NCBI GenBank assembly: GCA_001938485.1
Contig: MQRK01226571.1
Coordinates: 1-64,000, forward strand
Origin: Girardia tigrina
Taxonomy: Eukaryota
DNA: 64,000 bases
Direction: 5' to 3'
Program-made: the position numbers and the translations under genes
Shown here: piece after piece, positions 1-64,000 of the stretch
Position numbering within the stretch: position 1 is the stretch's first letter
How the letters are laid out: the number at the start of each line of letters is the position of its first letter
The notes under the pieces: generated by a model
Told to the model about the DNA's origin: nothing
Seen by the model: the letters and a program-made list of their open reading frames with translations, nothing else
Databases searched by the model: none

Positions 1-119
1 ATAATAATAAATCACAATAAAATGGAAAAATATCAATTTATTATGAAAAATTCTGTATTTAATGTGGAAAAATATCAATTTATTATGAAAAATTCTGTTA
101 TTATTTCAAAAATTTACCT

Positions 120-230
120 TACAGCATTAGTGAGGCAGTGAGGCAGGCAGTGAGTGACTTGGGCTTTTATAATATAAAAAAAATTGAACCCCCGGCAAGA
201 GAGGGCCGCGAAGCGGGCCGAGCGCGCTAG
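120..230 (+). mobile_element. Helitron terminus: 3' hairpin + CTAG, with an inverted Helitron-5'-like segment just upstream
   Basis: GGGCCGC-GAA-GCGGGCC hairpin (~203-219) is followed 7 nt later by CTAG (227-230) and then T, the canonical Helitron 3' end. The minus strand of 121-177 reads TATATTATAAAAGCCCAAGTCACTCACTGCCTGCC, resembling a Helitron 5' end with microsatellite-like repeats. Confidence 0.65.
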
Positions 231-863
231 TAAGTATATAAAATGAATAAAAATGATTTCTGAAATTGATGTTACAAGCTCAACTAACAGTAGTATTAAT
301 AAATCTGTGAAAGAACATGTTTTATCAAAAACATTCAAACTTTATTGAAAAGATATATTATTTAGACGTGATTGATTTCGACGGATCATCGAACAAATTG
401 ATCCTGTTATCAATTTATTTGAGTAATGTAAATGAAAATTTTATTTACTTTTGTATTCTAATTATTTTTTGATTTTATATTTGTAGTATTACTAAATTAA
501 GTATCAATTCTGAATTAATTTTGAAACCATTCATCAGCTGTTCAAATATAAATATTAAAATTTTAAATAAAATATCATACCTGTGAAGCATGGCATGGCT
601 CTCTATAGGCCATTTATTTAGTCAATATTCTAAAATATGCATTTTAATGACATAAAGAAAGTCATATCCATACCTTAGACAGGTTTCTTACAGTTATTCT
701 CAGGAAATCAACGCATACTCCCCAAAAATTGTTCAATTCTAAAAGAGAGTAAATAAAGCAGTTCAAACACATTGTCTATCTGATCGAATCCAATTTTTTG
801 GAATATCACTTCTTTCTTATTTGTTATAATAGAAAAAAATCAAAAAAAATAAATATAACAATA

Positions 864-1778
864 TCAGGTGTACAAGTATGAAATGCGGATTAAATTTTGA
901 AAAGAAATACGTTAAAAACAAAAGAACGATAAAAAAAGCTTTATTCAAAATATTACTAATGATACATTTGTCCCATCTATATCTCAAATTGTGGATACCT
1001 CGCCAGTAAAAGTCTTCCTTTTTTTCCATGAACCATTCATCGACCCATTTTTGCACATTTTCGTAAGAATCAAAGCGCTGCTGAGCAAGTGCGTGACCCA
1101 TCGATGCAAACAAATGGTAATCTGAAGGAGCCAAGTGTAGTGAATAAGCCGCATGAGGTAAAACTTCCAAATTCATTTCCTCCAACATGGCAAGATTTCA
1201 CAAGTGGTTTTGCGACTCTCCATCTGCCTATCGTTCAATTGATATGGTACCCATCGGCCGATCTTATGAATCTTTCCCATCTTCCTGAGGCGATTGCTAA
1301 CAGCTTGTTGAGTAACACTTAATTGCTCTGCCAGTTGCTTCTGTGTTTGCGAATCATCTTCGTCCAACAAAGCTTGCAATTCCACATCTTCGAAACCTTT
1401 TCGTGGTTTCCCATGGTCCTTATCTGCAACATCAAAGTCACCACCATGGAAGCGCCGAAATCATCGTTCACATGTATCTTGCGATGGGGCATATTCACCA
1501 TAAGCTTCTTGGAGTAATCGATATGATTCAGCAGCAGTTTTCTTTAGATGGTAACAAAAAATTAGTACCGTCCGCGAATGCTCCCTGCTTGGCATAAATT
1601 TGGACATCTAAAACACAGAAATACAACAATTATTAAACCGCTTTATCAATTTATGAGTTACGTATGAGACACTATATAATTACTCAATATTATGACATCA
1701 TTGCCTAACCATTGACCTACTTTTTGCATTGTGCACAATCCGTTTTCTGAAATCCGCATTTCATACTTGTACACCTAA
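864..1778 (-). mobile_element. Mos1-like (mauritiana subfamily) mariner, internally deleted
   Basis: 28-bp TIRs TCAGGTGTACAAGTATGAAATGCGGATT (864-891, 1751-1778; 1 mismatch) flanked by TA. Transposase pieces ELQALLDEDDSQTQKQLAEQL...GRWVPYQL and LPHAAYSLHLAPSDYHLFASMGHAL are present. The segment with the first two catalytic Asp is missing. Confidence 0.95.
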
Positions 1779-1859
1779 TAGTATGAAATAATAAAAACAA
1801 ATGAAAATTATTTTGGAACCCAAAAATGACAGATCTAAGTTGAGAGGATGAATTAACAG

Positions 1860-2900
1860 ATCGTTTCGCTATCGATGTTTCAGACAGTGACGGTCTCTAG
1901 CCATCATGATAAGTGGTCCATTATAGCGAAAATGTAATCATAACCACGGTCGTTAGGTAATGGTCCGACAAGGTCTATGTGGGTAATCGAAAACCTCGAT
2001 GTTATTTGGAAATGCATCAATTTTGGTGAAAGTTTTCTAGTAGCTTTGTACATCTGATAAAGAGTACATTGAGACGTGCAAGCTTTAACATCACGCAGTA
2101 GATGCGACCAGATTCTCGGGTATGCAGAAGCTTGTAAGTATCTGTGCTACCATTGTGGTGTAGATTATGAATGCGGTCAAAAGCTTCCTTCTGAAGATTG
2201 TCTGTCAATATAAACACTGAGTTTTGGATACGCTGGTGTCGTAAGCTTTAGTGTTGATGAACATGATGCTTTATAAATAACATAGGTCATCTGGTAATAG
2301 CAATGAAAGCGTTTATCGTTCTTTCTAAAATATTGCCTGAAAAGTGATGCTAAGGATAAAATTGAATAAAAAAAATCAGAGATTGAGTTTTGTTTGCCTG
2401 GCAGAGATGTTAACAACATATAGAATTCTGAGAGGAATGAAATCTGGCGTTGCTGGTGCAGTGATAGGTATTTCATTCACATAAGATAAATCATGGGTTT
2501 ATCGTCTGTTGTGATAACGATTTTTCGATCCTGTAAAAAATGTCTAAAATAATCACTGCTAACACAATAGGCAGAGTTCCCGGTTAAATGTAGAATATTC
2601 CTGTTCGGTGGCGCTTAATTTTGCAAAAAGGAATTCTATTGTTTGGTATGTGTTACTTGATTAATTTGTTTAGAACTGCCCTTGATCCGTTATAGGATGT
2701 ATAAGTAGAAATGTACAATACATCACTTTTTTCGGGTGGGTCCAAAGGTGTTCGAAATCTGTCTGGAGTTCTGCATTCATATTGATTTCTGCGAATTTAG
2801 CGTGTGATCTGAGTGTGGACGTCATCAAAGTGCAGCATCTACACATCTGCGCGACTAACTCTGTGACCAACATGATTTTGTATTTTATGCATAGCTGTTT
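1860..2900 (-). pseudogene. Degenerate Ty3/Gypsy pol fragment (RNase H to integrase zinc finger)
   Basis: Frameshifted motifs HQQRQISFLSEF, LPGKQNSISDFF (end of RNase H) and RIHNLHHNG (integrase HHCC). Confidence 0.65.
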
Positions 2901-3171
2901 CTTCACTTGAATCCCTTTGTCATTAAGCTAGGCCAGAAGGTAACTTCAGGCAGTGAAAAGTTTGTAATATTTTTAACTTTAATAAAATGTTGATCTCTGC
3001 ATTTGTTGTGTTTATTAATTGGAACACGAAAGCTCTCAATGATATTTTTCAATTTTCGAATCCTGCGATGACAGTAGTGTGATTGAACAAAGTCTGCTAT
3101 CGACATTTAAACGAATATACTAAATTGATCCTAAAAGATAAAAGTTTAATTACGAATTCAGTCTTGTAATC

Positions 3172-5335
3172 TGTTACGACCGAGATATTTGAGTAACTGA
3201 CAACTCGAAGAAAATCCTCCTACACAACCTACACCCCGTACGCTCGAGACCTTTAGAGGAAATTGTGAGGATAGTCTAACTCGGCTATCCTCATTTAAGT
3301 CTAAGATCGGCCCCGAGCTTGTTGATGTAAAAGGAAGGCGAAGGATTCCCCTGAGCTTATCCAGATTGTCTCTGAAGCTTTCTGAGACCCCTGGATCCGT
3401 CAGAGAATCCCTTACAATCTTCAGAAACCCTCGAAACTTTCTGAAAATAAGAAATAAAAAATTAACAAAATTTAATTAGTTAATTAACAAGAATTTAAGA
3501 AACCCATGATGATTCCATATGGTTTCGACATAAGCCGGAAAACCATGTCGCGTAAACAATCGTCTGTTCGCGAACATCCTGAATGAACTTCAGGAATGAT
3601 TTGGCGATCCGATAAACATTGTCGATGAATCCAGTGGGTGGCCTATCCACAGACATCCTGAATGTACAACCGTTATACGAATAACATAAAATAAATGTCA
3701 CGAACGCACGCATCCACCTGTATACTTTGTTTAGGTTTCGCGATGCGGTTTTCGGTTGTTGTTTTGTCTCGTTACGAGGTTATACGCAAAATGTCGCATC
3801 CTGTCCCTATAAATACCTGTGTAAATTATACACAATGCCCACAAATCACTAATCAATACAAAAATTTTTGTTACGTGCCATCAACTTTAATTGACATTAT
3901 TTGGCGAAGATTATTAATTATTCGGCGAAATTATTCGATAGTGGAAGGTATAAGATCATTTGATTATTGGTGATATGATTTCGTCTCCATTGCACTTTAT
4001 TTTTGATTTTGTTGTATTTCGGAAATTTGTTTGTTTTAGTTTTAATTAAATAATTTTGATTCAATTTTAATATTTTTTTATCATGCTATTTACTACGTTT
4101 CTATAATCTGGAGTGTTTTAATAAAAGTTTTGAACATTAGAATTTCATTAATTTCTCAAACAACATTTTCATCAAGGTTCCGACTTAGTAATAACCTGAA
4201 TTATATCTTGAGTATGAAAATCAAATTGTCGAGGCCGAACCGAAAAGAAGATGCGAACACAGTTCACTTCTGTGTCCAAGAGATCAGGAGGAAGGGTCGT
4301 TGGACTCCGAAGTGTAACTGAGTCGCATGTAACTCTTGTAAATGATGTATATAGCAGATTATAAAGTGAACGGAGAATTAATACGATGATAACTTTGTTA
4401 TTGTATTTATTATTGTCGCTGATTTTGTCATAATAATATTTTATGAATAATAATATTTTATATTAATATTTAAATAATTTGACTTAATAATATTTTATGA
4501 ATAATAATATTTTATAATAATATTTTTATAATTTGTCTTGAACAATTTGTCATGAATAATAATGTTTTATAATAATTTGCCTTAATAATATTTTATGGAT
4601 AATAATATTTTGTAGCAACACTCTACTAAATATTTTATAATTTCAGTGATTCAGTAATATAGTTTTATTTAATTAAGATTTGAATTTAATTAATTTAATC
4701 TTTTATTAATCTTATTTTGTAAAGAAGTACTAACGATTTTCTTTGATAATTGATTTTCCTTTGATAACTATAATTTAAATTTTGACTTACCTAATTGTAT
4801 CGGACTATATTTTGAGAGTGCCTAAATGTTCTTTGATTTAATTTTGTGCGAATAAATGGCTCAACCTGATAAAGATATTTGAATGACCTATGTGAATAAT
4901 ATGAAACGATATGAATGGAAAATTAACATGGATAATATGACTTATGTGAATAATATGAGTTAATGTGAACATGAAATTACTCCGAATAATATGATCTGAA
5001 AAGATACGATTGAACTCAATAAAGATGAGCGAGTACGAGAAAAGCGTGAGTATCTGCGAGAGTAGAGTTTAAACCTTTAAATGATTCTGATCGAAAATGG
5101 TTAAAGTATTTAAAGCGCTGAGAGTCGAATATGAAATATAATATGTAAAGTTGTATCAATATATATATGCAAATATAAAATATAATTTGAATATTTCAGA
5201 GGACCTTCAGTAACGACGTAGGGTGCTCGTAGCATGCAAGGGGCACGCGGGTAGTCCGACGTTTGTTTCTTTGGGATTCTCTTTGCCTTTTATCGACATT
5301 GTAACGTGCAATATCAATCTTAGCTCGAACTAATA
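3172..5335 (-). mobile_element. Probable long (~2.16 kb) LTR of a Gypsy-type element
   Basis: On the minus strand it is preceded by a PPT-like GGAGGGGTTGA (5336-5346) and ends in GTCGTAACA. Both ends are homologous to the short LTR at 17202-17363. It contains AT-rich tandem repeats. Confidence 0.6.
4430..4610. repeat. AT-rich minisatellite (TAATAATATTTTATGAA-like units)
   Basis: Directly visible tandem reiteration. Confidence 0.8.
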
Positions 5336-5824
5336 TCAACCCCTCCAGAAGCTGAGCTACCAGTCGGGTCATCCTCGGTACTGGTTAAGAACCCGAAGGC
5401 GCTCCGATGTTCATACAACTTGTTAATGTGAGCGAATGAGGTGTGTCTGTTCCCCGTTGACATGAAATTGGTGAAGTTTTGACAGAGTTTCTGTTGAACT
5501 CTAATGGAAAACGGATGCGGGCTCAGAGCTTTTGAAAATGTTGTTTTGAAGGGGAACACGACAAATCGAAATCTAATTCTAAGGTAAGAATTAAAAGAAT
5601 AAAATCCTCTAAAAATGAATTGAAAATAAAGTAAATGTTGAGTATATAAAAAATAAAATGCAGTTTTTGGTCCAGTGTTAGCATGTAAACTGTACACCAA
5701 CCTGAGTATCAAAGACAAGGACAAGGATACTACTTTTATTTAAAAAAAACAAATAATAAGAAAAATAATTTATTTTATACTATTATCAGAAAAAAAAGGA
5801 GATTGCAACAAATGTATGAATAAA

Positions 5825-7291
5825 TCAAATCTTTTTAATTGAAATAATATCTTTAATTGCCGCAATTCTTTCTGTCATTGGGGGTTGAGAGTGATTGAAT
5901 ATCGAGTACCATTTGTCACACAGTGGAAATCGGGAATTGTTATCTTGTAACTTTATAAGAGCATTGATCAATTGTTCACCTTTTCCTAACTTTACTACAA
6001 ACTCATCGGCCTGATATTCATTTCGTCTTGACAATAATGTCATTGTATATTCCAAAAGTGTGTGATAAGGTGAAAATAAGAACTGAAATATCAGTATTAA
6101 TTTAATCAAATTCGGTGTTCCGATTTCTTTAAATCCAAAAATTTTGAATAAATTTCCATAGTTGAAAAGGATTCCGAATGCATAAAACAACAAAAACAGA
6201 TTAATCTGACTGAAAATTAAATTTTTCGTTACATGATTAAGCTTCCAATGTCCAAATTCGTGAGCTAAAATAGCTAATACTTCTTCCTCTGTATGTTCTT
6301 GATTTCTTAATGTTATTTCATCTCCAAGAGTTTCCTTTAGTTTTAAAATCGGTTGCTCCTGTCCAAGAAGCGTATCAGATATAACAATATATTTGTTATT
6401 CCAAAACCCATATGTATAAATATTACTATGGACTATTTTCTTCGAACCTTTAGCTACCAGTATTTTCACCAACGGAAATTTAATACTCTCAGCAAAGTCT
6501 TCTATGGACGTTTTTAATGTACCATCACTCAATTGAGTGTGGTTATTAAAAAAAATGGCAAGAAATTCTGGATACACAAAATAAATAAGTACCATAACTG
6601 AAACGCTAAACGCCCAAGCATATAAATAAAAATATCTCCCACCCAATTTTATGATATTTAATAAGCAGTAACTAATCGGTAAAATTAGACATAAAGTCAT
6701 TGCAAAATTTCGTATTTGATCAAGAAAAAATAGTTTTCCAGTTGGTTTATTTAAGCCGTGCTTTTCTTCAAGATAAAAATTATTGTATATTTTCCAAGGT
6801 AAACCGTCGAGAAAGGAAAGTGTTGTAATGTATAATAAAAACACTAGAGAAGCTGTTAATTCATGATCTTCGGACAATGTTTCTTCTATCGGTAAATCTG
6901 TTAGGTCAATATCGGACTCAGTGATACTTTTGACGGATAACGTCCAAAACCATGGAAGAGTATTGCTCAAGAGAATAAATGTAACTTGCATCATTAAATA
7001 CCAACTGTTATACATGTTGAAATAGTTTTTATCCAGTGAATATTTTCTTGCTCGTTCATAATTTTCTTGAGTTATTGTAAACAAGATTTCTAATGGAGGA
7101 TTGACTGATTCTATCAAGAGTTTTCGCTGACGGTAATTTAAATAAGCATCGAATAAAAATGTTGACCATAAGAATCCTAAAATACCTAAAAATAAAATGA
7201 CTTCCAAATCTCCCATTAGAGCTCGCTCGAAGAAATCGACAATTTTTTCTTTATAAAAGTAATAATGGGATATATCGTTTTGAAAATCCAT
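5825..7291 (-). CDS. ZMPSTE24: CAAX prenyl protease 1 homolog (M48 zinc metalloprotease), single exon, divergent
   Basis: 488-aa ORF with multiple TM segments, YLNYRQ, ARKYSLDK, EEKHGLNK, HSNIYTYGF, SDTLL, zinc motif HEFGH, third ligand in EYQAD, and C-terminal PPMTERI. Confidence 0.93.
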   Translation of the reverse strand: MDFQNDISHYYFYKEKIVDFFERALMGDLEVILFLGILGFLWSTFLFDAYLNYRQRKLLIESVNPPLEILFTITQENYERARKYSLDKNYFNMYNSWYLMMQVTFILLSNTLPWFWTLSVKSITESDIDLTDLPIEETLSEDHELTASLVFLLYITTLSFLDGLPWKIYNNFYLEEKHGLNKPTGKLFFLDQIRNFAMTLCLILPISYCLLNIIKLGGRYFYLYAWAFSVSVMVLIYFVYPEFLAIFFNNHTQLSDGTLKTSIEDFAESIKFPLVKILVAKGSKKIVHSNIYTYGFWNNKYIVISDTLLGQEQPILKLKETLGDEITLRNQEHTEEEVLAILAHEFGHWKLNHVTKNLIFSQINLFLLFYAFGILFNYGNLFKIFGFKEIGTPNLIKLILIFQFLFSPYHTLLEYTMTLLSRRNEYQADEFVVKLGKGEQLINALIKLQDNNSRFPLCDKWYSIFNHSQPPMTERIAAIKDIISIKKI

Positions 7292-8273
7292 TTTATTTAC
7301 ATCTTTTTGGTTGTGTAAGTATTTGAATGGTTCATTATATATGTCTATGTATTGATAGATGCTTATTTTTTATTCATTATCGATAAATTTTATAAATTTT
7401 ATAATTGACAAATTAAATATATGTGTATAGTATATAATTTTTACAATCTGTAGAGTCACTTAAATTATTAAAGTATTATAGGCAATGAAGTGAAAAATTC
7501 TAAGTTAGAGTTCAAAATCTAAAATTAAATAACCAAAATGCAGAAAACAAAATAAATACATACGTTATAAACATGTATTTTCATTTAATATAAACTGAAT
7601 TCATCTGTTACATTTTAATATGGCAATTTTACACTTTAATCGGACATCTATATTATAAAATTATGAATACAAACAGATATGCAAAACTTACCAATCAAAA
7701 TTGACTGGTTTTAAGTTATGATAAGTCATTTAAATTTTAGAAGAGAAGTCTTATATAGAAATTGTAGAATAAATAAGTATGTTCATAATTAAATATACGC
7801 AAAAAAATAAGAGAAACAACAGCAAAGATACTTTATTCTTTACATTTTAAAAGGATACTTAATGTTTAAGTAAGACAATCTGACACTCTTTCATGATTGT
7901 CTTCACCTGAACTTTATTTATCATAGACATCAAATTTAAAATTCATGACTCAGATTATTTTACACATTTCGGAATATTAATCGGCTGCCAGAACAAACGA
8001 CTCAGAATACAAGAGACGGTATCATACACCGATGATCCTCGCCTTGGTCCACAACTCTACATGCTAACAAGAAGAAAGACGTTTCTGAGAAACAATGCGG
8101 TAAATTCAGACTCCTGTACACATCTACCGGTCCCAGACAGCTACCCACTTCTTTTCATCATTGACATTTTCCACCTTATCAATCAACAGCGACATTCTCC
8201 ACAATCGATATATACCAGGCTTACCACCAGGTCCCAGTTGCACAACTCGATTTTTTCATCTTTACAATGTCTT

Positions 8274-9200
8274 TCATACTGATAAATGACCTCCTAATGC
8301 TCCATCATGATAATGTAGCATTAAAATTTGTTGATGATTTTCTGGAATAACTAACAATTTATTTTGACCATCAAAATATTTCAGTATTCCTTTATAGACA
8401 AAATACTTTTTACCTTCATTGATAAATTGTTTTAATTGCTTCATATTTTCTATTTGCGGAGCTTCTTTCGCAATCTTTTTGACTTTTTCGTCCCTAAGTT
8501 GATCCTCCTGAAAAATATCGATATTGGCGACTTTTCTCACAGCTGCGATGATTGTATTTTGAATGATTTCTCCTTCTTTAAGTTCATCTTGTTGGTCCAT
8601 TCTAGACATGGCATCTGCAGTAGCATTATCTTTACCCGTTTTATATCGTATTTGAATATTATATTCTTGTAATTTTAAAGCCCAACGTATTAATTTGCTG
8701 GCTGAATCTCTGTGATTCATTAACCATTGTAGAGGACTGTGATCCGTATATAAAATAATTTCATTACCATACAGGTATTGCCTAAAGATATCAACACCAA
8801 ATACAATCGCTAAAGCTTCCTTTTCTATAGTAGCATATCTCCTTTCATGAGGCTTTAATGATCTACTTGCGTATGCAATAACATGATCCTTTCCCCCTTC
8901 CGTTTGTTGACCAAGTACTTCCCCAATGGCATATCCACTTGCATCTGTCATTAATATAAAAGGTTTGGACATATCTGGGTATCTCAAAATTGGCTTGGTA
9001 ATTAATTTTTGTTTTAAAGTTTCAAAAGCTTCCTGTTGTGGTTTATTCCAAACAAATTTATTGCCTTTGCGTAATAAGGAATTTAACGGGTTTGCGATGT
9101 GTGAAAAAAATTTTTAAGAATCGTCTATAATAACCTGCTAACCCTAAAAACTGTTGTAATTGTTTTATGTTTTTTTGGTATAGTGCAGTTTTTAATCTTT
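8274..9200 (-). pseudogene. Ty3/Gypsy pol fragment (RT thumb, RNase H, start of integrase)
   Basis: QQFLGLAGYYR-like segment; PDMSKPFILMTDASGYAIG; IAYASRSL; EKEALAIVFG; TDHSPLQWL; RWALKLQEY; GKDNATADAMSR; YHDGALGGH. Confidence 0.92.
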
Positions 9201-10351
9201 GAAATGTTGTCATCATTGGGTTTCAACCCATCTTTTGATATTGTATGACCAACATAAGACACAGAATGCGATATCTATGTGCGAAGCAAGGAATAGATGT
9301 GTCAAACGCGGATATCAAGGATCTGATTTCATTATGTCAAAAATATCAATCCATCGATTCGGCACCCGTAAAATGGAAAACCGGAAGGCTGAACGTCAAT
9401 TAAAATTGGACAAAACTTGCTGTGGATGTTACAAAGTACAATCAACAAAAATTTTTAAGTGTAATCGATTGTGGTCCTTCTCGCTTTGCGATATGGAAAT
9501 TAATTAAAGCTGAAGACGTCAAGTCAATTGTCTCAGAATTCTCAAGTTTGTTCTGTGAACGCGGGTCTCCCAAGGAACTAATTATTGATAATTATACTTT
9601 AATTAAGTAGAATTCAACAAGCTAATGGAAAAGTGGAACGTTCGAGTCATGTATCGTGCCATCAATCGACGTTACTGCAACGGAAAAATGGAAAGGAATC
9701 ATAGAACAATCAAAAGAATTGCGTTCAGATCAAATATCAGCATATTGGAAGCCTTATAGTGGTATAATAACACGCCATCTGAAGGAATAGAAACACCAAG
9801 CTCGGCGCTGTATAGCTATTTGCCCATAGGGTTAGATATAATTGGAAGAAGTGAAAAGGAACCGTTTTGTGGAAATCCAGATTATGTTGAGAATCAATTA
9901 GTGTGGGTAAAACCGGAAAACAGTACACCATGTACACTGCAATGGACCAAGGGTGTTGTCGTGAAAAGAATAGATCAAAGGAAATATCTCGTAAATTGCA
10001 ATGGATTTTGCGGTCGAAGACATATCGCAGACATTCGACCTAGACAGTCTGACTTGGTTGAAAATTCCAAGTCATACTATATGAATATGGAGGAAACTGC
10101 ATCACTACCAGATAATCAAACACAAGAGGAACAATCATTGAACAGTCGGCCTAGTAGAGAAAGACGAAGACCGTCTTATCTAAATGATTACATTGTGGAT
10201 TCAGATTCTTCTATGGATGAATCTGGTGGGAGTGTTGGATATTAGATATCTTGATTATTTAAAATATTTAATATATACTTTTTTGATAAATATTTTGTTT
10301 AAATATTATCAATTAAACAGTGTTTTGAAAATAAACTTTTCGTGTGTTACA
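9200..10351 (+). mobile_element. Gypsy integrase remnant with PPT and short 3' LTR
   Basis: MDVTKY...FLSVIDCGPSRFAIW, IIDN, NGKMERNHRTIK and a C-terminal RPSRERRRPSYLNDY. Then PPT GGTGGGAG followed by TGTTGG...AATAAA...TTACA (~10233-10351). Confidence 0.8.
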
Positions 10352-10773
10352 AATTTTTAAAAAAGAAAAACCCAAACGAAAAAAATTTCCGAAAAATTTA
10401 TTTATCGATTTTGATATCATTCAATCAAACTAATCCTAATTCATTTTGTTTTAATTATCTGAATATTTGAAATTCTGTTTCAACTTGTTTGTTTTTTTTC
10501 TAATTAGAAACTCAATACTCAAAATTTTCAATTGAAATCTCTTAAGAAAGAAAATAATAACATCGAAACATCAAAAGTAAAAAAAAACAAAATAACCCGA
10601 AAATTTATTATAATATATTATAAATTTTTTAAAAAATCAAATTTACAATTTTTAAAAAGAAAAACCCAAACGAAAAAAAAATTTATTTTTCGATTTTGAT
10701 ATAATCATTCAATCAAACTAATCCAAATTGATTTTGTTTTAATTATCTGATTATTTGAAATTCTATTTCAACT
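10349..10773 (+). repeat. ~130-bp direct duplication upstream of COPS2 (10349-10485 and 10645-10773)
   Basis: AAAAAGAAAAACCCAAACGAAAAAA...TCATTCAATCAAACTAATCC...GAAATTCT(G/A)TTTCAACT occurs twice. Confidence 0.85.
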
Positions 10774-10871
10774 GTTTGAGAATTTCTATTTATTTTCAAA
10801 GCGAATTAAATTTTCGTTAATTTCGGTGAATCGAATTATAAAATATTCACGAAAAAATCAAAAAAAAAACC

Positions 10872-12209
10872 ATGTCAGATTTCGATGACGATATGGACGA
10901 CGGGGAATTGTCGATCGAGTATTCCTCGGAAGACAATTCGGAACCCGATGTCGATTTGGAGAATCAATATTATCACGCGAAATCGCTGAAAGAATCGAAT
11001 CCGTTATCGGCGATCGAAGAATTCAAAAAAGTGCTTCAAATCGAATCGGCGGGCGAGCGAGGCGAATGGGGCTTCAAAGCGCTCAAACAGATCATCAAGA
11101 TCCATTTCCGATTGAACAATTCCGAGGAAATGATGAAGAATTACGTGCAATTGTTGACGTACATCCGGTCGGCCGTCACGAGGAACTATTCCGAGAAGTC
11201 GATCAACTCGATTTTGGATTACGTGTCGACCTCGAAGCAAATGTCGATGCTGCAGAAGTTCTACACGACGACTCTGGAGGCGCTCAAGGAGGCCCGGAAC
11301 GAGCGGCTGTGGTTCAAGACCAACACGAAGCTCGGCAAGCTCTATCTCGAGATGAACCAGTGGATCCTGCTGCTGAGAATCATCAAGGAGCTGCGCCAGA
11401 GCTGCCAGACGAACGACGGCGAGGACGACCTGCGCAAGGGCACCCAGCTGCTGGAGATCTACGCGCTCGAGATCCAGATGTACACGGTGCAGCGCAACAA
11501 CAAGAAGCTCAAGAACCTGTACGAGCAGTCGCTGCACATCAAGTCCGCGATCCCGCACCCGCTCATCATGGGCATCATCCGCGAGTGCGGCGGCAAGATG
11601 CACCTGCGCCAGGGCGAGTTCGACAAGGCCCACACGGACTTCTTCGAGGCGTTCAAGAACTACGACGAGAGCGGCAGCCAGCGGCGCACGCAGTGCCTCA
11701 AGTACCTGGTGCTGTCGAACATGCTCACCAAGTCCGCCATCAACCCGTTCGACTCCCAGGAGATCAAGCCGTACCGCGACAACCCGGAGATCGTCGCCAT
11801 GACGAACCTGGTGTCCGCGTACCAGATCAACGACATCCAGACGTTCGAGGCGACCCTGGCCGAGAACGAGGACACGATCATGCAGGACCCGTTCATCCGC
11901 GAGCACATCGAGGAGCTGCTGCGCAACATCAGGATCGACGTGCTCATCGGGCTCGTCAAGCCGTACAAGACCGTGCGCATCGCGTTCCTCGCCCAGCGGC
12001 TGAACATCGGCGCCGCCGAGGTCGAGGGGCTGCTCGTGTCCTGCATCGCCGACAACGTCATCAAGGGCAAGATCGACCAGAAATCCGATATTCTCGTGAT
12101 CGACGAGCCGAGGAGGGAAGCCAAATACAAGTCGCTCGATAAACTGATTACGGAAATCGATAAACTGCATCACAATCTCGTGTCGCGAGTCGTCGACCAC
12201 TCGAGCTGA
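10872..12209 (+). CDS. COPS2: COP9 signalosome subunit 2 (CSN2/Alien), single exon
   Basis: 445-aa ORF with [105 protein letters not shown] and a C-terminal PCI domain. Confidence 0.98.
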
Positions 12210-12475
12210 AGATAGAAGCTGAAGGGATTCGGAATCGATCGGATGTCAATATCGATATGTTTGTCGCTTTCACCAACTCTCTCTGTCTCTCGTTTGGTTG
12301 ATCGAGTTTTTCCGATCTGTCTATCGATCGATCGATCGGTCGAGTGAGAATAGAAATAAATTTTCGAGTTGTTTTGTTTCATTGGGCGGTTGTTGTTTTA
12401 CTTGATTGATTTGCGTGCACTTGTTTACACCTAAATAAGGCATCTGTATTATGAAATTATACATACAAACAGATA

Positions 12476-13633
12476 GGGAGCATCCATTAAGGACGTCCTA
12501 TAAAAAATAAGCATATTTTGACCCCTCAAAAAAATTTTTTATAAAAACAACCACGTTTTTCAAGCATTACCAATGCACTAAAAAGAGGAAAATAATTTTT
12601 TTCTAGACATGTAATAAATTTTATACCTAACCAAAAACGTGGGGCATAGAAATGATCGATTGTTACTAAAAAGCAGTTACTAATAGCAGTAATTCAGAAA
12701 TCCGCCCCACGTTTTTGGGTTAGGTATAAAATTTCGCACATGTCTAGAAAAAAGATTATTTTCCTCTTTTTAGTGCATTGGTAATGCTTGGAAAACGTGA
12801 TTGTTTTTATAAAATTTTTTTTATTAATAATATTATTTAACAATTTTTTAGTTATCATTTAGGAATTCAAATCTTTCGATTGATTTCGAATAACAGAAAT
12901 GATAATAAAACCAAAATAACAAAGTTTTATTTTAATAAAAGCAAGTTTTATTTAAAAATAATTTTTTTGTACGTATTAATTAATATTATTGATTTTTTTC
13001 ATAAAGTTAAANNNNNNNNNNNNNNNNNNNNNNNNNNNNNNNNNNNNNNNNNNNNNNNNNNNNNNNNNTCGGAAGCAAGCCTGTATAAAAAAATTCAGCT
13101 CAATTGGATGACTGAAAGTGGTCGAAAAATCAATCGCAAGATTTGTTCCAGACAAGAAAGCAAGCTAATAAAAACGTGGTAAAAAATCAAATACTGTTAA
13201 AATAACGAAAATGTACATAATTACAAATGAAAAAATAAATGACGTAATTATTATAAAAGAAAAAATCGAAAATTATTGATTTTTTTTCTTATTTATCTCG
13301 ATTCCAGTTCCGATAACTAGCAGCGCCAAAAACATCAACCATGGTGACATTTTGGCAACGTTTGTTCAAAAATTAAATATAACATGACTGTCTTAAACTA
13401 AACAATAAACTAAACAGCCAAAGATAAAACATATTGTCTTTTAATTATTAGTACATTACTGCAGTCAGTTTATAAAAGTTACTCATTCTAATTTAACTTT
13501 AGATTTTAATGAAAGGCACTGCTGGGTGATGTCCCTTTAACAATTGGACCCCCTCCCTATTGTCCCCAAATGTCACCCTTGTGGTGACCCCTTCACCCCC
13601 CCTTATAAGGGGACATCCTTAATGGATGCTCCC
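12476..13633. mobile_element. Non-autonomous PIF/Harbinger-type element
   Basis: 23-bp TIRs GGGAGCATCCATTAAGGA(C/T)GTCC (12476-12498, 13611-13633), with a 3-bp ATA duplication on both flanks. The element spans a small N gap. Confidence 0.8.
12530..12822. repeat. Palindromic MITE/foldback (~115-bp arms, ~58-bp loop) nested in the Harbinger-like element
   Basis: 12532-12645 is the near-perfect reverse complement of 12704-12820. Confidence 0.9.
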
Positions 13634-13897
13634 ATATGCTAAACTGACCAATCGAAATTGACTGGGCATTTACATTTTGAGAGGGATTTATTACAGTAAC
13701 AAACCGTTGTAACTCTTACAGGATCTCTAACTATTAACATATAACATTTTAAATCACTGTTGCATATCTGTTACACACCGATCTATACAACATCGGTGAT
13801 TTATTAGTACCTACAGGTGGCGTTGGTGGTAGGATGATGAATTTGACAGTTCTCTCTATTAAATTTAAGATATTGAGTTACGAAGGGTTAACGGCTA

Positions 13898-14173
13898 ATC
13901 TTTGGAAATCGGCTCACGTAAAATTTTATGAATAGTAAAATTATTACTTTTGTCTAAGCATTTTTCCTTCTGGCGGGATATTTATATTTTGCTTCGTTAC
14001 TGAAATTTAAACTAAAACAAATATCTCAAAAATTTAAAAAAATGGGGTTAAGGTTAGAGTTAAATTTCAACAGCGAAGCAAAATAAAAATATCTCGCCAG
14101 AAGGAAAAATGCTTAGACAAAGGTAATAATTCTATTTTTCATAAAATTTTACGTGGGGGGATTTCTAAAGATT
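13898..14173. repeat. Palindromic MITE/foldback (~118-bp arms)
   Basis: 13898-14015 is the imperfect reverse complement of 14053-14173 (e.g. TGTCTAAGCATTTTTCCTTCTGGCG / CGCCAGAAGGAAAAATGCTTAGACA). Confidence 0.9.
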
Positions 14174-14734
14174 TTCCATCTTAACTTAAATCTCCAATTG
14201 AAATTAAGCCATAAGGTTAATAAATAAACCTTAATAATAAGTCATTTCAGTTTATAGCTGTATAAATTATACGAAAAATAACTGCTCGTCCTTTACACGT
14301 ATATTTCATTGTTATACAGGGCAATGTCTACCTTATACACATATTTTTTTGTGTTTTAAGAAAACTTCAACAACTATTGCGGTATGTAAATTCTACTTAA
14401 TTACAATTACATGACGGATTAGATTCAATAAATATCCCCAATCTATTACTGTGTATGTTTGATGAAACAAACATGTAGACATCGTTTGCCATAGTTTGGT
14501 GATCACAAAAATAACACAAATTCAAAAGAATTATTTGATCTTTGTCTGGATTATCTTAACCGGATCCATATAAATACAGTCTCAAAGCAAATGAAAACGT
14601 TATCGTGAATATTGATTATAAAGATATAAGATATTATGGAAAAGTAAACATTCTAGTTTTATTTCAAATAAAATTTCTGACATCTTACTACAATACAATT
14701 CTACACATGAATCTTCAATCGAAATGAACCAAAA

Positions 14735-15165
14735 TTGTTAAGAGAACTCACACATCCACAATTTTGATCATCTCTATGACAATCAATAGTATCGCTCTCA
14801 CTTAAATCCATCACTCAATGTTTAATAATTCACATCCCAATCTGAACTAACTTGAAGGAAAATATTTAATTTAAATTTTATTGGCTAAAATAAAATTACT
14901 TTTTAATCATTTTTAAACATTAATTTGATTTTAATTATTTAAAAATTTACAAAAATAAAATTATTTAAAATTTACAATAATAAAAAAATAAAAATTTAAA
15001 TATTAAATCTAAATTTGAATAAATTAGTTTCTAATTATAAGAATTAAAATATTAATCATCCATCTGATTAGGAGAAACACAATCCCAAATCAACACATAA
15101 AATTTAAACACACAAACACTAAACAAAATCATCAACACACCAAATATTCTTCACAAACATTACTA
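14735..15165 (+). repeat. Dispersed repeat family, copy 1 (possibly the 3' end/pLTR of a Penelope-like element)
   Basis: Homologous to the minus strand of 63555-63988 and, partially, 21470-21660 (CATC(T/A)GATTAGGAGA...CACAATCCCAAATCAACAC). Confidence 0.75.
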
Positions 15166-15494
15166 TCCCTTCAATAATAAGAATAAATATCATATCAATA
15201 AATATAGTACCAGACTCAGAATCAAAATAAATATCGAATCAAAATAAATATAATTTCAGAATATAAAAAATGATTCTTGTTCATATCTGTGGTGCTCGAG
15301 AAAATATCAAAAAACTATTTAAAAAAATCAACAGCAAAAATTACAAGGATAAAAAATTTTGTTTTACTGTAGAAAATTGAAAATATGAAGGAACGAAAAA
15401 TTTCGAATAAATGTAATGTTGTAGAAATACAAGGAAATAAAAATTATTATTCTTGACTGTGCATTCTTTTTTTCTCATTCAATTTCATCGTCAA

Positions 15495-15810
15495 AATGTG
15501 GAGTCCACACTATTCGACGGCGAGCTGAATCGATTTGGCCGAACTCAACACCGCGATGTTTCGATCTGCTATGCACTATTGGCACACGTTTACCAGCCAG
15601 CGGGATCGAGCAAGCTGCTCACTGTTCCAAGCGGTACCCATCACTCTACAGTTGGCGATGCGCGACAGAGAACTGGCGCGAACCGACCGCGGTAACGATT
15701 TGAAACGACCGCCAACCGTCAAGGCGGTTGGCCACTCTTCCGCCAGAGACTCTCCACGCGAAGAAGGGGTTTCGTCCGTCTCAGCTTGATCAGATGGCCG
15801 CCATTTCAAT
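15495..15810. other. GC-rich, coding-like island of unknown origin
   Basis: Abrupt GC-rich block in AT-rich DNA with short open frames but no recognisable domain. Confidence 0.3.
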
Positions 15811-16144
15811 GTCGAAAACGCGAATAAAAATATTTTTTTACAAAGATAAAACGAAAAATGATATTTATAATGTAAAGTTGATTTAAAACAACGCTTGTGA
15901 TAAAATAACTTGTTTCTTCAAGATAACCTTTTTTTAGATTTTTAATCAGATGATATATAATAAAACTATGCACAATAATTATGTTAAATATAATATGTTG
16001 AGATTAGTCCAATGACAAAAACGCTATTCCAAAATTATTATACTAATAAATTTAAATTAATTTCTAAAATATCTTTAATTTTAAACGAAATTTTTATTTT
16101 TAATGAAGACTTTATCGAATTATTATTTTTGTTGGGTTTTTTGG

Positions 16145-16452
16145 TACCGTAACCGTTGGGCTGTGGGTGCACTCAATTATACACAAGCGTTATGGCTTGG
16201 GTTTGCATATTTTTTTGAGTGTCTCAGTAGCCATGGAACCTGGTGGCGTATATCTCCTCTCCAGGTATGAATGTCCGTTAGCTCAAGGAGCTCATCCCCC
16301 CTTTGCTAGGTTTTGTTTTTCATTCTGCTAGGTGTCCACATACCTCTTCACCCACGTTACTCTGGGTGAGGAGCCGGTTTAGTCGCCAACCATTCGACCA
16401 TGAGACAGGTATTACAGGTTTACATGGTACCTGTAGCAGACAGCTTGGGTAT
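16145..16452 (-). mobile_element. RTE (BovB/AviRTE-like) LINE 5' UTR remnant
   Basis: The minus strand contains GGCGACTAAACCGGCTCCTCAC...GGTGAAGAGGTATGTGG...GGATGAGCTCCTTGAGCTAACGG, which I recall as typical of RTE 5' UTRs. Several hairpins are visible. Confidence 0.55.
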
Positions 16453-17079
16453 TTAATTTTAATTTAAATACTTAACTTTTAATCACAAATCTTTAATCTG
16501 ACTCCAATTAATCAGTCGTCCAACACAAATATATAAATATAAATGAATGAACTAAAATTCTTTTATCTTTATTTTCGATAACACAAAATAGCTCACAACT
16601 TTCAATTTTTAAATCAAGATTATTATCTAATTAGATTATAATTATCAAATAAATGTATTCACAAACAGATAATCGATGCGAGTTTATCAGATCACAGTTT
16701 AATAATATCGAAACTGTAAATCTTTTAAAACGAACGATAAGTGTTAATCCAAAATCAAAATGAACGTTTTTCTCCCATACAGGATACTGTTGCGGTCGGA
16801 AATACGTTTACCTGACACAATTACGTATACGGTTACATACTCATACTCAAAGAAGAAAAAGAAACAAATCCTGTCTAATACATTTATTTGATCACTATAC
16901 GACAATCACACGAGGACACAGATAGAGTTTAAAGTTTTGAGATGGCCCTAACACCCTTCATAGATCTGTCGTGTTCCCCTTGTTTCAACATTTTTGTAAG
17001 CTCATAGCCCCCATCCGTTTTTTAGTTAAACGGCAACTCTATCACGCAATTTACGCATCAGTATCTTAACACTACACTC

Positions 17080-17363
17080 ATGGGGAACAGACGCGTCTCC
17101 TCCACGCACATCTGCGAGCAGTGTACGCTTCGGAGCGCCTTCGGGCTCAAAACCAGCATCGAGTGTGCCCCGGCCGGTAGCTCAGCTTCTGGAGGGGTTG
17201 ATGTTACTAAGGCCTGCATTTTAAATTACACTGATGAATTATTAAGGTAAGACAAAGAGAGCCCCAAGGAGATAAACGATGGTCCTATTTAAACATATTG
17301 GGGGATAGTCGAGCTAGACTATCCTCCTTTTTTGTTTTGATTGTCGGAAGTTGAACCGTAACA
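17080..17363 (+). mobile_element. 3' end of an LTR element: structured leader, PPT and 162-bp mini-LTR (17202-17363)
   Basis: Homologous to the minus strand of 5250-5456 and 3172-3295. GGAGGGGTTGA is followed by TGTTAC...CCGTAACA. Confidence 0.7.
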
Positions 17364-17399
17364 GATCCACAAAGCATTGAAGACACCGTAGCAAAGCTA

Positions 17400-18551
17400 G
17401 AAAAGCAACATAAAGAAGATCAGACAAGATCAAATAAAAACATACCCGATAGAAGAAGACGAACAACCATCCCACCTCAGAGGGAGTGAGAGGAGATGCA
17501 TCCCTGGAGACGGTCCGTTAGTGTCTGTGAGAAGAGTTAGGAACCCTGAGAGAGAAAAATTATTTAAAAATGAACTCAAAAGTAATAAAGTCGCCTACCG
17601 AATTTTATAAATAAGGAAAGTCTTGAATTTATCGAGTATAATACAGTGAACTTTTGTAAATAAGGAAATTCGAATTCATCAAATCTAGTATAATAAGATT
17701 AGTAGAATAAATGAAATTTTAGATAAGATTTCTGAAATCCATATATACCCGAAAGGCAGAGATTTAATCGATTTAAAATGAGATGAAATAAAATAATCGA
17801 AGTGAAATAGGAAATTAGTTTTCTCATATCGGAATTTTCTAAGCGATAATAATACAAATTATTGAGATAATGATCTGATGTTGATATGAATAGACGACTA
17901 CGGACTAAAGCCATGTGAAATCAAATCACTGACCCGAAAATTAATACGATGTAATGGTAACTGTCGTAGTAGTGTAGACCTGGATAAAATAAATACCGAT
18001 GTATAATTACTAACAACATATGATAATAATGTACATTTTCAGGAATGCAGCGATATATCTTTGCGCCCGATCATAAACATATACATTGCCTCAAGTCATG
18101 TTAACATAATTATCACAATCTCAACCGACATGAGTGACACATTCACTAGAGGGTTGAATAAGACCTGCAACACAGAGTGATAACAGTAGATGAGGTTACC
18201 AACGACCGATTCAGCAGTGCCATAAGACACATTACACAACATTGCCATAAGTCCAATATGACACACCAGTGCAACAAGTTTTATGATATATAAAGGTGAT
18301 GACTTTAGACATAGTGCATAGATCATCCCCAAGCGACACTCAGCTAGGTGGGGGGCCCATAGCCTATCCCGTCTTTATCCGAACCCGAAGGTCCTTCAGA
18401 CTCGGCACTGCTAGTCAGATGTCGAGCGAGAAGAGGCGTCCGACCCGAATATAGATAACTATTAACTTTGTGTTGGGTTGTGGTTGACCCTTAATAACCA
18501 CTGGGGGCTCTTGAGTCAACAGAAATGTTTTCACTCGAAAGGGTCGTGACA
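17400..18551. mobile_element. LTR/UTR-like remnant of a Gypsy-type element
   Basis: Ends in GGTCGTGACA, like the GTCGTAACA end of the 3172 LTR. Scattered short similarities to 3172-5335. Confidence 0.35.
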
Positions 18552-19352
18552 ATACTTAGCTTTTAGATTGAATTTTTCTAATAATAAAAAAATAATTAAA
18601 CAACAATAAGTTTTACTTTACTCCAAGCTAAACGCTTTAATACGGATTCTTCTTTATTTTCTTAACAGTCGCAATTTTTTGGGCAATTATGACTGAATTC
18701 ATTTATATAATAGTTTTGATTAACTTTGAAAATTGATTAGCTAAAACAAATCTCAAAATATTTTCAAATATTCTTCAAATTTTATTAAAATAACTATTGA
18801 AAATTAATGATTTTTACCAGAGAATTATTTTCAATTATTCTACAAGAGTGTTTAGTTAAAATTTTGATTTATATTTTTCGGAACCTCAACATTTTTATGA
18901 TTGAAAAACACACAGTTACAAATCAAACATGCATATGAATAATCATGAAAATATAAAATAAAGTATATAATATATATTTTAAAAATATAGAAAAATGTAA
19001 ACAACTTACCAAGAACTTCTCGAAATGAAAAAATAACTTTCAATAGTTATTAATAAATAATATAATAAATAACAAATTACAATGTGATAAATATTTCGAA
19101 TATTTTATGGTACATATTTGAGCTTAAAATTAAATTATTAATTTATTAACTAGAGTGTAGACCTCACTTAATCTTTCAAGCCTTGACTAGAGCTTATTTA
19201 GCTTTAAGGAGATTCCAGCGCTAATTATTTTATGAACATTCCACTTTAAACTTTTGACAGCTATCGTTTTTTTGAAAAGATTTTTAATAATAAAATCTTA
19301 ATAGTTTGAACTCAGCTTTGTATATCATATATTGTTTTCATTTTCATTTTAA

Positions 19353-19631
19353 CCTTCACTCTGTGCATTGGGGTCAAATGGACCCCAGTCTATTTAAAAA
19401 GCGATTTAAAAAAAATTGAATTATGTTTTGTTTCATTTATTAAAGCTTAATAAATTACATTTATTAAAGTTTAATAATCTTTTNTTATTAATAAGTTATT
19501 ATAATTAATAAAAATTTAAATAAAAACTAAAATTTTGTTAGTTTTCCTTACAAAATATATCAAAATGTATATGGGGTACGATTGACCCCTATGCACAGAC
19601 GCCGGAAAATTTTCAATGCACAGAGTGAAGG
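19353..19631. mobile_element. piggyBac-type MITE
   Basis: TTAA on both flanks; perfect 18-bp TIR CCTTCACTCTGTGCATTG; two subterminal GGGGT...ACCCC hairpins. Confidence 0.92.
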
Positions 19632-21469
19632 TTAAACATATGTACAAATTAAAACAGAAGAGAAGTAACTTTAGTTAATTCGAAATGAAAACTATTTTAC
19701 CTGACATAATGTAATACAGCTATTATGTCAGTTCTGGAGAATATGTATTAGAATTTTAATTGAAAATTTATATAAGAGTTTAAAATAATTTTTAAAAGCA
19801 AATATTAAATTTTTAGTCAACATTATATTTATATTAACAAAATCAGAATATTATTTTAAATAATTTATAATTTGTTTTAGTGAACAAATTTAATAAATAA
19901 AGAAAACTACCTGCTCAAGTAAGCAAGAAATTGGTAAGAATAACAACAAAAATCTGGTATAAGTTAAAAAAGAAAATATTAAAATCATTTTTGGAGCTTT
20001 TAAAGTAAATTAAATTTTTTCTTTCCTTTTTCGAAGTTTTGTCCAGTTAAGTATTACAAAAGTGTATTATCAATTAAGTATTATAAGTATTATAAGTGTA
20101 TTAAGTATTATAAAAGTGAAAGGAAATGAGTTAACTTTTTTTTCATTTGTGCTGGTATCGCTAGGATTAAATTATTGTTGTAGTTATACCAGGAAGCAGT
20201 GTGTTCCTTTGATTATTGATTTATTGAGAAACTACTAGAAAGCTTTGTGCTACCAGTCATTTACAGACTGAATATCTAGAATCGAAGTGTATTATTTGAT
20301 TTTTGATGATTGGAAAAATTCATTGAAACTGTGTGCAAAATTTCTTATTGATAATAAAGTGTTATAAAAGAACTTGTGCTTACTTCTCATATATTTGTGT
20401 TGGATAAAACCTTTGTTTATTGGAGTCAGACAACAGAATTGAATTAAATAAAGTTAACACTGAAATTGAGTTGAATACGAAACACAGCTGATATGGAGTT
20501 TTTAAAAACAGATACGAAAAAAACATTTGATTAATTTTTTAAAATTATGAAGATAAGATTGAACAGTATGATTTTATTTATGAAAAAAATGATCAAAAAG
20601 CTTTCGTCTTTGTTTATCATTTCTCATTATACATCATTATATATCATTTTATTAATGCTTATTTAAAATGGAAAACATACTGATAAACTAGACGCTGTTA
20701 GCGATTATCTTCCATTGCGTCAACTGAAAATTTAGATTATTAAAGCATTAAATTGTCTGTTTTTATTAATAGTTATTGCTAGTTCCGCTTGATATAAATT
20801 GTTAGCGGCTTGTTGATTGATAAAAGATAAATTCTCCATGTAGCTTAAGCTCGTGTCGAGGAAAAATCCTCCAGCTTCATTATGTGACGTTACTAAATTA
20901 AACTAGCAACTCTCACGGTTTGTTAATAGTAATTAAACTATGTTATTAAATGATAAAAAAGATTATTTTTTTGTATTCGAAGTTTGTAAATGTTATTGTT
21001 CGTTTATAGATATTACTGAATTCGATGTAAATTATTCCTTAACGTCAATTTATCACAACCGAATAATGATACAAATAGCCAAACCTTATTTATTGTTGTA
21101 GATCACATAAAAAATGGTCAGATGTACTTTGACCAAAATATATTATTGAAAATTTTACTAAAGCATAAACGTTTAAAAAGATTATTTTTTACTCTTTTCT
21201 ATGTAGCATTTTTTGGTACTAATCGACATTAACCTACTTTTTCCTTTAAGCTAATGCATATTATCATCAATAATAATTATTATTTTCATAAAAAACCAAG
21301 TAATTCTATGAATGAAAACACTTTTTCTTATCAAAATAGCTTCACAATTTAATAAATATATTCATTGTAACATACACTACACATTTAAAGTAAGAGATAA
21401 GGCTATTGCAAAAACCAAACATTCCGTGAAACTTTAACTGTATTACCTTGTTATCTTCTGTTTCGTAAC

Positions 21470-21660
21470 TTTGAGGAATATGTGGAATGGTGATGTTTTG
21501 TGTTTGAATGTTGTGTGATGATTTTGTATTTTGGCTCTCCTAATCAGATGGATGATTAACATTTTAATTCTTATTATCTGAAAATAATTTAATTTCAATT
21601 TAGATTTTATGTTTATATTTATTTTAAATGACTATTAATTTTATTTTAAATTTTTTAAAT
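21470..21660 (-). repeat. Dispersed repeat family, copy 2 (partial)
   Basis: The reverse complement matches 14990-15160. Confidence 0.7.
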
Positions 21661-23626
21661 GAATAAATCGAATTGATATTCATATTATTTTGATCAATCA
21701 AATTTCTGATAAATATTTAAAAAATATAAATTTCAAATTCGTTTTAGATAATTGCATAGATTTTAACTTAAAGAGATATCGATTACTGAATGTGATAATA
21801 AGAATTGTTGCGAAAACAATTTTGATTGTAATTGTAAAAGAACTAACTGAAACGTATGTTTCAGTGAACTCTATTAACGATATGTTTAAATAAAAAAAAT
21901 ATAACTTAAACTTAAATTCAACAAGGTGTATTAATGATAACTGACGATTGTAGCAAGAGGGAAAGAGATTCGACGAATTCAAACTGTTATGGTACAGGAC
22001 GATCAATATTGTTTTCAAATCACGAGACAATTTTATGTAGCAATTGTTCCTGATTTTGATTAATTTGACAAAAAAATAACGGTAGAGAAAAGTTTTTTCT
22101 TTGATTGAAAAAATGGAAAGGTATTTATTGAGATTGGTATCTGTAAAAATAATTCCTTGGATCGGATGTGGAGTTGATCTCAGTTTTGTTGATTTTGTTT
22201 GTTTCTTTTTATTTTTCTTGTAGACGGACAATAATTTGTTGGAACTGGAATCGAAAGGAATCACACTTCTTATCCGATTTTTATACAATTGTTAGCATTT
22301 TATTAATTAGGTAAATCCAAGATAATTAACTATTTATATGTTTGTATTTATATCACTCATAGAGATATCCATATTGTTATTGATTTTTTTATAATTTTAT
22401 ATTTATTTTATATTTTATTTTATATTCTTTTATTTTATATACATATAAATGTTTTTTGACTGGAGGTCACTACAGTAAATTTCATAATTGTTTTAAAAAC
22501 CATTATGGTGTTAATATTGTCATCAAATTAATCCAAGCTTGATTAGTAAAAACAAGTCTTCATTATATTAAACGACTTTTTTTAAAGTAACAGCCGTACT
22601 AGTAAAGTCTCTCATTATCTTAAAATAAATTTTGACAAATTCATTAAACTTTAAACCTTTCAAATAGAATATTTCTTTTTATGAAAAAATTTAATCTTTC
22701 AATTAATTTTTTTGTAGATGGAAAAAGAACTATAATTAACATTTAGAGGAATTATCTTGCATGATAATAGAAGTTGTATTTTTCCGATTAAAATATCTTT
22801 TAGGTAATTGTAAACTCTTTTGTCATTATTTTTTTTGCATAAAAACAATATCATAGAAACAAAGTCATTCCTGATTGTCACATTCATTAATCTTGAAACA
22901 TGGGCTATATGAGGAGTTAGTTAAATTTTCAATTCGCCAAATAATTTATAATTTTAACAAAAATAAAATAATTATATTAAGCAAAAAAGAGTTTAAAATC
23001 TAAAAAGTTTAAATTAAGTAAAGTTTATATAATTTAATAGGAAAATAATTAGTGAATCTTTTTAAAATACAATTTTAAAACAAATAATAAACGGGGTAAT
23101 ATTTAAAAACTTAAATTTTAAATAAAATTCTACGACGAAATTATTATGAAAGAAATTGAAATTAAGTTAAATATTTTTATAAAATAATTTGAAAGAAATT
23201 ATAGTTTAGCATAAGTTAAATTTAATAATTTTATTTATATTTACAATAAATCTTATAAACAAATTTTTAAAATTAACAAGTTGGAATAAATAAAAAATTC
23301 AAAAAAGTTAGAATATAATAAATTAAAATTGATAAAATTTGGGATAATAATTTAAACGGAATTAATTAAGGAGTTTTCACGAAATGAAAAATTTAATTAA
23401 CGAAAATTTGTTCGAAAATCATATGTTTTTTATAGTAATAAATATTTTTTGTTAAATATGAATTGTGAAATTTCTAATAACGACAATGACAGGCCATATA
23501 GTTTGCTTTTAGAAGACTGCAATCGAAATCTTTCAAATGACATGGCTTTTGCAATGTCTCCAATAACTCTTCTTAAGGAATGTGTGATTGAATTTTTATG
23601 AATTATTTTTTATTTCCTCTCAAATT

Positions 23627-23664
<38 letters not shown>

Positions 23665-24564
23665 TGTAATTAATAAATTTTGAAGAATATCAATTTAGTC
23701 CATAAAACAGAATATAATTCAAACTTTCACCAATACTTTTAAAAATATAAAATAAAAAATATGCTTTTAATTTTTTTGTATTTAATGAATACAAATTGTC
23801 AATAAAATAGCAGAAAAACAAATTTGAATGTACTTATTAAAAATATGTTTTCAAATTTGAGGTTAAGAAATTATTATTTCAGCTGTTTATAATTGCAGAA
23901 ATAAATTTAAATAATGAAAATTTTAGAAATAATCTTTAATAAATATGAATTAAATAATCAATTTTGAGTACTTAATAATTTCCTTGATCGGGTAATGTGT
24001 TTTAAATTTTTAAAATAGAAAGTATTTTTTTTATTTTAAAGTCCTTCAATGTTAAAGGTTAAAAAGATATGAAGCGACTTGTAACAGTAATAATTTATTT
24101 AAATACAATTTTAAAATCAGATAAATAAAATATTAAACAATTTCGTTTAGGAGACTTTATAAAGAATATTTAAATTCCATTTGAAAGATTATTCCATAAA
24201 TTGAAAACAAAAAGAATCCACTAAAAAAATATCCTCTCATTTACAACTTCAAGAGATTTAATTTGAACATTCTGGATCCATTTTTGTAATGGGTTAGGAC
24301 AAAAGTTTAATTTCAAAAAGACATAACTTTCATAATATTTATTTAATTAAATTGAAATAAGCACCATTAAAATCAACAGATTTTTTTCCAACAGGCAACA
24401 AGACTATTGATTCCATCAACGAAAAGATTTGGGGGTTTGGATTCAATGAAAACGATGAATTCTCCTTTTACTTTGACCTGATTGGTGAAGATCCTACCGT
24501 AGAAAAAGTTATCAAAATGATTGAACAGTAGTAATCCGTTGGCAAGCGGTCTGGCGAAAAGGAA

Positions 24565-24730
24565 AATTTTGATCTCCAAATCGTTCAATTTTTTACAGTG
24601 ATCCGTAAAACGTGTTTTCTGGCGTTGTCATGCAAGAGGATTGGGCCCAAAATTACATTCGGTGGACTATACCCAATCGTGCTTTGTATTGACGTATTTA
24701 CACTAAACTCTATCTCCGTGAATAATTCCA
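24565..24730 (-). pseudogene. Fused scraps: Gypsy integrase (EIEFSVNTSIQSTIGYSP) joined to mariner transposase (PILLHDNARKHV)
   Basis: Manual minus-strand translation. Confidence 0.55.
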
Positions 24731-25389
24731 TTCAACTTTACTTCCTCTTTCTTTTAGTCTCACATTTAACATATGTTGGGATCCCAGGATTTGCTTGGGC
24801 GTCAATTTTAATTATATAATTAATTGATTAATTGCAATGACCTAATTAATGGAAGAAATTAATTAATAGACGCATTCCTTGTTTAATTAATTACACTTAT
24901 TAATTATCTTTATTCTGGGACACCTAAAGACTTTGATTTGACAAGGGTCCCTATTAAATTTCTGTAAGGTTATACTTGCAGTAACATTTTGGACATGTAA
25001 CGTATTCTATTTCATGAGAATGTCTTGTTTTTGGTTTGATGAGTTTTGATTCTTGTATAAATATGTGCTCGATTTTTGTAATGATATAATAAAAAATAAA
25101 CGTATTACACATATTGGACTTCATTTTTTTTGGTAAAATTTTTGTTTTATGGAGGATGGAGAGTTGAGGTTTTGAAGGCCACCGATCCGTTGACAGGTGC
25201 TTTTAGTGGCTACCGCGACTGTTGACGATCTGGCAGCTGAAGAGAAGGTAATACTCCCCAAAACATTCTATAATATCACCATGAAGAGCTCAACTCGCCA
25301 ACCTCTATCAACCTTTTTTCCTCTTTGTTTTTCTTTTGTGTTGATGGTTAATGGAAATGTTCATCGTCATTGTCGTTCTTCTCTCTTAG

Positions 25390-26214
25390 GATTGCAAATT
25401 ATGGTGAGCAAAAAACGAGTCGCAGATTCCAGCCCTGTCGAAAGAAAATCAACGGCTCCTTCAGGAAATCCAGGTATTGAAGCAATCAAATGACCAAAAG
25501 GAGGTCCAATTATCGAGACTCAATTCGGAGTTTGAGGACTACAGAAGACAGTCAGTCCCAATGTCGTTACATCGACCCATGGTCGAAAAATATGTTCAGT
25601 CTCAACAAAGATATAAAAAACTTCAAATGGACATTGATGAAGAGAGAATCCAACAAAATATTATGAGCTGTCAACGTAAAATGGTCCAACGAGTTTCTCA
25701 AGAGCATTCTGAGCTAATTGTTGAGGCGGTGAGGAACATGGAAACTAAGATAGTCGATGATCCAAGAAACAAACCTACAACCTCCAAATCAACAGTTTAC
25801 GCCTCAATAATAAGAGAAGATATTGCATCCTCTTCTCCGAGCATCATCAGTCGAACACAGAAACGGCGAGAACAGAGGAAACGAAAAGCCCCACTGGACC
25901 AACAAGCGCGAATTGAAATGGAGGTTATCAAAACCCATACGCGTTTGGACACAGTGGTTGCAGAGCAAGAAATCCTTGACGAAGGTGATTTCGATTTTAA
26001 GAGGATTGACCGATCGCCACAGCCCAGCGTGGATAATAAAATCGCCGTACCCCTTTTAAAGATTGGTATTGAAGAAGTAATCAGGAGGCAAAAATAGTTA
26101 GATTGGGAAGCCAAGTACAAAACATGGAAGGAAGGTCGAGACTGCCTTTTGTACCGATCAATCACAACTGGTCACAACGAAGAATTTGTGGTTCCGTCCG
26201 ACTCGGATGATTAA
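25390..26214 (+). pseudogene. Coiled-coil/basic ORF of unknown function with one internal stop
   Basis: The frame is open from ~25410 (NESQIPALSKENQRLLQEIQVLKQ...) through the 206-aa ORF, with TAG at 26095. It then continues LDWEAKYKTWKEGRDCLLYRSITTGHNEEFVVPSDSDD to TAA at 26214. AATAAA at 26261; possible intron GTAATA (25248)...CTTAG (25389). Confidence 0.55.
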
Positions 26215-26957
26215 TGACGATGAACAGATTTTTCCCGTTTATTTTTCTTTTGATTTGATTAATAAATAACAACATTTAGAATTTTATTGCGTTTTTTCTC
26301 TTGTGGTCTATCAATAAAAATATAAAAGATAAAAATAAGTAGTCTAACCTAAATAACAAATAAATAATCAATTAAATTAGGTAAGGACTCATAAATGAAT
26401 GTAACATATGATATTAAAGAAGATAAAGATACAGAATTCCGATCGATAAAAAACAAACAAAATTTTCAATCATTAGGAACCCGGTAGATACTTGGTTTTG
26501 TTCACTGGTGAAAGGATGGGGTCAGATGAACTTAATTGGGTATGGCATAGACCATATACCAACATCAGGAAGAGGTACCTGATGGGGTTTATGTCGAAAT
26601 AATATGTTGGGATTGAATCCACAGTTACTTTAATTAAAATGAAATTTATTGAATCGAACACATATCTCGCACTATTCGAAATCGTATCTCTATAATTCCT
26701 TTTGAACTATGGGGTATGGACTCTACTGCAATTTCGAGGAATCTCCGAATAACTAAGCTTTGAATACTTTTACTGCACACTGGTGTTCCATACCGAAATA
26801 TCCATTTATTTTAGCAAACTTAGCTCATCTATTCTGAGACTTCAGAACTTAAATGAATTAAGAAGAAGTATTAAAATTTATATATTAATATTTATAGTTA
26901 TGTTATATTATCATTTATGATAATATATTTTAAAAAATTAAAAAAACTGAAAATATG

Positions 26958-27908
26958 TGTTGTGTGCAACCACATTTCGTGGTTTTTTATTGTTTGTTGT
27001 ACAGGAGAGTTTGGAAACCTTGTAATTGTGTTTGTATTTGTTTTGGTTATATTTGTGTTCATTTTTTAGTATATTTCGTTGTATATGAATGCCGTTTCCT
27101 ATTCTGTTTTTGTTGATCGAAGTAATCTTGAATTTAATATCAAAGAAAGGACAGAGAACAAATATTGTACAGATTTTAATAATTAACTTTATTTACTATT
27201 TATAATTCAAAAGAACGAAATTTATTTCAATTGACACTATTTTATTTCAATTTAAACGAAAAACAAATTTAATTGTATCGTTTCGCTTACAGAATCAAAT
27301 TTATATTTCTTTAAAAGTTTTTATCGTTGATTTAGTAAAATTGATGATTTTGGTGTATAAATTATTATTATAAAAAAAACGAATTTGTTTTAACGAGTAA
27401 TTAGCTTGATATGAATATTATTTGAAATAAAAATTTAAAATGGACTGAATCTTTTTCTTTACGTCGTTTTATTTTAACTGATTCTCGAAATGTGCGTTTT
27501 AAAACTCGTTATCAGTATCGTCAATTCTTTATTAATGATGATTGGAATTGTGCTTGCGGTTATTGCTCTGGCGAATGAATTTCTTTTATGAAGAACATTT
27601 ACCATATTGAAGCGCAATTTAAAAATTTCATAATTAAAATTAGAATCTCATCAGCAAGTTCAGGTGGAATATTTTCATTGATGCAGCAGAACGCAAATTC
27701 AATTGGAGCCTTCGCATTTGGGGTTGGAATCGCGTTGATTGCTCTGGCTATACTGGGCATCGTAGCGGTGCGTTGCTGTTCATTGAGGAAGATTCTGATT
27801 GCCTTAACTGAGAGACCATTTTCTCGGTTCTATCTTGTCTTTGGAGTCGTGTGCCGGTTTCGCCGATTTTGTGGACCGCGAGCTCTTCGTCTTGAGGAGA
27901 ACTCAACA
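26958..27908. mobile_element. 951-bp solo LTR (BEL/Pao- or Gypsy-type) inserted in the outer 5' LTR
   Basis: TGTTG...CAACA termini; 5-bp TSD ATATG (26953-26957, 27909-27913). Removing it restores an LTR matching 44238-44389. Confidence 0.9.
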
Positions 27909-28009
27909 ATATGTAAAAACAATTTAAATTTGTTTAAATAATATGTTCTATAATAAATATTAATCTTGTTCAACTTTTATTGATTTTATCATTATTAGAT
28001 ACATACAAC

Positions 28010-28407
28010 ATGGCGTCACGAACAAACGTTACAGCTCAGAAGTACTTGGAAGAACTGATGTTTAAGAAGAAAGAAGAAAAGCTATTAATCTTCGTGAGAC
28101 ATCATTGCAAGGAGAGATCAATAATCGACCATATAAACAACGTGAAAAAGTATATCAGTCTCTTCGATAAATCGGCGTTAGGAGATTCCGCAAAAATGGA
28201 TATTTTATGTCCTATTTTGTAAACAACTTTATTGCTCAGATCCAGAGTGAGTCGGAAGCTGATGTTACGTCGATGAATATCGACACAATGTTAATAAAAT
28301 TGATTGGCAAATTTGATTTAAAGAAATCAAAAGTTGGTCAGTTATTACCTTTGATACGTGTGAAACAGGAGGAAGGAGAAACGTTACTAGATTTCGCAAA
28401 TAGAATA
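28010..28407 (+). pseudogene. Outer element gag, N-terminal part
   Basis: The ATG overlaps the LTR end/PBS (MASRTNVT...). The frame reads ...RVKQEEGETLLDFANRI and resumes in frame as KVETFH... at 39675. Confidence 0.8.
28011..28024 (+). promoter_or_regulatory. Primer-binding site of the outer element (tRNA-Ser(CGA)-like)
   Basis: TGGCGTCACGAACA lies immediately after the LTR CA and is complementary to a tRNA 3' end ...UGUUCGUGACGCCA. Confidence 0.8.
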
Positions 28408-28559
28408 AGTTATGCGTGATTGATTAATTATTAAATATTGTTTGTTTAAATAATATATAGATTTTGTACGCGGTTTAAAATATAGTTTTGATTTGACTTT
28501 GAAAATGGATTTTAAAGAAACCAAAAACGTAACTGGTGACCACGCCGAAAATATCAACG

Positions 28560-29950
28560 CAATTACGAAAAACCAACAAAGAAATATTTTGCTTGCGTCG
28601 TTGCCGAAGAAGACTCAAGAAATTCTCAATTTCAATGTCCGTAAGTTTGACGGTAGAGATTCGCAAGAAGCGGGAAAATGGCTAAAGGATATCGATGAAT
28701 GACTGTCATTAAATGACTTGCATTTGGTGAGTGCATTTGATTTATTATTGTCTGAAGAAGCTGGAGAATTATGGAAGAATTCAAAAACGGATGAAATGAC
28801 TCAGGTGGACGCTCGAGAATGGTTTCGTGACATATTTATGAGGAAGAAGTCAATCTTAGATAATTTCATGGACTGGCGAATGTCAAGCAAGAGCTAAAAG
28901 AGAGATTTGCCACGTTTGAAATTCAGGTAAAGAAACTAATTAACAGTGTTGTTAATCAGAGTTGAGTCGGAAATAAATTTTAAATGAGTTTTTAACGAAA
29001 CGGGTGCGTAGTACCGGTCTGAGGGATTCACTGGATCTGAAACCGGAAATGAAGAGAGAAGATATGTGGACACTAGCTAAAGTCTATGAGAACCGAGAGA
29101 TCTCGGAAGATGAAAAAATGGAAGTAAACGCTTTTAATAATAAAACAAATATCAAGCAGAAGAATCCCCCAAATTATGCGCAAGCTGTGAAATAACAACC
29201 AACAAAGCAATTTCAGCAGTCTAATTTTGGTTCCAGAATATCAACGGATGAGATATTCATAGATAGGGACTTTCCAACCGGAGTAGTCCTACACAATCGG
29301 TCATTTCTGAATTCCGACAAACGTCGATGAGATAGCAGCCTTCGGTTTCTCTGAAACATATAGCTCGAAGACTCTATAATAGATGTAGGGGACTACCCCC
29401 GCCGCACGAGGAGCAACTGAAACCGGGTCAATGTTTTTGTTGCAGGGAAAATGATCACAGACGTTTTCAATGCCCATTGAAGGATAAATGTCTAATATGC
29501 GGTAAATCTGGTCATTATTTTAAGGAATGTAGTCTTTTGCAGAACAGCAGTTATCAGAGGCCACGGATGATTTTATGTGTTTATGATGAAATTCACGACA
29601 CGGCCCAATCCGGAGATGAATTAATTCTACATGATGTTGAACCGGAAAAAACCCGTTGCTTACATTTCGTCAATGGGATTGGAATAAATGATGAGAGCAA
29701 AAATCGGAATGTAGAGGAGTGGGACGAAATGCGGAAGTGAACTGACGGGAGAATGTGGAGTACGGTAGAGGTGGAAGGTGTTCGTTTAGAGATGTTGTGG
29801 GATTCAGGAGCATCGGTTACGGTGATGAATGAAGATTATTGGCGGAAGATTTGAGAACCGAGACTTTCAGAATCAGGAGTTCGATTAAGCGGTGTGTTTC
29901 CGACTGGTACAGAAATGCCCATGGGTGTTGTTTTATTAGATATTCGTTGG
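28560..29950 (+). pseudogene. Inner element gag and aspartic protease (degenerate)
   Basis: VRKFDGRDSQEAGKWLKDID; zinc knuckles CFCCRENDHRRFQC and CLICGKSGHYFKEC; protease LWDSGASVTVM. Confidence 0.85.
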
Positions 29951-30360
29951 AACAAAAAGTTCCTGCGCTATCACCACAGGACACTTATAAGGTACACGTA
30001 CCCAAAGACTTACTGAACGCGCAATTCGTTTGGTTAATTCGGGAGCACCCTAACTCACTGCAAACCCAATACACCGATCCATACCGCACACTTCATTTCG
30101 ATGCACAAAACAACACTGCAACCATCGATTTCAATGGTACCCACCGCATCGTCAAAATTTGCAAATTGAAGCCATGTATACAAATTGAAGATTGTCCCGT
30201 CGACATGCCGAAAGTCAATTCCCTTAACCAGAAAGCGTCTGTATCATTCTCACCATGGGAGCGAATGTCCGACTCCACACATCCGGTACCCATGTAATCA
30301 AAGCAGCGCTTTCAACCGTCTCCGACTTCTCACGGGGGGGGGGCTTATGTAGTGAACATT
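29950..30360 (+). mobile_element. Gypsy integrase C-terminal fragment with G-rich PPT and LTR start
   Basis: SLQTQYTDPY...KLKPC (GPY/F-type module), then a G10 run and TGTAGTG at 30348. Confidence 0.6.
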
Positions 30361-30714
30361 TCCAACAAAAAATCAAACCACGCTAAAATTTTCACAAATT
30401 TAAATATTATTTAAATGTAATTTAAATTTCTTTTATTTTTGTTGTCGCAAAACTATTTAATAATTACAAAATTAAAATTCCCAGAAGTTTTTTTTTCACA
30501 AAAAATATCGGGATCAATCGACCCAAGAATTTTTTCACATGAAATTAAATATGTAAATAAAAAAAACGAAAACAATTGTTTTAATGTTTCAACGGAGATA
30601 ATTCGAGTGTCACAAATTCAAACCAATTTAGACATTTTTTTAACCCTGAGCGAACTGCCGAAAAATCGTGTAAAATTTATTTTGTGATGAATAAATTTTG
30701 TATCCGATTCTGTC

Positions 30715-31040
30715 TTTTCCTTGTTTTTTGCAAATGGGAACCACCACGAAAACTCCCACTTCAACAACAAAGAATTGAAGGAACCTGGTGGGAGCTAATC
30801 CACGCACAACTGTTCGAGCACTCGCAGAAGCGTTTAATGTTGATCCCTCAAACGTCGCTCGGCACTTGAAACAAATTGGAAAATTGAAAAAGCTTGATAA
30901 ATATGAGTCAAACGAATTGAACGAAAGTAAAAAAAAATCGTCGTTTTGAGGTGTCTTCAACGCTTCTTCTGCCAACAACAACAACCCGTTTTTTATCGAA
31001 TTACGACGTTTGATGAGAAGTGAATTCTCTACGACAATTT
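30715..31040 (+). pseudogene. Mariner transposase fragment (cecropia-like)
   Basis: ANPRTTVRALAEAF...RHLKQIGKLKKLDK...RITTFDEK*ILYDN. Confidence 0.8.
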
Positions 31041-31369
31041 AGAATTCCATTTTACTTTATAGTTGTTGATAAATTAAATATTTATTAAGTTTTTGTGCAG
31101 CTGCAAAAAACTATTTAAAGTTCATCTAGCGGCTGATTTGATTAAATTGAAATCTGAAATACGTCATATTAACAACATCAATATGACTTTTACAACATTT
31201 ATTAATATCACAAGCACATTCACTATTGGACATTTTTCTTGATCAATATATTTCTGAATTCATACTAATTATTTTCAATAAATGAAAATCTTTGAATACA
31301 AATTATTAATTATAAAGAATCTAATTGGTTAAAATTAAATCTAAACATTTTTAAAAAAAGTACATATTG

Positions 31370-33189
31370 TTATGATAGAGATCTCAGACGGCATGGACAT
31401 GTGAGTAAGGTGCATGAACCATTGTCAGCGTTTAAAATTGTCATACATTTACGTGAGTATCCAGAACGTGCGGCAAAGTCAATGGAAGTTACGTCCTTCA
31501 AAACGAGAGAGTTAAAAACCAGAATCAAGTACCAATTTGGGGAGGATTACACACCTTTAATGAATGGGCAATAATTGGCGGATCATACAACCAGACATCT
31601 TGTGGAAGCCGGAATATGGCCAGGATATGTTAATATAGTAGAGTTGGCAAAAACGGCCGGAACAAAGAGGCTAGTTAAACCATTTTATGAATACAGACAA
31701 CAAATTAGAGCGAATCACGAAGAAAAGTATTGACACAGATATTTTAAACATCACGATTTTAATAATGGTTTCTATGATCCAGATTGAATTAGTACCAGTC
31801 ATATGCGAACAATTGAGGAGTACATACAAGAATATGGAGAACTATCTCTCAGGAAATATCACTGTAAGAGAGTGTTGTTGTTAATTTTTTAATTTTCAGA
31901 ATTGAGAATTTGATTTTTTAAAATTTCGAATTATAATCGAAATTAAAAAAAATAATAGAAAATAGAATTAAAAAAAAGAAAATAAAAAAAAGAAAATTTT
32001 TTTAAATAACAAATTTAAACTGTTGTAGATTAATAAATTTTGCAAGTTTTTAATTTCTTTTTTGATTTTGAATGGAAGATAATTCCCAACCTAACAATCA
32101 CAATACCGTCTTCTCCGATACAACCCACAATCAAGTTACAACTAAGAATGATGATGAGTGAACTATTAAGCAACCTTGATGAATTAATGGACTCAATAAA
32201 CGGTATAGATTTGTATAATTACCAAACAAGACCGTTGGGAAGCATAATCAATATCCTTAATAGTATCTGCAGCACGAGTGGGAAAAAGAAGTGGAGTTAC
32301 AACAATTAAATAAAATATTTTTTGCAAAGTGGATGACTCAAAACTCAAAGATTACATTGCAATATTTAGACCACTATGCCAGTTTTGAGTACTACATGCC
32401 ACCGATATTTGAAATTCGATGCCGAACAACAGTCAGGGACATGAAATTGGATATATTAAAGGATTATCAGTCTAAATCGACGCTGTATTATGGGATACGA
32501 GCACTGACGGATGACAATGCAGAGATAATAACCTTGGGAGTGAGTCCAATGGAAGTTTATCGTTCGGACGACAGAGAAACCTTGTTAACGGCGATAACGT
32601 GCACATCAGACGACGTCGCGAGTTATGTAAATTATAACAAGGACGCTTTGATCAACGAACTATTCGACCTTAACAAAAATTATTTTGTCAATGGAAAAAT
32701 GAAGGAAGATTCAATCTGGAGCAATAAGTATTATGTGCCGATGCAGATACAAACCGTATATGAACTCGGAAATGAGCTGCGAGAAGGATGAGAAGATGAC
32801 ATCAGGTATTTGTTAAAATGCGAAAAATATATAACCGGTTGCGAAATGGACCGTACCATACTTTTTACTTGTGGGAAATGTTAATGCAATACGGAAATAG
32901 AATATTAACAGGATGTCAACAACATTATCATATCGTTGTCAACGACAGAGCAACGGATCAGACAATCGACGTTCATGGAAAAGAACCAACGATAGAAGCC
33001 CTATATGATGCTGTCAATATTCGGACGCGAGATCCATACATTCTTATTTGGGAAGGACGACAGTTACTCAAAAATGGAGACATGAGAAAGATATTCTTTT
33101 GGTCTAGAGATACATTTACTTTTCAATTTTCATCTAGAGTTGTGGTAAGGATAGGAGGAACCGCCTTTGCCACTAAAATTTCTCTATGA
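31370..33189 (+). pseudogene. Degenerate gene(s) with about three ubiquitin-like (beta-grasp) domains, the last ending VVRIGG plus a 9-aa tail
   Basis: UBL1 FKIVIHL..MEVTSFKTRELKTRI..LMNGQ*LADH..LVEAGIWPG (~31433-31650). UBL2 FEIRCRTTVRDMKLDI..LYYGIRALTDD..IITLGV (~32345-32560). UBL3 TIDVHGKEPTIEALYDAV..LIWEGRQL..VVVRIGG (~32925-33159). Stops and frameshifts lie between the pieces. Confidence 0.6.
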
Positions 33190-33654
33190 ATCATGCAGTG
33201 AAAAAATTTGATATTTTGATTTTTTGTTATGTCATGTGTTATAAATCCCTTTTTTAAACCTTTCATAGAATTTAGAATACATAATATAAGAGCATTTCTT
33301 AATAATGTTTAATTAAATTACCTTGAGTAAAAATGGGTGAGAATCTTGCTAAGAATAAATCATAAGCACAGGATTCTTGCACCACAACAAATTATTTTTC
33401 ACTGTTTTGAGTGATAAAATAACAAAAAAAGATACACAAAAAACTTTATTATTTTAATTTGAAAAATGCGTATAATTTTGATTATTTAAACAATTGTCAA
33501 TGTACTTTGTTTTTCGAAATTTAATATTGAAATTTTGTTCAAATTTATTTTTGGTCCCCAGTTGCGAGGATTGACAAGATGGGGGACAAAAAAATACTAA
33601 TTAAATAAAAAAAGAAAAAGTTAAAAGAAGAATTATTATAGTCGTACTATCGAC

Positions 33655-34123
33655 GCTGACTTTTACTGCACCAAACTTGATCTAATGTATGCGGCACTTG
33701 GCGAGAAATACCCCGCTTTGATCAATCAAAACGAGTTCTTCTACAACAGGACAATGCAAAACCGCACACCGCCAAACAAACAAAGGAAAAAATCAAAAAT
33801 ATCGACGCCTTTGAACTTCTTCCACACCCAGCGTATAGTCCGGATCTTGCGCCATCCGACTATCACCTTTACCGCTCTATGGCACATTTTCTTCGTGGTC
33901 GCAGCTTCAATAATCTGGCCGAGGTCGAAGACGGGTGTCACCAGTTCTTCGCTTCTAAGAAGAAGGATTGATACCGCAGCGGGATCGCACAACTTGCCCA
34001 TAAATGGATTCAAGCTTTTGATTCAAATAACCTTTACTTTGAAACTTAAATGTTTTTTATTTGTTGTAAAATTATGTTTAAATTTTTAATAAAAAAATAC
34101 GAAAAGACTTTTGGTTCACCCTA
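33655..34123 (+). mobile_element. Mariner 3' half with right TIR
   Basis: LLQQDNAKPH...LPHPAYSPDLAPSDYHLYRSM..., ending GACTTTTGGTTCACCCTAA. Confidence 0.88.
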
Positions 34124-35334
34124 AACATTCCGCCGGGCGGCATTAAATAAAATAATTTAAAATTTAATGCAGAAGTCGTGGACACCACAAACTGTTTTTT
34201 AACCAACAGATATTACTATGTGCGAAACTTACTGTGTGTTTTACAACGATGCAAAAATACGACTAATATTGTTACAGTAATACTTCAATAACAAGTTAAA
34301 TAACTTTAACGATTTTAAATATTGTACAAAAATGTTCGCAGCGCCCCCAGAATTTTTCGCGGTGCACCGTTTGCTCGACACTGCAATAGACGAACATCGA
34401 CGCTCAACAAACCATTGCCAAACGATATTGTTCAATCTCTTCAAAATTTTCAAGACAAAATAGAGACTAAGTCTCATTGCAAATAAAACTTTATTTTTAA
34501 TTTCATTCATATTTTCTTTTCAATTCAAAGACATCAGCATTTCAATATCATCATTTTCCCATTCCAACATTTAAACAAAATTTTTTTATCATATTAAACA
34601 TTTTTTCTTATAAAATCATTTTTACAATGATTATTTTATCATATTAACCAAGAATTAGAAAATCACCAAAACTTTGCGAACTGTTGAATGATTAAAAAGA
34701 AAATTACCAAATAATAATAATATGAATAATTAGATAAATGTCAATGAAAAATAATACATCTCAACAAACGATCAGTTTCCGATTATTGTGAAATAACAAT
34801 CATCAAGATTGCAAAAGCAATAACAAAACAGTTTATATGAATTTAAAAATGCAAGGTTTTTCGTTACCAAACTTTTTTGAATTTTTCAATAATATATATG
34901 ACACGACGGGCGAATGGTTGTGGCCGGCGATTGAATATGCACCTGAAACCACGGTGCTTTTCCTGGCGAGATGGAGGGAACGGAACGAACACAGCAGAGA
35001 TTAATTTTCCGAGTTTAGATTGCGCTATTAAAACGGGAAGTGGGTCGCAATCTACCCCACGTGCGATGTAGTCCATATTGACAAGGTAGTTGATCAAACT
35101 ACCGCGAGTCGAATAGCGATGCGTTCGATCTAACTCGATAATTTGGTTAAACGTTTTTACTCTCACGATCGATCCGATGTCTCAAGAATAGTTTTTGAAA
35201 TTCATCGTTGCCGCCAGTAATATCGCGTCTTCATCGTAATTTAAGTAAAATCGTGTTGTTGTCGACTGCATATTTAAAACTCGCAACCAAGTCATTTAAT
35301 TATTTATTTCATTCAAACAATTTCTTTGTATCAC

Positions 35335-35500
35335 ATCACGAGATGATCAAACCGAGGCCGCAACGAACAGTTGTCCGACTAGCAAAGTTCGCGGACTACG
35401 TTTGCGCGGGGGTGAAGTCAATAAAGAAAAGCGGAACCTTGCAGTGCACGGGCAGCGTCTGTGTTTGTGCCTTGAAGGCAAGGGAGAGTGTGATTTAATT
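35335..35500 (+). mobile_element. Gypsy 3' end scrap (integrase tail, PPT, LTR start)
   Basis: RPQRTVVRLAKFADYV tail, then AAGGCAAGGGAGAG followed by TGTGAT. Confidence 0.5.
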
Positions 35501-36211
35501 ATTTTTGTTTAAATTGGTAATTTGCCAGTTTTGGGAATATTTCAAAAATATAGTTTGCTGGTCTTCATAATTTCTGTATTTGATTCTAGTTTTTCTTCTC
35601 AATATTTTATACTTAATATATTAAATCCAAAAAATTAAATTGATTCTTATTATTATATTTTCATTGAAATTTAAATCAGCTCACGGAGAATTTAAACTCT
35701 TTTGAGGCTTAGGATTCTGGGATCTCGTGTGTATCTTTGCGTAGCTTCTTGTAATCAAAATTAAGTCGTTGAAGATACCGATGAATCACCAATTTATCAA
35801 CTTTAAGTTCATGTACTAAATTTTAAATGCTTTGATTTGTAAGCGTCCAAAACAGATTAAAAATATTCATCGTATAACTTGAACCGTCGACCAGAGCGAG
35901 GATCATCCTTAAGACTCATGTCACTAAATTCATATCGCTTGAACTTTTTGTTGATAAAGTCGTGTGATTAGCAGTTCCTTCGCTTTATGCATCACAAATC
36001 TTTCTTTAAGAAAGTTTGAATTTATCAATGGTCACTTGATTGATCATGTCATGATTAATTGTCAATGGTTATTTAATATAAATGACGTAATAAAATTATA
36101 AGATAGCAAAATAAAATAGCTCCTTCATCGAAAATAACTTTTAGTAAGATTTTACTATTTAAAAAAATGTAAAACTTCAACCTAGACAATAAAATTTAAA
36201 TTCATTTTTAA

Positions 36212-36443
36212 CCCTTAATAACCTAGAGTTTCAATTTTTATACCAATCTTTTAAACCGAATGTTCACATTACTATTAGTTTTTTTTATAGGTTGGCTGTA
36301 CGTATTTTATTGTTATATAATATTCTTTCCAACAAATTTTTTTAGCTATTGATTTTTTTAGTTATTTTTCCCTTCATCTAGACTCTCAAGCAAACACAGT
36401 AATATTAAAAATAAATCACTTTCGTAAATCAGGCTACTAAGGG
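36212..36443. mobile_element. piggyBac-type MITE
   Basis: TTAA flanks; TIR CCCTTA(A/G)TA(A/G)CCT (11/13 match). Confidence 0.8.
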
Positions 36444-37081
36444 TTAAAGTGTGTTCATTTACTATATATACTATATATATACTATATACATAAAATAGTC
36501 AATGATATTTATTTTTCACAATATCTACCAGAATTTAGGATCACAATGGATGAGACATCGGCCTACATAGATTGATCTTCTCAAACAACTTTGATTTTTA
36601 GAGAACTACCTCAATTTATGTTTTTTCAACAGGTTATGATAGTTCAAGAGCTAGATGTGTTCTTGAAATAAATTTAAATTGTCAAAGGCTATCGCCATTA
36701 TTATTAATGAAAACAGTCCAAATCGATTATACTTCAGGCGTTAATATTTGGAAACGGAAAAAATTATTTTTTTTTGTAATTTTTTTAAATAATTTAAATT
36801 TGTGGAAACGCAAGAAAATAAATTTGGATTTAATATATTATTTTAAAATATTTTGCTGCTTTTGTGAGTTAATTAAAATTTTTAATGAATCAGAAACTTT
36901 TAAATGCAACAAAATTAGAATGAGAACCGGCTTATCTATTATCCAATATAAATAATTTTGGGTTTTGCACATGTTGATGTGACTCTGTGGTTTTCGAAAG
37001 CGCATTGCAAGTCAATTTTGAAGAAATTCTTGAAGATTTAATTATACAGATGATATATTGTGAGATGGAAGATATGATTTC

Positions 37082-37712
37082 TGTTACGAGTGATTGTTCG
37101 ACAGAAATCAATAAAAGAACGAGAATTGATCATCATTGCAGAATTTTTGTAAGACAGGAGAAATAACAGTCTGAGATCTATAACCAAGAGGTGGGAATAT
37201 ATAAAATACCTCTGAGACTAAAATAAACACCTCCAACGCTGGAGTTCAGTGACGGTGCAACAAGTTTTTATATTCGACGCAATGTGATATAAATAGGTAA
37301 TACAGGATCAACGACTCCTTTATGAGCATGCAGAATGATGTATTAGAGAAGTTACGTAAAAGATCAGGGATCACCTGTGCGGCCAGGCGGGCATACTTAT
37401 ACGTAGTATCCCTGAGAAACTAGAGACTCCTGTCTCTAGGCAAAAGTGCCCAAAAGAAGTTACGCGCCGTCCTCGCAAGAGGTACTATTTATCTGTCAAG
37501 GTAACTTGATGGATGTGGCTATACCATATGTTTAAACCCTGGTCCCGTGAAGCATGGCAAAAATGACTTCGATGACTCTATCCGCTGGCGTTGAGAGAGT
37601 CGTTGGTGACATTACTCAAGTCTAAGGCTTGGCCTGTGGAGTACATTAGTACAAGGGTTGGTCTCAGCACGGAGCATAGTTCCTACTAGTCACTATAATG
37701 GCGCAAGGGACA
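37082..37712. mobile_element. LTR-like, GC-richer non-coding segment
   Basis: Begins CTGTTACGA like 3171 and ends GGGACA. Internal perfect hairpin CTAGAGAC-TCCT-GTCTCTAG. No TSD found. Confidence 0.35.
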
Positions 37713-38224
37713 ATACACAAACTCCGGATTCACGTAAAAGATAATTCCAAAAACTTTTGTGAGATAACTAGGAGTTTGTTAAGAGTTTGATATCTATGTT
37801 AATCAATTCTAAAGATATGAACAACTGTTATCATGCTTATATAAATGATGAGAAATATTATTGAGCTTTAATCGATAAAGTTCAAATAGTGAATGGAACT
37901 TTTTTGATAAATGGAACTGATACTTCTAGAGAGACTTCTAGTACCTAGATGTAAGATCATCTTAGAACTTATCATAATACCTGCAAACACAAGATTGGTT
38001 AGCTTTAAATCACATCGAAGACAATGATTCTAGATACAAGAACAAAAGTTTGTTGCACTACTCTAACCTTGTAAAACCTCATTTCTTAGCCGATGCATTG
38101 AGTTTTCCACTAATATTAAAATTGTTGCCTTCATCTTTTTTTATCAATTTTATCCTCTTTTTGTGATCATTAGGCACTATTGTTCATTTTTAAAATAGAA
38201 ATTTTTGTATACATAATTTTTTTA

Positions 38225-39026
38225 ATTCTTTGTCATTTTATTTGCAACAAAATCGATAATTTCAATGTTAAGGCATTAATTTGGACCGAGGTTATTTGTG
38301 TGATTATGTTTGTTAATTATTTTATCCATCGAAATAATTAAAATTAAAATTCCTAATTTAAAATTCAAAAAATTTAAAAAAATTGTCAATATTTTTGTTT
38401 AATCTTAAATCGAGAGTTTGATATGAAAATTTAATTATCTATAAATACCTGTGCAATTCCAATATTTCCTTTTTCGGCTATACTTCTTTTAACAGAGTTC
38501 GAAGGATATGGTAAATCAATGTTATTTGTGTACCAGTCTTCCATAATTTTAATAGCTGTTTCATTTAACGACTTATTTTTCTTCGGCTTTTCCAAATGAC
38601 AGTCATTATTTACACTTTGATTAGTACGCTTGTTACTTGTGTTCTCCTCCTCATCTGACATAAAAAGGCTTTAGGGTTTGATTTGAATTCAATTCTTGAA
38701 CATCTAAAGACTTAATAAAATATAGGCAATATCTAAAACACCTGTTAAAGTATTTGATCCACCAGGAAAAGGATAAATTGATGAAACTGTTTTTGAAATT
38801 TGGTTTTCATCAGTGTTGCCAAATTCAAAATTTTTAAGCATCTCAAATCCTAAACTTTTTGACCACGACATAACATCCCAATTTGTTGGCATTAAACGTT
38901 TTATGTTTGGATCTTGAAAGATCTGACCATTAAGATCATTTTGAATAACGTTTTCCCTGGATTAAAAATAAGTTTCAAATGTTCTTTAAAAACAATAATC
39001 GTTCAACATTACCCTGGGTTTTGCAT
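38225..39026 (-). pseudogene. Spliced TALE-class homeobox gene (probably pseudogenised), antisense inside the inner LTR element
   Basis: Homeodomain KKNKSLNETAIKIMEDWYTNNIDLPYPSNSVKRSIAEKGNIGIAQ has the PYP TALE signature. GT-AG introns at 39012-38957, 38741-38704 and 38448-38404. Remnant helix 3 IKQ...ANK; one apparent frameshift before 38661. Confidence 0.75.
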
Positions 39027-39674
39027 AAATATCTAATTAAATATTACACTGATAAAATTTATAACAACATTTATTACACTGGATTTATAACAAAATTTTA
39101 AGTCACTTACTCATTCACCATAGGACCGTTTCTTATCTTCCTTTCTGATTAAAGTTAACTCAATTCTTCTCCGTGGCGAGTTTAAATTGATAAAAATAGT
39201 GTTACGAAGTTAAAATACAAAGTCCGATACAAAAACCGATTAATTTTATTTTAAATTTTTAATCAAATAACTAAAATGAATATTTTTAAATAAGCATTGT
39301 TTTTTTTTAATTTTAACAAATAAAATTCGTGGAAAACGTTTTTAAAAGATTATTCATATCTCAAATTGGTTTGACGAGTGAAGGCTCAACTATGGATTGT
39401 TGTAAGGAGAGTCGAAATTGTGTATATAATACAAATTGTAAACAATATATGAGTTCTCATAACACCTTTAAACAAAGTAATATATAAGAATGGAACTAAT
39501 AACAAAAAATTGATTACTTTGTAAAATTCGAAATCATTATGATAGTTATGTGTGATTGATTAATTATTAAATATTGTTTGTTTAAATAATATATAGTTTT
39601 TGTATGAGGTTTAAAATATAGTTTTGATTTGACTTTGAAAATAGATTTTAAAGAAACCAAAACGTAACTGAATA

Positions 39675-42600
39675 AAAGTGGAAACTTTTCATTTACCAGT
39701 AAAGTTGGATAATATTCTTGTAAAGATATTTCGACATAGTATAAGAGACAAAAATGTAGCAAAAGTATTGAAAATATTGAATCCATCCACAATAGCAGAT
39801 GCTTTAACAATGGTTAGAGAAGAAGACTGCGAAAAAGTTGATAATAATAATCATGAATTCTATAAAATGAACAAAAATATAGAAATATCAGAGTTATTGC
39901 AGAAAATCAAGAAGTTAAAGTAAAAAAATAAACAACTACGAGATGAGATATCAAAACTGGAAGATCGATGTTTTCCGAAGACTAACAATTTTGAAAGAAA
40001 TAACAAATACGAAAACGTTAAATGCTACAAATGCAATAAAAATGGGCATATTAAGAAATGTTGCAGAACAATAATATGTTTTGAATGCGGCGGAAATCAC
40101 AAAAAAACTCACTGTCCGAACCTCAAGACGGTGAAAGTGATGAAGGAAGAAGAACTATCGGATACCCAGAGCATTAACTCGACATCTCATTCTTCAAGAT
40201 GAGAGACTAGGCAGTTTAATGATATTTCAAAATCTAAACCAGAAAAACGGGATTTAACTAACCAGTATGTGGATTACATCCATGGCACGACCAAAAAGCC
40301 TAAAAGGCAACTATAAAAAGAGGTGCTGATGAAAAAGTCGTCTACAATAAACAAACCCATTGTTCAATTTACTATTGATAACAGAAAAATAAATGTTATG
40401 TTTGACACTAGAGCCGAGTTAAACGTGATAAGCAAAAGCCTTGTAAAACGTTTAACGGAAGAATCGGGCATAAGGATATATCCATCAGAAACGAAAGTCA
40501 GATGTGCCAACGATCAAACAGTAATTTGCGAAGGAAAAATTAAAGTTTCGGTAAATTTTGGTCGTATAGCAACGAAACATGTTTTTGATATCATGCCAGA
40601 TATATCACCAGATATTGTTATTGGATGTATGTTCAATTATTAGACAAAATATGGATAACTTACCGGAAAAGGTTAAGAATGCCACCATGGAGATAATTCG
40701 GCAGAATATAGAAATTTTTAGCAAATATACTTTAGACGTTGGTTTCACAAACATTATCGAACATTCCATAAAAACAGAAGAAGCAAAACCAATTGTATTT
40801 AAACCTCGAAGGATTTCAATAGGTTTAGAAGAAGCATGAAAAAATATGGTATAAGCGTCAGGTCAGAGATTGATTCTGTCGAAATTCAAAATGTTATTGT
40901 TCCGTTAGTTTCAGCCACCAAAGCTGCGATGACTTTAAACTAATCAATACCGTATATAAGAGTTTGGATGCGAATGAAGGGACAAAAAGAGCTCAGAAGT
41001 TTTTAATTAAGCGCATTTATTTTATGTAATAATGTAGAATTATCCGGATCTCGAGAGTTATTTGTGAAAGATACTGTGTTAGACAAAAATATGCAGAAAT
41101 TATTAATATCCGATTATTTATTATTTATGGGGGATAAACTGGAAATGACAGAGAAAGATTTCATTTGTAATTCCTTAGTTACTGCACATGAATGATTTAT
41201 ATGGGTTCGCATATATATGCCGGATGGAGGTGTCAAAATTTTACATGCTGTATCTTTTTTAGGGCATATGGAAGAATGGAAAGACGAAATGATACAATGT
41301 ACCAAGAAAAGCATTTTAGTTTATCATAAGTATCAAAGGAAAGAGAAGTATCCAAATTAACTGATGTATCTTCAATTATTAGACAAAATATGGACAACTT
41401 ACCGGAAAAGGTTAAAAATTCCACCATGGAGATAATTCGGCAGAATATGGAAATTTTTAACAAATATACTTTAGACGTTGGTTTCACAAACATTATCGAA
41501 CATTCCATAAAAACAGGAGAAGCAAAACCAATTGCATTTAAACCTAGAAGGATTCCAATAGGTTTAGAAGAAGCTGTAAATACTTAAGCAAAGGAGTTAG
41601 AAGAGGCGGGTATAATCAGGCAAAGTAATTCTCCGTGGAATTTCCCATTAGTAATCATTTAAAAGAAAAATGGAGGTATACGATTATGTATTGACTAACG
41701 GGGATTAAATGCAAAGACTGAACGTCCAATATATCCGATCCCATCTAGCAAAGAAATTTTCGATGCGATAGAAGAAGCGAAATATTTTTCTACTGTAGGC
41801 ATATCAAGCGGATATTATCAAATACCTATAAAAGAGGAAGATATAAAGAAAACGGCATTTACAACAAAATACGGGCAATACGAATTTACCCGAATGCCAT
41901 TCGGTTTGTGTCAGCTCTAGCTACATTCCAAAAAATGATGAATCTTATTATGCAAAGAGAAAACTGGTTAACATGTCTGATTGATTTGGATGACGTCCTC
42001 GTTTTTGGAAGGACAATAGAAGAGCACAATAACCGATTAAGTTTAGTGCTTTAGAGGATAAAAGAAGCAGGTCTTAAATTGTCTGCTGAGAAATATTGCA
42101 TTTTGAAAAGCAGTGTATGGTATCTTGGTCACATAATAGATGCGGAAGGGGTGAAAACGGACCCTGAAAAATTGGGTGCGATAAAAAATTGGCATATTTC
42201 AAATTGCATAAAGGAGTTACAATCGTTTCTACGATTATATAAATATTATAGAAGATTCATTAAAAATTATACCATGTTATCGGAACCTCTCACTTCGATG
42301 ATTAAGACTGATTCAAAAATTTAGTGGAACGCGGATAAAATTAATTCGTTTAATAAACTGAAAGATGCTTTATCCTCCCCAACCGTTTTAGCTCTTCCAA
42401 CAACCGACGGTCATTACATACTGGACACCGATGCTTCACAAAACTCAATTGGTGCAGTATTATCGCAAATACAAAATGGTTCTGAACGTGTTCTGACATA
42501 CGCTTCAAAAACCCTAACTAAAAGTCAAAAAAAATATTGCATTACTCGAAAAGAACTGCTGGCAGTGTATGTTTTTGTTTTGAAATTTAAACATTATTTA

Positions 42601-44224
42601 TTAGGTCATAACTTTACGGTCAGAACAGACCACAAAGCTTTAAAATGGTTCTTAAATTGAGACAGTCCAAATGCGTCGTAATTTTGTGTGTGTAAGTCAG
42701 AGTTAGAAGTATATGATATGACAATAGAATACTGGAAAGGAAACGATCAGGCGAATGCCGACGCTCTATCAAGATTGGGTTATTGTGAACAATGCACTCT
42801 TAATTATAAAGAACCACTGAAAATACGAAACGTTAAAGTTTTCGAAGACAGTTCAAGCGATTCAAGCGATGAAAAAGCTATATGCAAATTATTTATAAAT
42901 GATGGCAATCAATTTAAAGATGTTGTAATTGTATGGAATATTAAAATGATTACAAAAAGTATAACCATAACCGAAGTACCTACGGAAATCAAAGCAGATA
43001 AATGTTTTAAACAACTATTTTCACGTTTATCAGATCTAAGACTACGAGGATACTTACTTTATTTACTAGACAATGACATTTACAAACTAGTTATTCAAAA
43101 GTCTGATAGACATATTATTATTCAAAAAATGCACGAAGGTCTGGGGGCATACAGGTATAGAGAGAATCACAGTTGCATGAAAAAATGAATTCTACTGGCC
43201 AAGTATAGATCACGATATAAAAGATTTTTTTACTAAGTGTGAAGCGTGTGCTAAATTAAAATGTAAAAACGGTCGTGGTAGAGCACCAATTACCCATATA
43301 GAAGCAAACAGACCATTTGAAGGATAAGACCTAAAGAAGGATATTGCTATATTTTAGGAATAATCGACAACTTCTCCAAATATGTAGCTTTAATCCCTCT
43401 TAGAACAATAGATTAAAAATCTAAAATAAAATTATTATGAGATCAATGGACATCAAAGTACGGGAAACAAGAGCATATACATTCAGATAACGGTTCTTAT
43501 TTTTTTTCTGCTGAATTTAAAACCTTTTGTTTTTCGATGAATATTAATCAAAATCAAAGCTCACCTTATTATCCGCAATCAAATGGATTAAATGAACGAA
43601 GTTTTCGCACAGCTAAAGAAATGATAAATGTGTATATGTATTCTCGTAACACACGAGATTGGACAGAAGTTCTTACGATTGTGGAATACGGTTTGCGATG
43701 TGAAATGCAGAAATCCAGGGGGTATAGCCCCTTGGAAGCAGTATATAGAAGAAAACACTCATTACTAAATTTTATTGGTAAAAACGAGGGCAGAAGAACA
43801 GAAAGTGAATATGTATTGTAGTTAAAGAACACGCAACAAAAGCTGAATAAATTAGTCTCAGATAATATAAAAAATAATTCGAAGAATTCAGATAATCTAT
43901 CAGAAACATGTGGTATACCAAGCTCAGAGTTGGAGACAAAGTGTTAATAAAAGAAACGGGGAGAAAAGATCAGGAAAAACAAAATACGTCGGACCGTTTA
44001 CTATAAAGAAGATAAATAATGATTGGACTTATGAATTATTGGACAAAGTATCTCATACACTCCTGAAAAGAAACTACAATCAAGTTAAAAGATATAAAGG
44101 AAGATTAAGTATTCCTTGTGATCGGACATCAAGTGTATCATCCAGCTCTGTCGCAAAAACGATAGTGAAGGATAAGAGATATCCAGTAAGAAGCAAAAGA
44201 AATCCAATTCCAAAATATCGGTGA
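39675..44224 (+). pseudogene. Outer element gag C-terminus and pol (PR-RT-RH-IN), many stops/frameshifts
   Basis: Knuckles CYKCNKNGHIKKCC and CFECGGNHKKTHC; PR MFDTRAELNV; RT SPWNFPL, RMPFGL, LDDVLVFG; RH LDTDAS, TRKELLA, TDHKAL, NADALSR; IN HSDNG, YPQSNGLNER, YVGPF. Confidence 0.93.
40633..40837 (+). repeat. ~205-bp copy of 41372-41575 inserted upstream within pol
   Basis: Near-identical TCAATTATTAGACAAAATATGGA...GGTTTAGAAGAAGC occurs at both sites. Confidence 0.9.
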
Positions 44225-46199
44225 TCCCAGAGGGGGATGTTATATTATCATTTTGATAATATATTTTAAAAAATTAAAAAACTGAAAATATTTAAAAACA
44301 ATTTAAATTTATTTAAATAATATGTTATATAATAAATATTAATCTTGTTCAACTTTTATTGATTTTATCATTATTAGATATATAAAACAAGTTAGCGATT
44401 TTGATATCTGGTTTGTGCGAAATAAGAAACCATCATTCCTTATAATTTTTTTGCAAAATCGTTAATTGTTGTATTAATAAATATTTGGTATTATGAACTC
44501 AATCATTGATCACGAACTCAACATTCTGAATTTGATTTCCGAATATATAGTATGATTCTAGTGAGGCAAAGTTTGATTGGTCTGCAAATAAAATTCTTTA
44601 ATCTGCAATGATCGTATGATATTATTGCGTGGGCGTGATGTGATACAAGTCTGCAATCAATTAAGGTTCATTTCCATAAATACATGGTATCAAATGCCTC
44701 AGTAACATAGCTAGGAGTGCTTTGATTTGTTAATTTCTAAGTTATCACTTCATTAGTTCTATTTTTATTAAATTATCGATTTTTCTTATTTTACTCATTA
44801 CTATAAGTATTTTCTTTGGAGTTTTTTGTGATCTAAGTGCTCTATAACGCTCATACCCAAAAACATGAGCCATAACTGTTTATATGCTTCAAATACAGTT
44901 TGAACGTAATCAGTACCTGTATCAGTGACGAACCGACCGTTAAATGATAATTTTACTTGCAACGTAGTGTTGCAAGAAGAAGAATCTTTTCTTTATCTTC
45001 CCTCAATCACCCTCCATCACCTCAAACATCTACCACAAATTCTAGATAATATATGATATTTTTTCTTTCTATCAATTTCTCTAACAAGTGACACAGAGTC
45101 CCGTTAAAACATAAAAACGTTTATATTCCTGATTCATTAATTAATTCATATCTTTACGTTGTAACTTTTTTGATGTGTGAAATCAAATCGTTTTTTTATC
45201 AGTGTTTCGTAAATCAATAGATTTTTGATAATTGTGTATAAATAAAAAATAAATAAATGCTAAAAAATTATTATTACAAAAAAAATTTAAAGAAAAAAAT
45301 TAAAAGATTTTTAAAAAAATTGAGTTTAAATGCATTAGTTAAATAAAAAAATTAGAGTTATGTTTTGGCGATCGATAAAATAATCAATGAGATGACGTTA
45401 TCTTTGGTGGAATTTGATTTTGATATTGGTTGTTTTATTCGAATTAAATGTAATTTATGAGTTTTGGCGCAATTGTCAATGTGCAAAATTTAAATAAATT
45501 TTTATGAGTAATATATTTTTTGAGACATTTTGATCAAACAATCGAATTTTCAATTGCATATTTAAATTTCAATCTTCATGACATTTGATATAAGTTATTC
45601 AATAAACGAAATCTCTCCTCAAACGATGATTGTTTTTTTGTTTTAAAAAATCGATTCAAAACGTTATGTCGAATTTTGTTAAGTTGGATAAAGAACCGAT
45701 TGTCAATTGTAATAAAGATTCAAATGGTAAATCGAATATATTTTGACATGATGCTTCATTTGAGTCTGTCAATTCGAGCCTGAGTTGGGAAAGGTCTTTT
45801 GAATCGACGCCGTCATCGAACCAACATAATCTCAACAATCGTTTCAAATCGAATTTCGATGATTGGAAAAAGCTTTTAAACTATTCAAAATCTGAAAATA
45901 AATTGCAATTGAATAGTAATAATAATAGTAATACTAATGACAATAATCGATCATTCGCGATGGACGAGGAAACAGAGTTACTTTTGATTAAGGTATTCTC
46001 CATGTTAATATCTGCACGACCCAGAAATAGGACACGAACGCTAGAGTGTTGCAGCCGCGCTTCGCCTGCTCTGTTGTAACCAACAGCCATATTGACTGGA
46101 CAAAAAATTGGATATACTAAGTACTGCTGTTTCCATTACTTTTAGGATAGTCGAAATCGCGCTCAATACTACCAACGCACAGATTATTTTTTACGAAAT

Positions 46200-46930
46200 G
46201 TGACTCTTCTTGGTAATCATCAGTCAACAACCTTTTTTAAACGTCGAAGCGTGATATTGCGCCTATCCACATCAAACTCGTATTGATGAAATAGCTGGTG
46301 AAAAAGTTGGACAAGAATTGTACGTCGTTCACATACTTGGGCAAGAAATTTCATGCACTGAGTGCCGCAAAGGTTAAAGAAGGAGTGTTTGTGGGATCGC
46401 AGATCAAAGACAAACGGTTTGAAGAGATCATCGATCACCTTCAGCTGGCAGCTTCGAGAACTTTCAAGGTTATATATAAAGTGTTTCTCGGAAATTTCTG
46501 CGCAGTGTCACTGATGAACATGAAGAGCATTTCGATCAAGACGTCGCTTTAATGGAAAAACGCTACAAGGGGAAATGAACATCTGTCACGCTTGCAGACT
46601 GTTGAATGATGCTACGTGACGTTCCTGACGTTTGCTATAAACGAACAACTTCTTCGAAACACTTCTAAGCCCTGTTAACATCTATTCCGTTAATATTCCT
46701 GCATATCTGTTTGTATTAAAGCGTTTTCTATGTAACTATAGTAGTTATCAATTCAAAAATTTAATCTAAATTAGGCTTAAAATTGGGGAAATAATTTTTC
46801 TCATTTCCATACTACTGGAGACATTGCGACCATATCGGAATTTAGATTCGAAATTAGGGATATCGAATTTCTAGGAATATGGTGAATTTATTCATGAACC
46901 TTTTTGAAAGAAAAAGTTTATCGGATAGTG
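46200..46930 (+). mobile_element. Internally deleted CAC...GTG-type DNA transposon (Chapaev3/CMC-like transposase)
   Basis: LGKKFHALSAAKVKEGVFVGSQIK, FLGN, AVTDEHEE(H)FDQDVALMEKRYKGK motifs; terminus ...TTTATCGGATAGTG. Confidence 0.6.
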
Positions 46931-48409
46931 TCATTTACTGTACATGTAATGTATTTTGTTTTTGACTTAAAATTTATTCTACTGTATTTCTACGTTCTTT
47001 CTTTGAATTAAAAGTATGACGAAAGTTTCGTTGCATTGAAGTGCTATTGTCAGTTTTTGACAATCAGGAATGAAAGAAGTTTCAATTACCATAAGACTGA
47101 AGTGCTCAATTCTAATTGCCTACAAAGTTCTTGCACAAAAGAGAAAAATGAATGACGTGCAGTTGGCTTGAAAAAAGGAGTTGGATATCTGTTTGAAGAA
47201 CTTTAAAACTCTTTTCTGCAGTTTTACTTCCACTAATTTAATATAATATTTAAAATATACATGTTAGAATCTGTGAGAACACCACTCGGAGAAGAAAAAA
47301 TATCCCTAACTAAATTATATTTATTAATGACACTTAATTAACGGATATTGAAAAATATTTGGAATAATTGATTGATTGCGTTGATCTTCTAATAATTCCC
47401 ATTTCCACTCTGATTTTCAATTCCCGGAAAAATTCTGCCAATTATTAAAACAAATTTCTTTTTATTTAATTTACATTTAACTTATATTCTATTTATTTAA
47501 TTATTTCTTAAAAAATTTGAGGAACTAAATTACTAAAGTTTATTTTTTTGTTAAACCGGTATTTTATAAAATTATATTTAATTAACTAATTTAACTTAAT
47601 TTCGATTGCCTATTTTAAAGATTTTCCGTTTACTATTAATTCCTAGCAATACAGTTTTACAATAATCATTTAAAATGGACCTCATTTATTTTTATATTTT
47701 CGTCATAGTCTTCTTGATTCTGTGATATAAAATATGTGATAAATATGTGATATATAAGTAAAACAACTAAATATTTTTAACTTGACATGTGTTCATGAAA
47801 ATAAGATATCTTAAGAAAAATTTCAGACGAACATAAATCTTTCCTTTAAATACTTTAAGTTAAGAAAACCCCTTTTAAAGTTAACATTCCAGGATTATAT
47901 AGCATCCATCTGAAGACAAGTTTCAAGGTAGTACTACTGAGAATGAAAAGGAAATAAAAGAGATTAGGAAAGTAAAAATGTTGTAAATGTCAAATAATGT
48001 CACTCACAAAAGATATTTTATTTTAAAATACAAAACCTGAAAAAGTGGTCTAAAAGAACTCGTCAATTGAAAATTTTAACCTATTTTCTTTTATATAATT
48101 TGCATAAGAAAATGTCCATAACTCAGTTAATTTCAGCTTAATTTCTTTTCATTCAACATTAAAGTACTCTCATTTTTTCAATGAATGTTAAAAATATATA
48201 ATAAGTTCTTTTATAATTGACGCATACTGGTTTTAATCTACTTCCTCTTTATATATTCTCGATATTTGTTTTAATGCATTTAGTAAAATAAGTTCAACCA
48301 CCGTTTAATCCACCGAAAAGCATTATAGCCTTATCATTACTGATAACAATATAAAAAACGTTGAATAAATATAAAATATTATATTTAGCATCAGGTCTTT
48401 CATTTAAAG

Positions 48410-48603
48410 CAGGGCTCGTCAACCTTTTTCCCACTGACGGCCAAATAAATATGCACGATGAAAAGGAAGGGCCCACACGTATAAGAACACAGCCTTCCTT
48501 TTCTTAAAAGTGAAATAAGTGATGTTGACAATGTAATAAAGAAAAATGAAAATAGAAAGGGCCGAATTAAAAAACTCAAAGGGGCGCCAGTTGCCGATCC
48601 CTG
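48410..48603. mobile_element. hAT (Charlie-like) MITE
   Basis: TIR CAGGG(C/A)TCG(T/G)CAAC; 8-bp TSD ATTTAAAG/ATTTAACG. Confidence 0.85.
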
Positions 48604-48948
48604 ATTTAACGTCACACTTCAGATCATTGTCACCAAATAATTAACGAATGAATATTATTTTACATTTTCTGTGGTATATTTTATAACTTTAAAATTTAAA
48701 AAAATAATTCCTGAGTATGTTCTAGATTCAACAAGCAATCACAATTTCGTTGACCACTCATTCAATGATAAATATTTTCAATTTATATTTGCTAATATTT
48801 TTTTTATAATTTCATTTATTTACAAGTTTGATATTAATAGAAAACACAAAGATTGTTACTGATAATTTTACTATTCAAAATAAGGAAACATAAGGAAAGA
48901 AGTGAACTGCAAAAACTGACTTCAATCTAAATAAAAAAATAAATAATC

Positions 48949-48998
<50 letters not shown>

Positions 48999-49538
48999 TA
49001 ATAACAATATTTATGTACATAATAGATATTCACGTTTAAAATATTTTATTAAAAATAATTAATGACTAAATAACCTAAATAATTATTGCTTTTTAATAAC
49101 TTCTATGAAAAACTGAAGATAAATGTATTTTTTGTAGTAACAAATCTGTTACTTCGTAATTTAGGGACCCGCAACATTGGTAAAAATAGAATTTATTCTA
49201 TTTCAAAGTTTGAACTTTATTTTACATAAGGGCTTTGATTCGATTTTGAGAGACAGTTCTGTCAATCATTATTCATAAGACAATACAATCCATTAATAAA
49301 TATTAAAAATGACAATGTAAGGCCGTCTCAATTCTTAAAATCTTTAATTAAAATAAATAAAAAATTTGCCATTAATATCCATAAATATTAAAAAGAATAA
49401 TATTTACTGATAAAATCTCCCATTTATTAACATTTGATTACATTACAAACTACATTATAATTTCTTGCAATGAAAAATTAAGTTCAAAAACATGTACAAT
49501 AATGAATTTCTTAAAAAAGCTTTAACAAAATCATTTTT

Positions 49539-49574
<36 letters not shown>

Positions 49575-49660
49575 TGGAACAAAAGTTTTGTCAGTTATTT
49601 AAAAAACGGTAAATAAAATTTTAAATTTAATTCTGTCTTATAAGGATTTTATATATTATA

Positions 49661-50869
49661 TTGGGTTGTCCGAAAAGTAATGCGCCTTTTTTCATGAAAA
49701 TTCAAATCCTTTTTTTTACAAAAAAGACAAAAAAATATTCTGTGAATTATTTTCCGCTTTGTTTGATCCCCTCTACCTATCTTTCCGGTAGTTTCAAAAT
49801 TCCATCTGCACAGAACAGTATCTGTTTTGACTCGTAATACTCAACCACATGGGTTTTGATAGTCTCACAGTTGATCAAAGGTTTTCCATTCAAAGAATTC
49901 TACAAGGACCGCAATAAATAGAAGTCTGATGGAGTAAGATCAAGTGAATATGGTAGGTGAAGTAACACCTCCCAACCAAAACCTTATAATTTTTTACGAG
50001 GGATGATAGAAACACGTGGTTTTGTGTTGTCATGTTGAAGCAGAACAAATTTTCTGTTTTGTCAGTTCCGGATGCTTTTCCACTATTTTGTGATTCAAAT
50101 TTTCTAGCTGACGACAATACACATAAAAATTGACTGTTTGATTTTGTAGAAGAAGTTCATAATACATGACACTTTTAAAATCGCACCAAACACACAGCAT
50201 TACTGTTTTTAATGCCTTTGGAATAGCACGTGGAGGCTTAGATGAGTGACTATAAGATTTTTTCTAACCGCATTAGGGTTAGCAAATCCACTTCTCATCT
50301 GATGTTATAACTTGTCTTGTGCTTTATGAGTAAATCGCATATCGAAAAACGAACCATACAATTTCTTTCAGACAGTTTATGAGGAAGCCAAATATCGTAT
50401 TGGAAAATATATCAAAGTTTCGCCAAATGATCCTGCACCATGCTTTTTGGAACACCCACTGCCTCTGCTATATCAGGAGTAGTTAATCTTGGATTTTACT
50501 CAATCTGTTCCTTAATTTGGCGAGCATCAACAGTCGAAGGTCGTCCAGGGAGAATGGCATCTTCGAGGTCAAAATTTCCAGCGTTGTAATTAACAAACCA
50601 TCTTCTTACATTAGATTTAGTTAACAAATTCGCACCATAAACACTTCCAATCTTTTTCGAAGTTACAGATGCATTTTTTTAAATGTGTTGTAAATGTTCC
50701 GATTTTTTCTCCATTTTAAAATGGTCCTTGACTTTTAAATTTTCCATTTCTTAAATAAATTTTTCAAATTAATATATTGACACTTAATTAATATAAAAAC
50801 TGAAGATTTTTAATTAAGTTATATAGCTAATAATACCCGTTAAAGTTACCTACTTTTCGGACAACCTAA
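49661..50869 (-). mobile_element. Near full-length degenerate mariner
   Basis: TIRs TT(G/A)GGTTGTCCGAAAAGTA flanked by TA; transposase remnants WFVNYNAGNFDLEDAILPGRPS. Confidence 0.9.
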
Positions 50870-50959
50870 TAAATTATTAGGAACATTTTTGTATATTTTT
50901 CATCTTGTATAGTGTTTTCTATAGAAAGTCATTGATTTTAGGAACAATTTACAATGTCA

Positions 50960-51600
50960 AAAAAACAAAAAAATCCTCAAATTGATTTTTAACGAATTAA
51001 AACTTCATCATACAGCAGTGGAAGAGTCTAAAACCTTTGCCCTAACAACGTCAGAGATTCCACGACTGAAAAAACTTGTTTTCGATGATATGTAAAATTT
51101 CGCTCCTGGAATACACATCGTAAAGAATATAAAGCTTTCCAGATGCCTTACCACTATTGATAAACGAGCCTTACGCCATTCCACTGAAGTGGATCCGACC
51201 AAAACAACGTGCGAACTGGCCAGTGAACTCCAAACTTTCCATTCAACCATTATTCGAAACCTTCAGAAAATTAACAAAAAAATAAACGTGGTGAAGAGAT
51301 CACGCACGAACGTAGCCGTGGTGGATTGCAACAGATTTTGACGACGCGATGAGAAGTGAGTTGTCTACGATAACCAGCGTTTGGTTAATGACATCGAGAC
51401 CTGTTCACTGTGAACTCCTTTAGCGCGGTCAAACAATCACCTCTGAAGTTTATTGTACCAAATTAGACTGTATTCAGGCAGTTTTGTGTTCGTGGTATCA
51501 ACACAGCTCGTGTTTGCTTTTAACCAGAAAACGCCAGACCCCATGTTTCACGCCATACGCGCCAAAAACTTGAAGAATTTGGGTTGTACTGTTCTTAAGA
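50960..51600 (+). pseudogene. Degenerate mariner transposase fragment
   Basis: EVDPTKTTCELASEL..HSTIIRNLQKI, DEK*VVYDN and QKTPDPM/NARPH-like segments. Confidence 0.6.
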
Positions 51601-52383
51601 ACTTATATATTCAAGTATATTCAAATTAAATGGAAGTTTCAACGATGATAAATGCATTTTTCTGTTTAAAACATTAGTTACCGAAACTCCAATTCCAAAA
51701 TTGTAAATTTTTAAGAAAACATCTTAAGTTTCAATCTATTGAGATCAGTGAGTCTGCTAATTACGACACAATTAATTGAACTATGATTTAAACTAATTGA
51801 AGCTGTTAATTTGTTCGTTAAAAATTCATCAAAATACAATCACATAAATTAAAAAAATCTGTTTATAATTTAGATAATTTTCTTATCCACAAGGGACATA
51901 TAAAAAATTTCGTGAATCCCACTTGAAGAACGCCTGGTTTGAATAATATGAAATTTAACAATTATTTCATCTAGAATTTTGTCAAATATTGAAGGTAAAA
52001 TTATATATTCTTGAGATCATTTTATTTTATTTCAAAAGAATGATCAGCAGTTGAATCTAGGGGCGTAGCTAAGAAAGATATTGAGGATCCATCCCCCAGA
52101 AATATTTTAACAAAATTTGTCATACTCAACTTCACTTTTAAAAGATTCACCAAATCTTAAAATGAGTCTCGATCTTCCATCTAAACCAGGAAGCAATTTC
52201 ATCTTTTGCCGTCATTGTTTTCTTTTCGGCAGTCTTTCTTTCTATAATCTTTTTACTGAACTTACAATGTGAATAAACTTCCTGTCTCGATTTCTTCTTC
52301 CGGTTAATTTTTTCCTCAATTGTAATTCTTCTTTTATATTTTCTAAAGGTAGACAGATTTACCTTAGAAAATGCGACGGGGGG

Positions 52384-55300
52384 GTCGTCCCTAGTTACCG
52401 TGGTTACCATGGTTACGTAACCAGTTACCACGCGGGGTTACCATGGCAACGGTCGCGATCACCCTAGCAACGGTCACGGTTACCATGGCAACGGTCGCGA
52501 TCACCCTAGCAACGCTTCTGATTGGTTCCTTGGTTCCCTAGCAACGGTCGTGATCACCTTAGAAACGCTTCTGATTGGTCCCCGGTTCCCTAGCAACGGT
52601 CGCGATCACCTTAGCAACGGTCGCGATCACCTTAGCAACGGTCGCGGTTCACTTGGAAACGCTTCTGATTGGTTCCCGGCTCCTTAGCAACGGTTTCGGC
52701 TCCCAGGGTAACGGTAACCAAGGAACTTTTCTCATTAGCAACGGATACAGTGATCCAAGGCGGTTGTAACCATGGTAACGGTCCCCGTATCCATAGCAAC
52801 CGTGACCCCATAACTAAGGACCGTAGAAAAAAGTGCTAATCGATCACTGCACAGTGTCCAAATGTGCTAAGGAATATTTTGAAAGTGCTAATCGATAGGG
52901 CACATTTTGCCACACATTTCTAATGTGCTAACACAGTGCTTTTTAAGTTGTACATGTACAAAAGTACAAAAATTAATACATTAAATTTTTTAAAAGTACT
53001 AGTGTCAAAAATCGATATCATATGTTTGATGCACATTTTGATTCTCTATTTGAATGTACAATTCAAATTTTCATATATTGATTACTTTTCTCTATAATTA
53101 GCATAATGTATAAATTTACACAAAGTGCACATTGATTTTAAAGGTACGTGGAAGCAGAATATCAGAAAAGTGCTCATATACTTGAATAGGAAACCATATA
53201 TATACATTCAGATTCAACATCAACATTTTCATAAAAGTGCTGATAAATCGATTTTTTCGAACATTTTTCAAATTCTCAAAAAAGTGCTCAAAAATCTATA
53301 TTTTCGTATATATCTGAAACCTATATGATATATGTGTTTTGTTTTACCGTCATACAATACTTCATGAATTGTCTAATGTACTTAGTAATCAATCACAAGT
53401 ACCATGGTTACCGTAACCAAGATACATAACATTTTATTTTACATGTAAAAACGACATGTATAAAACTCCTATTGTACTTTAAACATCAATATAATACATA
53501 ACATCTTTACAATCATCTATACAATCATNNNNNNNNNNNNNNNNNNNNNNNNNNNNNNNNNNNNNNNNNNNNNNNNNNNNNNNNNNNNNNNNNNNNNNNN
53601 NNNNNNNNNNNNNNNNNNNNNNNNNNNNNNNNNNNNNNNNNNNNNNNNNNNNNNNNNNNNNNNNNNNNNCACATAAGTATAATCACAAGTACCATGGTTA
53701 TATATTATATTATATTATATATAACATTACTTATATATATCTATATATTATACTATTTAATATATTATATTATACTATGTTATATTATATTATTTTATAT
53801 ATTATATTATATTATGTATTATATTATTATGTATAATATATATACACCTTAGAAACCATCATTGCTATCTTAAAAACCATGAAAAACATCTTATAAATCA
53901 TCGAAAACATGTAAAGACCATCAAAATTACACAAAAAAGGGACAAAAATCAATTCTGCCTAGGCTACACATGTGCTAATCAATACTGTACATGTACAGCC
54001 TAGGCAGCCTAGGCAGCCTAGGCAGCATATCTAAGATTAGTACAAGTGTATAAGATATAAGTTCATAATTGTATAAAGTGCAATATATTCATGTTTTAAT
54101 ATAATATAGTGTAAAGTGAGGCCGAATACCCATAGGGTATATAAGATGAAGCAAGCAAAATATCGAAAATCTGTCTGAATACATAGATAGAAANNNNNNN
54201 NNNNNNNNNNNNNNNNNNNNNNNNNNNNNNNNNNNNNNNNNNNNNNNNNNNNNNNNNNNNNNNNNNNNNNNNNNNNNNNNNNNNNNNNNNNNNNNNNNNN
54301 NNNNNNNNNNNNNNNNNNNNNNNNNNNNNNNNNNNNNNNNNNNNNNNNNNNNNNNNNNNNNNNNNNNNNNNNNNNNNNNNNNNNNNNNNNNNNNNNNNNN
54401 NNNNNNNNNNNNNNNNNNNNNNNNNNNNNNNNNNNNNNNNNNNNNNNNNNNNNNNNNNNNNNNNNNNNNNNNNNNNNNNNNNNNNNNNNNNNNNNNNNNN
54501 NNNNNNNNNNNNNNNNNNNNNNNNNNNNNNNNNNNNNACGACATGTATAAAATTCCTATTGTACTTTAAACATTAATATAATACATAACATCTTTACAAT
54601 CATCTATACAATCATATACACAAGTATAATCACAAGTACCATGGTTACCGCAACCACTATACATAACATTTTAATATTATATACATATTATTATTATATT
54701 ATATATTATATTATGTATTATTATATTATTATATTATTATATTATTATTATATTATTATGTATATTATATATACACCTTAGAAACCATCATTGTTATCTT
54801 AAAAACCATGAAAAACACCTTAAAATCATGAAAAATACCTTAAAAATCATCAAAAACATGTAAAAACCATCAAAATTACACAAAAAAGTGTAAAAAATTA
54901 ATTCTACACATGTGCTGCCTAGGCTAATCAATACTGCACTAGGCTGCATACATGCTCATCAATACTGTACTAAGCCTAGGCTGCCGTTAAATCAATAATT
55001 TCACTATTGTACTAAGTGCAATGTATTCATGTTTTAATATAATATAGTGTAAAGTGAGGCAGAATGCCCATAGGGTATAGATAGCGAAGCAAGCAAAATA
55101 TCGAAAATCTGTCTGAATACATGTATAGTAACCCATAGGTAAATAGTCAGAATATGATCTTAGATTCTCGAAAAAATCAATACATAGTGCTTAATTGATA
55201 TGTTGTGTATTATAGTGTAAAGTGGGATAGAACTCTCAAATGGTTTTATATGGCGAAACAAGCAAAATATCGAAAATCTATATGTATGTTCTGCCTCACT

Positions 55301-56720
55301 ATATGTATGTTTTGCCTCACTTTACACTATATTAAATTAAAACATGAATACATTACACTTTGTACAATTGTGAACTTATTGATTTCATACACTTGCACAT
55401 GTATAGTATTGATAAGCACATATGTATCCTAGATAGCCTGCCTAGGCAGAATTGATTTTTTTTGCACATTTTTATGTAATTTTGATGGTTTTTATATGTT
55501 TTCGATGATTTTAAAGGTATTTTTCATGATTTTAAGGTGTTTTTCATGGTTTTTAAGATAAAATTGATGGTTTCTAAGGTGTATATATAATATAATAATA
55601 TAATATATAACATAATATAACATTATATAACATAGTATAATATCTAATATTAAAATGTTACATATCATGGTTACGGTAACCATGGTACTTGTGATTATAC
55701 TTGTGTACATTAGTTGATTATACAGATGTTATGCATTATATTGATGTATGCTTGAAGTACAATAGAAGTTTTTACATGTAGATTTTACATGTAAAATAAA
55801 ATGTTATGTATGTTGGTTACGGTAACCATGGTACTTGTGATTATACTTGTGTACATTAGGAAATTCATGAGGTATTGTTTGATGGTAAACAACATACATA
55901 TATCATATGGGTTTCAGATATATACGAAAATATAGATTTTTGAGCACTTTTTTGAGAATTTGAAAAATGTTCGAAAAAATCGATTTATCAGCACTTTTAT
56001 GAAAATGTTGATGTTGAATCTGAATGTGCGTATGTTGGTTACTATTCAAGTGCATGAGCATTTTTCTGATATTCTGCTTCCACGTACCTTTAAAATCAAT
56101 GTGCACTTTGTGTAAATTTACACATTATGCTAATTATAGAGAAAAGTAATCAATATATGAAAATTTGAATTGCATATTCAAATAGAGAATCAAAATGTGC
56201 ATCAAACATATGATATCGATTTTTGACACTAGTACTTTTAAAAAATTTGATGTATTGATTTTTGTACTTTTGCACATGTGCAACTTAAAAAGCACTGTGC
56301 TAGCACATTAGAAATGTGTGGCAAAATGTGCACTATCGATTAGCACTTTCAAAATATTCCTTAGCCATTTGGGCACTGTACAGTGATCGATTAGTACTTT
56401 TTTCTACGGTCCTTAGTTACGGGGTCACGGTTGCTATGGATACGGGAACCGTAACCATGGTTACAACCGCCTTGGATCACTGTATCCGTTGCTAATGAGA
56501 AACGTTCCTTGGTTACCGTTATCCTGGGAGCCGAAACCATTGCTAAGGAACCGGGAACCAATCAGAAGCGTTTCCCAGTGAACTGAAACCGTTGCTATGG
56601 TGATCGCTACCGTTGCCATTGTAACCGTGACCGTTGCTAAGATGATCGCGACCGTTGCCATGGTAACCCCGCGTGGTAACTGGTTACGTTACCATGGCAA
56701 CCACGGTAACTAGGGACGAC
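52384..56720. mobile_element. Giant non-autonomous foldback element with >1.3-kb inverted arms
   Basis: 52384 onward is the reverse complement of 56720 back to ~55290. Termini GTCGTCCCTAGTTACCGTGG, with GGGGGG on both flanks. No real ORF. Two N gaps and a duplicated inner arm segment (53380-54190 vs 54540-55130). Confidence 0.92.
52395..52800. repeat. 21-bp tandem array with RFX X-box and NF-Y Y-box motifs (mirror copy at ~56425-56710)
   Basis: Units GGTCGCGATCACCCTAGCAAC; GTTACCATGGCAAC at 52437 and 52479; CTGATTGG three times. Confidence 0.8.
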
Positions 56721-57189
56721 GGGGGGTGGGGGAGAACCCGCATTTTTCTTCTACTGTATACAAATCTTTCCTCTCAAACAGGTTTTCGAAACACTGAGAT
56801 TTTCATTTTCTATTTCATCGATTTCCTTAAAATGTTTCATTTGATCAAAACTATTCTCTGTAACAGCATCGTTTAAATTTTCGTTTTCTTGTTTTACCTC
56901 TTTCTTTAATGGCTGCCACAATCACAACCTGGCTCTTGTTAAAGTACCAGATATACATTCTCTGAGCAACATGCAGGGTATCGTATTAAAAGCATGCAAC
57001 TTTTTCTCAATCTCTCTAAAAAGAGTCATTATTTTCAAAATGTTTCTATCTGAGAAAAATATAGCGAAGCTCATTACTCGGTGTGAAAATCGATCTATTT
57101 AAAATTATAATGCTATCAATCGATTTACTAAACTTTATATGCTTTTTATGGATTAATATAGTGTGGTGTGTGGGGGAGGTGCATGAGAC

Positions 57190-57680
57190 CCTACCTGCAT
57201 TGACACCACAGGGAGTTGTTACGGTCCTGTCGGAAAGTTGGTTTCTGCACCTCGAACATCGACAGTCCCTCAAATTGTAATAATCCACCGCACGTGACCA
57301 TGGATTGAATTCGACATCGGCATACAAGGATCCCCGTGCATCTCCGACCGATCCGAACGGCCGGATGTGAGCAGATTCCGGTGCGCTCTCGCCGGATCAA
57401 CCCGCTCGTTGCGAGCTGCTCCCTTTGGATCGTGCCCCCGTTCGGATTTTGGCATTCGTCGAACCACCAAGGCGGTGGACGGTCGGCTGAACTGGAGATA
57501 AAGTCTCGCATTTGAGGTAGGCACTGATTTGATAGTCTCGACCCCCAAATCAGCTTCGAGAACCGGCAGAGGATGACACAGGATGTCCGGTTGAATCGAG
57601 TTTCTGTGACAGGAGTTCGAAAGATCTAATAGCTCTGTCGCCATACTGCGCCTCCTTTGTTTCGCAGTGAATAGAACATC
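57190..57680 (-). other. GC-rich, coding-like gene fragment of unknown identity
   Basis: Overlapping open frames and a possible donor GCAG|GTAGG near 57195; no motif recognised. Confidence 0.3.
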
Positions 57681-58139
57681 TTCGTTTTGAAATTCATTTG
57701 ATTTGATTTTTATGTGAAAACGAGTCGATATTCGTAATTTACGAATCGTAAATAACCATTTGCAATTGATTAAAGCAATTCATGAAATTACGAATTTAAA
57801 AATGTTGCAAAAATCATTATATTTAAACAAATTCGAAAAATAGAAATTAAAAATTTGTTTTATCTGAGATTACAATGCCAAATATATATAATGATGTTCA
57901 TCAATTATTTTAAATTTAATTTTAAAAATCACATTTATTTACATGATATTTTTTAAAAATCATTCACACATAAAAATTACAATTTTTTTATCATCAACAA
58001 TTTACATTTAATTTTTTGTAATGTTTTTGATTTATTTTTATTTAAGAATCATACGAACTCAAATCGTCCACAATTTAAAGAAGATTAGCTTTTCCATTTT
58101 TTTTCATTAATAATTCATAAAGTATCGGAACTAAAATCA

Positions 58140-58600
58140 CCAAATTTATTCCGATTTCGAATTGGAGGAATTTTTGGTCACTACATGGATATTTTGAAAA
58201 ATTTATCAGAAGACCACGATACAGAAACCTCATTAAAGGTAGAAGCTCTTCTGTCTGCTATCGAGAAAAGCTTCTTTGTTATATCATTACTTTTTGCCGT
58301 AGATCTCGTTTCGTTAAATCTTCCACTAGCCAAAGTTCTACAATCCGAATCTCAAGATCTAGAAACATGCGTTGCTCACGCTAAATCAGCTTTGAGCATA
58401 CTTGATCGATCTCATGAGTATAGCCAAGAAACGTTTCATAAATTTTTTTCTCAAACTGATTGATTTTTAGCACGTGTTTTTTCAGATCATTCTAGAATCA
58501 CGATTCCAGGGACCGTTCAGCGCTCTGTATATGGAATTTCTCAGCAGTTCTCAATGTCAGAAGTCTATTATCTCATGATTTTTACAACGTTTTTCTTGAC
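58140..58600 (+). pseudogene. hAT transposase fragment (ZMYM1/PRKRIR-like)
   Basis: DTETSLKVEALLSAIEKSFFVISL...LPLAKVLQSESQDL...ITIPGTVQR. Confidence 0.7.
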
Positions 58601-61389
58601 AAAGTTAAATATAACTTAATGAAAGGCTAATTAATCAGTACTGATAAAGTATTATTATAATTTGGTCAATCCCAACGACGGCTGGACTTTTTAATATAAA
58701 TTTAGCTCTTCTATCCATTTCTGCTTATAATCATTATTATCTTCATTAAATTATTTAACCCTTACAATTTCTGTAGAATACACTATAATTTCTGTGTCCA
58801 GTCTCTCTTCATTCTTGCTAAACAATGATCAATATGGAAACAATATTTACAGGACCATAAAATAGTATCAGTATATACATGTATGAGCGAGAGTGATTAA
58901 ATATGTGCATGAACGGATGTGAGTTTGGCTGAAATTGTGGTGTGTTTATCATTAACCCCCCCAAAACGAAATCCTATACACATCTCTGGTTGTATAAATG
59001 GAAACTGGAAACAAGAAGATGAGGTCTACATGTGTAATAATCCTTGAGAAATATCAATAGAGACCAGAATATTCATCATTATCAATAAATTTCAGAAAAT
59101 GTTACTGAAGTTTTCCAATAATAATTCATTTTAAGATGCATTAAAAAATTTCTTTATTCGATATTATTTTATGATATTTTCCTTTATTCACAAGTGCGTC
59201 AAACTGAGTTGGGAATGATTCTAAATATTTTATTTAGCAAATTAAAATCATAAGAAAATCATTATCTTTGAAACAGTGTTCTACGCCACCAAGAAGTTTT
59301 ATGAGAGTTCCAGATTGTCTGGATAACTTATTGAAAGCATTTATGCTGAAAAATATTAAAATTGATAAAAATAAATGTATAGAAGGTGTATTAGCCAGCT
59401 ACCACTAATATATATATATATATATATATAACACATTTGAAAATAATAATTATTATCGATCGATTCAATAACATTGAATTAAACAATCAGATGGGTGGAA
59501 TTATTCGTACGTTCTTCGCTAATTCAGTCATAACATGAATATTACATCCAATTTATCGTTTCTGATATCGTGGATTTATGTTTACCGACATTATCGATAT
59601 TCTTCGTGACCCGCGTGATAATGGGAATTCATTCGCCATCAAATACCGCTATCTCATAGGACAACAACCATCAAATTGCAGTTATTTAGATTTTTAAACG
59701 GTGTCGCGATATTTGCCATTTCGATGTGGGAAATTTTGATAATACTGAATAAAGTGCAGCGATCTCGAACTTAGTTCTTCATCGTACAACTTTGGAAAAG
59801 AAGTCAAAGAATTAATTGATAATTGTCAACAACAGAGCATGATATGACATCATACACAAAATAATATAATTCCATTTTTCCTATTCAATGTCTAATTAAG
59901 GCCAGAAAAATACTTATTATCACCGAATGATTTGACAGCTAATTATATTTATTAACAATCTGGTGTCTATTGTGTTATTAATAAACATTACTCATCTCTT
60001 CATCTAATTATTCTATAACGTTAATGGAAGAGGAAATTGCATCCGATTTCTCATTCTATTACAGAAGGGTTTGAAAAATGAAATTTGTATTATTGAAAAT
60101 AGTTCTATACCTGGTGTAAAAAATCAGTTTTTCAATATATTTAAGTAAATTTAAGCATTATTAATTTTTTTTGAATCATTCAGTTCATCTGTTTATCTCA
60201 AAAGAATTTATAATCATAACTGTTACATATAAGATAACGAAGTTGTTATTGATAAATATCACAGAAAATTCAATAAAATATAATACAATAAATAATCAAA
60301 CTTAATTAATTAATATTTAATAAGTTTTCAGTAAATTATTTTAAAAAGTTTATTTATTTTCAATGTACCGAAAATCCAAATGAAAATTGACCTGATGATG
60401 AGATTTAAAATTTTTTGAAACAGATTGTCTTTGAAATTCAAGGTTTGTGGTCTATAATTACATTCAAATAAATGCCGATAATGGCGACTTCTATTTCAAA
60501 ATGAAATCCAGAATAAAATGTAATTATTCTTTAATCGATTGTTTAGAAATGAGACCGTTTTCTCAGAATACCGTTCGGACAGTCATTTCAGTTAGTTTGC
60601 ATTTATAAAATTTCAGATATTTTGGATTTAAAACAAAGGTTAAAATAAAGTGGATAGCATTGACAGTAAAACGATTCTCTCAGAGATTGAGTATTATGTT
60701 TTTCTAAATTTTTATTAGGTCATTAAGGATGAAATTTGTAGAACTAAAGTCAAAGTTTATTGATCATTTACCGATACAACTATTTTTCTCATTCATCAAA
60801 GTATAAACCCTTATTATTAACATACTTTTACCATTTAAGTTGCAGCTTTTTGAGGCCATTTGAATATAAATTTGGTGGGCGAGATTATAAAAATTCCTGA
60901 CAGGTCAGTTTTACGGAATCGTGGGAACTGAATTTTTTTTTCCTATCAAGAAGTTTTTCAAATTAAGGAAGAAATGGTAATTATTTGGGACAAGGTCTGG
61001 TGAGTATGGAGGATGATACATAAGTTCGTGTAGTTTTTTCGCGGTTTGAAGAACAATATGTGGAAGTCGACCTGTTTACCATACACGTCTGTTTTTCTTT
61101 GAGTTTCCGAATCATGATTGATTGTTTTCGTGCTGTTTGAGACTGACAAACGACTTTTCAAATTTTCACTTTTGGTTTTCTGTTGTGGAGTGGCTACAAA
61201 CGCAGCAGCAATTTTCATACTAGATCCAGTTATCATCCCAACTGACGATTCCATTCAAAAAGTGATTACAAGAAAGTATTATCAAGCAAGTATCCAAACG
61301 TTTTTATTTATGCTTTTAATTTAACTCATATGAACTCGACTTATACAACTTTTACCAATTTCAGCCAAGTGATTCAATATTGTTCAATA

Positions 61390-62132
61390 TGGAATATATG
61401 TAAGAAGGAATCCAAACTTTGTGATCTTTCTTTCCTCTACCTTGGAAAAAGACCCGTGTCTCATCCTTGATCGCTATGTTTGAATATGCTTCATCACCCA
61501 TCTGTGAAATTACATGACGTATATGCTTTGCAGTGTTAATGCGTTGTTGTTTATTAGCAGCAGAAAGTTCGTGAGGGACCCAAACAGAGCAAACTTTTTT
61601 TGTAATGAATTTTTTCACGCAGAATTTTGTGGACTGTATTTTTGCCTAAAGAAAGTTCATTTTCAATATAACGTAAAGAGGCATTTGGAGCTTCATCAAT
61701 CACTTCTTTGACTGCTTTAATCTTTTCATCGTCTATTAATGACGGCCTGCCACTTCTTGATGAATCGTCGAAGGACGTTCGTTTTTCCTTTTTAAAATCA
61801 GTCAGTGCTGGGTGATTTGCGTCTTCCCATGCCTGATGAAGTTGCTGAAGAATTTCTGAAGCAGAGAGTCCTCTTTTACTTTGAGTTAGTCAAAAAAACG
61901 TCGGCAACATTTATTTGGTTCCATTGTTAAAAACCGCTTGATTTGAATTCGCTGCACTTTTACAATTTTAATACTTTAATAAAACAAAATTTTACTTTTT
62001 TCAATTTTATGCTTTGAAATTTTAACACAGTATTTATGACAGTCTGAATAATATTCAGTCGAAATTTGGTTAAATTTGGTAAAATATTAGTGTGTTTTTA
62101 AAGGCCACCTGAGGACTTTTGGGACATCCTAA
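61390..62132 (-). mobile_element. Mariner 5' half with left TIR
   Basis: KKVCSVWVPHEL...IAIKDETRVFF; upstream SFDDSSRSGRPS; TIR TTAGGATGTCCCAAAAGTCC. Confidence 0.85.
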
Positions 62133-63185
62133 GTATTTTATATTTATTTTATTAGATATTTTCCACTTTTATATAACTGAATTGAAGATCCAATTATTTC
62201 CTTTCCACTGTTAACTACTTGACCTATTTGCATGTATATAATTATTTATTATTTATTATTATTTTTATAATTTATTGATTTGTGGAAAATTAAATGAATA
62301 TATAAGGAACATTTATATATAATTTTTGAACCACATTACAAATAAAATGATCCCTAATTTTTCCACCGAATGAAAAAAAAGACAAAGAACAAATTTAATA
62401 ATTCATAATTTGATTTTTTGCTTATAAAAAGTTATATTCATCAATTTAAATAATTTATTATTAATTATATGTCATTCAAAAATAATGAAAGGAAATTGTA
62501 TGAAATTTATTTTATTTTAATATAAATTAACTTTCCAAAGTTTCTGTGTAATTATTAAACAAAGATTCTAGCGAGGAATAAAAAAAGACAGAAGACAATT
62601 CTTTGACGACAATAAAGATAAAGATCAAATTTTATTAATGAATTTCTTTTAATATTTTGAAAAATAATTAACTGAAATAAATTTTATTTCTCTAATTTCT
62701 TTTAATATTTCTCGAGAGAATTACTTACATCAGGAATATTTCAGTCTCAAATGAATTAATTAGATGTTTTCTACATATTTATCTTTCAAATAAATAATCT
62801 TTATTAACTTTACATAATTATGATTATTATTGATAACTATAGAGTTGGATCGAAGGTCTTGTCTGATAGAAAATAATATTAATTTCACCAAGAAAGACAA
62901 TATGTAAATTGGAAATATAAACAAAACATCAATAGTCTGTAAATCTAAAAAATTAATGCTTTATGAAGAAATGTTTAATTATTAAATACTTTTTAAAATG
63001 TTTTATTTCTACTTTATATTTAAATAATTGTATTAGATAGTTATCATTTAAAAATATATAATCTTCTAGCGGACAGACTTTCGTTCTAATCCTAAAACTT
63101 AATTAGAGCATTTTGATAAATATTATCATATAACATGTTTCAATCACCATCAACAAATATATAATAATCAATTTTAACTACCCAA

Positions 63186-63514
63186 TCCAGGGATCCCGGG
63201 AATTTCGCTGCATTGAAATCCTTGGAATATCAGGTCGGGATCCCGGGGATTCAGAAGTTATTTCCTTATTTCAAAACTTTATATTATTCGATGTAAAAGT
63301 GAATTAAAATGAAGTCAATAATACGACAAAAATTTCATTATGGTATTTTAAATCTATGATTTGAAAAAATTATTTTAGTGTATGAAAAAATGATTTTAGG
63401 TTAAGAAAAAAGGATTGCAAAATAAAGAAATACTCAATTCCGGGATCCCGAGATTAGGGTTGGGATTCGTCCCGAAATCCCGGGTTCGTGAAAATGCCGG
63501 GATTTGGAACCTAC
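63186..63514. mobile_element. Non-autonomous DNA transposon remnant with CGGGATCCCG subterminal repeats (hAT-like)
   Basis: Clusters of GGGATCCCGG at both ends; right terminus CGGGATTTGGAACCTA. Confidence 0.55.
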
Positions 63515-63554
63515 TACCCAACTTTCAACATGTTTATAGATGATTCCATTTTCT

Positions 63555-63988
63555 TAGGGTATGTGAGGAATATTTGGAATGATGATGTTTTGTGTAGTGT
63601 TTGCATGTTTAAATGTTGTGTGTTGATTTGGGATTGTGCCTCTCCTAATCATATGGATAATTAATATTTTAATTCTTATAATCTGAAACTAATTTATTCA
63701 AATTGAGATTTAATATTCAAATTTTTAATCTATTATTATAGTAAATTTTAAAAAAATAAATCAAAATAATGTTTTAAATGATTAGAAAAAGTAATTTTAC
63801 TTTAACCAATAAAATTTAAAGTAAATATTTAAAATAAATCATTCTTTTCAAGTTAGTTCAGTTTGGAATGAGAATTATTAAACATTGATAGATGAATTTG
63901 AGCGAATACAATACTATTGATTATCATGGAGATGATCAAAATTGTGAATATAATAAATGTTCTACCAAATGTGTGACTTCTCTTAACA
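63555..63988 (-). repeat. Dispersed repeat family, copy 3
   Basis: The reverse complement matches 14735-15165. Confidence 0.75.
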
Positions 63989-64000
63989 GGGTACATATAC

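What the first reader, a model, noticed from the sequence alone, without database searches (positions are those of the whole stretch)
28408..39669. RT-less LTR element whose interior holds cellular-type cargo (UBL gene and homeobox gene)
Seen: two ~127-bp LTRs with atypical AGTTA...TAACT ends and a perfect GAATA target duplication. The interrupted outer gag rejoins in frame (FANRI|KVETF), so the two LTRs belong to one integration event. Gag and protease remain, but RT/RNase H and a PPT are absent. The interior instead holds a multi-ubiquitin-like gene, an antisense spliced TALE homeobox gene, an unknown coding-like segment and TE scraps. Inference: either a non-autonomous cargo-carrying retroelement, or a later large insertion/rearrangement (e.g. 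Helitron or Maverick) that replaced pol.
Basis: partly seen in the sequence, partly recalled or inferred. Interest (0 to 1): 0.8.

Follow-up and report, generated by a model that had tools for sequence, protein, structure and literature searches.

The report
Dead retrotransposon patched with genomic scraps
This is one broken copy of an ordinary many-copy jumping gene whose enzyme half has been replaced by a 9.6-kb patchwork of other transposon pieces and a broken homeobox gene copy, likely by DNA repair or recombination after it had landed, so it is likely a one-off scar rather than an element that carries host genes around.

Summary
Observation holds: 127/126-bp LTRs (AGTTA..TAACT), a true GAATA duplication (14 of 14 outer-family copies carry GAATA once), no RT/RNase H/integrase of the family, and no PPT. 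The cargo-element reading does not hold. The LTR belongs to an ordinary Ty3/Gypsy family. All 6 two-LTR siblings examined in full have RNase H and integrase (5 of 6 gave an RT hit), and none has the cargo. The interior is at least four pieces: a second Gypsy's 3' end, a Burro-like gag-extension fragment (the 'UBL gene'; not cellular, UBL fold unconfirmed), a hAT/mariner block, and a 94-97% copy of a TALE homeobox locus that keeps its introns and is frameshifted. They meet at four mid-element junctions (filler or 1-6 nt overlap); J1, J6 and J8 were searched directly and found only here, J4 by block search only. The right end abuts the LTR's first base, as a second copy's integration junction would. 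Best reading: DNA-level ectopic recombination/repair after insertion (0.68). Rivals: cDNA conversion, misassembly. The scan has noted RNA-type host-gene capture elsewhere in this genome; this locus lacks those hallmarks. Contiguity is not independently confirmed.

The parts
28171..28407 (+). Outer Gypsy element (family O), gag left of the insertion, ending in the TSD GAATA (28403-28407)
   Evidence: 14 of 14 fetched O copies run on into the sequence of 39670+ with one GAATA
28408..28534 (+). 5' LTR of Gypsy family A, AGTTA..TAACT, followed by TGGTGACCAC (PBS-like; tRNA not identified)
28535..29961 (+). Decayed gag (CCHC) and protease of family A, cut inside the protease at 29961
   Evidence: 9 distinct sibling copies reach 29961 and all continue with the same pol sequence; about 6% substitutions to two siblings
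29963..30763 (+). 3' end of an unrelated Gypsy family: integrase-like tail, G-run PPT (~30334-30344), complete TG..CA LTR (30348-30763); joined to A by a 1-nt filler (junction J1)
   Evidence: J1 pattern found once in the genome
30764..31040 (+). Mariner-like transposase 5' fragment into which the second Gypsy was integrated (mariner label from recalled motif likeness; Pfam gives only HTH)
31167..31368 (.). ~201-bp high-copy short repeat, cut at its right end and joined by a 17-nt filler to the next block (junction J4)
31386..33119 (+).
31863..32092 (.). Later TG..CA solo-LTR-like insertion with 5-bp duplication ATCAC, absent from the sibling copies that align across this point
33114..35338 (.). 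Block shared with contig C182729 (91%; 5.5% substitutions): hAT-like transposase piece (label recalled, no Pfam hit), mariner C-terminal piece 33638-34105 (DDE_3), and a repeat cut at 35338; joined to the Burro-like piece over ~6 nt of overlap (J6)
35338..39293 (.). Block shared with C132882/C74882/C62914 and three redundant contigs (94-97%; 2.1-4.6% substitutions); starts inside a repeat (J8, 1-nt overlap)
36212..36443 (.). Later piggyBac-type MITE (CCCT..AGGG, TTAA duplication), absent from the sister locus
37365..37731 (.). Later 367-bp repeat insertion with 11-bp duplication, absent from the sister locus and from runs X1/X2 contigs
38446..38961 (-). TALE (PBX-like) homeobox gene remnant: two exons split by a 38-nt GT-AG intron (38741-38704); helices 1-2 only; +1 frameshift relative to the sister copy
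39238..39543 (.). Old repeat scrap (39238-39464) plus 79 bp found only here, abutting base 1 of LTR2 with no PPT
39544..39669 (+). 3' LTR of family A (original, or hybrid with a second copy), followed by TSD GAATA (39670-39674)
39670..44389 (+). Rest of the outer Gypsy O: gag, protease, RT/RNase H, integrase, 3' LTR (44238-44389)

Best explanation
An ordinary Ty3/Gypsy copy sits in the gag of another Gypsy with a 5-bp duplication, and its pol and PPT were likely replaced afterwards, at the DNA level, by 9.6 kb copied or moved from elsewhere in the genome. Shown: the insertion site, the cut in the protease, four or more source blocks, mid-element junctions, retained introns, and later insertions inside the patch. 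Inferred: the right end arose by recombination through LTR homology with a second family-A LTR that had integrated beside the homeobox locus. That explains why foreign DNA stops exactly at LTR base 1 with no PPT, and why the outer TSD survives. Inferred: the inner joins (filler of 1 or 17 nt, overlap of 1 or about 6 nt) are end-joining or template-switch joins. They come either from one multi-template repair event or from an unequal crossover followed by several deletions; these two cannot be told apart here. The result is a dead single-copy structure that cannot be copied as a unit.
For: All 6 two-LTR siblings examined (3.7-5.0 kb) carry RNase H and integrase, 5 of 6 gave an RT hit, and none holds interior DNA except an independent copy of the 201-bp repeat. 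Sibling 3' LTRs are preceded by the family PPT: 12 of 33 distinct LTRs by pattern, plus one read by eye; the rest are 5' or solo LTRs. LTR2 is not. J1 is found once; no second contig spans J6 (19 of 19 candidates scored) or J8 (40 of 125 scored); the 17 nt before LTR2 occur once. Both sides of J1, J6 and J8 cut elements that continue in other copies (9 of 9 copies of the J8 repeat continue upstream). Block 1 includes the second Gypsy's LTR end plus flanking DNA, and blocks 3-4 are 2.2 and 4 kb of colinear genomic DNA with no intron-sized GT-AG loss against their sister loci. The 38-nt homeobox intron is skipped in a contig of run X3 (RNA is a guess) but kept here. Three private insertions with their own duplications, and 2-5.5% divergence of blocks 3-4 from their sister loci, match the LTR-pair divergence in order of magnitude. 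Internal deletions are common in sibling elements (1054-bp element L006; L022, L032). Planarian synteny breakpoints are enriched in Gypsy, and the authors suggest retrotransposons as strand-invasion templates (PMC11410931, passages); Ty1 mediates non-allelic recombination in yeast (PMC7175516, passages).
Against: The predicted donor junction (homeobox flank + second LTR) was not found. The last 250 bp before LTR2 have no close second copy (40 of 80 candidates scored), the sister contig C62914 turns into other sequence at 39293, and none of 3 LTR-end+ATGAT sites fits as partner (the reversed control pattern gave 8). LTR1 and LTR2 share no rare letters, but neither do 5 of 6 intact sibling pairs, so a hybrid LTR is not shown. 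Physical linkage of the donor blocks could not be tested, and the interior does not recur in the rest of this 78-kb contig examined (1-74000). Divergence differs among blocks (2-13%), so the nearest contigs need not be the true donors. The three LTR-element fragments all lie in sense orientation, as packaged RNAs would.
Confidence: 0.68

Rival explanations
1. RNA route without integrase: reverse transcriptase switched among co-packaged read-through RNAs (one ending in a family-A LTR beside the homeobox locus), and the chimeric cDNA recombined into the resident copy, replacing pol and PPT.
For: Several templates joined with little homology; family A, the second Gypsy, the Burro-like piece and both mariner pieces are all sense; the exact LTR boundary would follow from a read-through RNA; antisense introns would be kept. 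Multi-switch chimeras are described (PMC5131818 section 10 read), and Ty1 retrosequences occur at rearrangement junctions (PMC7175516 passages). Unreviewed scan notes report RNA-type capture elsewhere in this genome.
Against: No sense-strand intron loss or poly(A) was seen in blocks 3-4. The blocks are kilobases of repeat-rich colinear DNA, including sequence beyond a Gypsy's U5 end. J1 has a filler, not microsimilarity.
Confidence: 0.12
2. Assembly chimera: real loci wrongly joined or used to fill a gap between the two halves of the outer element.
For: The assembly is fragmented and redundant (255,254 contigs; five near-identical contigs of the homeobox locus). Contigs of runs X1 and X2 carry the sister version's letters at the listed homeobox differences.
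Against: No N in the interval. J1, J4, J6 and J8 are not in shared repeats, where assemblers usually misjoin (recalled). Fillers of 1 and 17 nt and three private insertions with TSDs point to real history. A correct TSD on both sides would need two coordinated errors.
Confidence: 0.11
3. A non-autonomous cargo-carrying LTR element mobilised in trans by family A's enzymes.
For: Matched LTRs, intact termini, PBS-like sequence and a perfect TSD.
Against: No PPT at LTR2, so reverse transcription would not regenerate the AGTTA end (established retroviral mechanism, recalled). The internal PPT of the second Gypsy would prime at the wrong place. Single copy; cargo genes broken.
Confidence: 0.05
4. 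One large DNA element (Helitron or Maverick) inserted into pol, followed by a deletion up to the LTR.
For: Helitrons can carry patchworks of gene fragments (recalled).
Against: The left edge is a direct join into the middle of another Gypsy's integrase-like tail. No Rep/helicase or pPolB match among the interior reading frames scanned. No junction is shared with another copy, and a random deletion ending exactly at LTR base 1 is unlikely.
Confidence: 0.04

Closest known systems
Ty3/Gypsy LTR retrotransposons with errantivirus-type AGT..ACT ends (ZAM, Tirant, opus; PMC5408687, passages read)
   Same: AGT/ACT inverted termini; gag-PR-RT-RH-IN order in siblings; integrase-type TSD
   Different: 127-bp LTR, no env seen in the sibling examined (L031); clade not tested by phylogeny; this copy lacks pol and PPT
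Non-allelic recombination / repair using LTR-element homology (Ty1 in yeast, PMC7175516 passages; Gypsy-enriched breakpoints in Schmidtea, PMC11410931 passages)
   Same: Rearrangement junction at an LTR; foreign DNA joined through retroelement homology
   Different: Here the product is an interstitial multi-source patch with the original TSD kept on both sides; mechanism inferred from one decayed locus
LTR-mediated retroposition / maize Bs1 (PMC5131818, section 10 and passages read)
   Same: Partial gene pieces from several sources between LTRs of one family
   Different: No intron loss, no 3' internal element sequence or PPT, no microsimilarity at the first switch, no secondary copies, homeobox antisense and frameshifted
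Burro/GYPSM1 giant Gypsy elements of dugesiid planarians (PMC6431247, passages of section 7 read)
   Same: Source family of 31386-33119 has gag with CCHC knuckles, a long extension, and a mononegavirus-like fusion protein upstream of the protease; Burro is reported to hold a Ubi2/SUMO-like motif
   Different: Only a 1.5-kb torn fragment is here; the source family's ORF1 is 1336 aa in the best copy seen, not ~5000 aa; BIR/MATH/ankyrin not found in the pieces scanned

Membership tests
Ty3/Gypsy LTR retrotransposon (family A) | Paired LTRs with 4-6 bp TSD | tested here: met
Ty3/Gypsy LTR retrotransposon (family A) | PR-RT-RH-IN order | tested here: met
   In sibling L031 by Pfam; this copy retains only gag and part of PR
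Ty3/Gypsy LTR retrotransposon (family A) | PBS complementary to a host tRNA | not tested
   TGG(C/T)GACCAC follows 15 of 33 sibling LTRs and LTR1; no tRNA was matched
Non-autonomous cargo-carrying LTR element (LARD/Bs1-like; features recalled) | PPT adjoining the 3' LTR | tested here: not met
Non-autonomous cargo-carrying LTR element (LARD/Bs1-like; features recalled) | Further copies sharing the same switch points | tested here: not met
   and block searches; searches score only the best candidates and the assembly may be incomplete
LTR-mediated retrocopy (Tan et al. 2016) | Intron loss in the captured gene | tested here: not met
   38-nt intron retained; no GT-AG gap against sister loci; the gene is antisense, so this is weak against a sense read-through RNA
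LTR-mediated retrocopy (Tan et al. 2016) | Microsimilarity at switch points | tested here: inconclusive
   J1 1-nt filler, J4 17-nt filler, J6 ~6-nt overlap, J8 1-nt overlap
LTR-mediated retrocopy (Tan et al. 2016) | Transcription from the LTR | not testable with these tools
   No RNA holder listed
Burro-like element (source of 31386-33119) | Gag with CCHC knuckles plus long extension | tested here: met
   L123 1336-aa ORF, zf-CCHC E=7e-7
Burro-like element (source of 31386-33119) | Fusion-glycoprotein env between gag and protease | tested here: met
   Monjiviricetes_fusion E=8e-24 (L123) and 6.5e-8 upstream of the protease in L121
Burro-like element (source of 31386-33119) | Ubiquitin/SUMO-like domain | tested here: inconclusive
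   No Pfam hit in window pieces; ubiquitin E=0.036 in L121 outside the window's part; atlas 0.76, rank 12; fold pLDDT 36
Burro-like element (source of 31386-33119) | Giant size, BIR/BCL2/MATH/ankyrin domains, RT phylogeny | not tested
   Contigs fetched (10.6-20.5 kb) did not show a whole element; hence 'Burro-like' only
Helitron or Maverick insertion | Own termini/TSD and Rep-helicase or pPolB/integrase genes | tested here: not met
   Edges are J1 and the LTR; no such Pfam hit in the interior frames scanned, which were not all frames
TALE (PBX-like) homeobox gene | Homeobox_KN helices 1-2 | tested here: met
TALE (PBX-like) homeobox gene | Recognition helix 3 and an intact frame | tested here: not met
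   No helix-3 exon by pattern or tblastn in the window or sister contigs; frameshift in the window copy

The most novel reading that the evidence does not exclude
The locus is a fossil of one multi-template repair event: a break inside a Gypsy copy was mended by hopping through at least four unlinked loci and closing on a sister LTR. If so, LTR families with hundreds of short near-identical LTRs act as landing pads that import intron-bearing host genes, here a TALE homeobox, between perfect TSDs. That would be a DNA-level gene-duplication route that mimics retrotransduction and gives a countable test of the proposal that Gypsy elements template rearrangements in flatworm genomes.
Probability: 0.3. 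Interest if true: 0.45.

Novelty: new member of a known kind. Interest (0 to 1): 0.22.

Why it matters
Mostly as a caution and a small data point. Matched LTRs plus a perfect TSD around host-like genes do not prove a cargo-carrying element; checking the PPT, sibling interiors and junction copy number separates retro-capture from later DNA rearrangement. 'LTR pair + TSD, no PPT' loci could be counted genome-wide to measure LTR-mediated ectopic repair in this group. No new functional gene results: the homeobox copy is frameshifted and the 'UBL gene' is a transposon fragment.

Tried and rejected
Public runs: no RNA holder listed. On 36600-41500 no listed contig piece bridges the homeobox side to LTR2 or spans the LTR (only 33 pieces shown, 1995 not shown; holes prove nothing). 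UBL test: AlphaFold of the source ORF part gave mean pLDDT 36 from a 9-row alignment of close copies, so no fold search was run; the homolog search gave one 90%-identical protein; the atlas gave only sub-0.9 leads. Homolog search with the homeobox exon among longer proteins: 0 of 15 candidates scored. Donor-junction hunt: no close copy of 39400-39543; 3 LTR-end+ATGAT sites, none a partner. LTR genealogy could not separate an original from a hybrid LTR2. The idea that the two mariner pieces are one element split by the UBL piece was dropped: the right piece belongs to the C182729 block and the left piece had no match among fetched loci. Local source of the patch: none in window 1-28400, 39681-64000 or contig 64001-74000. 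Six literature searches did not turn up this exact structure; they were not exhaustive, so no claim of absence from print is made. No supplements were read.


Full report
Observation. The two repeats are 28408-28534 and 39544-39669, differ by 5 substitutions and 1 indel, and both run AGTTA..TAACT. GAATA flanks both. All 14 other copies of the outer Gypsy family that were fetched carry it once and continue directly from the sequence before 28408 into the sequence after 39674, so the duplication and the gag rejoin are real. There is no N in the interval.

The LTR family is ordinary. The LTR search gave 547 candidates, 40 scored, nearly all full length at 97-100%. Of 33 distinct sibling LTRs, 15 are followed by the same PBS-like sequence as LTR1 and 12 are preceded by the family purine tract by pattern. 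Of the 6 left over, one has the tract by eye, one is a 5' LTR with a changed PBS, and four are solo LTRs. TSDs are 5 bp. Sibling L031 (4975 bp) has protease, RT, RNase H and integrase by Pfam. All 6 two-LTR siblings examined have RNase H and integrase, and 5 have the RT piece. A seventh two-LTR copy is internally deleted to 1054 bp but keeps its PPT. None carries the window's interior, apart from an independent copy of a 201-bp repeat in L031. AGT/ACT ends are known from errantivirus-type Gypsy elements (PMC5408687, passages). The window copy follows its siblings to 29961, inside the protease; 9 distinct siblings reach that base and all go on with the same pol sequence.

The interior is a patchwork; 9359 of 9582 bp fall in assigned blocks. 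(1) 29963-30763 is the 3' end of a different Gypsy, with a G-run PPT and a complete TG..CA LTR (846 candidates, 40 scored). It was integrated into a mariner-like fragment, which is followed by a 201-bp high-copy repeat. (2) 31386-33119 matches residues 754-1264 of a 1336-aa gag ORF of a multi-copy family. That family has CCHC knuckles and a Monjiviricetes-type fusion protein upstream of the protease. This is the layout reported for planarian Burro elements, which also hold a Ubi2/SUMO-like motif (PMC6431247, passages). So the 'UBL gene' is transposon-derived; the ubiquitin fold looks plausible by eye but was not confirmed. (3) 33114-35338 is colinear with contig C182729 (5.5% substitutions), including a shared mariner insertion. 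(4) 35338-39293 is colinear with C132882, C74882, C62914 and three redundant contigs (2.1-4.6% substitutions) and holds the homeobox. That the organism is a planarian is my inference from these features and from unreviewed scan notes; it was not tested.

Junctions. J1 has a 1-nt filler, J4 a 17-nt filler, J6 about 6 nt of overlap and J8 1 nt. J1, J6 and J8 cut elements on both sides that continue in other copies. J1's pattern occurs once in the genome. No other contig spans J6 (19 of 19 candidates) or J8 (40 of 125 scored). J4 was covered only by block searches. The 17 nt before LTR2 occur once. Since arriving, the patch has gained a solo-LTR-like insert (ATCAC duplication), a piggyBac-type MITE (TTAA) and a 367-bp insert (11-bp duplication) that the sister copies lack; loss from the sisters is the less likely reading.

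Homeobox. Helices 1-2 match Homeobox_KN and PBX1/Exd. A 400-letter contig of run X3 (another organism label; RNA is a guess) skips exactly the 38-nt GT-AG intron 38741-38704 and carries the sister copy's letters. With that intron removed, the sister copy reads in frame into the homeodomain, while the window copy shifts frame and stops. No helix-3 exon was found in the window or the sister contigs, although a 41%-identical paralog has one. Runs X1 and X2 show the sister version's letters. The window copy is therefore a pseudogenised duplicate or a divergent allele; I cannot tell which.

Mechanism. Reverse transcription sets the LTR's left end at the PPT (established, recalled). An element without a PPT could not have produced LTR1's exact AGTTA end and a clean TSD, so the element inserted whole and was altered later. 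Foreign DNA stopping exactly at LTR base 1 looks like the integration junction of a second family-A LTR that was exchanged in by homology; this is inferred, and the donor junction was not found. LTR genealogy is uninformative: intact pairs differ by 1-6 substitutions and rarely share rare letters. The inner joins fit either multi-template repair or unequal crossover followed by deletions. Kilobase colinear blocks, sequence beyond a Gypsy U5 end, and no intron loss favour DNA over RNA templates. The sense orientation of the retroelement pieces, and scan notes on RNA capture elsewhere in this genome (unreviewed), keep a cDNA-conversion rival alive (PMC5131818 section 10; PMC7175516 passages). 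Misassembly is not excluded, because no independent data were shown to span the junctions.

Papers seen: PMC6431247, PMC5408687, PMC11410931 and PMC7175516 as passages; PMC5131818 as passages and section 10; PMC12440569 as abstract and outline (not used); others as search listings only. No supplements were read.

Verdict. The locus is a real but dead, single-copy rearrangement inside a common Gypsy, of a known kind. Interest 0.22.

Noticed in passing
L123 (G000:C181156) 2368-9999 and L121 (G000:C243577) 3-9998: A multi-copy Burro-like family with gag(+extension), further ORFs, a Monjiviricetes-type fusion glycoprotein and then the protease (env before pol); ORF1 is 1336 aa in L123, much shorter than the published Burro ORF1, so possibly a distinct compact lineage.
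   Followed up: partly
L042:1-418 (G000:C62914): The sister homeobox locus is flanked by sequence that by eye resembles a diverged relative of that family's second ORF (shared 'IDLTD..NIY.GE' motif); not tested by search.
   Followed up: no
L134-L136 (G000:C133020-C133022): An apparently intact, divergent PBX-like TALE gene with the helix-3 exon (VNSWFANRR) behind a short intron; 41% identical to the window's exon.
   Followed up: partly
window ~26901-27940 and 44238-44389: The outer Gypsy's 5' LTR appears split by a ~940-bp insertion (LTR start near 26901, remainder from 27900), judged by eye against its 3' LTR.
   Followed up: no
window 40624-41574: The outer element has a 739-bp-spaced internal duplication (212 nt at 95%) in its protease/RT region, absent from siblings.
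   Followed up: no
window 31369-31385 and 39537-39545: The 17-nt filler at J4 shares the 9-mer TTATGATAG with the LTR2 junction; possibly a templated filler linking the two joins, but noticed post hoc and not tested against chance.
   Followed up: no
window 31167-31368; L031:2765-2956: A ~201-bp very high-copy young repeat (4705 candidates for the query holding it, 95-98%) also sits inside the RT of a family-A sibling; type unidentified.
   Followed up: partly
L006/L025 (G000:C247947:16803-17983): A 1054-bp-spaced family-A copy that keeps both LTRs, PBS, PPT and TSD but almost no coding sequence (TRIM-like deletion derivative); copy number not checked.
   Followed up: no
window 25408-26097 (+): A 229-aa open frame, coiled-coil-like, without a Pfam match, upstream of the outer element.
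   Followed up: no

What the first reader, a model, noticed from the sequence alone, without database searches (positions are those of the whole stretch)
31370..33189. Tandem ubiquitin-like domain gene ending in diglycine plus a short tail, inside a retroelement
Seen by manual translation: three segments follow the ubiquitin beta-grasp pattern (xEV..T.xxLK.xI....LxxxGxxLxD...L...GI). The last ends VVVRIGG-TAFATKISL*. A C2H2-like tail (DLRRHGHVSKVH) precedes UBL1. Established: ubiquitin, NEDD8, SUMO and ISG15 precursors have a GG motif followed by a cleavable extension. Inference: a decayed copy of an unrecognised, possibly conjugatable, multi-UBL protein carried by a mobile element.
Basis: partly seen in the sequence, partly recalled or inferred. 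Interest (0 to 1): 0.75.

Follow-up and report, generated by a model that had tools for sequence, protein, structure and literature searches.

The report
Giant retrotransposon's ubiquitin-like domain array
This is a broken piece of a giant envelope-carrying retrotransposon whose single long protein holds a conserved row of predicted ubiquitin-like domains that likely dock on host proteins; the reported 'diglycine tail' is an accident, read from the back strand of an unrelated transposon next to the break.

Summary
The ubiquitin-like folds are real; the diglycine is not. 31386-33113 is a decayed fragment of a multicopy Ty3/gypsy LTR element. In relatives the frame runs on past UBL3, and 0 of 20 other distinct UBL3 ends carry GG. 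The GG tail is the antisense strand of an adjacent hAT-like transposase, joined at a microhomology. The 'C2H2 tail' has no Cys pair. Relatives show the parent: gag - about five UBLs spaced by helical domains - BCL-2-like - env - protease - dUTPase - RT - RNase H - integrase, in one frame in one family. That is the layout of planarian Burro giant elements, where one SUMO-like motif was already noted (PMC6431247). Models of a relative give beta-grasp matches for UBL1, UBL3 (Z 8-9) and UBL4 (Z 11.7); UBL2 and UBL5 stay low-confidence. The array is kept across families 25-35% identical, with dN/dS about 0.1-0.3. It likely works as a non-conjugated docking scaffold. Earlier scan notes record a Burro-type LTR in this genome, not this array. 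Side find: a separate host family of multi-UBL genes that do end in GG.

The parts
31386..31862 (+). 5' piece of the retroelement polyprotein fragment: end of a helical domain, UBL1, start of helical spacer H1; stops at 31572 and 31731, frame break near 31783
   Evidence: 84-89% DNA identity to relatives; tblastn to P0001
31428..31655 (+). UBL1 (predicted beta-grasp), interrupted by the stop at 31572
   Evidence: relative's model pLDDT mostly 63-84, VIA Z 9.1-8.0 to Ddi1 UBL, Hub1, FAT10, ISG15, UBX, ubiquitin; coordinates
31863..32096 (.). 234-bp high-copy insert, TG...CA ends, 5-bp target duplication (31858-31862 and 32097-32101); likely a solo LTR
   Evidence: (40 of 40 scored candidates match, 2210 candidates)
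32097..33113 (+). 3' piece of the fragment: rest of H1, UBL2, helical spacer H2, UBL3; frame breaks near 32264 and 32800, stop at 32789
32330..32599 (+). UBL2 (likely beta-grasp, not shown: low model confidence)
   Evidence: strand/helix order; hhalign to UBL4 probability 46%, E 2e-4; Atlas UBL clusters at 0.82, a lead only
32914..33113 (+). UBL3 (predicted beta-grasp), cut off at the start of its last strand
   Evidence: relative's model pLDDT 76-85, VIA Z 8.3, rmsd 1.8 over 72 residues to SUMO; homology end
33114..33120 (.). junction: short sequence shared by the gypsy piece and the hAT-like element (microhomology)
33129..33636 (-). internally deleted remnant of an hAT (Buster-like) DNA transposon; its back strand gives the apparent GG tail at 33154-33159
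   Evidence: DUF4371 E 0.0022, under cut-off, in a relative; family name rests partly on recalled motifs
33640..34120 (+). mariner-type transposase remnant lying inside the hAT-like remnant
   Evidence: Pfam DDE_3 E 3.5e-06; gap in hAT homology 33636-34125
31167..31368 (.). 202-bp high-copy repeat on the left flank, unrelated to the fragment
   Evidence: 40 of 40 scored candidates match, 2087 candidates
28397..29961 (+). gag-protease part of a different LTR family; neighbour, not the parent

Best explanation
The locus is a dead 1.5-kb fragment of the accessory region of a giant envelope-carrying Ty3/gypsy retrotransposon of Burro-like layout, in which about five predicted ubiquitin-like domains, spaced by helical domains, sit inside one polyprotein between Gag and a BCL-2-like domain and likely act as a non-conjugated docking scaffold for host ubiquitin-system proteins. 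Shown: the fragment's origin, its breaks, the foreign origin of the GG, the domain order in relatives, purifying selection on the array. Predicted: beta-grasp folds for UBL1, UBL3, UBL4 (good), UBL2 and UBL5 (weak). Inferred: the element's aspartic protease would cut the polyprotein and free the accessory part on the cytosolic side, upstream of the envelope's hydrophobic leader; the UBL surfaces would bind host receptors (p97/Cdc48, proteasome UBL receptors, deubiquitinases or ligases) and, with the BCL-2-like domain, would protect the element's products or its host cell. Odds: identity of the locus about 0.95, GG artefact about 0.97, docking-scaffold function about 0.5.
For: 87 matches among 40 scored of 2697 candidates in the own genome; relatives are contiguous across the 234-bp insert and run on past 33119. 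Domain order by Pfam: Ty3 capsid, CCHC, weak ubiquitin (E 0.0014-0.05, under cut-off), Monjiviricetes fusion protein (E 9e-84), protease, dUTPase (E 0.0055), RT, RNase H, integrase; one open frame of 4142 residues including gap positions. BCL-2-like region: 6 of 15 aligned members hit PF00452, best E 0.007; 56 of 57 PDB hits are Bcl-xL/Bcl-2, best E 0.02. Folds: UBL4 Z 11.7, rmsd 1.8 over 79; UBL1 Z 9.1-8.0, UBL3 Z 8.3; the 50 listed rows of the unbiased search are nearly all ubiquitin-clan domains. The same order of blocks recurs in family D at about 25% identity and UBL4/UBL5-like domains in family C. dN/dS of UBL blocks within families 0.02-0.34, against 0.00-0.02 for env and RT. Burro layout with Ubi2/SUMO-like before BCL-2 and in-frame env: PMC6431247 section 7, read whole.
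Against: No binding partner or expression was tested. UBL1 and UBL3 Z-scores (8-9) are near the level that the tool calls common, and both models have mean pLDDT under 60 (47.3, 58.1). UBL2 did not fold (pLDDT 24-47) and the second Atlas search gave no usable hit. The residue at ubiquitin's Ile44 position differs between families (by eye), so close ubiquitin mimicry is unlikely. The BCL-2 scores are under Pfam's cut-off. The UBLs show only weak likeness to each other (hhalign E 6e-6 to 0.6). No relative outside this genome's own families was found (8 hits in 1.84 billion proteins; those checked, P0002 and P0008, have 78-98% matches in G000). MATH, BIR and ankyrin motifs of Burro were not found in the element frames scanned.
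Confidence: 0.8

Rival explanations
1. One reading: decayed copy of a conjugatable multi-UBL modifier (ISG15/FAT10-like) whose GG is exposed by trimming a short tail.
For: The window's last open piece does end GG plus nine residues; a random 25-codon read-through gives GG before a stop in only 1.7% of 20,000 trials.
Against: GG in 0 of 20 other distinct UBL3 ends; the tail is the back strand of a transposase, and all 10 transposon copies shown carry the same antisense GG; relatives run on for thousands of residues.
Confidence: 0.02
2. The UBLs are built-in degradation or folding handles: because Gag, Env and Pol are made one-to-one from a single frame, the UBL array would route part of the polyprotein to p97 or the proteasome, or help the giant chain fold, and so set protein ratios without targeting host pathways.
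For: Single-frame layout; best unbiased matches of UBL1 include UBX domains bound to p97 and proteasome-bound UBLs (rows tied within 1 Z); purifying selection.
Against: The array evolves about ten times faster than env and RT and sits beside a BCL-2-like domain, which fits host-facing work; UBX versus UBL cannot be told apart at these Z-scores.
Confidence: 0.25
3. The UBLs are cleavage signals for host ubiquitin proteases, as with ubiquitin inserts in cytopathic pestivirus polyproteins (PMC13517609, passages read).
For: Internal UBLs in a viral-type polyprotein; BVDV polyprotein fragments are among Foldseek hits; family B has a GG about ten residues behind UBL5.
Against: No GG behind UBL3; the family-B GG is followed by Pro and is absent from the family A and D sequences printed; the element has its own protease.
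Confidence: 0.06
4. The UBL region is neutral captured cargo with no function for the element.
For: This genome's elements often capture host gene pieces (earlier notes, untested).
Against: dN/dS 0.02-0.34 in every UBL block tested within families; block order kept across families 25-35% identical.
Confidence: 0.03

Closest known systems
Burro / GYPSM1 giant gypsy-like LTR retrotransposons of dugesiid planarians (PMC6431247, section 7 read whole; Grohme 2018 and Jurka 2007 not read, known only through that section)
   Same: One huge frame with Gag and CCHC knuckles, a ubiquitin/SUMO-like motif ahead of a BCL-2-like motif, in-frame mononegavirus-type env between gag and pol, dUTPase between protease and RT; element length of 26-27 kb for internal region plus one LTR in two family-B contigs.
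   Different: The text names one Ubi2/SUMO-like motif; here there are about five UBLs alternating with helical domains. MATH, BIR, ankyrin, Smc and midasin-like motifs were not found in the element frames scanned. Figure 2A could not be seen and may show more.
GAG-ENV-POL errantiviruses with HSV/gB-type env in Nematoda, Bryozoa and Platyhelminthes (PMC13524379; abstract, passages, and one of seven supplementary files searched)
   Same: Ty3/gypsy pol, env placed between gag and pol.
   Different: 'ubiquitin' occurs 0 times in the main text and in supplementary file 1; no accessory array is described in the passages seen.
Conjugatable two-domain modifiers ISG15 and FAT10; ubiquitin, NEDD8, SUMO precursors (established knowledge)
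   Same: Beta-grasp fold.
   Different: No GG at the end of the last strand, no free-standing short precursor.
Integral UBL domains: USP7's C-terminal UBL array, coronavirus nsp3 Ubl1/Ubl2 (recalled; nsp3 papers seen only as search listings)
   Same: Non-conjugated UBLs inside a large multidomain or viral polyprotein.
   Different: No sequence relation shown; no deubiquitinase domain found beside these UBLs.

Membership tests
Conjugatable ubiquitin-like modifiers | beta-grasp fold | tested here: met
   On a relative: UBL1 Z up to 9.1 (rmsd 2.1-4.3), UBL3 Z 8.3 (rmsd 1.8, 72 aligned); UBL2 unresolved
Conjugatable ubiquitin-like modifiers | conserved GG right after the last strand | tested here: not met
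   0 of 20 other distinct UBL3 ends; window GG comes from antisense transposon DNA
Conjugatable ubiquitin-like modifiers | free-standing precursor with short C-terminal extension | tested here: not met
   relatives continue into BCL-2-like, env and pol
Conjugatable ubiquitin-like modifiers | activation by an E1 and transfer to substrates | not testable with these tools
   needs biochemistry
C2H2 zinc finger | Cys pair followed by spaced His pair | tested here: not met
   no Cys pair in the rows; second His replaced by Tyr, Ala or Asp in relatives; no Pfam hit
Burro-like giant gypsy elements | gag with CCHC knuckles, env, protease, dUTPase, RT, RNase H, integrase in one frame | tested here: met
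   family B; family D in two frames of 3314 and 1859 residues; family A (the window's) in the same order in broken pieces
Burro-like giant gypsy elements | ubiquitin/SUMO-like motif upstream of a BCL-2-like motif, before env | tested here: met
   BCL-2 scores are under Pfam's cut-off
Burro-like giant gypsy elements | internal region up to 25 kb, over 30 kb with LTRs | tested here: inconclusive
   97-98% identical direct repeats 26.2 and 27.5 kb apart in two contigs, both cut by assembly gaps; nested inserts not excluded
Burro-like giant gypsy elements | MATH/TRAF-C, BIR and ankyrin motifs | tested here: inconclusive
   none in the element frames; a TRAF frame beside one family-D copy lies outside the DNA shared with a second copy; many gaps
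Burro-like giant gypsy elements | RT groups with Burro in a tree; host is a dugesiid planarian | not tested
   no Burro sequence was obtained from any tool; the host was not identified
GAG-ENV-POL errantiviruses (PMC13524379) | Ty3/gypsy pol with env between gag and pol | tested here: met
GAG-ENV-POL errantiviruses (PMC13524379) | env of HSV/gB structural type | tested here: inconclusive
   PF24664 Monjiviricetes fusion E 9e-84; env was not folded

The most novel reading that the evidence does not exclude
Giant envelope-carrying retrotransposons of this lineage encode a five-UBL decoy array plus a BCL-2 homologue as a counter-defence module against the host's ubiquitin-based immunity, possibly against the host's own multi-UBL, GG-ended modifier family found here; this would be a retrotransposon counterpart of viral anti-ISG15 and anti-apoptosis proteins.
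Probability: 0.15. Interest if true: 0.75.

Novelty: new variant of a known kind. Interest (0 to 1): 0.4.

Why it matters
The locus itself is a dead fragment and the headline claim fails. What remains is that the large unannotated stretch of Burro-like polyproteins resolves into a conserved, selected array of ubiquitin-like domains next to a BCL-2-like domain. That turns the published suggestion that these elements meddle with host ubiquitination and apoptosis (PMC6431247) into defined 75-residue domains that can be expressed alone and tested for partners. [quoted passage not shown]

Tried and rejected
Pfam on the window's own UBL pieces: no ubiquitin hit. phmmer of P0001 against PDB: only low-complexity p300 hits, E 0.11 or worse. 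Protein searches: 1 hit among 7996 scored candidates; 8 hits in 1.84 billion, all unnamed singletons; these libraries hold few eukaryotic transposon proteins, so host range is open. No RNA holder listed; expression is untested. Second Atlas search: no usable hit. Host ubiquitin or the host multi-UBL family as donor: the host profile gave no domain of 3 bits or more in 11 element or window frames, hhalign E 0.02 or worse; not supported. One row of the UBL3 profile was mis-cut; one search repeats it correctly. Helical spacer before UBL5 as a TFIIS N-terminal-like bundle: E 0.26, third of 8 weak hits, no Pfam support; a lead only. Spacers as repeats of one unit: hhalign probability 0.9%; not shown. 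The 778-residue multi-UBL frame and the TRAF frame upstream of two family-D copies were considered as element cargo and rejected, as they lie outside the shared DNA. The upstream gag-protease as parent: rejected. A systematic GG count was obtained for UBL3 only; for UBL1, 2, 4 and 5 the statement rests on the printed alignments and frames. No complex was predicted, as no partner is named. Literature: eight searches listed no paper that describes a multi-UBL array in an LTR retrotransposon; the library lacks most subscription papers.

Full report
Observation. The three segments and the GG-ended last piece are in the sequence as described. The region is AT-rich animal-type DNA crowded with transposon remnants. 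Pfam finds no ubiquitin family in the window's own pieces.

It is a repeat. A DNA search of the own genome gave 87 matches among 40 scored of 2697 candidates. Homology covers 31386-31862 and 32097-33113/33119; relatives are contiguous across the gap. The gap, 31863-32096, is a 234-bp high-copy insert with TG...CA ends and a 5-bp target duplication, likely a solo LTR. The window copy has stops at 31572, 31731 and 32789 and frame breaks near 31783, 32264, 32800 and 33113. A tree of the UBL2-H2 segment places it in family A.

The GG is foreign. Relatives continue in frame behind UBL3; GG was found in 1 of 21 distinct UBL3 ends, the window's own, and in none of the 13 family-B rows shown. DNA from 33129 on matches another repeat family of about 2.2 kb whose minus strand encodes an hAT (Buster-like) transposase (DUF4371 under cut-off; the name rests partly on recalled motifs). 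The GG codons are the back strand of a Pro-Pro of that transposase, shifted by one base, and all 10 copies shown read GG there. The two elements meet at a short shared sequence at 33114-33120. By the relative's model the native last strand of UBL3 starts at the junction, so the window copy lacks it. Against my reading: a GG so soon after a random junction is uncommon, 1.7% of 20,000 trials; but its source is seen directly. The 'C2H2-like tail' is the end of a helical domain: no Cys pair, variable second His. The gag-protease upstream (28397-29961) is a different family with no link to the fragment, and the left flank is another short repeat.

The parent element. Longer stretches show gag (Ty3 capsid, CCHC), a long accessory region, a mononegavirus-type fusion protein, protease, RT, RNase H and integrase. 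Family B, about 33% identical, has this as one open frame of 4142 residues including gap positions, with a weak dUTPase between protease and RT. Family D, about 25% identical, keeps the same order of blocks; family C has UBL4- and UBL5-like domains before env. Two family-B contigs have 97-98% identical direct repeats 26.2 and 27.5 kb apart, cut by gaps. Just before env lies a BCL-2-like domain: 56 of 57 PDB hits are Bcl-xL or Bcl-2, best E 0.02, and 6 of 15 members hit PF00452, best E 0.007, all under the cut-off.

Folds. A 1046-residue natural frame of family A (P0001) folded with mean pLDDT 47; four blocks show beta-grasp order. UBL4 aligns to ubiquitin at Z 11.7, rmsd 1.8 over 79 residues. 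A second model of the part that matches the window (mean pLDDT 58) gives UBL1 Z 9.1-8.0 and UBL3 Z 8.3 against UBL, UBX, SUMO and ubiquitin, and nearly only ubiquitin-clan rows in the unbiased search. These Z-scores are moderate and do not pick a subfamily. UBL2 has the right order of elements but pLDDT under 50; support is indirect (hhalign to UBL4 46%; Atlas 0.82; none). UBL5 has pLDDT 43-60. So three UBLs are well predicted and two are likely.

Selection. Pairwise dN/dS within families is 0.10-0.34 for UBL blocks in family A and 0.02-0.28 in family B, against 0.00-0.02 for env and RT (simple counting method, few pairs, between-family values saturated). The array was functional for the element and evolves faster than its core.

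How it likely works. Inference: the polyprotein is cut by the element's protease, the accessory part stays in the cytosol upstream of the envelope's hydrophobic leader, and its UBLs dock on host ubiquitin-system proteins without being conjugated, while the BCL-2-like domain acts on cell death. I put this function at about even odds. The main rival is a degradation or folding handle that sets protein ratios from a single frame (0.25). Host-protease cleavage signals as in pestiviruses (PMC13517609, passages) are unlikely (0.06): the only GG seen near a UBL end is in family B, about ten residues behind UBL5 and followed by Pro.

Comparison. PMC6431247 (section 7 read whole) describes planarian Burro elements with in-frame env between gag and pol, dUTPase between protease and RT, and a Ubi2/SUMO-like motif before BCL-2. 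The parent matches this layout; MATH, BIR and ankyrin motifs were not found and no RT tree with Burro could be made, so I call it Burro-like, not Burro. PMC13524379 (abstract, passages, one of seven supplementary files) reports GAG-ENV-POL elements in flatworms, nematodes and bryozoans and never mentions ubiquitin; its other six files and the figures of both papers were not seen and may bear on novelty. PMC6338049 (passages) and PMC11410931 (passages) have no mention of ubiquitin. Eight searches listed no description of a multi-UBL array. Earlier scan notes: nothing by sequence; one note of a Burro-type solo LTR in this genome, which I did not test.

Verdict. Observation partly confirmed; the conjugatable-modifier reading is refuted. 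The locus is a dead fragment; the underlying feature is a new variant of a known kind, a conserved multi-UBL array in Burro-like polyproteins. Interest 0.4. The host multi-UBL family that does end in GG, unrelated in sequence to this array, deserves its own follow-up.

Noticed in passing
L235:3517-5850:+ (G000:C187624) and L244-L255: A family of intronless multi-UBL frames (up to about ten units; Pfam ubiquitin E 1.5e-58, 8 stretches). All 7 distinct members whose end was printed (of 12 loci, three being one gene, three giving no printed end) have GG right after the last UBL: three stop there, four carry a tail of 2-35 residues. These are the real candidates for a conjugatable multi-UBL modifier; one paper search listed nothing on them.
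   Followed up: partly
L196-L208: Very many near-canonical ubiquitin copies in the genome (150 of 150 scored over cut-off, 3445 candidates). Of 13 fetched, 11 join a captured HSP90 piece to ubiquitin (10 ending GG, one AG) and 1 joins a PRMT piece to ubiquitin; of 4 such frames scanned, 2 show BEL/Pao-type gag (DUF1759) behind it. This looks like a host-cleavable ubiquitin leader on a retrotransposon polyprotein, as in pestiviruses.
   Followed up: partly
L021:3211-3453:+: An 81-residue ubiquitin frame on the opposite strand inside the env region of a family-A copy.
   Followed up: no
L095:549-4064:+, L160:2405-7981:+, L237:5468-8983:+: Behind the integrase the polyprotein runs on for 800-1000 residues with hydrophobic segments and no Pfam hit; unexplained.
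   Followed up: no
L159:572-10000:+, residues about 560-1140: Family D has a much longer acidic insert between the zinc knuckles and the UBL array than families A and B.
   Followed up: no
L239:7045-8286:-: An intronless TRAF frame (RING-like, zinc fingers, MATH) cut off where a family-D element begins.
   Followed up: partly
L231:3424-9526: Frames with a phospholipase A2-like and a double jelly-roll-like domain and an integrase-like piece, likely a Polinton-type element (label recalled).
   Followed up: no
window:30690-31040: A second mariner-like remnant (helix-turn-helix end, by eye) left of the fragment.
   Followed up: no
window:8238-9074 and 41387-43764: Two further decayed gypsy pol remnants of other families.
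   Followed up: no

What the first reader, a model, noticed from the sequence alone, without database searches (positions are those of the whole stretch)
38225..39026. Intron-retaining TALE homeobox gene lying antisense next to a 3' LTR
Seen: a homeodomain with the WY...PYPS TALE signature, three short GT-AG introns (56, 38, 45 nt), one of them right after the helix-3 Q, and an upstream donor at ~39110. No PBC or MEINOX domain is visible upstream. Established: introns survive retrotransposition only when antisense to the element RNA, which is the orientation here, and spiralians have lineage-specific TALE expansions. Inference: mobile-element dispersal of a divergent TALE gene, possibly driven from the 3' LTR.
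Basis: partly seen in the sequence, partly recalled or inferred. Interest (0 to 1): 0.72.

Follow-up and report, generated by a model that had tools for sequence, protein, structure and literature searches.

The report
Dead homeobox fragment inside nested retrotransposons
This is a broken, partial copy of a flatworm-type TALE homeobox gene that sits backwards inside two nested retrotransposons, likely put there once by a DNA rearrangement, while the intact, spliced version of the gene is assembled on other contigs of the same genome.

Summary
The TALE homeobox, its antisense orientation and the neighbouring LTR are real, but the window holds a dead fragment, not a gene. Exons 1-3 and 5.3 kb of intron 3 (33114-39293) lie inside an LTR element (28408-39669) that is nested in another (26901-44389); both have 5-bp target duplications. 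The copy has an extra base before the homeobox and lacks the exon for the recognition helix. The '45-nt third intron' is wrong: spliced contigs from two organisms join the 38448 donor to an exon (VNSWFANRR...) that lies at least 9 kb downstream, on other contigs. That intact source gene is under purifying selection (9 synonymous, 0 replacement changes in 40 homeodomain codons) and most resembles spiralian TALE clade III (Schistosoma Smp_063520), moderately supported. Only one element-borne copy was found. The LTR beside it has no polypurine tract and the element lacks RT, RNase H and integrase, so DNA-level rearrangement is likelier than retrotransposition; an assembly misjoin is not excluded. 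No dispersal or LTR-driven expression is shown. Modest interest.

The parts
39013..39026 (-). coding exon 1 of the TALE fragment (ATG at 39026)
   Evidence: short loose ends in X4 and X5
38957..39012 (-). intron 1, 56 nt, GT-AG
   Evidence: removal seen only through 13- and 8-letter ends
38742..38956 (-). exon 2, no Pfam domain
38704..38741 (-). intron 2, 38 nt, GT-AG
   Evidence: skipped in contigs of 4 of 4 runs laid
38449..38703 (-). exon 3: linker and homeodomain helices 1, 2 and the start of helix 3; out of frame in this copy
38662..38666 (-). T run with one extra base (frameshift at codon 89), found only in the window copy
   Evidence: absent from X1, X2 (and, realigned, X4, X5)
33114..38448 (-). 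first 5.3 kb of the long intron 3 (true donor at 38448); cut off at 33114
   Evidence: 97% to C62914/C74882, 94% to C132882, 91% to C182729
33114..39293 (-). whole stretch shared with the source gene's contigs (upstream limit is a minimum)
33114..33119 (.). left junction: about 6 nt shared between a cut-off repeat (family R) and the cut-off intron
37365..37742 (.). insertion present only in the window copy of intron 3, with an 11-bp target duplication
39544..39669 (+). right-hand LTR of inner element C (AGTTA...TAACT); no polypurine tract before it; left flank ATGAT, right flank GAATA
28408..28534 (+). 5' LTR of inner element C, followed by a primer-binding site; left flank GAATA
28535..29961 (+). 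decayed gag and start of protease of element C; C-family sequence stops at 29961
29962..33113 (.). patchwork of unrelated repeat fragments (another gypsy 3' end, a mariner-like piece, repeat family R 31386-33113)
   Evidence: the first two read from the sequence
26901..28010 (+). 5' LTR of outer element A, split by a 943-nt insertion (26957-27899); target duplication AGTTA at 26896-26900
39670..44237 (+). decayed rest of element A (gag, protease, RT, RNase H, integrase with many stops), polypurine tract at its end
   Evidence: read from the sequence; not confirmed by Pfam
44238..44389 (+). 3' LTR of outer element A; target duplication AGTTA at 44390-44394

Best explanation
The window holds a frameshifted 5' fragment (exons 1-3 and part of intron 3) of a spliced TALE homeobox gene whose complete form is assembled on other contigs; the fragment lies antisense inside two nested LTR elements and was likely copied there once by a DNA-level rearrangement, not by reverse transcription. 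Shown: the nesting and target duplications, the frameshift, the missing last exon, the source gene's exons, its splicing and purifying selection. Inferred: element A inserted, C inserted into A, then about 6-10 kb of DNA from the TALE locus replaced C's interior, joined on the right through recombination at a 126-bp C-family LTR and on the left through microhomology; the copy then decayed and makes no DNA-binding protein. The source gene likely encodes a 222-aa single-homeodomain factor of spiralian TALE clade III (SPILE-E type).
For: Nesting: LTR pairs with 5-bp duplications AGTTA and GAATA; C-family elements make 5-bp duplications elsewhere. Fragment: extra base at codon 89; last exon absent from the 78-kb contig and present on 4 other contigs. 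Source: contigs of X1, X4, X5 join exon 3 to that exon; contigs C62914-C74882-C132882 overlap, and C132882 and C182729 leave and re-enter the shared intron at the same base, 35338. X1 and X2 carry the source's alleles. Selection: 9 synonymous, 0 replacement in 40 homeodomain codons against organism B. One copy: 6 full-length matches of 19, five of them alike over 1503 shared positions. DNA route: of 26 other C LTR places examined, 9 follow a polypurine tract, 15 precede a primer-binding site, 2 are solo with matching flanks; the LTR at 39544 is none of these and has unlike flanks; C sequence stops at 29961; the left junction has about 6 nt in common; promoter-side DNA and all introns are kept.
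Against: No DNA run was available, so neither junction is confirmed in reads, and the assembly is fragmented and redundant. No contig with an empty insertion site for element A appeared (40 of 1335 and 40 of 623 candidates scored). The predicted donor-side LTR junction was not found (exact pattern), and no C LTR lies in the 833 nt upstream of the ATG on C62914. The right LTR shows no clear sign of coming from another C sub-lineage. Divergence from the source (1-3% near the exons, 5-9% further into the intron) overlaps what two contigs downstream of exon 4 show (98-86%), so the fragment could be a rearranged allele and not an extra copy. Microhomology is also typical of RT template switches (PMC5131818). 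Clade III placement: support 96 SH-aLRT, 88/94, or unresolved, by tree.
Confidence: 0.62

Rival explanations
1. Assembly misjoin or rearranged second allele: the stretch is the other haplotype of the single TALE locus, stitched by the assembler or scaffolder between repeats into the A/C nest, or an allele broken in place; no extra copy exists.
For: 255,254 contigs, with the same loci filed 3-5 times; the right junction is a high-copy 126-bp LTR (834 candidates); divergence is in the range seen between contigs downstream of exon 4; homopolymer +1 is a common error.
Against: No N gap between 19484 and 53529; the contig returns to the same A element with matching duplications on both levels; the left junction shares about 6 nt, too few for an overlap join; all other contigs of exons 1-3 and of exon 4 share identical cores, and the window differs from them at 32 of 1490 positions.
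Confidence: 0.2
2. RNA-level capture: an antisense, unspliced read-through RNA of the TALE locus was copied by template switching into element C, which integrated into A; the polypurine tract was lost later.
For: Antisense orientation with introns kept; cargo replaces part of the element's interior; short shared sequence at a junction, as in LTR-mediated retrocopies (median 6 bp; PMC5131818, passages); both LTRs present with a target duplication.
Against: No polypurine tract or any C sequence before the right LTR, with the break exactly at the LTR edge; needs a 6-kb antisense RNA across promoter and introns; published cases are spliced mRNA pieces; no second copy.
Confidence: 0.11
3. The fragment is functional: read antisense from C's 5' LTR it yields small RNAs or antisense RNA against the source gene, or it makes a 94-aa truncated peptide.
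For: 98.6% exon identity to the source (7 of 483) would allow cross-silencing; it lies in element orientation downstream of a 5' LTR; 4 synonymous to 3 replacement differences.
Against: The contigs seen carry source alleles only; about 4.5 kb of decayed repeats separate the 5' LTR from the fragment and a further 5 kb of intron precede the exons; ancestral states at some sites show that part of the differences arose in the source.
Confidence: 0.07

Closest known systems
Spiralian TALE clade III (Paps et al. 2015, PMC5322547; with NfSPILE-E in Barton-Owen et al. 2018, PMC6118893), e.g. Schistosoma Smp_063520
   Same: Single C-terminal TALE homeodomain with the PLN...WY...PYP...G.I...QV.SWFANRR pattern; P0059's homeodomain is letter for letter the one printed as TALE_Clade_III_Smp_063520 (compared by eye); the source shares 32 of 63 residues with it against 16-19 with IRX, TGIF and PBX; the 43-residue tail behind the homeodomain matches only P0045/P0078, the own paralog and fluke proteins (14 of 113).
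   Different: The source is much shorter (222 against 689 aa); this genome has two such genes; clade III itself had 10% support in Paps et al.; the window copy cannot encode the domain.
Single-copy Pack-TIR captures by transposition-independent gap filling (Tan et al. 2021, PMC8277862)
   Same: One copy, host fragment inside an element, interior of the element replaced, microhomology at a junction.
   Different: The carrier here is an LTR element, the cargo is 6 kb or more, and one junction is exactly at an LTR edge, which points to LTR-LTR recombination.
LTR-mediated retroposition (Tan et al. 2016, PMC5131818)
   Same: Host sequence between two LTRs, part of the element's ORFs replaced, short shared sequence at the junction.
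   Different: Cargo is unspliced, antisense and includes upstream DNA; no element sequence or polypurine tract is left before the 3' LTR; no further copies found.

Membership tests
TALE class homeodomain | three-residue loop extension with PYP between helices 1 and 2 | tested here: met
   PF05920 over cut-off; aligns without gaps to TALE proteins
TALE class homeodomain | recognition helix WFxNxR encoded in cis (window copy) | tested here: not met
   absent from the 78-kb contig; frameshift upstream
TALE class homeodomain | recognition helix WFxNxR (source gene) | tested here: met
   exon 3-exon 4 joins in X1, X4, X5
Canonical PBX/MEIS/PREP/IRX/TGIF | groups with canonical homeodomains; PBC, MEINOX or IRO companion domain | tested here: not met
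   16-19 of 63 identities; split from PBX, IRX, TGIF with 97/89; no Pfam companion domain. The AU test did not reject a PBX sister position (p 0.119); MEIS, PREP and MKX were not in the trees
Spiralian TALE clade III / SPILE-E | homeodomain groups with Smp_063520-type sequences | tested here: inconclusive
   96 SH-aLRT (quick), 88/94, unresolved under the mixture model; named mollusc references were not in the tree
Spiralian TALE clade III / SPILE-E | single homeodomain, no PADRE region | tested here: inconclusive
   one homeodomain; exon 2 has no significant match to any of 113 proteins, among them bivalve TALEs; no PADRE profile was built
Spiralian TALE clade III / SPILE-E | expression or function in early cleavage | not testable with these tools
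   runs carry no stage information
LTR-mediated retrocopy | cargo between two LTRs with a target-site duplication | tested here: met
LTR-mediated retrocopy | polypurine tract or element 3' end kept before the 3' LTR (textbook requirement, recalled) | tested here: not met
LTR-mediated retrocopy | cargo derived from processed mRNA | tested here: not met
   all introns and upstream DNA kept
Mobile, amplified gene-carrying element | several copies with different target sites | tested here: not met
   1 element-borne copy; counts are lower bounds
Gypsy-type LTR retrotransposon (family C) | RT, RNase H, integrase in this order between LTRs, with primer-binding site and polypurine tract | tested here: met
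   fuller copy L123: RVT_1, RT_RNaseH, rve; flanks

The most novel reading that the evidence does not exclude
Recombination between LTRs moved the 5' half of a spiralian-specific TALE gene, antisense, into a nested gypsy element, where it is read as transposon RNA and feeds small RNAs that silence the intact gene in trans: a haplotype-specific, transposon-made regulator of a SPILE-type factor in a flatworm, and a snapshot of how spiralian TALE duplicates begin.
Probability: 0.05. Interest if true: 0.65.

Novelty: new member of a known kind. Interest (0 to 1): 0.27.

Why it matters
As found, it is a pseudogene fragment in a repeat nest, which is ordinary in a 1.4-Gb repeat-rich genome. Two things are of some use. 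It shows one route, rearrangement at LTRs, by which pieces of a spiralian TALE gene get copied, and that this event gave no working gene. And it leads to two intact, spliced, conserved clade III-like TALE genes in what is likely a planarian; my three searches listed no paper on them, and a long, repeat-filled helix-3 intron split over contigs hides one of them from Pfam-based genome scans (one search missed both).

Tried and rejected
First reading that the only 3' LTR was the far one at 44238-44389: dropped once the nested element C was seen. Reading that the gene had lost its recognition helix in all copies: dropped. Alternative acceptors near 38350 and 38330: no WFxN follows. Word-index search with exon 3, longer proteins: none of 21 candidates scored; search with P0045 found only itself. 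Empty-site haplotype for element A: not found. Donor-side LTR junction: not found. LTR site sharing to show a recombinant LTR: inconclusive, 5 substitutions between the window's pair against 1, 3, 3 in three fuller elements and a median of 3 over all pairs. No RNA holder is on record as RNA; runs are 'RNA?' guesses; X7 laid nothing; no contig covers 38956-39225, so the upstream donor is untested. One cargo-carrying DNA transposon with ends at both junctions: no fetched locus matched both sides. Paralog L023 inside an LTR pair: no direct repeat on its 10-kb contig, although a decayed gypsy piece lies upstream. Earlier findings of the scan: nothing in 3 look-ups. Paper search for homeobox capture by LTR elements with all six terms: 0 papers. 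No structure prediction was run; it would not separate the explanations.

Full report
Setting. The window is bases 1-64000 of a 77,957-base contig in a 1.43-Gb assembly of 255,254 contigs. It is AT-rich with short introns, and its homeobox set includes flatworm-type TALE genes; I infer a flatworm, likely a planarian.

The observation. A partial TALE homeodomain lies on the minus strand (PF05920, 24.2 bits, cut-off 24, positions 1-30 of 40). The ATG at 39026 and GT-AG pairs of 56, 38 and 45 nt are as described. Spliced that way, the window copy shifts frame at codon 89 and stops after 94 codons, before the homeobox, and no WFxNxR follows the third pair.

Copies. A DNA search with 38100-39300 gave 19 matches, 6 of them full length: the window and five contigs of 1.7-2.5 kb at 97%. 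The five are alike over 1503 shared positions (0-4 differences over their whole overlaps) and are in frame through exon 3. Protein searches added one paralog at 45-46%, filed three times, with an intron at the same helix-3 position and an intact last exon. The Pfam scan of the genome (47 matches from 148 candidates) missed both genes. These counts are lower bounds.

The true gene. Six runs hold part of the stretch, none on record as RNA. Laid on the window, contigs of X1 and X2 (one sample, organism A) skip the 38-nt intron exactly and lack the extra base; X1 matches the five contigs at all four listed substitutions. X4 and X5 (two samples, organism B, about 89% alike) splice at the same place. 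X1, X4 and X5 leave the window at 38447 into sequence reading VNSWFANRR. That exon is not on the window's contig but is on four other contigs behind a CAG acceptor, and the same three contigs lie on it with the end of exon 3 as their loose end. X1 also has contigs on intron DNA before exon 4, so it holds pre-mRNA or DNA as well; the GT-AG joins are what marks the others as transcripts. The source locus can be followed from C62914 through C74882 to C132882 by identical overlaps; C132882 leaves and C182729 re-enters the window-shared intron at the same base (35338), and C182729 carries exon 4 6.9 kb further on. Intron 3 is thus at least 9 kb; no single contig bridges it. The model is 222 aa. Against X4, 40 homeodomain codons show 9 synonymous and 0 replacement changes, the linker 4 and 6, exon 2 6 and 6 (31 of 46 differences used: 35 were listed, 4 beside the indel dropped; one K-to-E change lies outside the counted stretch).

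Family. A phmmer search with exon 3 gave 77 hits, mostly spiralian-type non-canonical TALEs where named. P0045 (unnamed) has the same homeodomain end and tail (39 of 63 identities). P0059 (Schistosoma) has the homeodomain printed as TALE_Clade_III_Smp_063520 in supplementary figure 7 of PMC5322547 (compared by eye). The tail behind the homeodomain matches 14 of 113 proteins: P0045, P0078, the paralog and fluke proteins. Trees on 68 columns: source, paralog, P0045 and 9 further rows (8 named fluke proteins, 1 unnamed) at SH-aLRT 96 (123 rows, quick); 88/94 (26 rows, LG+G4); under the mixture model (42 rows) only source, paralog and P0045 hold (92/84) and the link to flukes is open, while all non-canonical rows part from PBX, IRX, TGIF and SIX at 97/89. 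The AU test did not reject a PBX sister position (p 0.119). Rows left out of the smaller trees were near-duplicates and long branches; MEIS, PREP, MKX and the named mollusc references were in none. Clade III (with SPILE-E, per table 2 of PMC6118893) is the best fit, moderately supported; it had 10% support in the original paper.

The elements. Outer element A has LTRs at 26901-28010 (split by a 943-nt insertion) and 44238-44389 with the duplication AGTTA; inner element C has LTRs at 28408-28534 and 39544-39669 with the duplication GAATA. A fuller C copy has RT, RNase H and integrase in gypsy order. But C sequence stops at 29961. Of 26 other C LTR places examined (from 40 scored of 834 candidates, plus three fetched regions), 9 follow a polypurine tract, 15 precede a primer-binding site and 2 are solo with matching flanks; the LTR at 39544 is none of these. 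At the other end the intron is cut at 33114 against a cut-off repeat, with about 6 nt in common, and no other scored contig spans that join (40 of 461 scored).

Mechanism. Reverse transcription needs a polypurine tract next to the 3' LTR (textbook, recalled), so this structure could not have been copied as it stands. An LTR whose two flanks belong to different insertion sites is the usual mark of recombination between LTRs (recalled). I therefore favour one DNA-level event that replaced C's interior with DNA from the TALE locus (0.62). Against it: no reads test the joins; the donor-side LTR and an empty site were not found; LTR site patterns were inconclusive; divergence from the source (7 of 483 exon, 22 of 715 near-intron positions, 91-94% further out) overlaps that between contigs downstream of exon 4. 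Misjoin or broken allele: 0.20. RNA capture with later loss of the tract: 0.11. Functional antisense or truncated product: 0.07.

Literature seen. PMC5322547: passages and part 2 of supplementary file 2 (file 1 could not be searched). PMC6118893: passages and search hits in its supplement. PMC8524836: passages and part 1 of section 5. PMC6225667, PMC5131818, PMC8277862: passages. Morino et al. 2017: not seen, only as cited; by PMC6118893 it included flatworm TALE sequences and may already list these genes. Searches listed no paper on planarian clade III TALE genes; one search found none on homeobox capture by LTR elements with all six terms.

Verdict. Partly confirmed observation, partly supported interpretation. 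A single dead fragment in a gypsy nest, a new member of a known kind; the by-product, two intact clade III-like genes, is the more useful lead. Interest 0.27.

Noticed in passing
G000:C133021:4480-5320 (L023): Intact paralog of the source gene with the same helix-3 intron (47 nt); a spliced contig of it is in run X1. A decayed gypsy piece lies upstream, but no LTR pair encloses it.
   Followed up: partly
window 10872-12209 (+): Intronless PCI-domain ORF resembling COP9 signalosome subunit 2 (name recalled; PCI by Pfam) with GC 0.55 and third-position GC 0.72-0.99 in surroundings of about 30% GC.
   Followed up: no
window 5825-7369 (-): Intronless CAAX prenyl protease (M48) ORF of 514 aa.
   Followed up: no
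window 52384-56720: Large inverted-repeat block with 21-nt tandem units and two N gaps.
   Followed up: no
window 31386-33113: Multicopy repeat (family R, 82-86% to many contigs) with ORFs of 175 and 129 aa that have no Pfam match.
   Followed up: partly
G000:C249267 (L037): Homeodomain close to the flatworm sequences labelled TALE clade IV in PMC5322547 (by eye).
   Followed up: no
L035, L038, L043-L045: Several near-copies of a divergent IRX-like homeobox, some with changed residues, suggesting a small recent expansion.
   Followed up: no
L073 (contig beyond the window, minus strand): Exon of a voltage-gated potassium channel, Shal/Kv4-like by recall.
   Followed up: no
G000:C132882 and C182729: A GC-rich retroelement sits in intron 3 of the source gene at the position matching window 35338 and is absent from the window copy.
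   Followed up: partly

Follow-up and report, generated by a model that had tools for sequence, protein, structure and literature searches.

Probable gene-less member of a high-copy Polinton family in Girardia tigrina, with two coding kinds that likely complement each other as genome segments

Polintons are defined by a polymerase and an integrase on one molecule, and their terminal inverted repeats (TIRs) are given as about 50-1500 bp with an AG-type end motif (PMC8097293). Pipelines described for finding them seek both genes within ~20 kb (10.1101/2023.08.22.554363), so a family in which the two genes are split would escape them or be classed as decayed. Figure legends of 10.1101/697771 and PMC8502044 mark TBP-like genes. 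We found no bipartite or split Polinton in the literature covered; Repbase, subscription papers and supplements, which may hold consensus entries, were outside this scope. Here, we analyzed a 64,000-nucleotide stretch of Girardia tigrina DNA (the window) that contains a 4.4-kb mirror-image repeat with a damaged left end. Sequence comparison makes it likely that this element belongs, as a copy without genes, to a high-copy family of Polintons. The two coding kinds of this family, segments A and D, would likely complement each other as parts of a bipartite genome. With a little less assurance, we propose this as the first bipartite Polinton, with a replication segment and a virion-integration segment that are separately integrated in hundreds to thousands of copies and accompanied by gene-less satellites. 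The window element is best read as a gene-less third class beside segments A and D; on its own, it is an ordinary non-autonomous derivative.

The element spans 52363-56755, slightly beyond the limits of 52378..56726 given in a preliminary description of this DNA. That description had seen inverted arms over most of the element, a duplicated inner arm, N gaps and an absence of coding sequence, all of which held up. The outer arms pair 52591-53519 with 56639-55711 (92.4% identity) and the inner arms pair 54541-55064 with 55779-55310 (77.8% identity). The insertion target is the left part of a host repeat (52157..52362), which aligns with 14/14 empty paralogs at 81-90%. This is followed on the forward strand by the damaged left end (52363..52377), recognized by comparison with empty sites and family termini as a 3-base filler and a terminus remnant, and by the G half of an internal palindrome with GTCGTC, which is internal and not terminal (52378..52389). 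The left TIR (~1.1 kb, 52366..53528, forward) is common to segment A and D copies, and its first 450 bp consist of 21- and 52-bp tandem units containing what we take to be RFX X-box-like palindromes and CCAAT words. Next, a second copy of the left sub-terminal block (53670..54193, forward) sits between assembly gaps of 141 N (53529..53669) and 344 N (54194..54537), 485 N together. Within it, 53671-54193 aligns with 54618-55131 at 75% gapped identity; this is either a real duplication or a misplaced contig of another copy. The left sub-terminal arm (54538..55279, forward) is the non-coding block that many segment A copies carry after the TIR, and the centre of symmetry (55280..55288) is where coding copies hold their gene block. 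The right half comprises an inverted and shortened sub-terminal arm (55289..55710, reverse) and a right TIR that is complete to the true terminus 5'-AGTAG (55711..56755, reverse; CTACT at 56751-56755). Beyond it lies the right part of the host repeat (56756..56916), beginning with GTATAC (56756..56761, forward), the surviving copy of a predicted target duplication whose 6-bp length is taken from other family copies; the same six bases are the first host bases in the empty sites. A tblastn search with every protein of A, B, C and D gave no coding remnant in the window element (none at E<0.01); a protein-primed polymerase is thus absent from this copy.

The ends of the element differ from those first proposed. 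The preliminary description had taken GTCGTC as the terminus, GGGGGG on both sides as a target duplication suggesting a preference for G-runs, and CGAC-GGGGGG-GTCG at the left as an end-to-end junction. GTCGTC does occur at 52384, with its complement ending at 56720 (2 matches versus 0.14 expected), and GGGGGG adjoins both. However, the 22-mer searched for had 447 exact matches in genome G000 (control, 0), and in 30/30 fetched loci the family sequence ran 18 to ~50 bp further outward through a C-run/G-run palindrome and then AGTAG, placing GTCGTC and the G-runs ~45 bp within the element. On the left, GGGGGG is the palindrome's G half; on the right, GGGGGG (56721-56726) is the complement of its internal C-run; each end of the element has lost the palindrome's other half. 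The supposed junction is what remains of the left terminus after a deletion; the outermost AGTAG and the left copy of the target duplication are missing. The G runs, though present where reported, are part of the element, as both family termini and empty sites indicate, which is an outcome that the preliminary description had itself named as refuting its reading. Specifically, in 14/14 paralogs the left flank of the empty site runs straight into GTATAC-type sequence with no G-run. In 69 termini, selected by a filter that required the first four bases of AGTAG, conservation begins at AGTAG and flanks are random, with GGGGGG in 0/69, leaving no sign of a G-run target preference.

To characterize target duplications, we compared the flanks of two-ended A or gene-less copies, leaving out those with eroded ends (e.g., C218208). 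The flanks matched at 6/6 positions in 5/9 copies and at 5/6 in the other 4/9, compared with 6/380 random flank pairs, so that the tabulation which the preliminary description had called for yields a duplication of variable sequence; its length is exactly 6 in four perfect copies outside a microsatellite. Segment D duplications are weaker (5/6, at best 4/6, and one pair without a match). The family TIR is ~1 kb long and has the end motif AGTAGG. The earlier proposal that a protein-primed element of the Polinton/adintovirus type, with 6-bp target duplications, gave rise to this coding-less form is supported. It is very improbable that the family is instead a cut-and-paste foldback element of the MULE, Galileo or P type with captured Polinton genes. 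Its arms are modular, contain tandem units and form an almost complete palindrome, much as in foldback elements, but duplications are 6 bp, against the 7-10 bp that go with a DDE transposase in the MULE/Galileo/P type, the ends are AGTAG, no shared transposase was found beside A blocks (168 adjoining segments), and whole Polinton gene sets lie within the TIRs. The variant of this idea in which a GTCGTC-ended element targets G-runs is refuted by the AGTAG termini, the target duplications and the empty sites.

The preliminary description had also suggested a search for long coding copies. We found pPolB, integrase, ATPase and capsid genes, but divided over two kinds of copy; that the coding members fall into two complementary gene sets had been missed. 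Segment A (~8.5 kb; two gap-free copies of 8317 and 8674 bp) has the order TIR-TBP-X-Y/pPolB-TIR, with a TBP-like gene (PF00352) and a pPolB (PF03175 + Endonuclease VII) that lies inside the TIRs. Many A copies are further deleted or carry a flipped polymerase cassette. One A locus, L133, adjoins the ATPase of another lineage. A copy with 11.6 kb between its TIRs (C245630) proved to contain nested fragments of other elements. We had considered segment A a polymerase-only satellite without an integrase of its own, an idea dropped once segment D was found.

Segment D (~9 kb; 9043 bp in C223974) has the order TIR-acidic ORF-ATPase-integrase-minor capsid-pVII-like-major capsid-protease-ORF-TIR. 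Its gene block continues into the TIR in one alignment on 9 contigs at the right end and 4 at the left, with a single junction per end. The integrase has rve and chromodomain regions, and the ATPase is 54-73% identical to the A32-type ATPase of the metagenome Polinton L237. Identification of the major capsid rests on fold, as its predicted model (pLDDT 58) matches double jelly-roll capsids (Foldseek E 1e-12), while the protease matches ASFV S273R weakly (E 0.78) and the putative minor capsid and pVII-like genes are assigned by position and homology to L237 only. None of the ORFs assigned as major capsid, protease, pVII-like and acidic was recognized by Pfam; a 0.98 match in the Atlas was to a cluster in which 24% of members have DJR, with low recognition.

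The two gene sets are complementary and non-overlapping between shared termini, together forming one full gene set with nothing duplicated. D-family genes occurred in 0/66 A loci, and polymerase, TBP, X or Y in 0/18 long and 0/40 short D loci. Among the matches listed, 258 A-gene and 208 D-gene contigs had none in common, compared with 6 and 13 within the sets. One contig, C233041, has a pPolB match 3 kb from a D capsid match; here a type C element precedes a D copy, and the D copy's own TIR stands between them. TIR identity was the same within and between segments (A-A 0.856, A-D 0.857, D-D 0.857), and the TIR tree is interleaved. Across 5 A and 6 D gene stretches, the dN/dS-like ratio was 0.13-0.46 for shared variants and 0.70-1.03 for singletons. 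Shared variants in both gene sets are thus under purifying selection; stops and frameshifts are present in the copies examined. Contigs of public runs X1, X2, X8 and X16 cover all bins of one D and one A stretch, a result silent on expression, copy ratio, free ends and linkage.

Relatives of both segments exist as single pieces. In metagenome Polintons L237, L280 and L286, TBP, ATPase, integrase, capsid and pPolB occur together, and A's TBP and D's integrase group with L237-like Polintons (100/100 and 99/98, respectively). A's polymerase is not sister to that of L237 (29-36%), so A is not simply half of an L237-like parent. A sister form in metagenome contigs L229, L230 and L231 (TBP 65%, TIR 83-89% to the window element's family) joins TBP to the acidic ORF of D, and the end of the ATPase to ORF X. 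A 41-bp motif that follows D's first ORF and A's ORF X also flanks the TBP-X pair in this form. No sister form was present among fetched loci of G000; one contig of run X2 leaves a D stretch into sister-type letters. IMG/VR scans returned only distant relatives or none.

These relatives bear on the possibility that A and D are deletion derivatives of a rare single-piece Polinton, present or recent, that supplies all functions, with the window element as a third derivative. We consider this unlikely, though it draws some support from the linkage of genes of both sets in the sister form, the single-piece relatives, the deleted or flipped A copies and an assembly so fragmented (255,254 contigs) that it could lack a rare parent of 16-18 kb. 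Against it, none of the 66 A loci or 18 long D loci had polymerase and integrase together on a 13-25 kb element, the A-gene and D-gene contigs listed had no member in common, and both ends of each gene block abut a TIR. Moreover, purifying selection is not expected in a passive derivative, but it acts on the shared variants of D, which has one junction per end.

Types B and C, two further Polinton lineages in the host genome, are complete. Type B (pPolB, integrase, ATPase, capsid) is abundant, starts AGTAGT and has a 6-bp duplication (CTAACT) in a 16.7-kb copy, all of which would suit a scheme in which A and D are independent satellites of type B or C and do not depend on each other. This is improbable: type B's TIR is unrelated to the A/D TIR beyond the first bases, the D integrase is only 28-35% identical to those of types B and C, and A and D draw on one TIR pool and jointly hold one gene set without duplicates. 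Type B was also considered as the parent, as the family TIR stands beside genes of five B/C loci; it points outward there, and in the three loci compared (L062, L068, L078) insertion positions in B differ, so they are nested insertions.

We return to the bipartite reading, under which segment A's protein-primed polymerase would copy any molecule with AGTAG ends. AG at bases 1-2 and 4-5 would permit a 3-base slide-back, a mechanism known from adenovirus. The integrase of segment D would integrate any molecule of this kind with a 6-bp stagger, and packaging would fall to segment D's ATPase, capsids and protease, as assigned above. The likely source of the window copy is an A-type molecule that lost its whole gene block, by template switch or deletion between the arms; the product would then have been inserted in trans. 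The left end of the copy was presumably lost later, so it is probably immobile now. The A/D split itself likely arose via a short repeat, the 41-bp motif.

A Polinton in two segments would demonstrate that the transition from a single piece to segments is possible within Polintons themselves, the same transition seen in bidnaviruses, which use a Polinton polymerase. Because both segments and gene-less satellites integrate, dated copies of all three would open models of multipartite-virus origin from complementary defectives (PMC10223652, PMC10159356) to testing on a fossil record; if the reading is true, the host genome would record each segment's relative success over time.

The family resembles Polintons/Mavericks (adintoviruses, Eupolintoviridae), as characterized in the accessible text of PMC8097293, 10.1101/2023.08.22.554363 and PMC6431247, in its AG-type termini, 6-bp duplication and ~1 kb TIR, and in an intronless pPolB with a homing-type endonuclease domain, an rve and chromodomain integrase, a packaging ATPase, jelly-roll capsids and a protease. 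It differs in that described Polintons keep the polymerase and the integrase on a single unit of 13-25 kb, whereas here two 8-9 kb units share the same TIR. Its terminus is AGTAGG, compared with (AGT)2, (AG)3 or (AC)3A in PMC8097293, and, unlike the two modules described for vertebrate Polintons, the split places the ATPase with the integrase and not with the polymerase. TBP-carrying single-piece Polintons (L237, L280, L286) share the small TBP and the ATPase, integrase, capsid and protease lineage (45-70% to L237), but are one molecule with a polymerase on another branch than segment A's. Replication genes are likewise kept on separate TIR-bounded molecules from structural genes in the Acheta domesticus segmented densovirus (PMC10267136) and from cargo genes in yeast killer/helper linear plasmid pairs (PMC13348850); these belong to other virus groups, and neither is known to insert by a retroviral-type integrase. 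Finally, bidnaviruses and Vesanto virus have several linear segments with matching termini, one of which encodes a Polinton-type polymerase, but are described in the available text of PMC8502044 and PMC8363768 as ssDNA viruses with parvovirus NS1, a single jelly-roll capsid and no integrase. In contrast to them, the A/D family is integrated and has kept the virion and integrase genes of Polintons.

Self-comparison of the window bore out the near-complete palindrome claimed in the preliminary description: the outer arms (52591-53519 against 56639-55711) share 92.4% identity and the inner arms (54541-55064 against 55779-55310) 77.8%, with 485 N split over two gaps and no coding remnants found within the element. 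GTCGTC and GGGGGG also lie where first reported, but the ends of the element lie elsewhere. The 1.43-Gb genome (G000) contains 447 exact copies of a 22-mer that begins at GTCGTC and 599 matches to a 25-mer pattern farther outward (control, 0 for each). At all 30 loci fetched for the 22-mer, family sequence extends outward via a C-run/G-run palindrome to AGTAG. We compared 69 termini, using a filter that demanded the first four terminal bases beforehand; bases beyond AGTAG were random, and GGGGGG was the 6-bp flank in 0/69. The flanks of the window element are parts of another repeat, and in 14/14 empty paralogs the left flank joins straight to the right flank without a G-run. Because family sequence runs out to AGTAG and the empty paralogs lack the G-run, we place the element at 52363-56755. 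On the right the terminus is intact, with GTATAC next to it; on the left the outermost bases and the adjoining copy of the target site have been lost. Of the two G-runs, one comes from each half of the internal palindrome. GTCGTC as terminus and GGGGGG as target duplication are thus abandoned, and the other part of the earlier interpretation stands: the window copy is almost certainly a gene-less Polinton derivative.

The host repeat (52157-52362 and 56756-56916 in the window; L190-L203) reaches at least 2 kb in other copies and bears a decayed ORF. Elsewhere, the window holds two intronless ORFs: one of 455 aa at 10842-12209 (G+C near 58%, against ~30% in the window), which we take to resemble COP9 signalosome subunit 2, and one of 514 aa at 5825-7369 (-), presumably resembling CAAX prenyl protease.

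The terminal inverted repeat (TIR) of the window element points into one pPolB lineage, which bears an Endonuclease VII domain. These copies, termed segment A, were found by a pPolB search (PF03175, at least 93 matches) followed by flank reading, and 66 loci were examined (40 polymerase-centred, 20 TBP-centred and 6 joined pairs). Between the TIRs come, in order, a TBP-like gene of 145 aa (PF00352), ORF X, and ORF Y continuing into pPolB; two gap-free copies of 8317 and 8674 bp have no further content. We found no common extra cassette in the internal gaps and 168 adjoining segments, only unrelated transposons. The window's inner arms correspond to the sub-terminal block of segment A copies. 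The Y-polymerase cassette is inverted in some copies, giving two isomers (L103, L123 and L125 versus L127, L139 and L099), and a 339-bp palindrome lies at one cassette edge in L103.

TBP relatives in metagenome contigs belong to complete Polintons, and one such contig (L237) carries TBP, ATPase, integrase, capsid, protease and pPolB together. Its integrase and capsid had at least 136 and 107 matches in the genome, respectively, and the best 40 integrase/capsid loci all represent one family, mostly at 83-100% amino-acid identity. In 18 long loci, termed segment D (9043 bp in C223974), the window TIR encloses a gene block ordered acidic ORF, ATPase, integrase (rve and chromo domains), minor capsid, pVII-like ORF, major capsid, protease and last ORF; we assume the labels "minor capsid" and "pVII-like" from position and gene order. 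On each side the block passes into the TIR at one identical junction (9 contigs on the right, 4 on the left). The major capsid model (pLDDT 58, 6 sequences) matched iridovirus, Sputnik and mavirus capsids (E 1e-12 to 1e-11), and the protease is a tentative call from a weak match to ASFV S273R and 46% identity to the L237 ORF.

Segments A and D share their ends. TIR cores from 25 arms of A, 14 of D and 3 of gene-less copies showed the same degree of identity whether compared within A (0.856), between A and D (0.857) or within D (0.857), and they interleaved in a tree. The actual target duplication shows in nine two-ended A-type or gene-less copies, of which five have flanks matching at 6/6 bases (one within a microsatellite) and four at 5/6, compared with a chance level of 6/380 random pairs from 20 flanks; L041 was scored by eye and eroded-end copies were left out. 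Segment D duplications were weaker (5/6, at best 4/6, one pair without a match). In a simple count of nonsynonymous against synonymous changes, variants in at least 3 copies gave a ratio of 0.16-0.32 for A genes and 0.13-0.46 for D genes (ATPase left out, too few copies), and singletons 0.70-1.03, so both gene sets were functional during spread and decayed after insertion.

The two gene sets were separate at the loci examined: no D-family gene occurred in the 66 A loci (of two integrase matches there, one is a type B integrase and the other an LTR integrase), and no polymerase, TBP, X or Y in 18 long and 40 short D loci, partly overlapping sets. Among the matches listed, 258 A-gene and 208 D-gene contigs had none in common, while polymerase and TBP shared 6 contigs and integrase and capsid 13; this count left out six type B integrase matches (38-41%) and two TBP matches. 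In one contig where a polymerase lies near a D capsid, the polymerase belongs to a type C element, and the adjacent D copy has its own TIR between the two. A hidden single-piece parent element, the main rival to two complementing segments, would fit an assembly in 255,254 contigs that breaks within family repeats. It would also fit a sister form with the same TIR core (L229, L230 and L231; TBP 65%, TIR 83-89%), in which TBP is linked to the acidic ORF and the end of the ATPase to X; one contig of run X2 also points to this form. None of the fetched G000 loci holds it. We judge a single-piece parent unlikely.

The best-supported reading from these sequences is that the family is probably bipartite. 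The sequences establish anatomy, separation, shared ends and selection; the roles in replication, insertion, packaging and passenger transport are inferred. The A polymerase would replicate any molecule bearing family ends by protein priming, the D integrase would insert such molecules with a 6-bp stagger, and the D ATPase, capsids and protease would package them; gene-less molecules would be passengers of both. The D acidic ORF and A ORF X are each followed by a 41-bp motif (90% alike), which flanks the TBP-X pair in the sister contigs, so recombination between motif copies would yield the D order directly. A TBP and D integrase group with L237-type single-piece elements in trees. A point against is that the A polymerase is nearer to the Polinton polymerases of insects and molluscs (41-53%) than to that of L237, so a polymerase exchange is needed as an extra step. 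All four full X-box-like palindromes of the window, and 4/5 CTGATTGG words, lie within the TIR; RFX and NF-Y are candidate binders.

At L133 (1-3700), an A-type TBP has as neighbours a decayed polymerase, a 342-aa ORF that matches no Pfam family and an ATPase from yet another Polinton-like lineage; we count this junction of TBP with another lineage's ATPase against a bipartite family. Complete Polintons of type B (16.7 kb long, with AGTAGT ends and a 6-bp duplication) and of type C could assist in trans. The type B TIR is itself a 330-bp unit bordered at its two ends by AGTAGT in inverted orientation, resembling a miniature element placed at either end of the Polinton (L071:2269-2601, L072:8660-8992, L044:3108-3435, L058:2395-2725). 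Copies of the family frequently sit inside or next to elements of types B and C, at differing positions (L062:2523, L068:1770, L078:1940, L013, L056:3005, L072:9881, L378:2614), and at L080:285-6238 a Chuvirus-type fusion glycoprotein domain beside a retroviral-type aspartyl protease abuts a family terminus.

Polintons are described as single units of 12.7-24.6 kb with two modules (PMC8097293). We found no split Polinton in the literature searched, Repbase, subscription papers and supplements lying outside its scope, nor is one described in the accessible parts of PMC11161782, PMC3014272, PMC11131425, PMC12567637 and 10.1101/2024.01.15.575659. For some planarians, expansions of Mavericks are reported, with no account of their structure in the portion available (10.64898/2025.12.11.693146), and polymerase exchanges have been described in nematode Polintons (10.1101/2023.08.22.554363). 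The family's termini, duplication and gene set agree with Polintons as outlined in PMC8097293 and PMC6431247, and bidnaviruses and Vesanto virus are known to use a Polinton polymerase and to have segments whose termini match (PMC8502044, PMC8363768, 10.1101/2024.03.25.586562).
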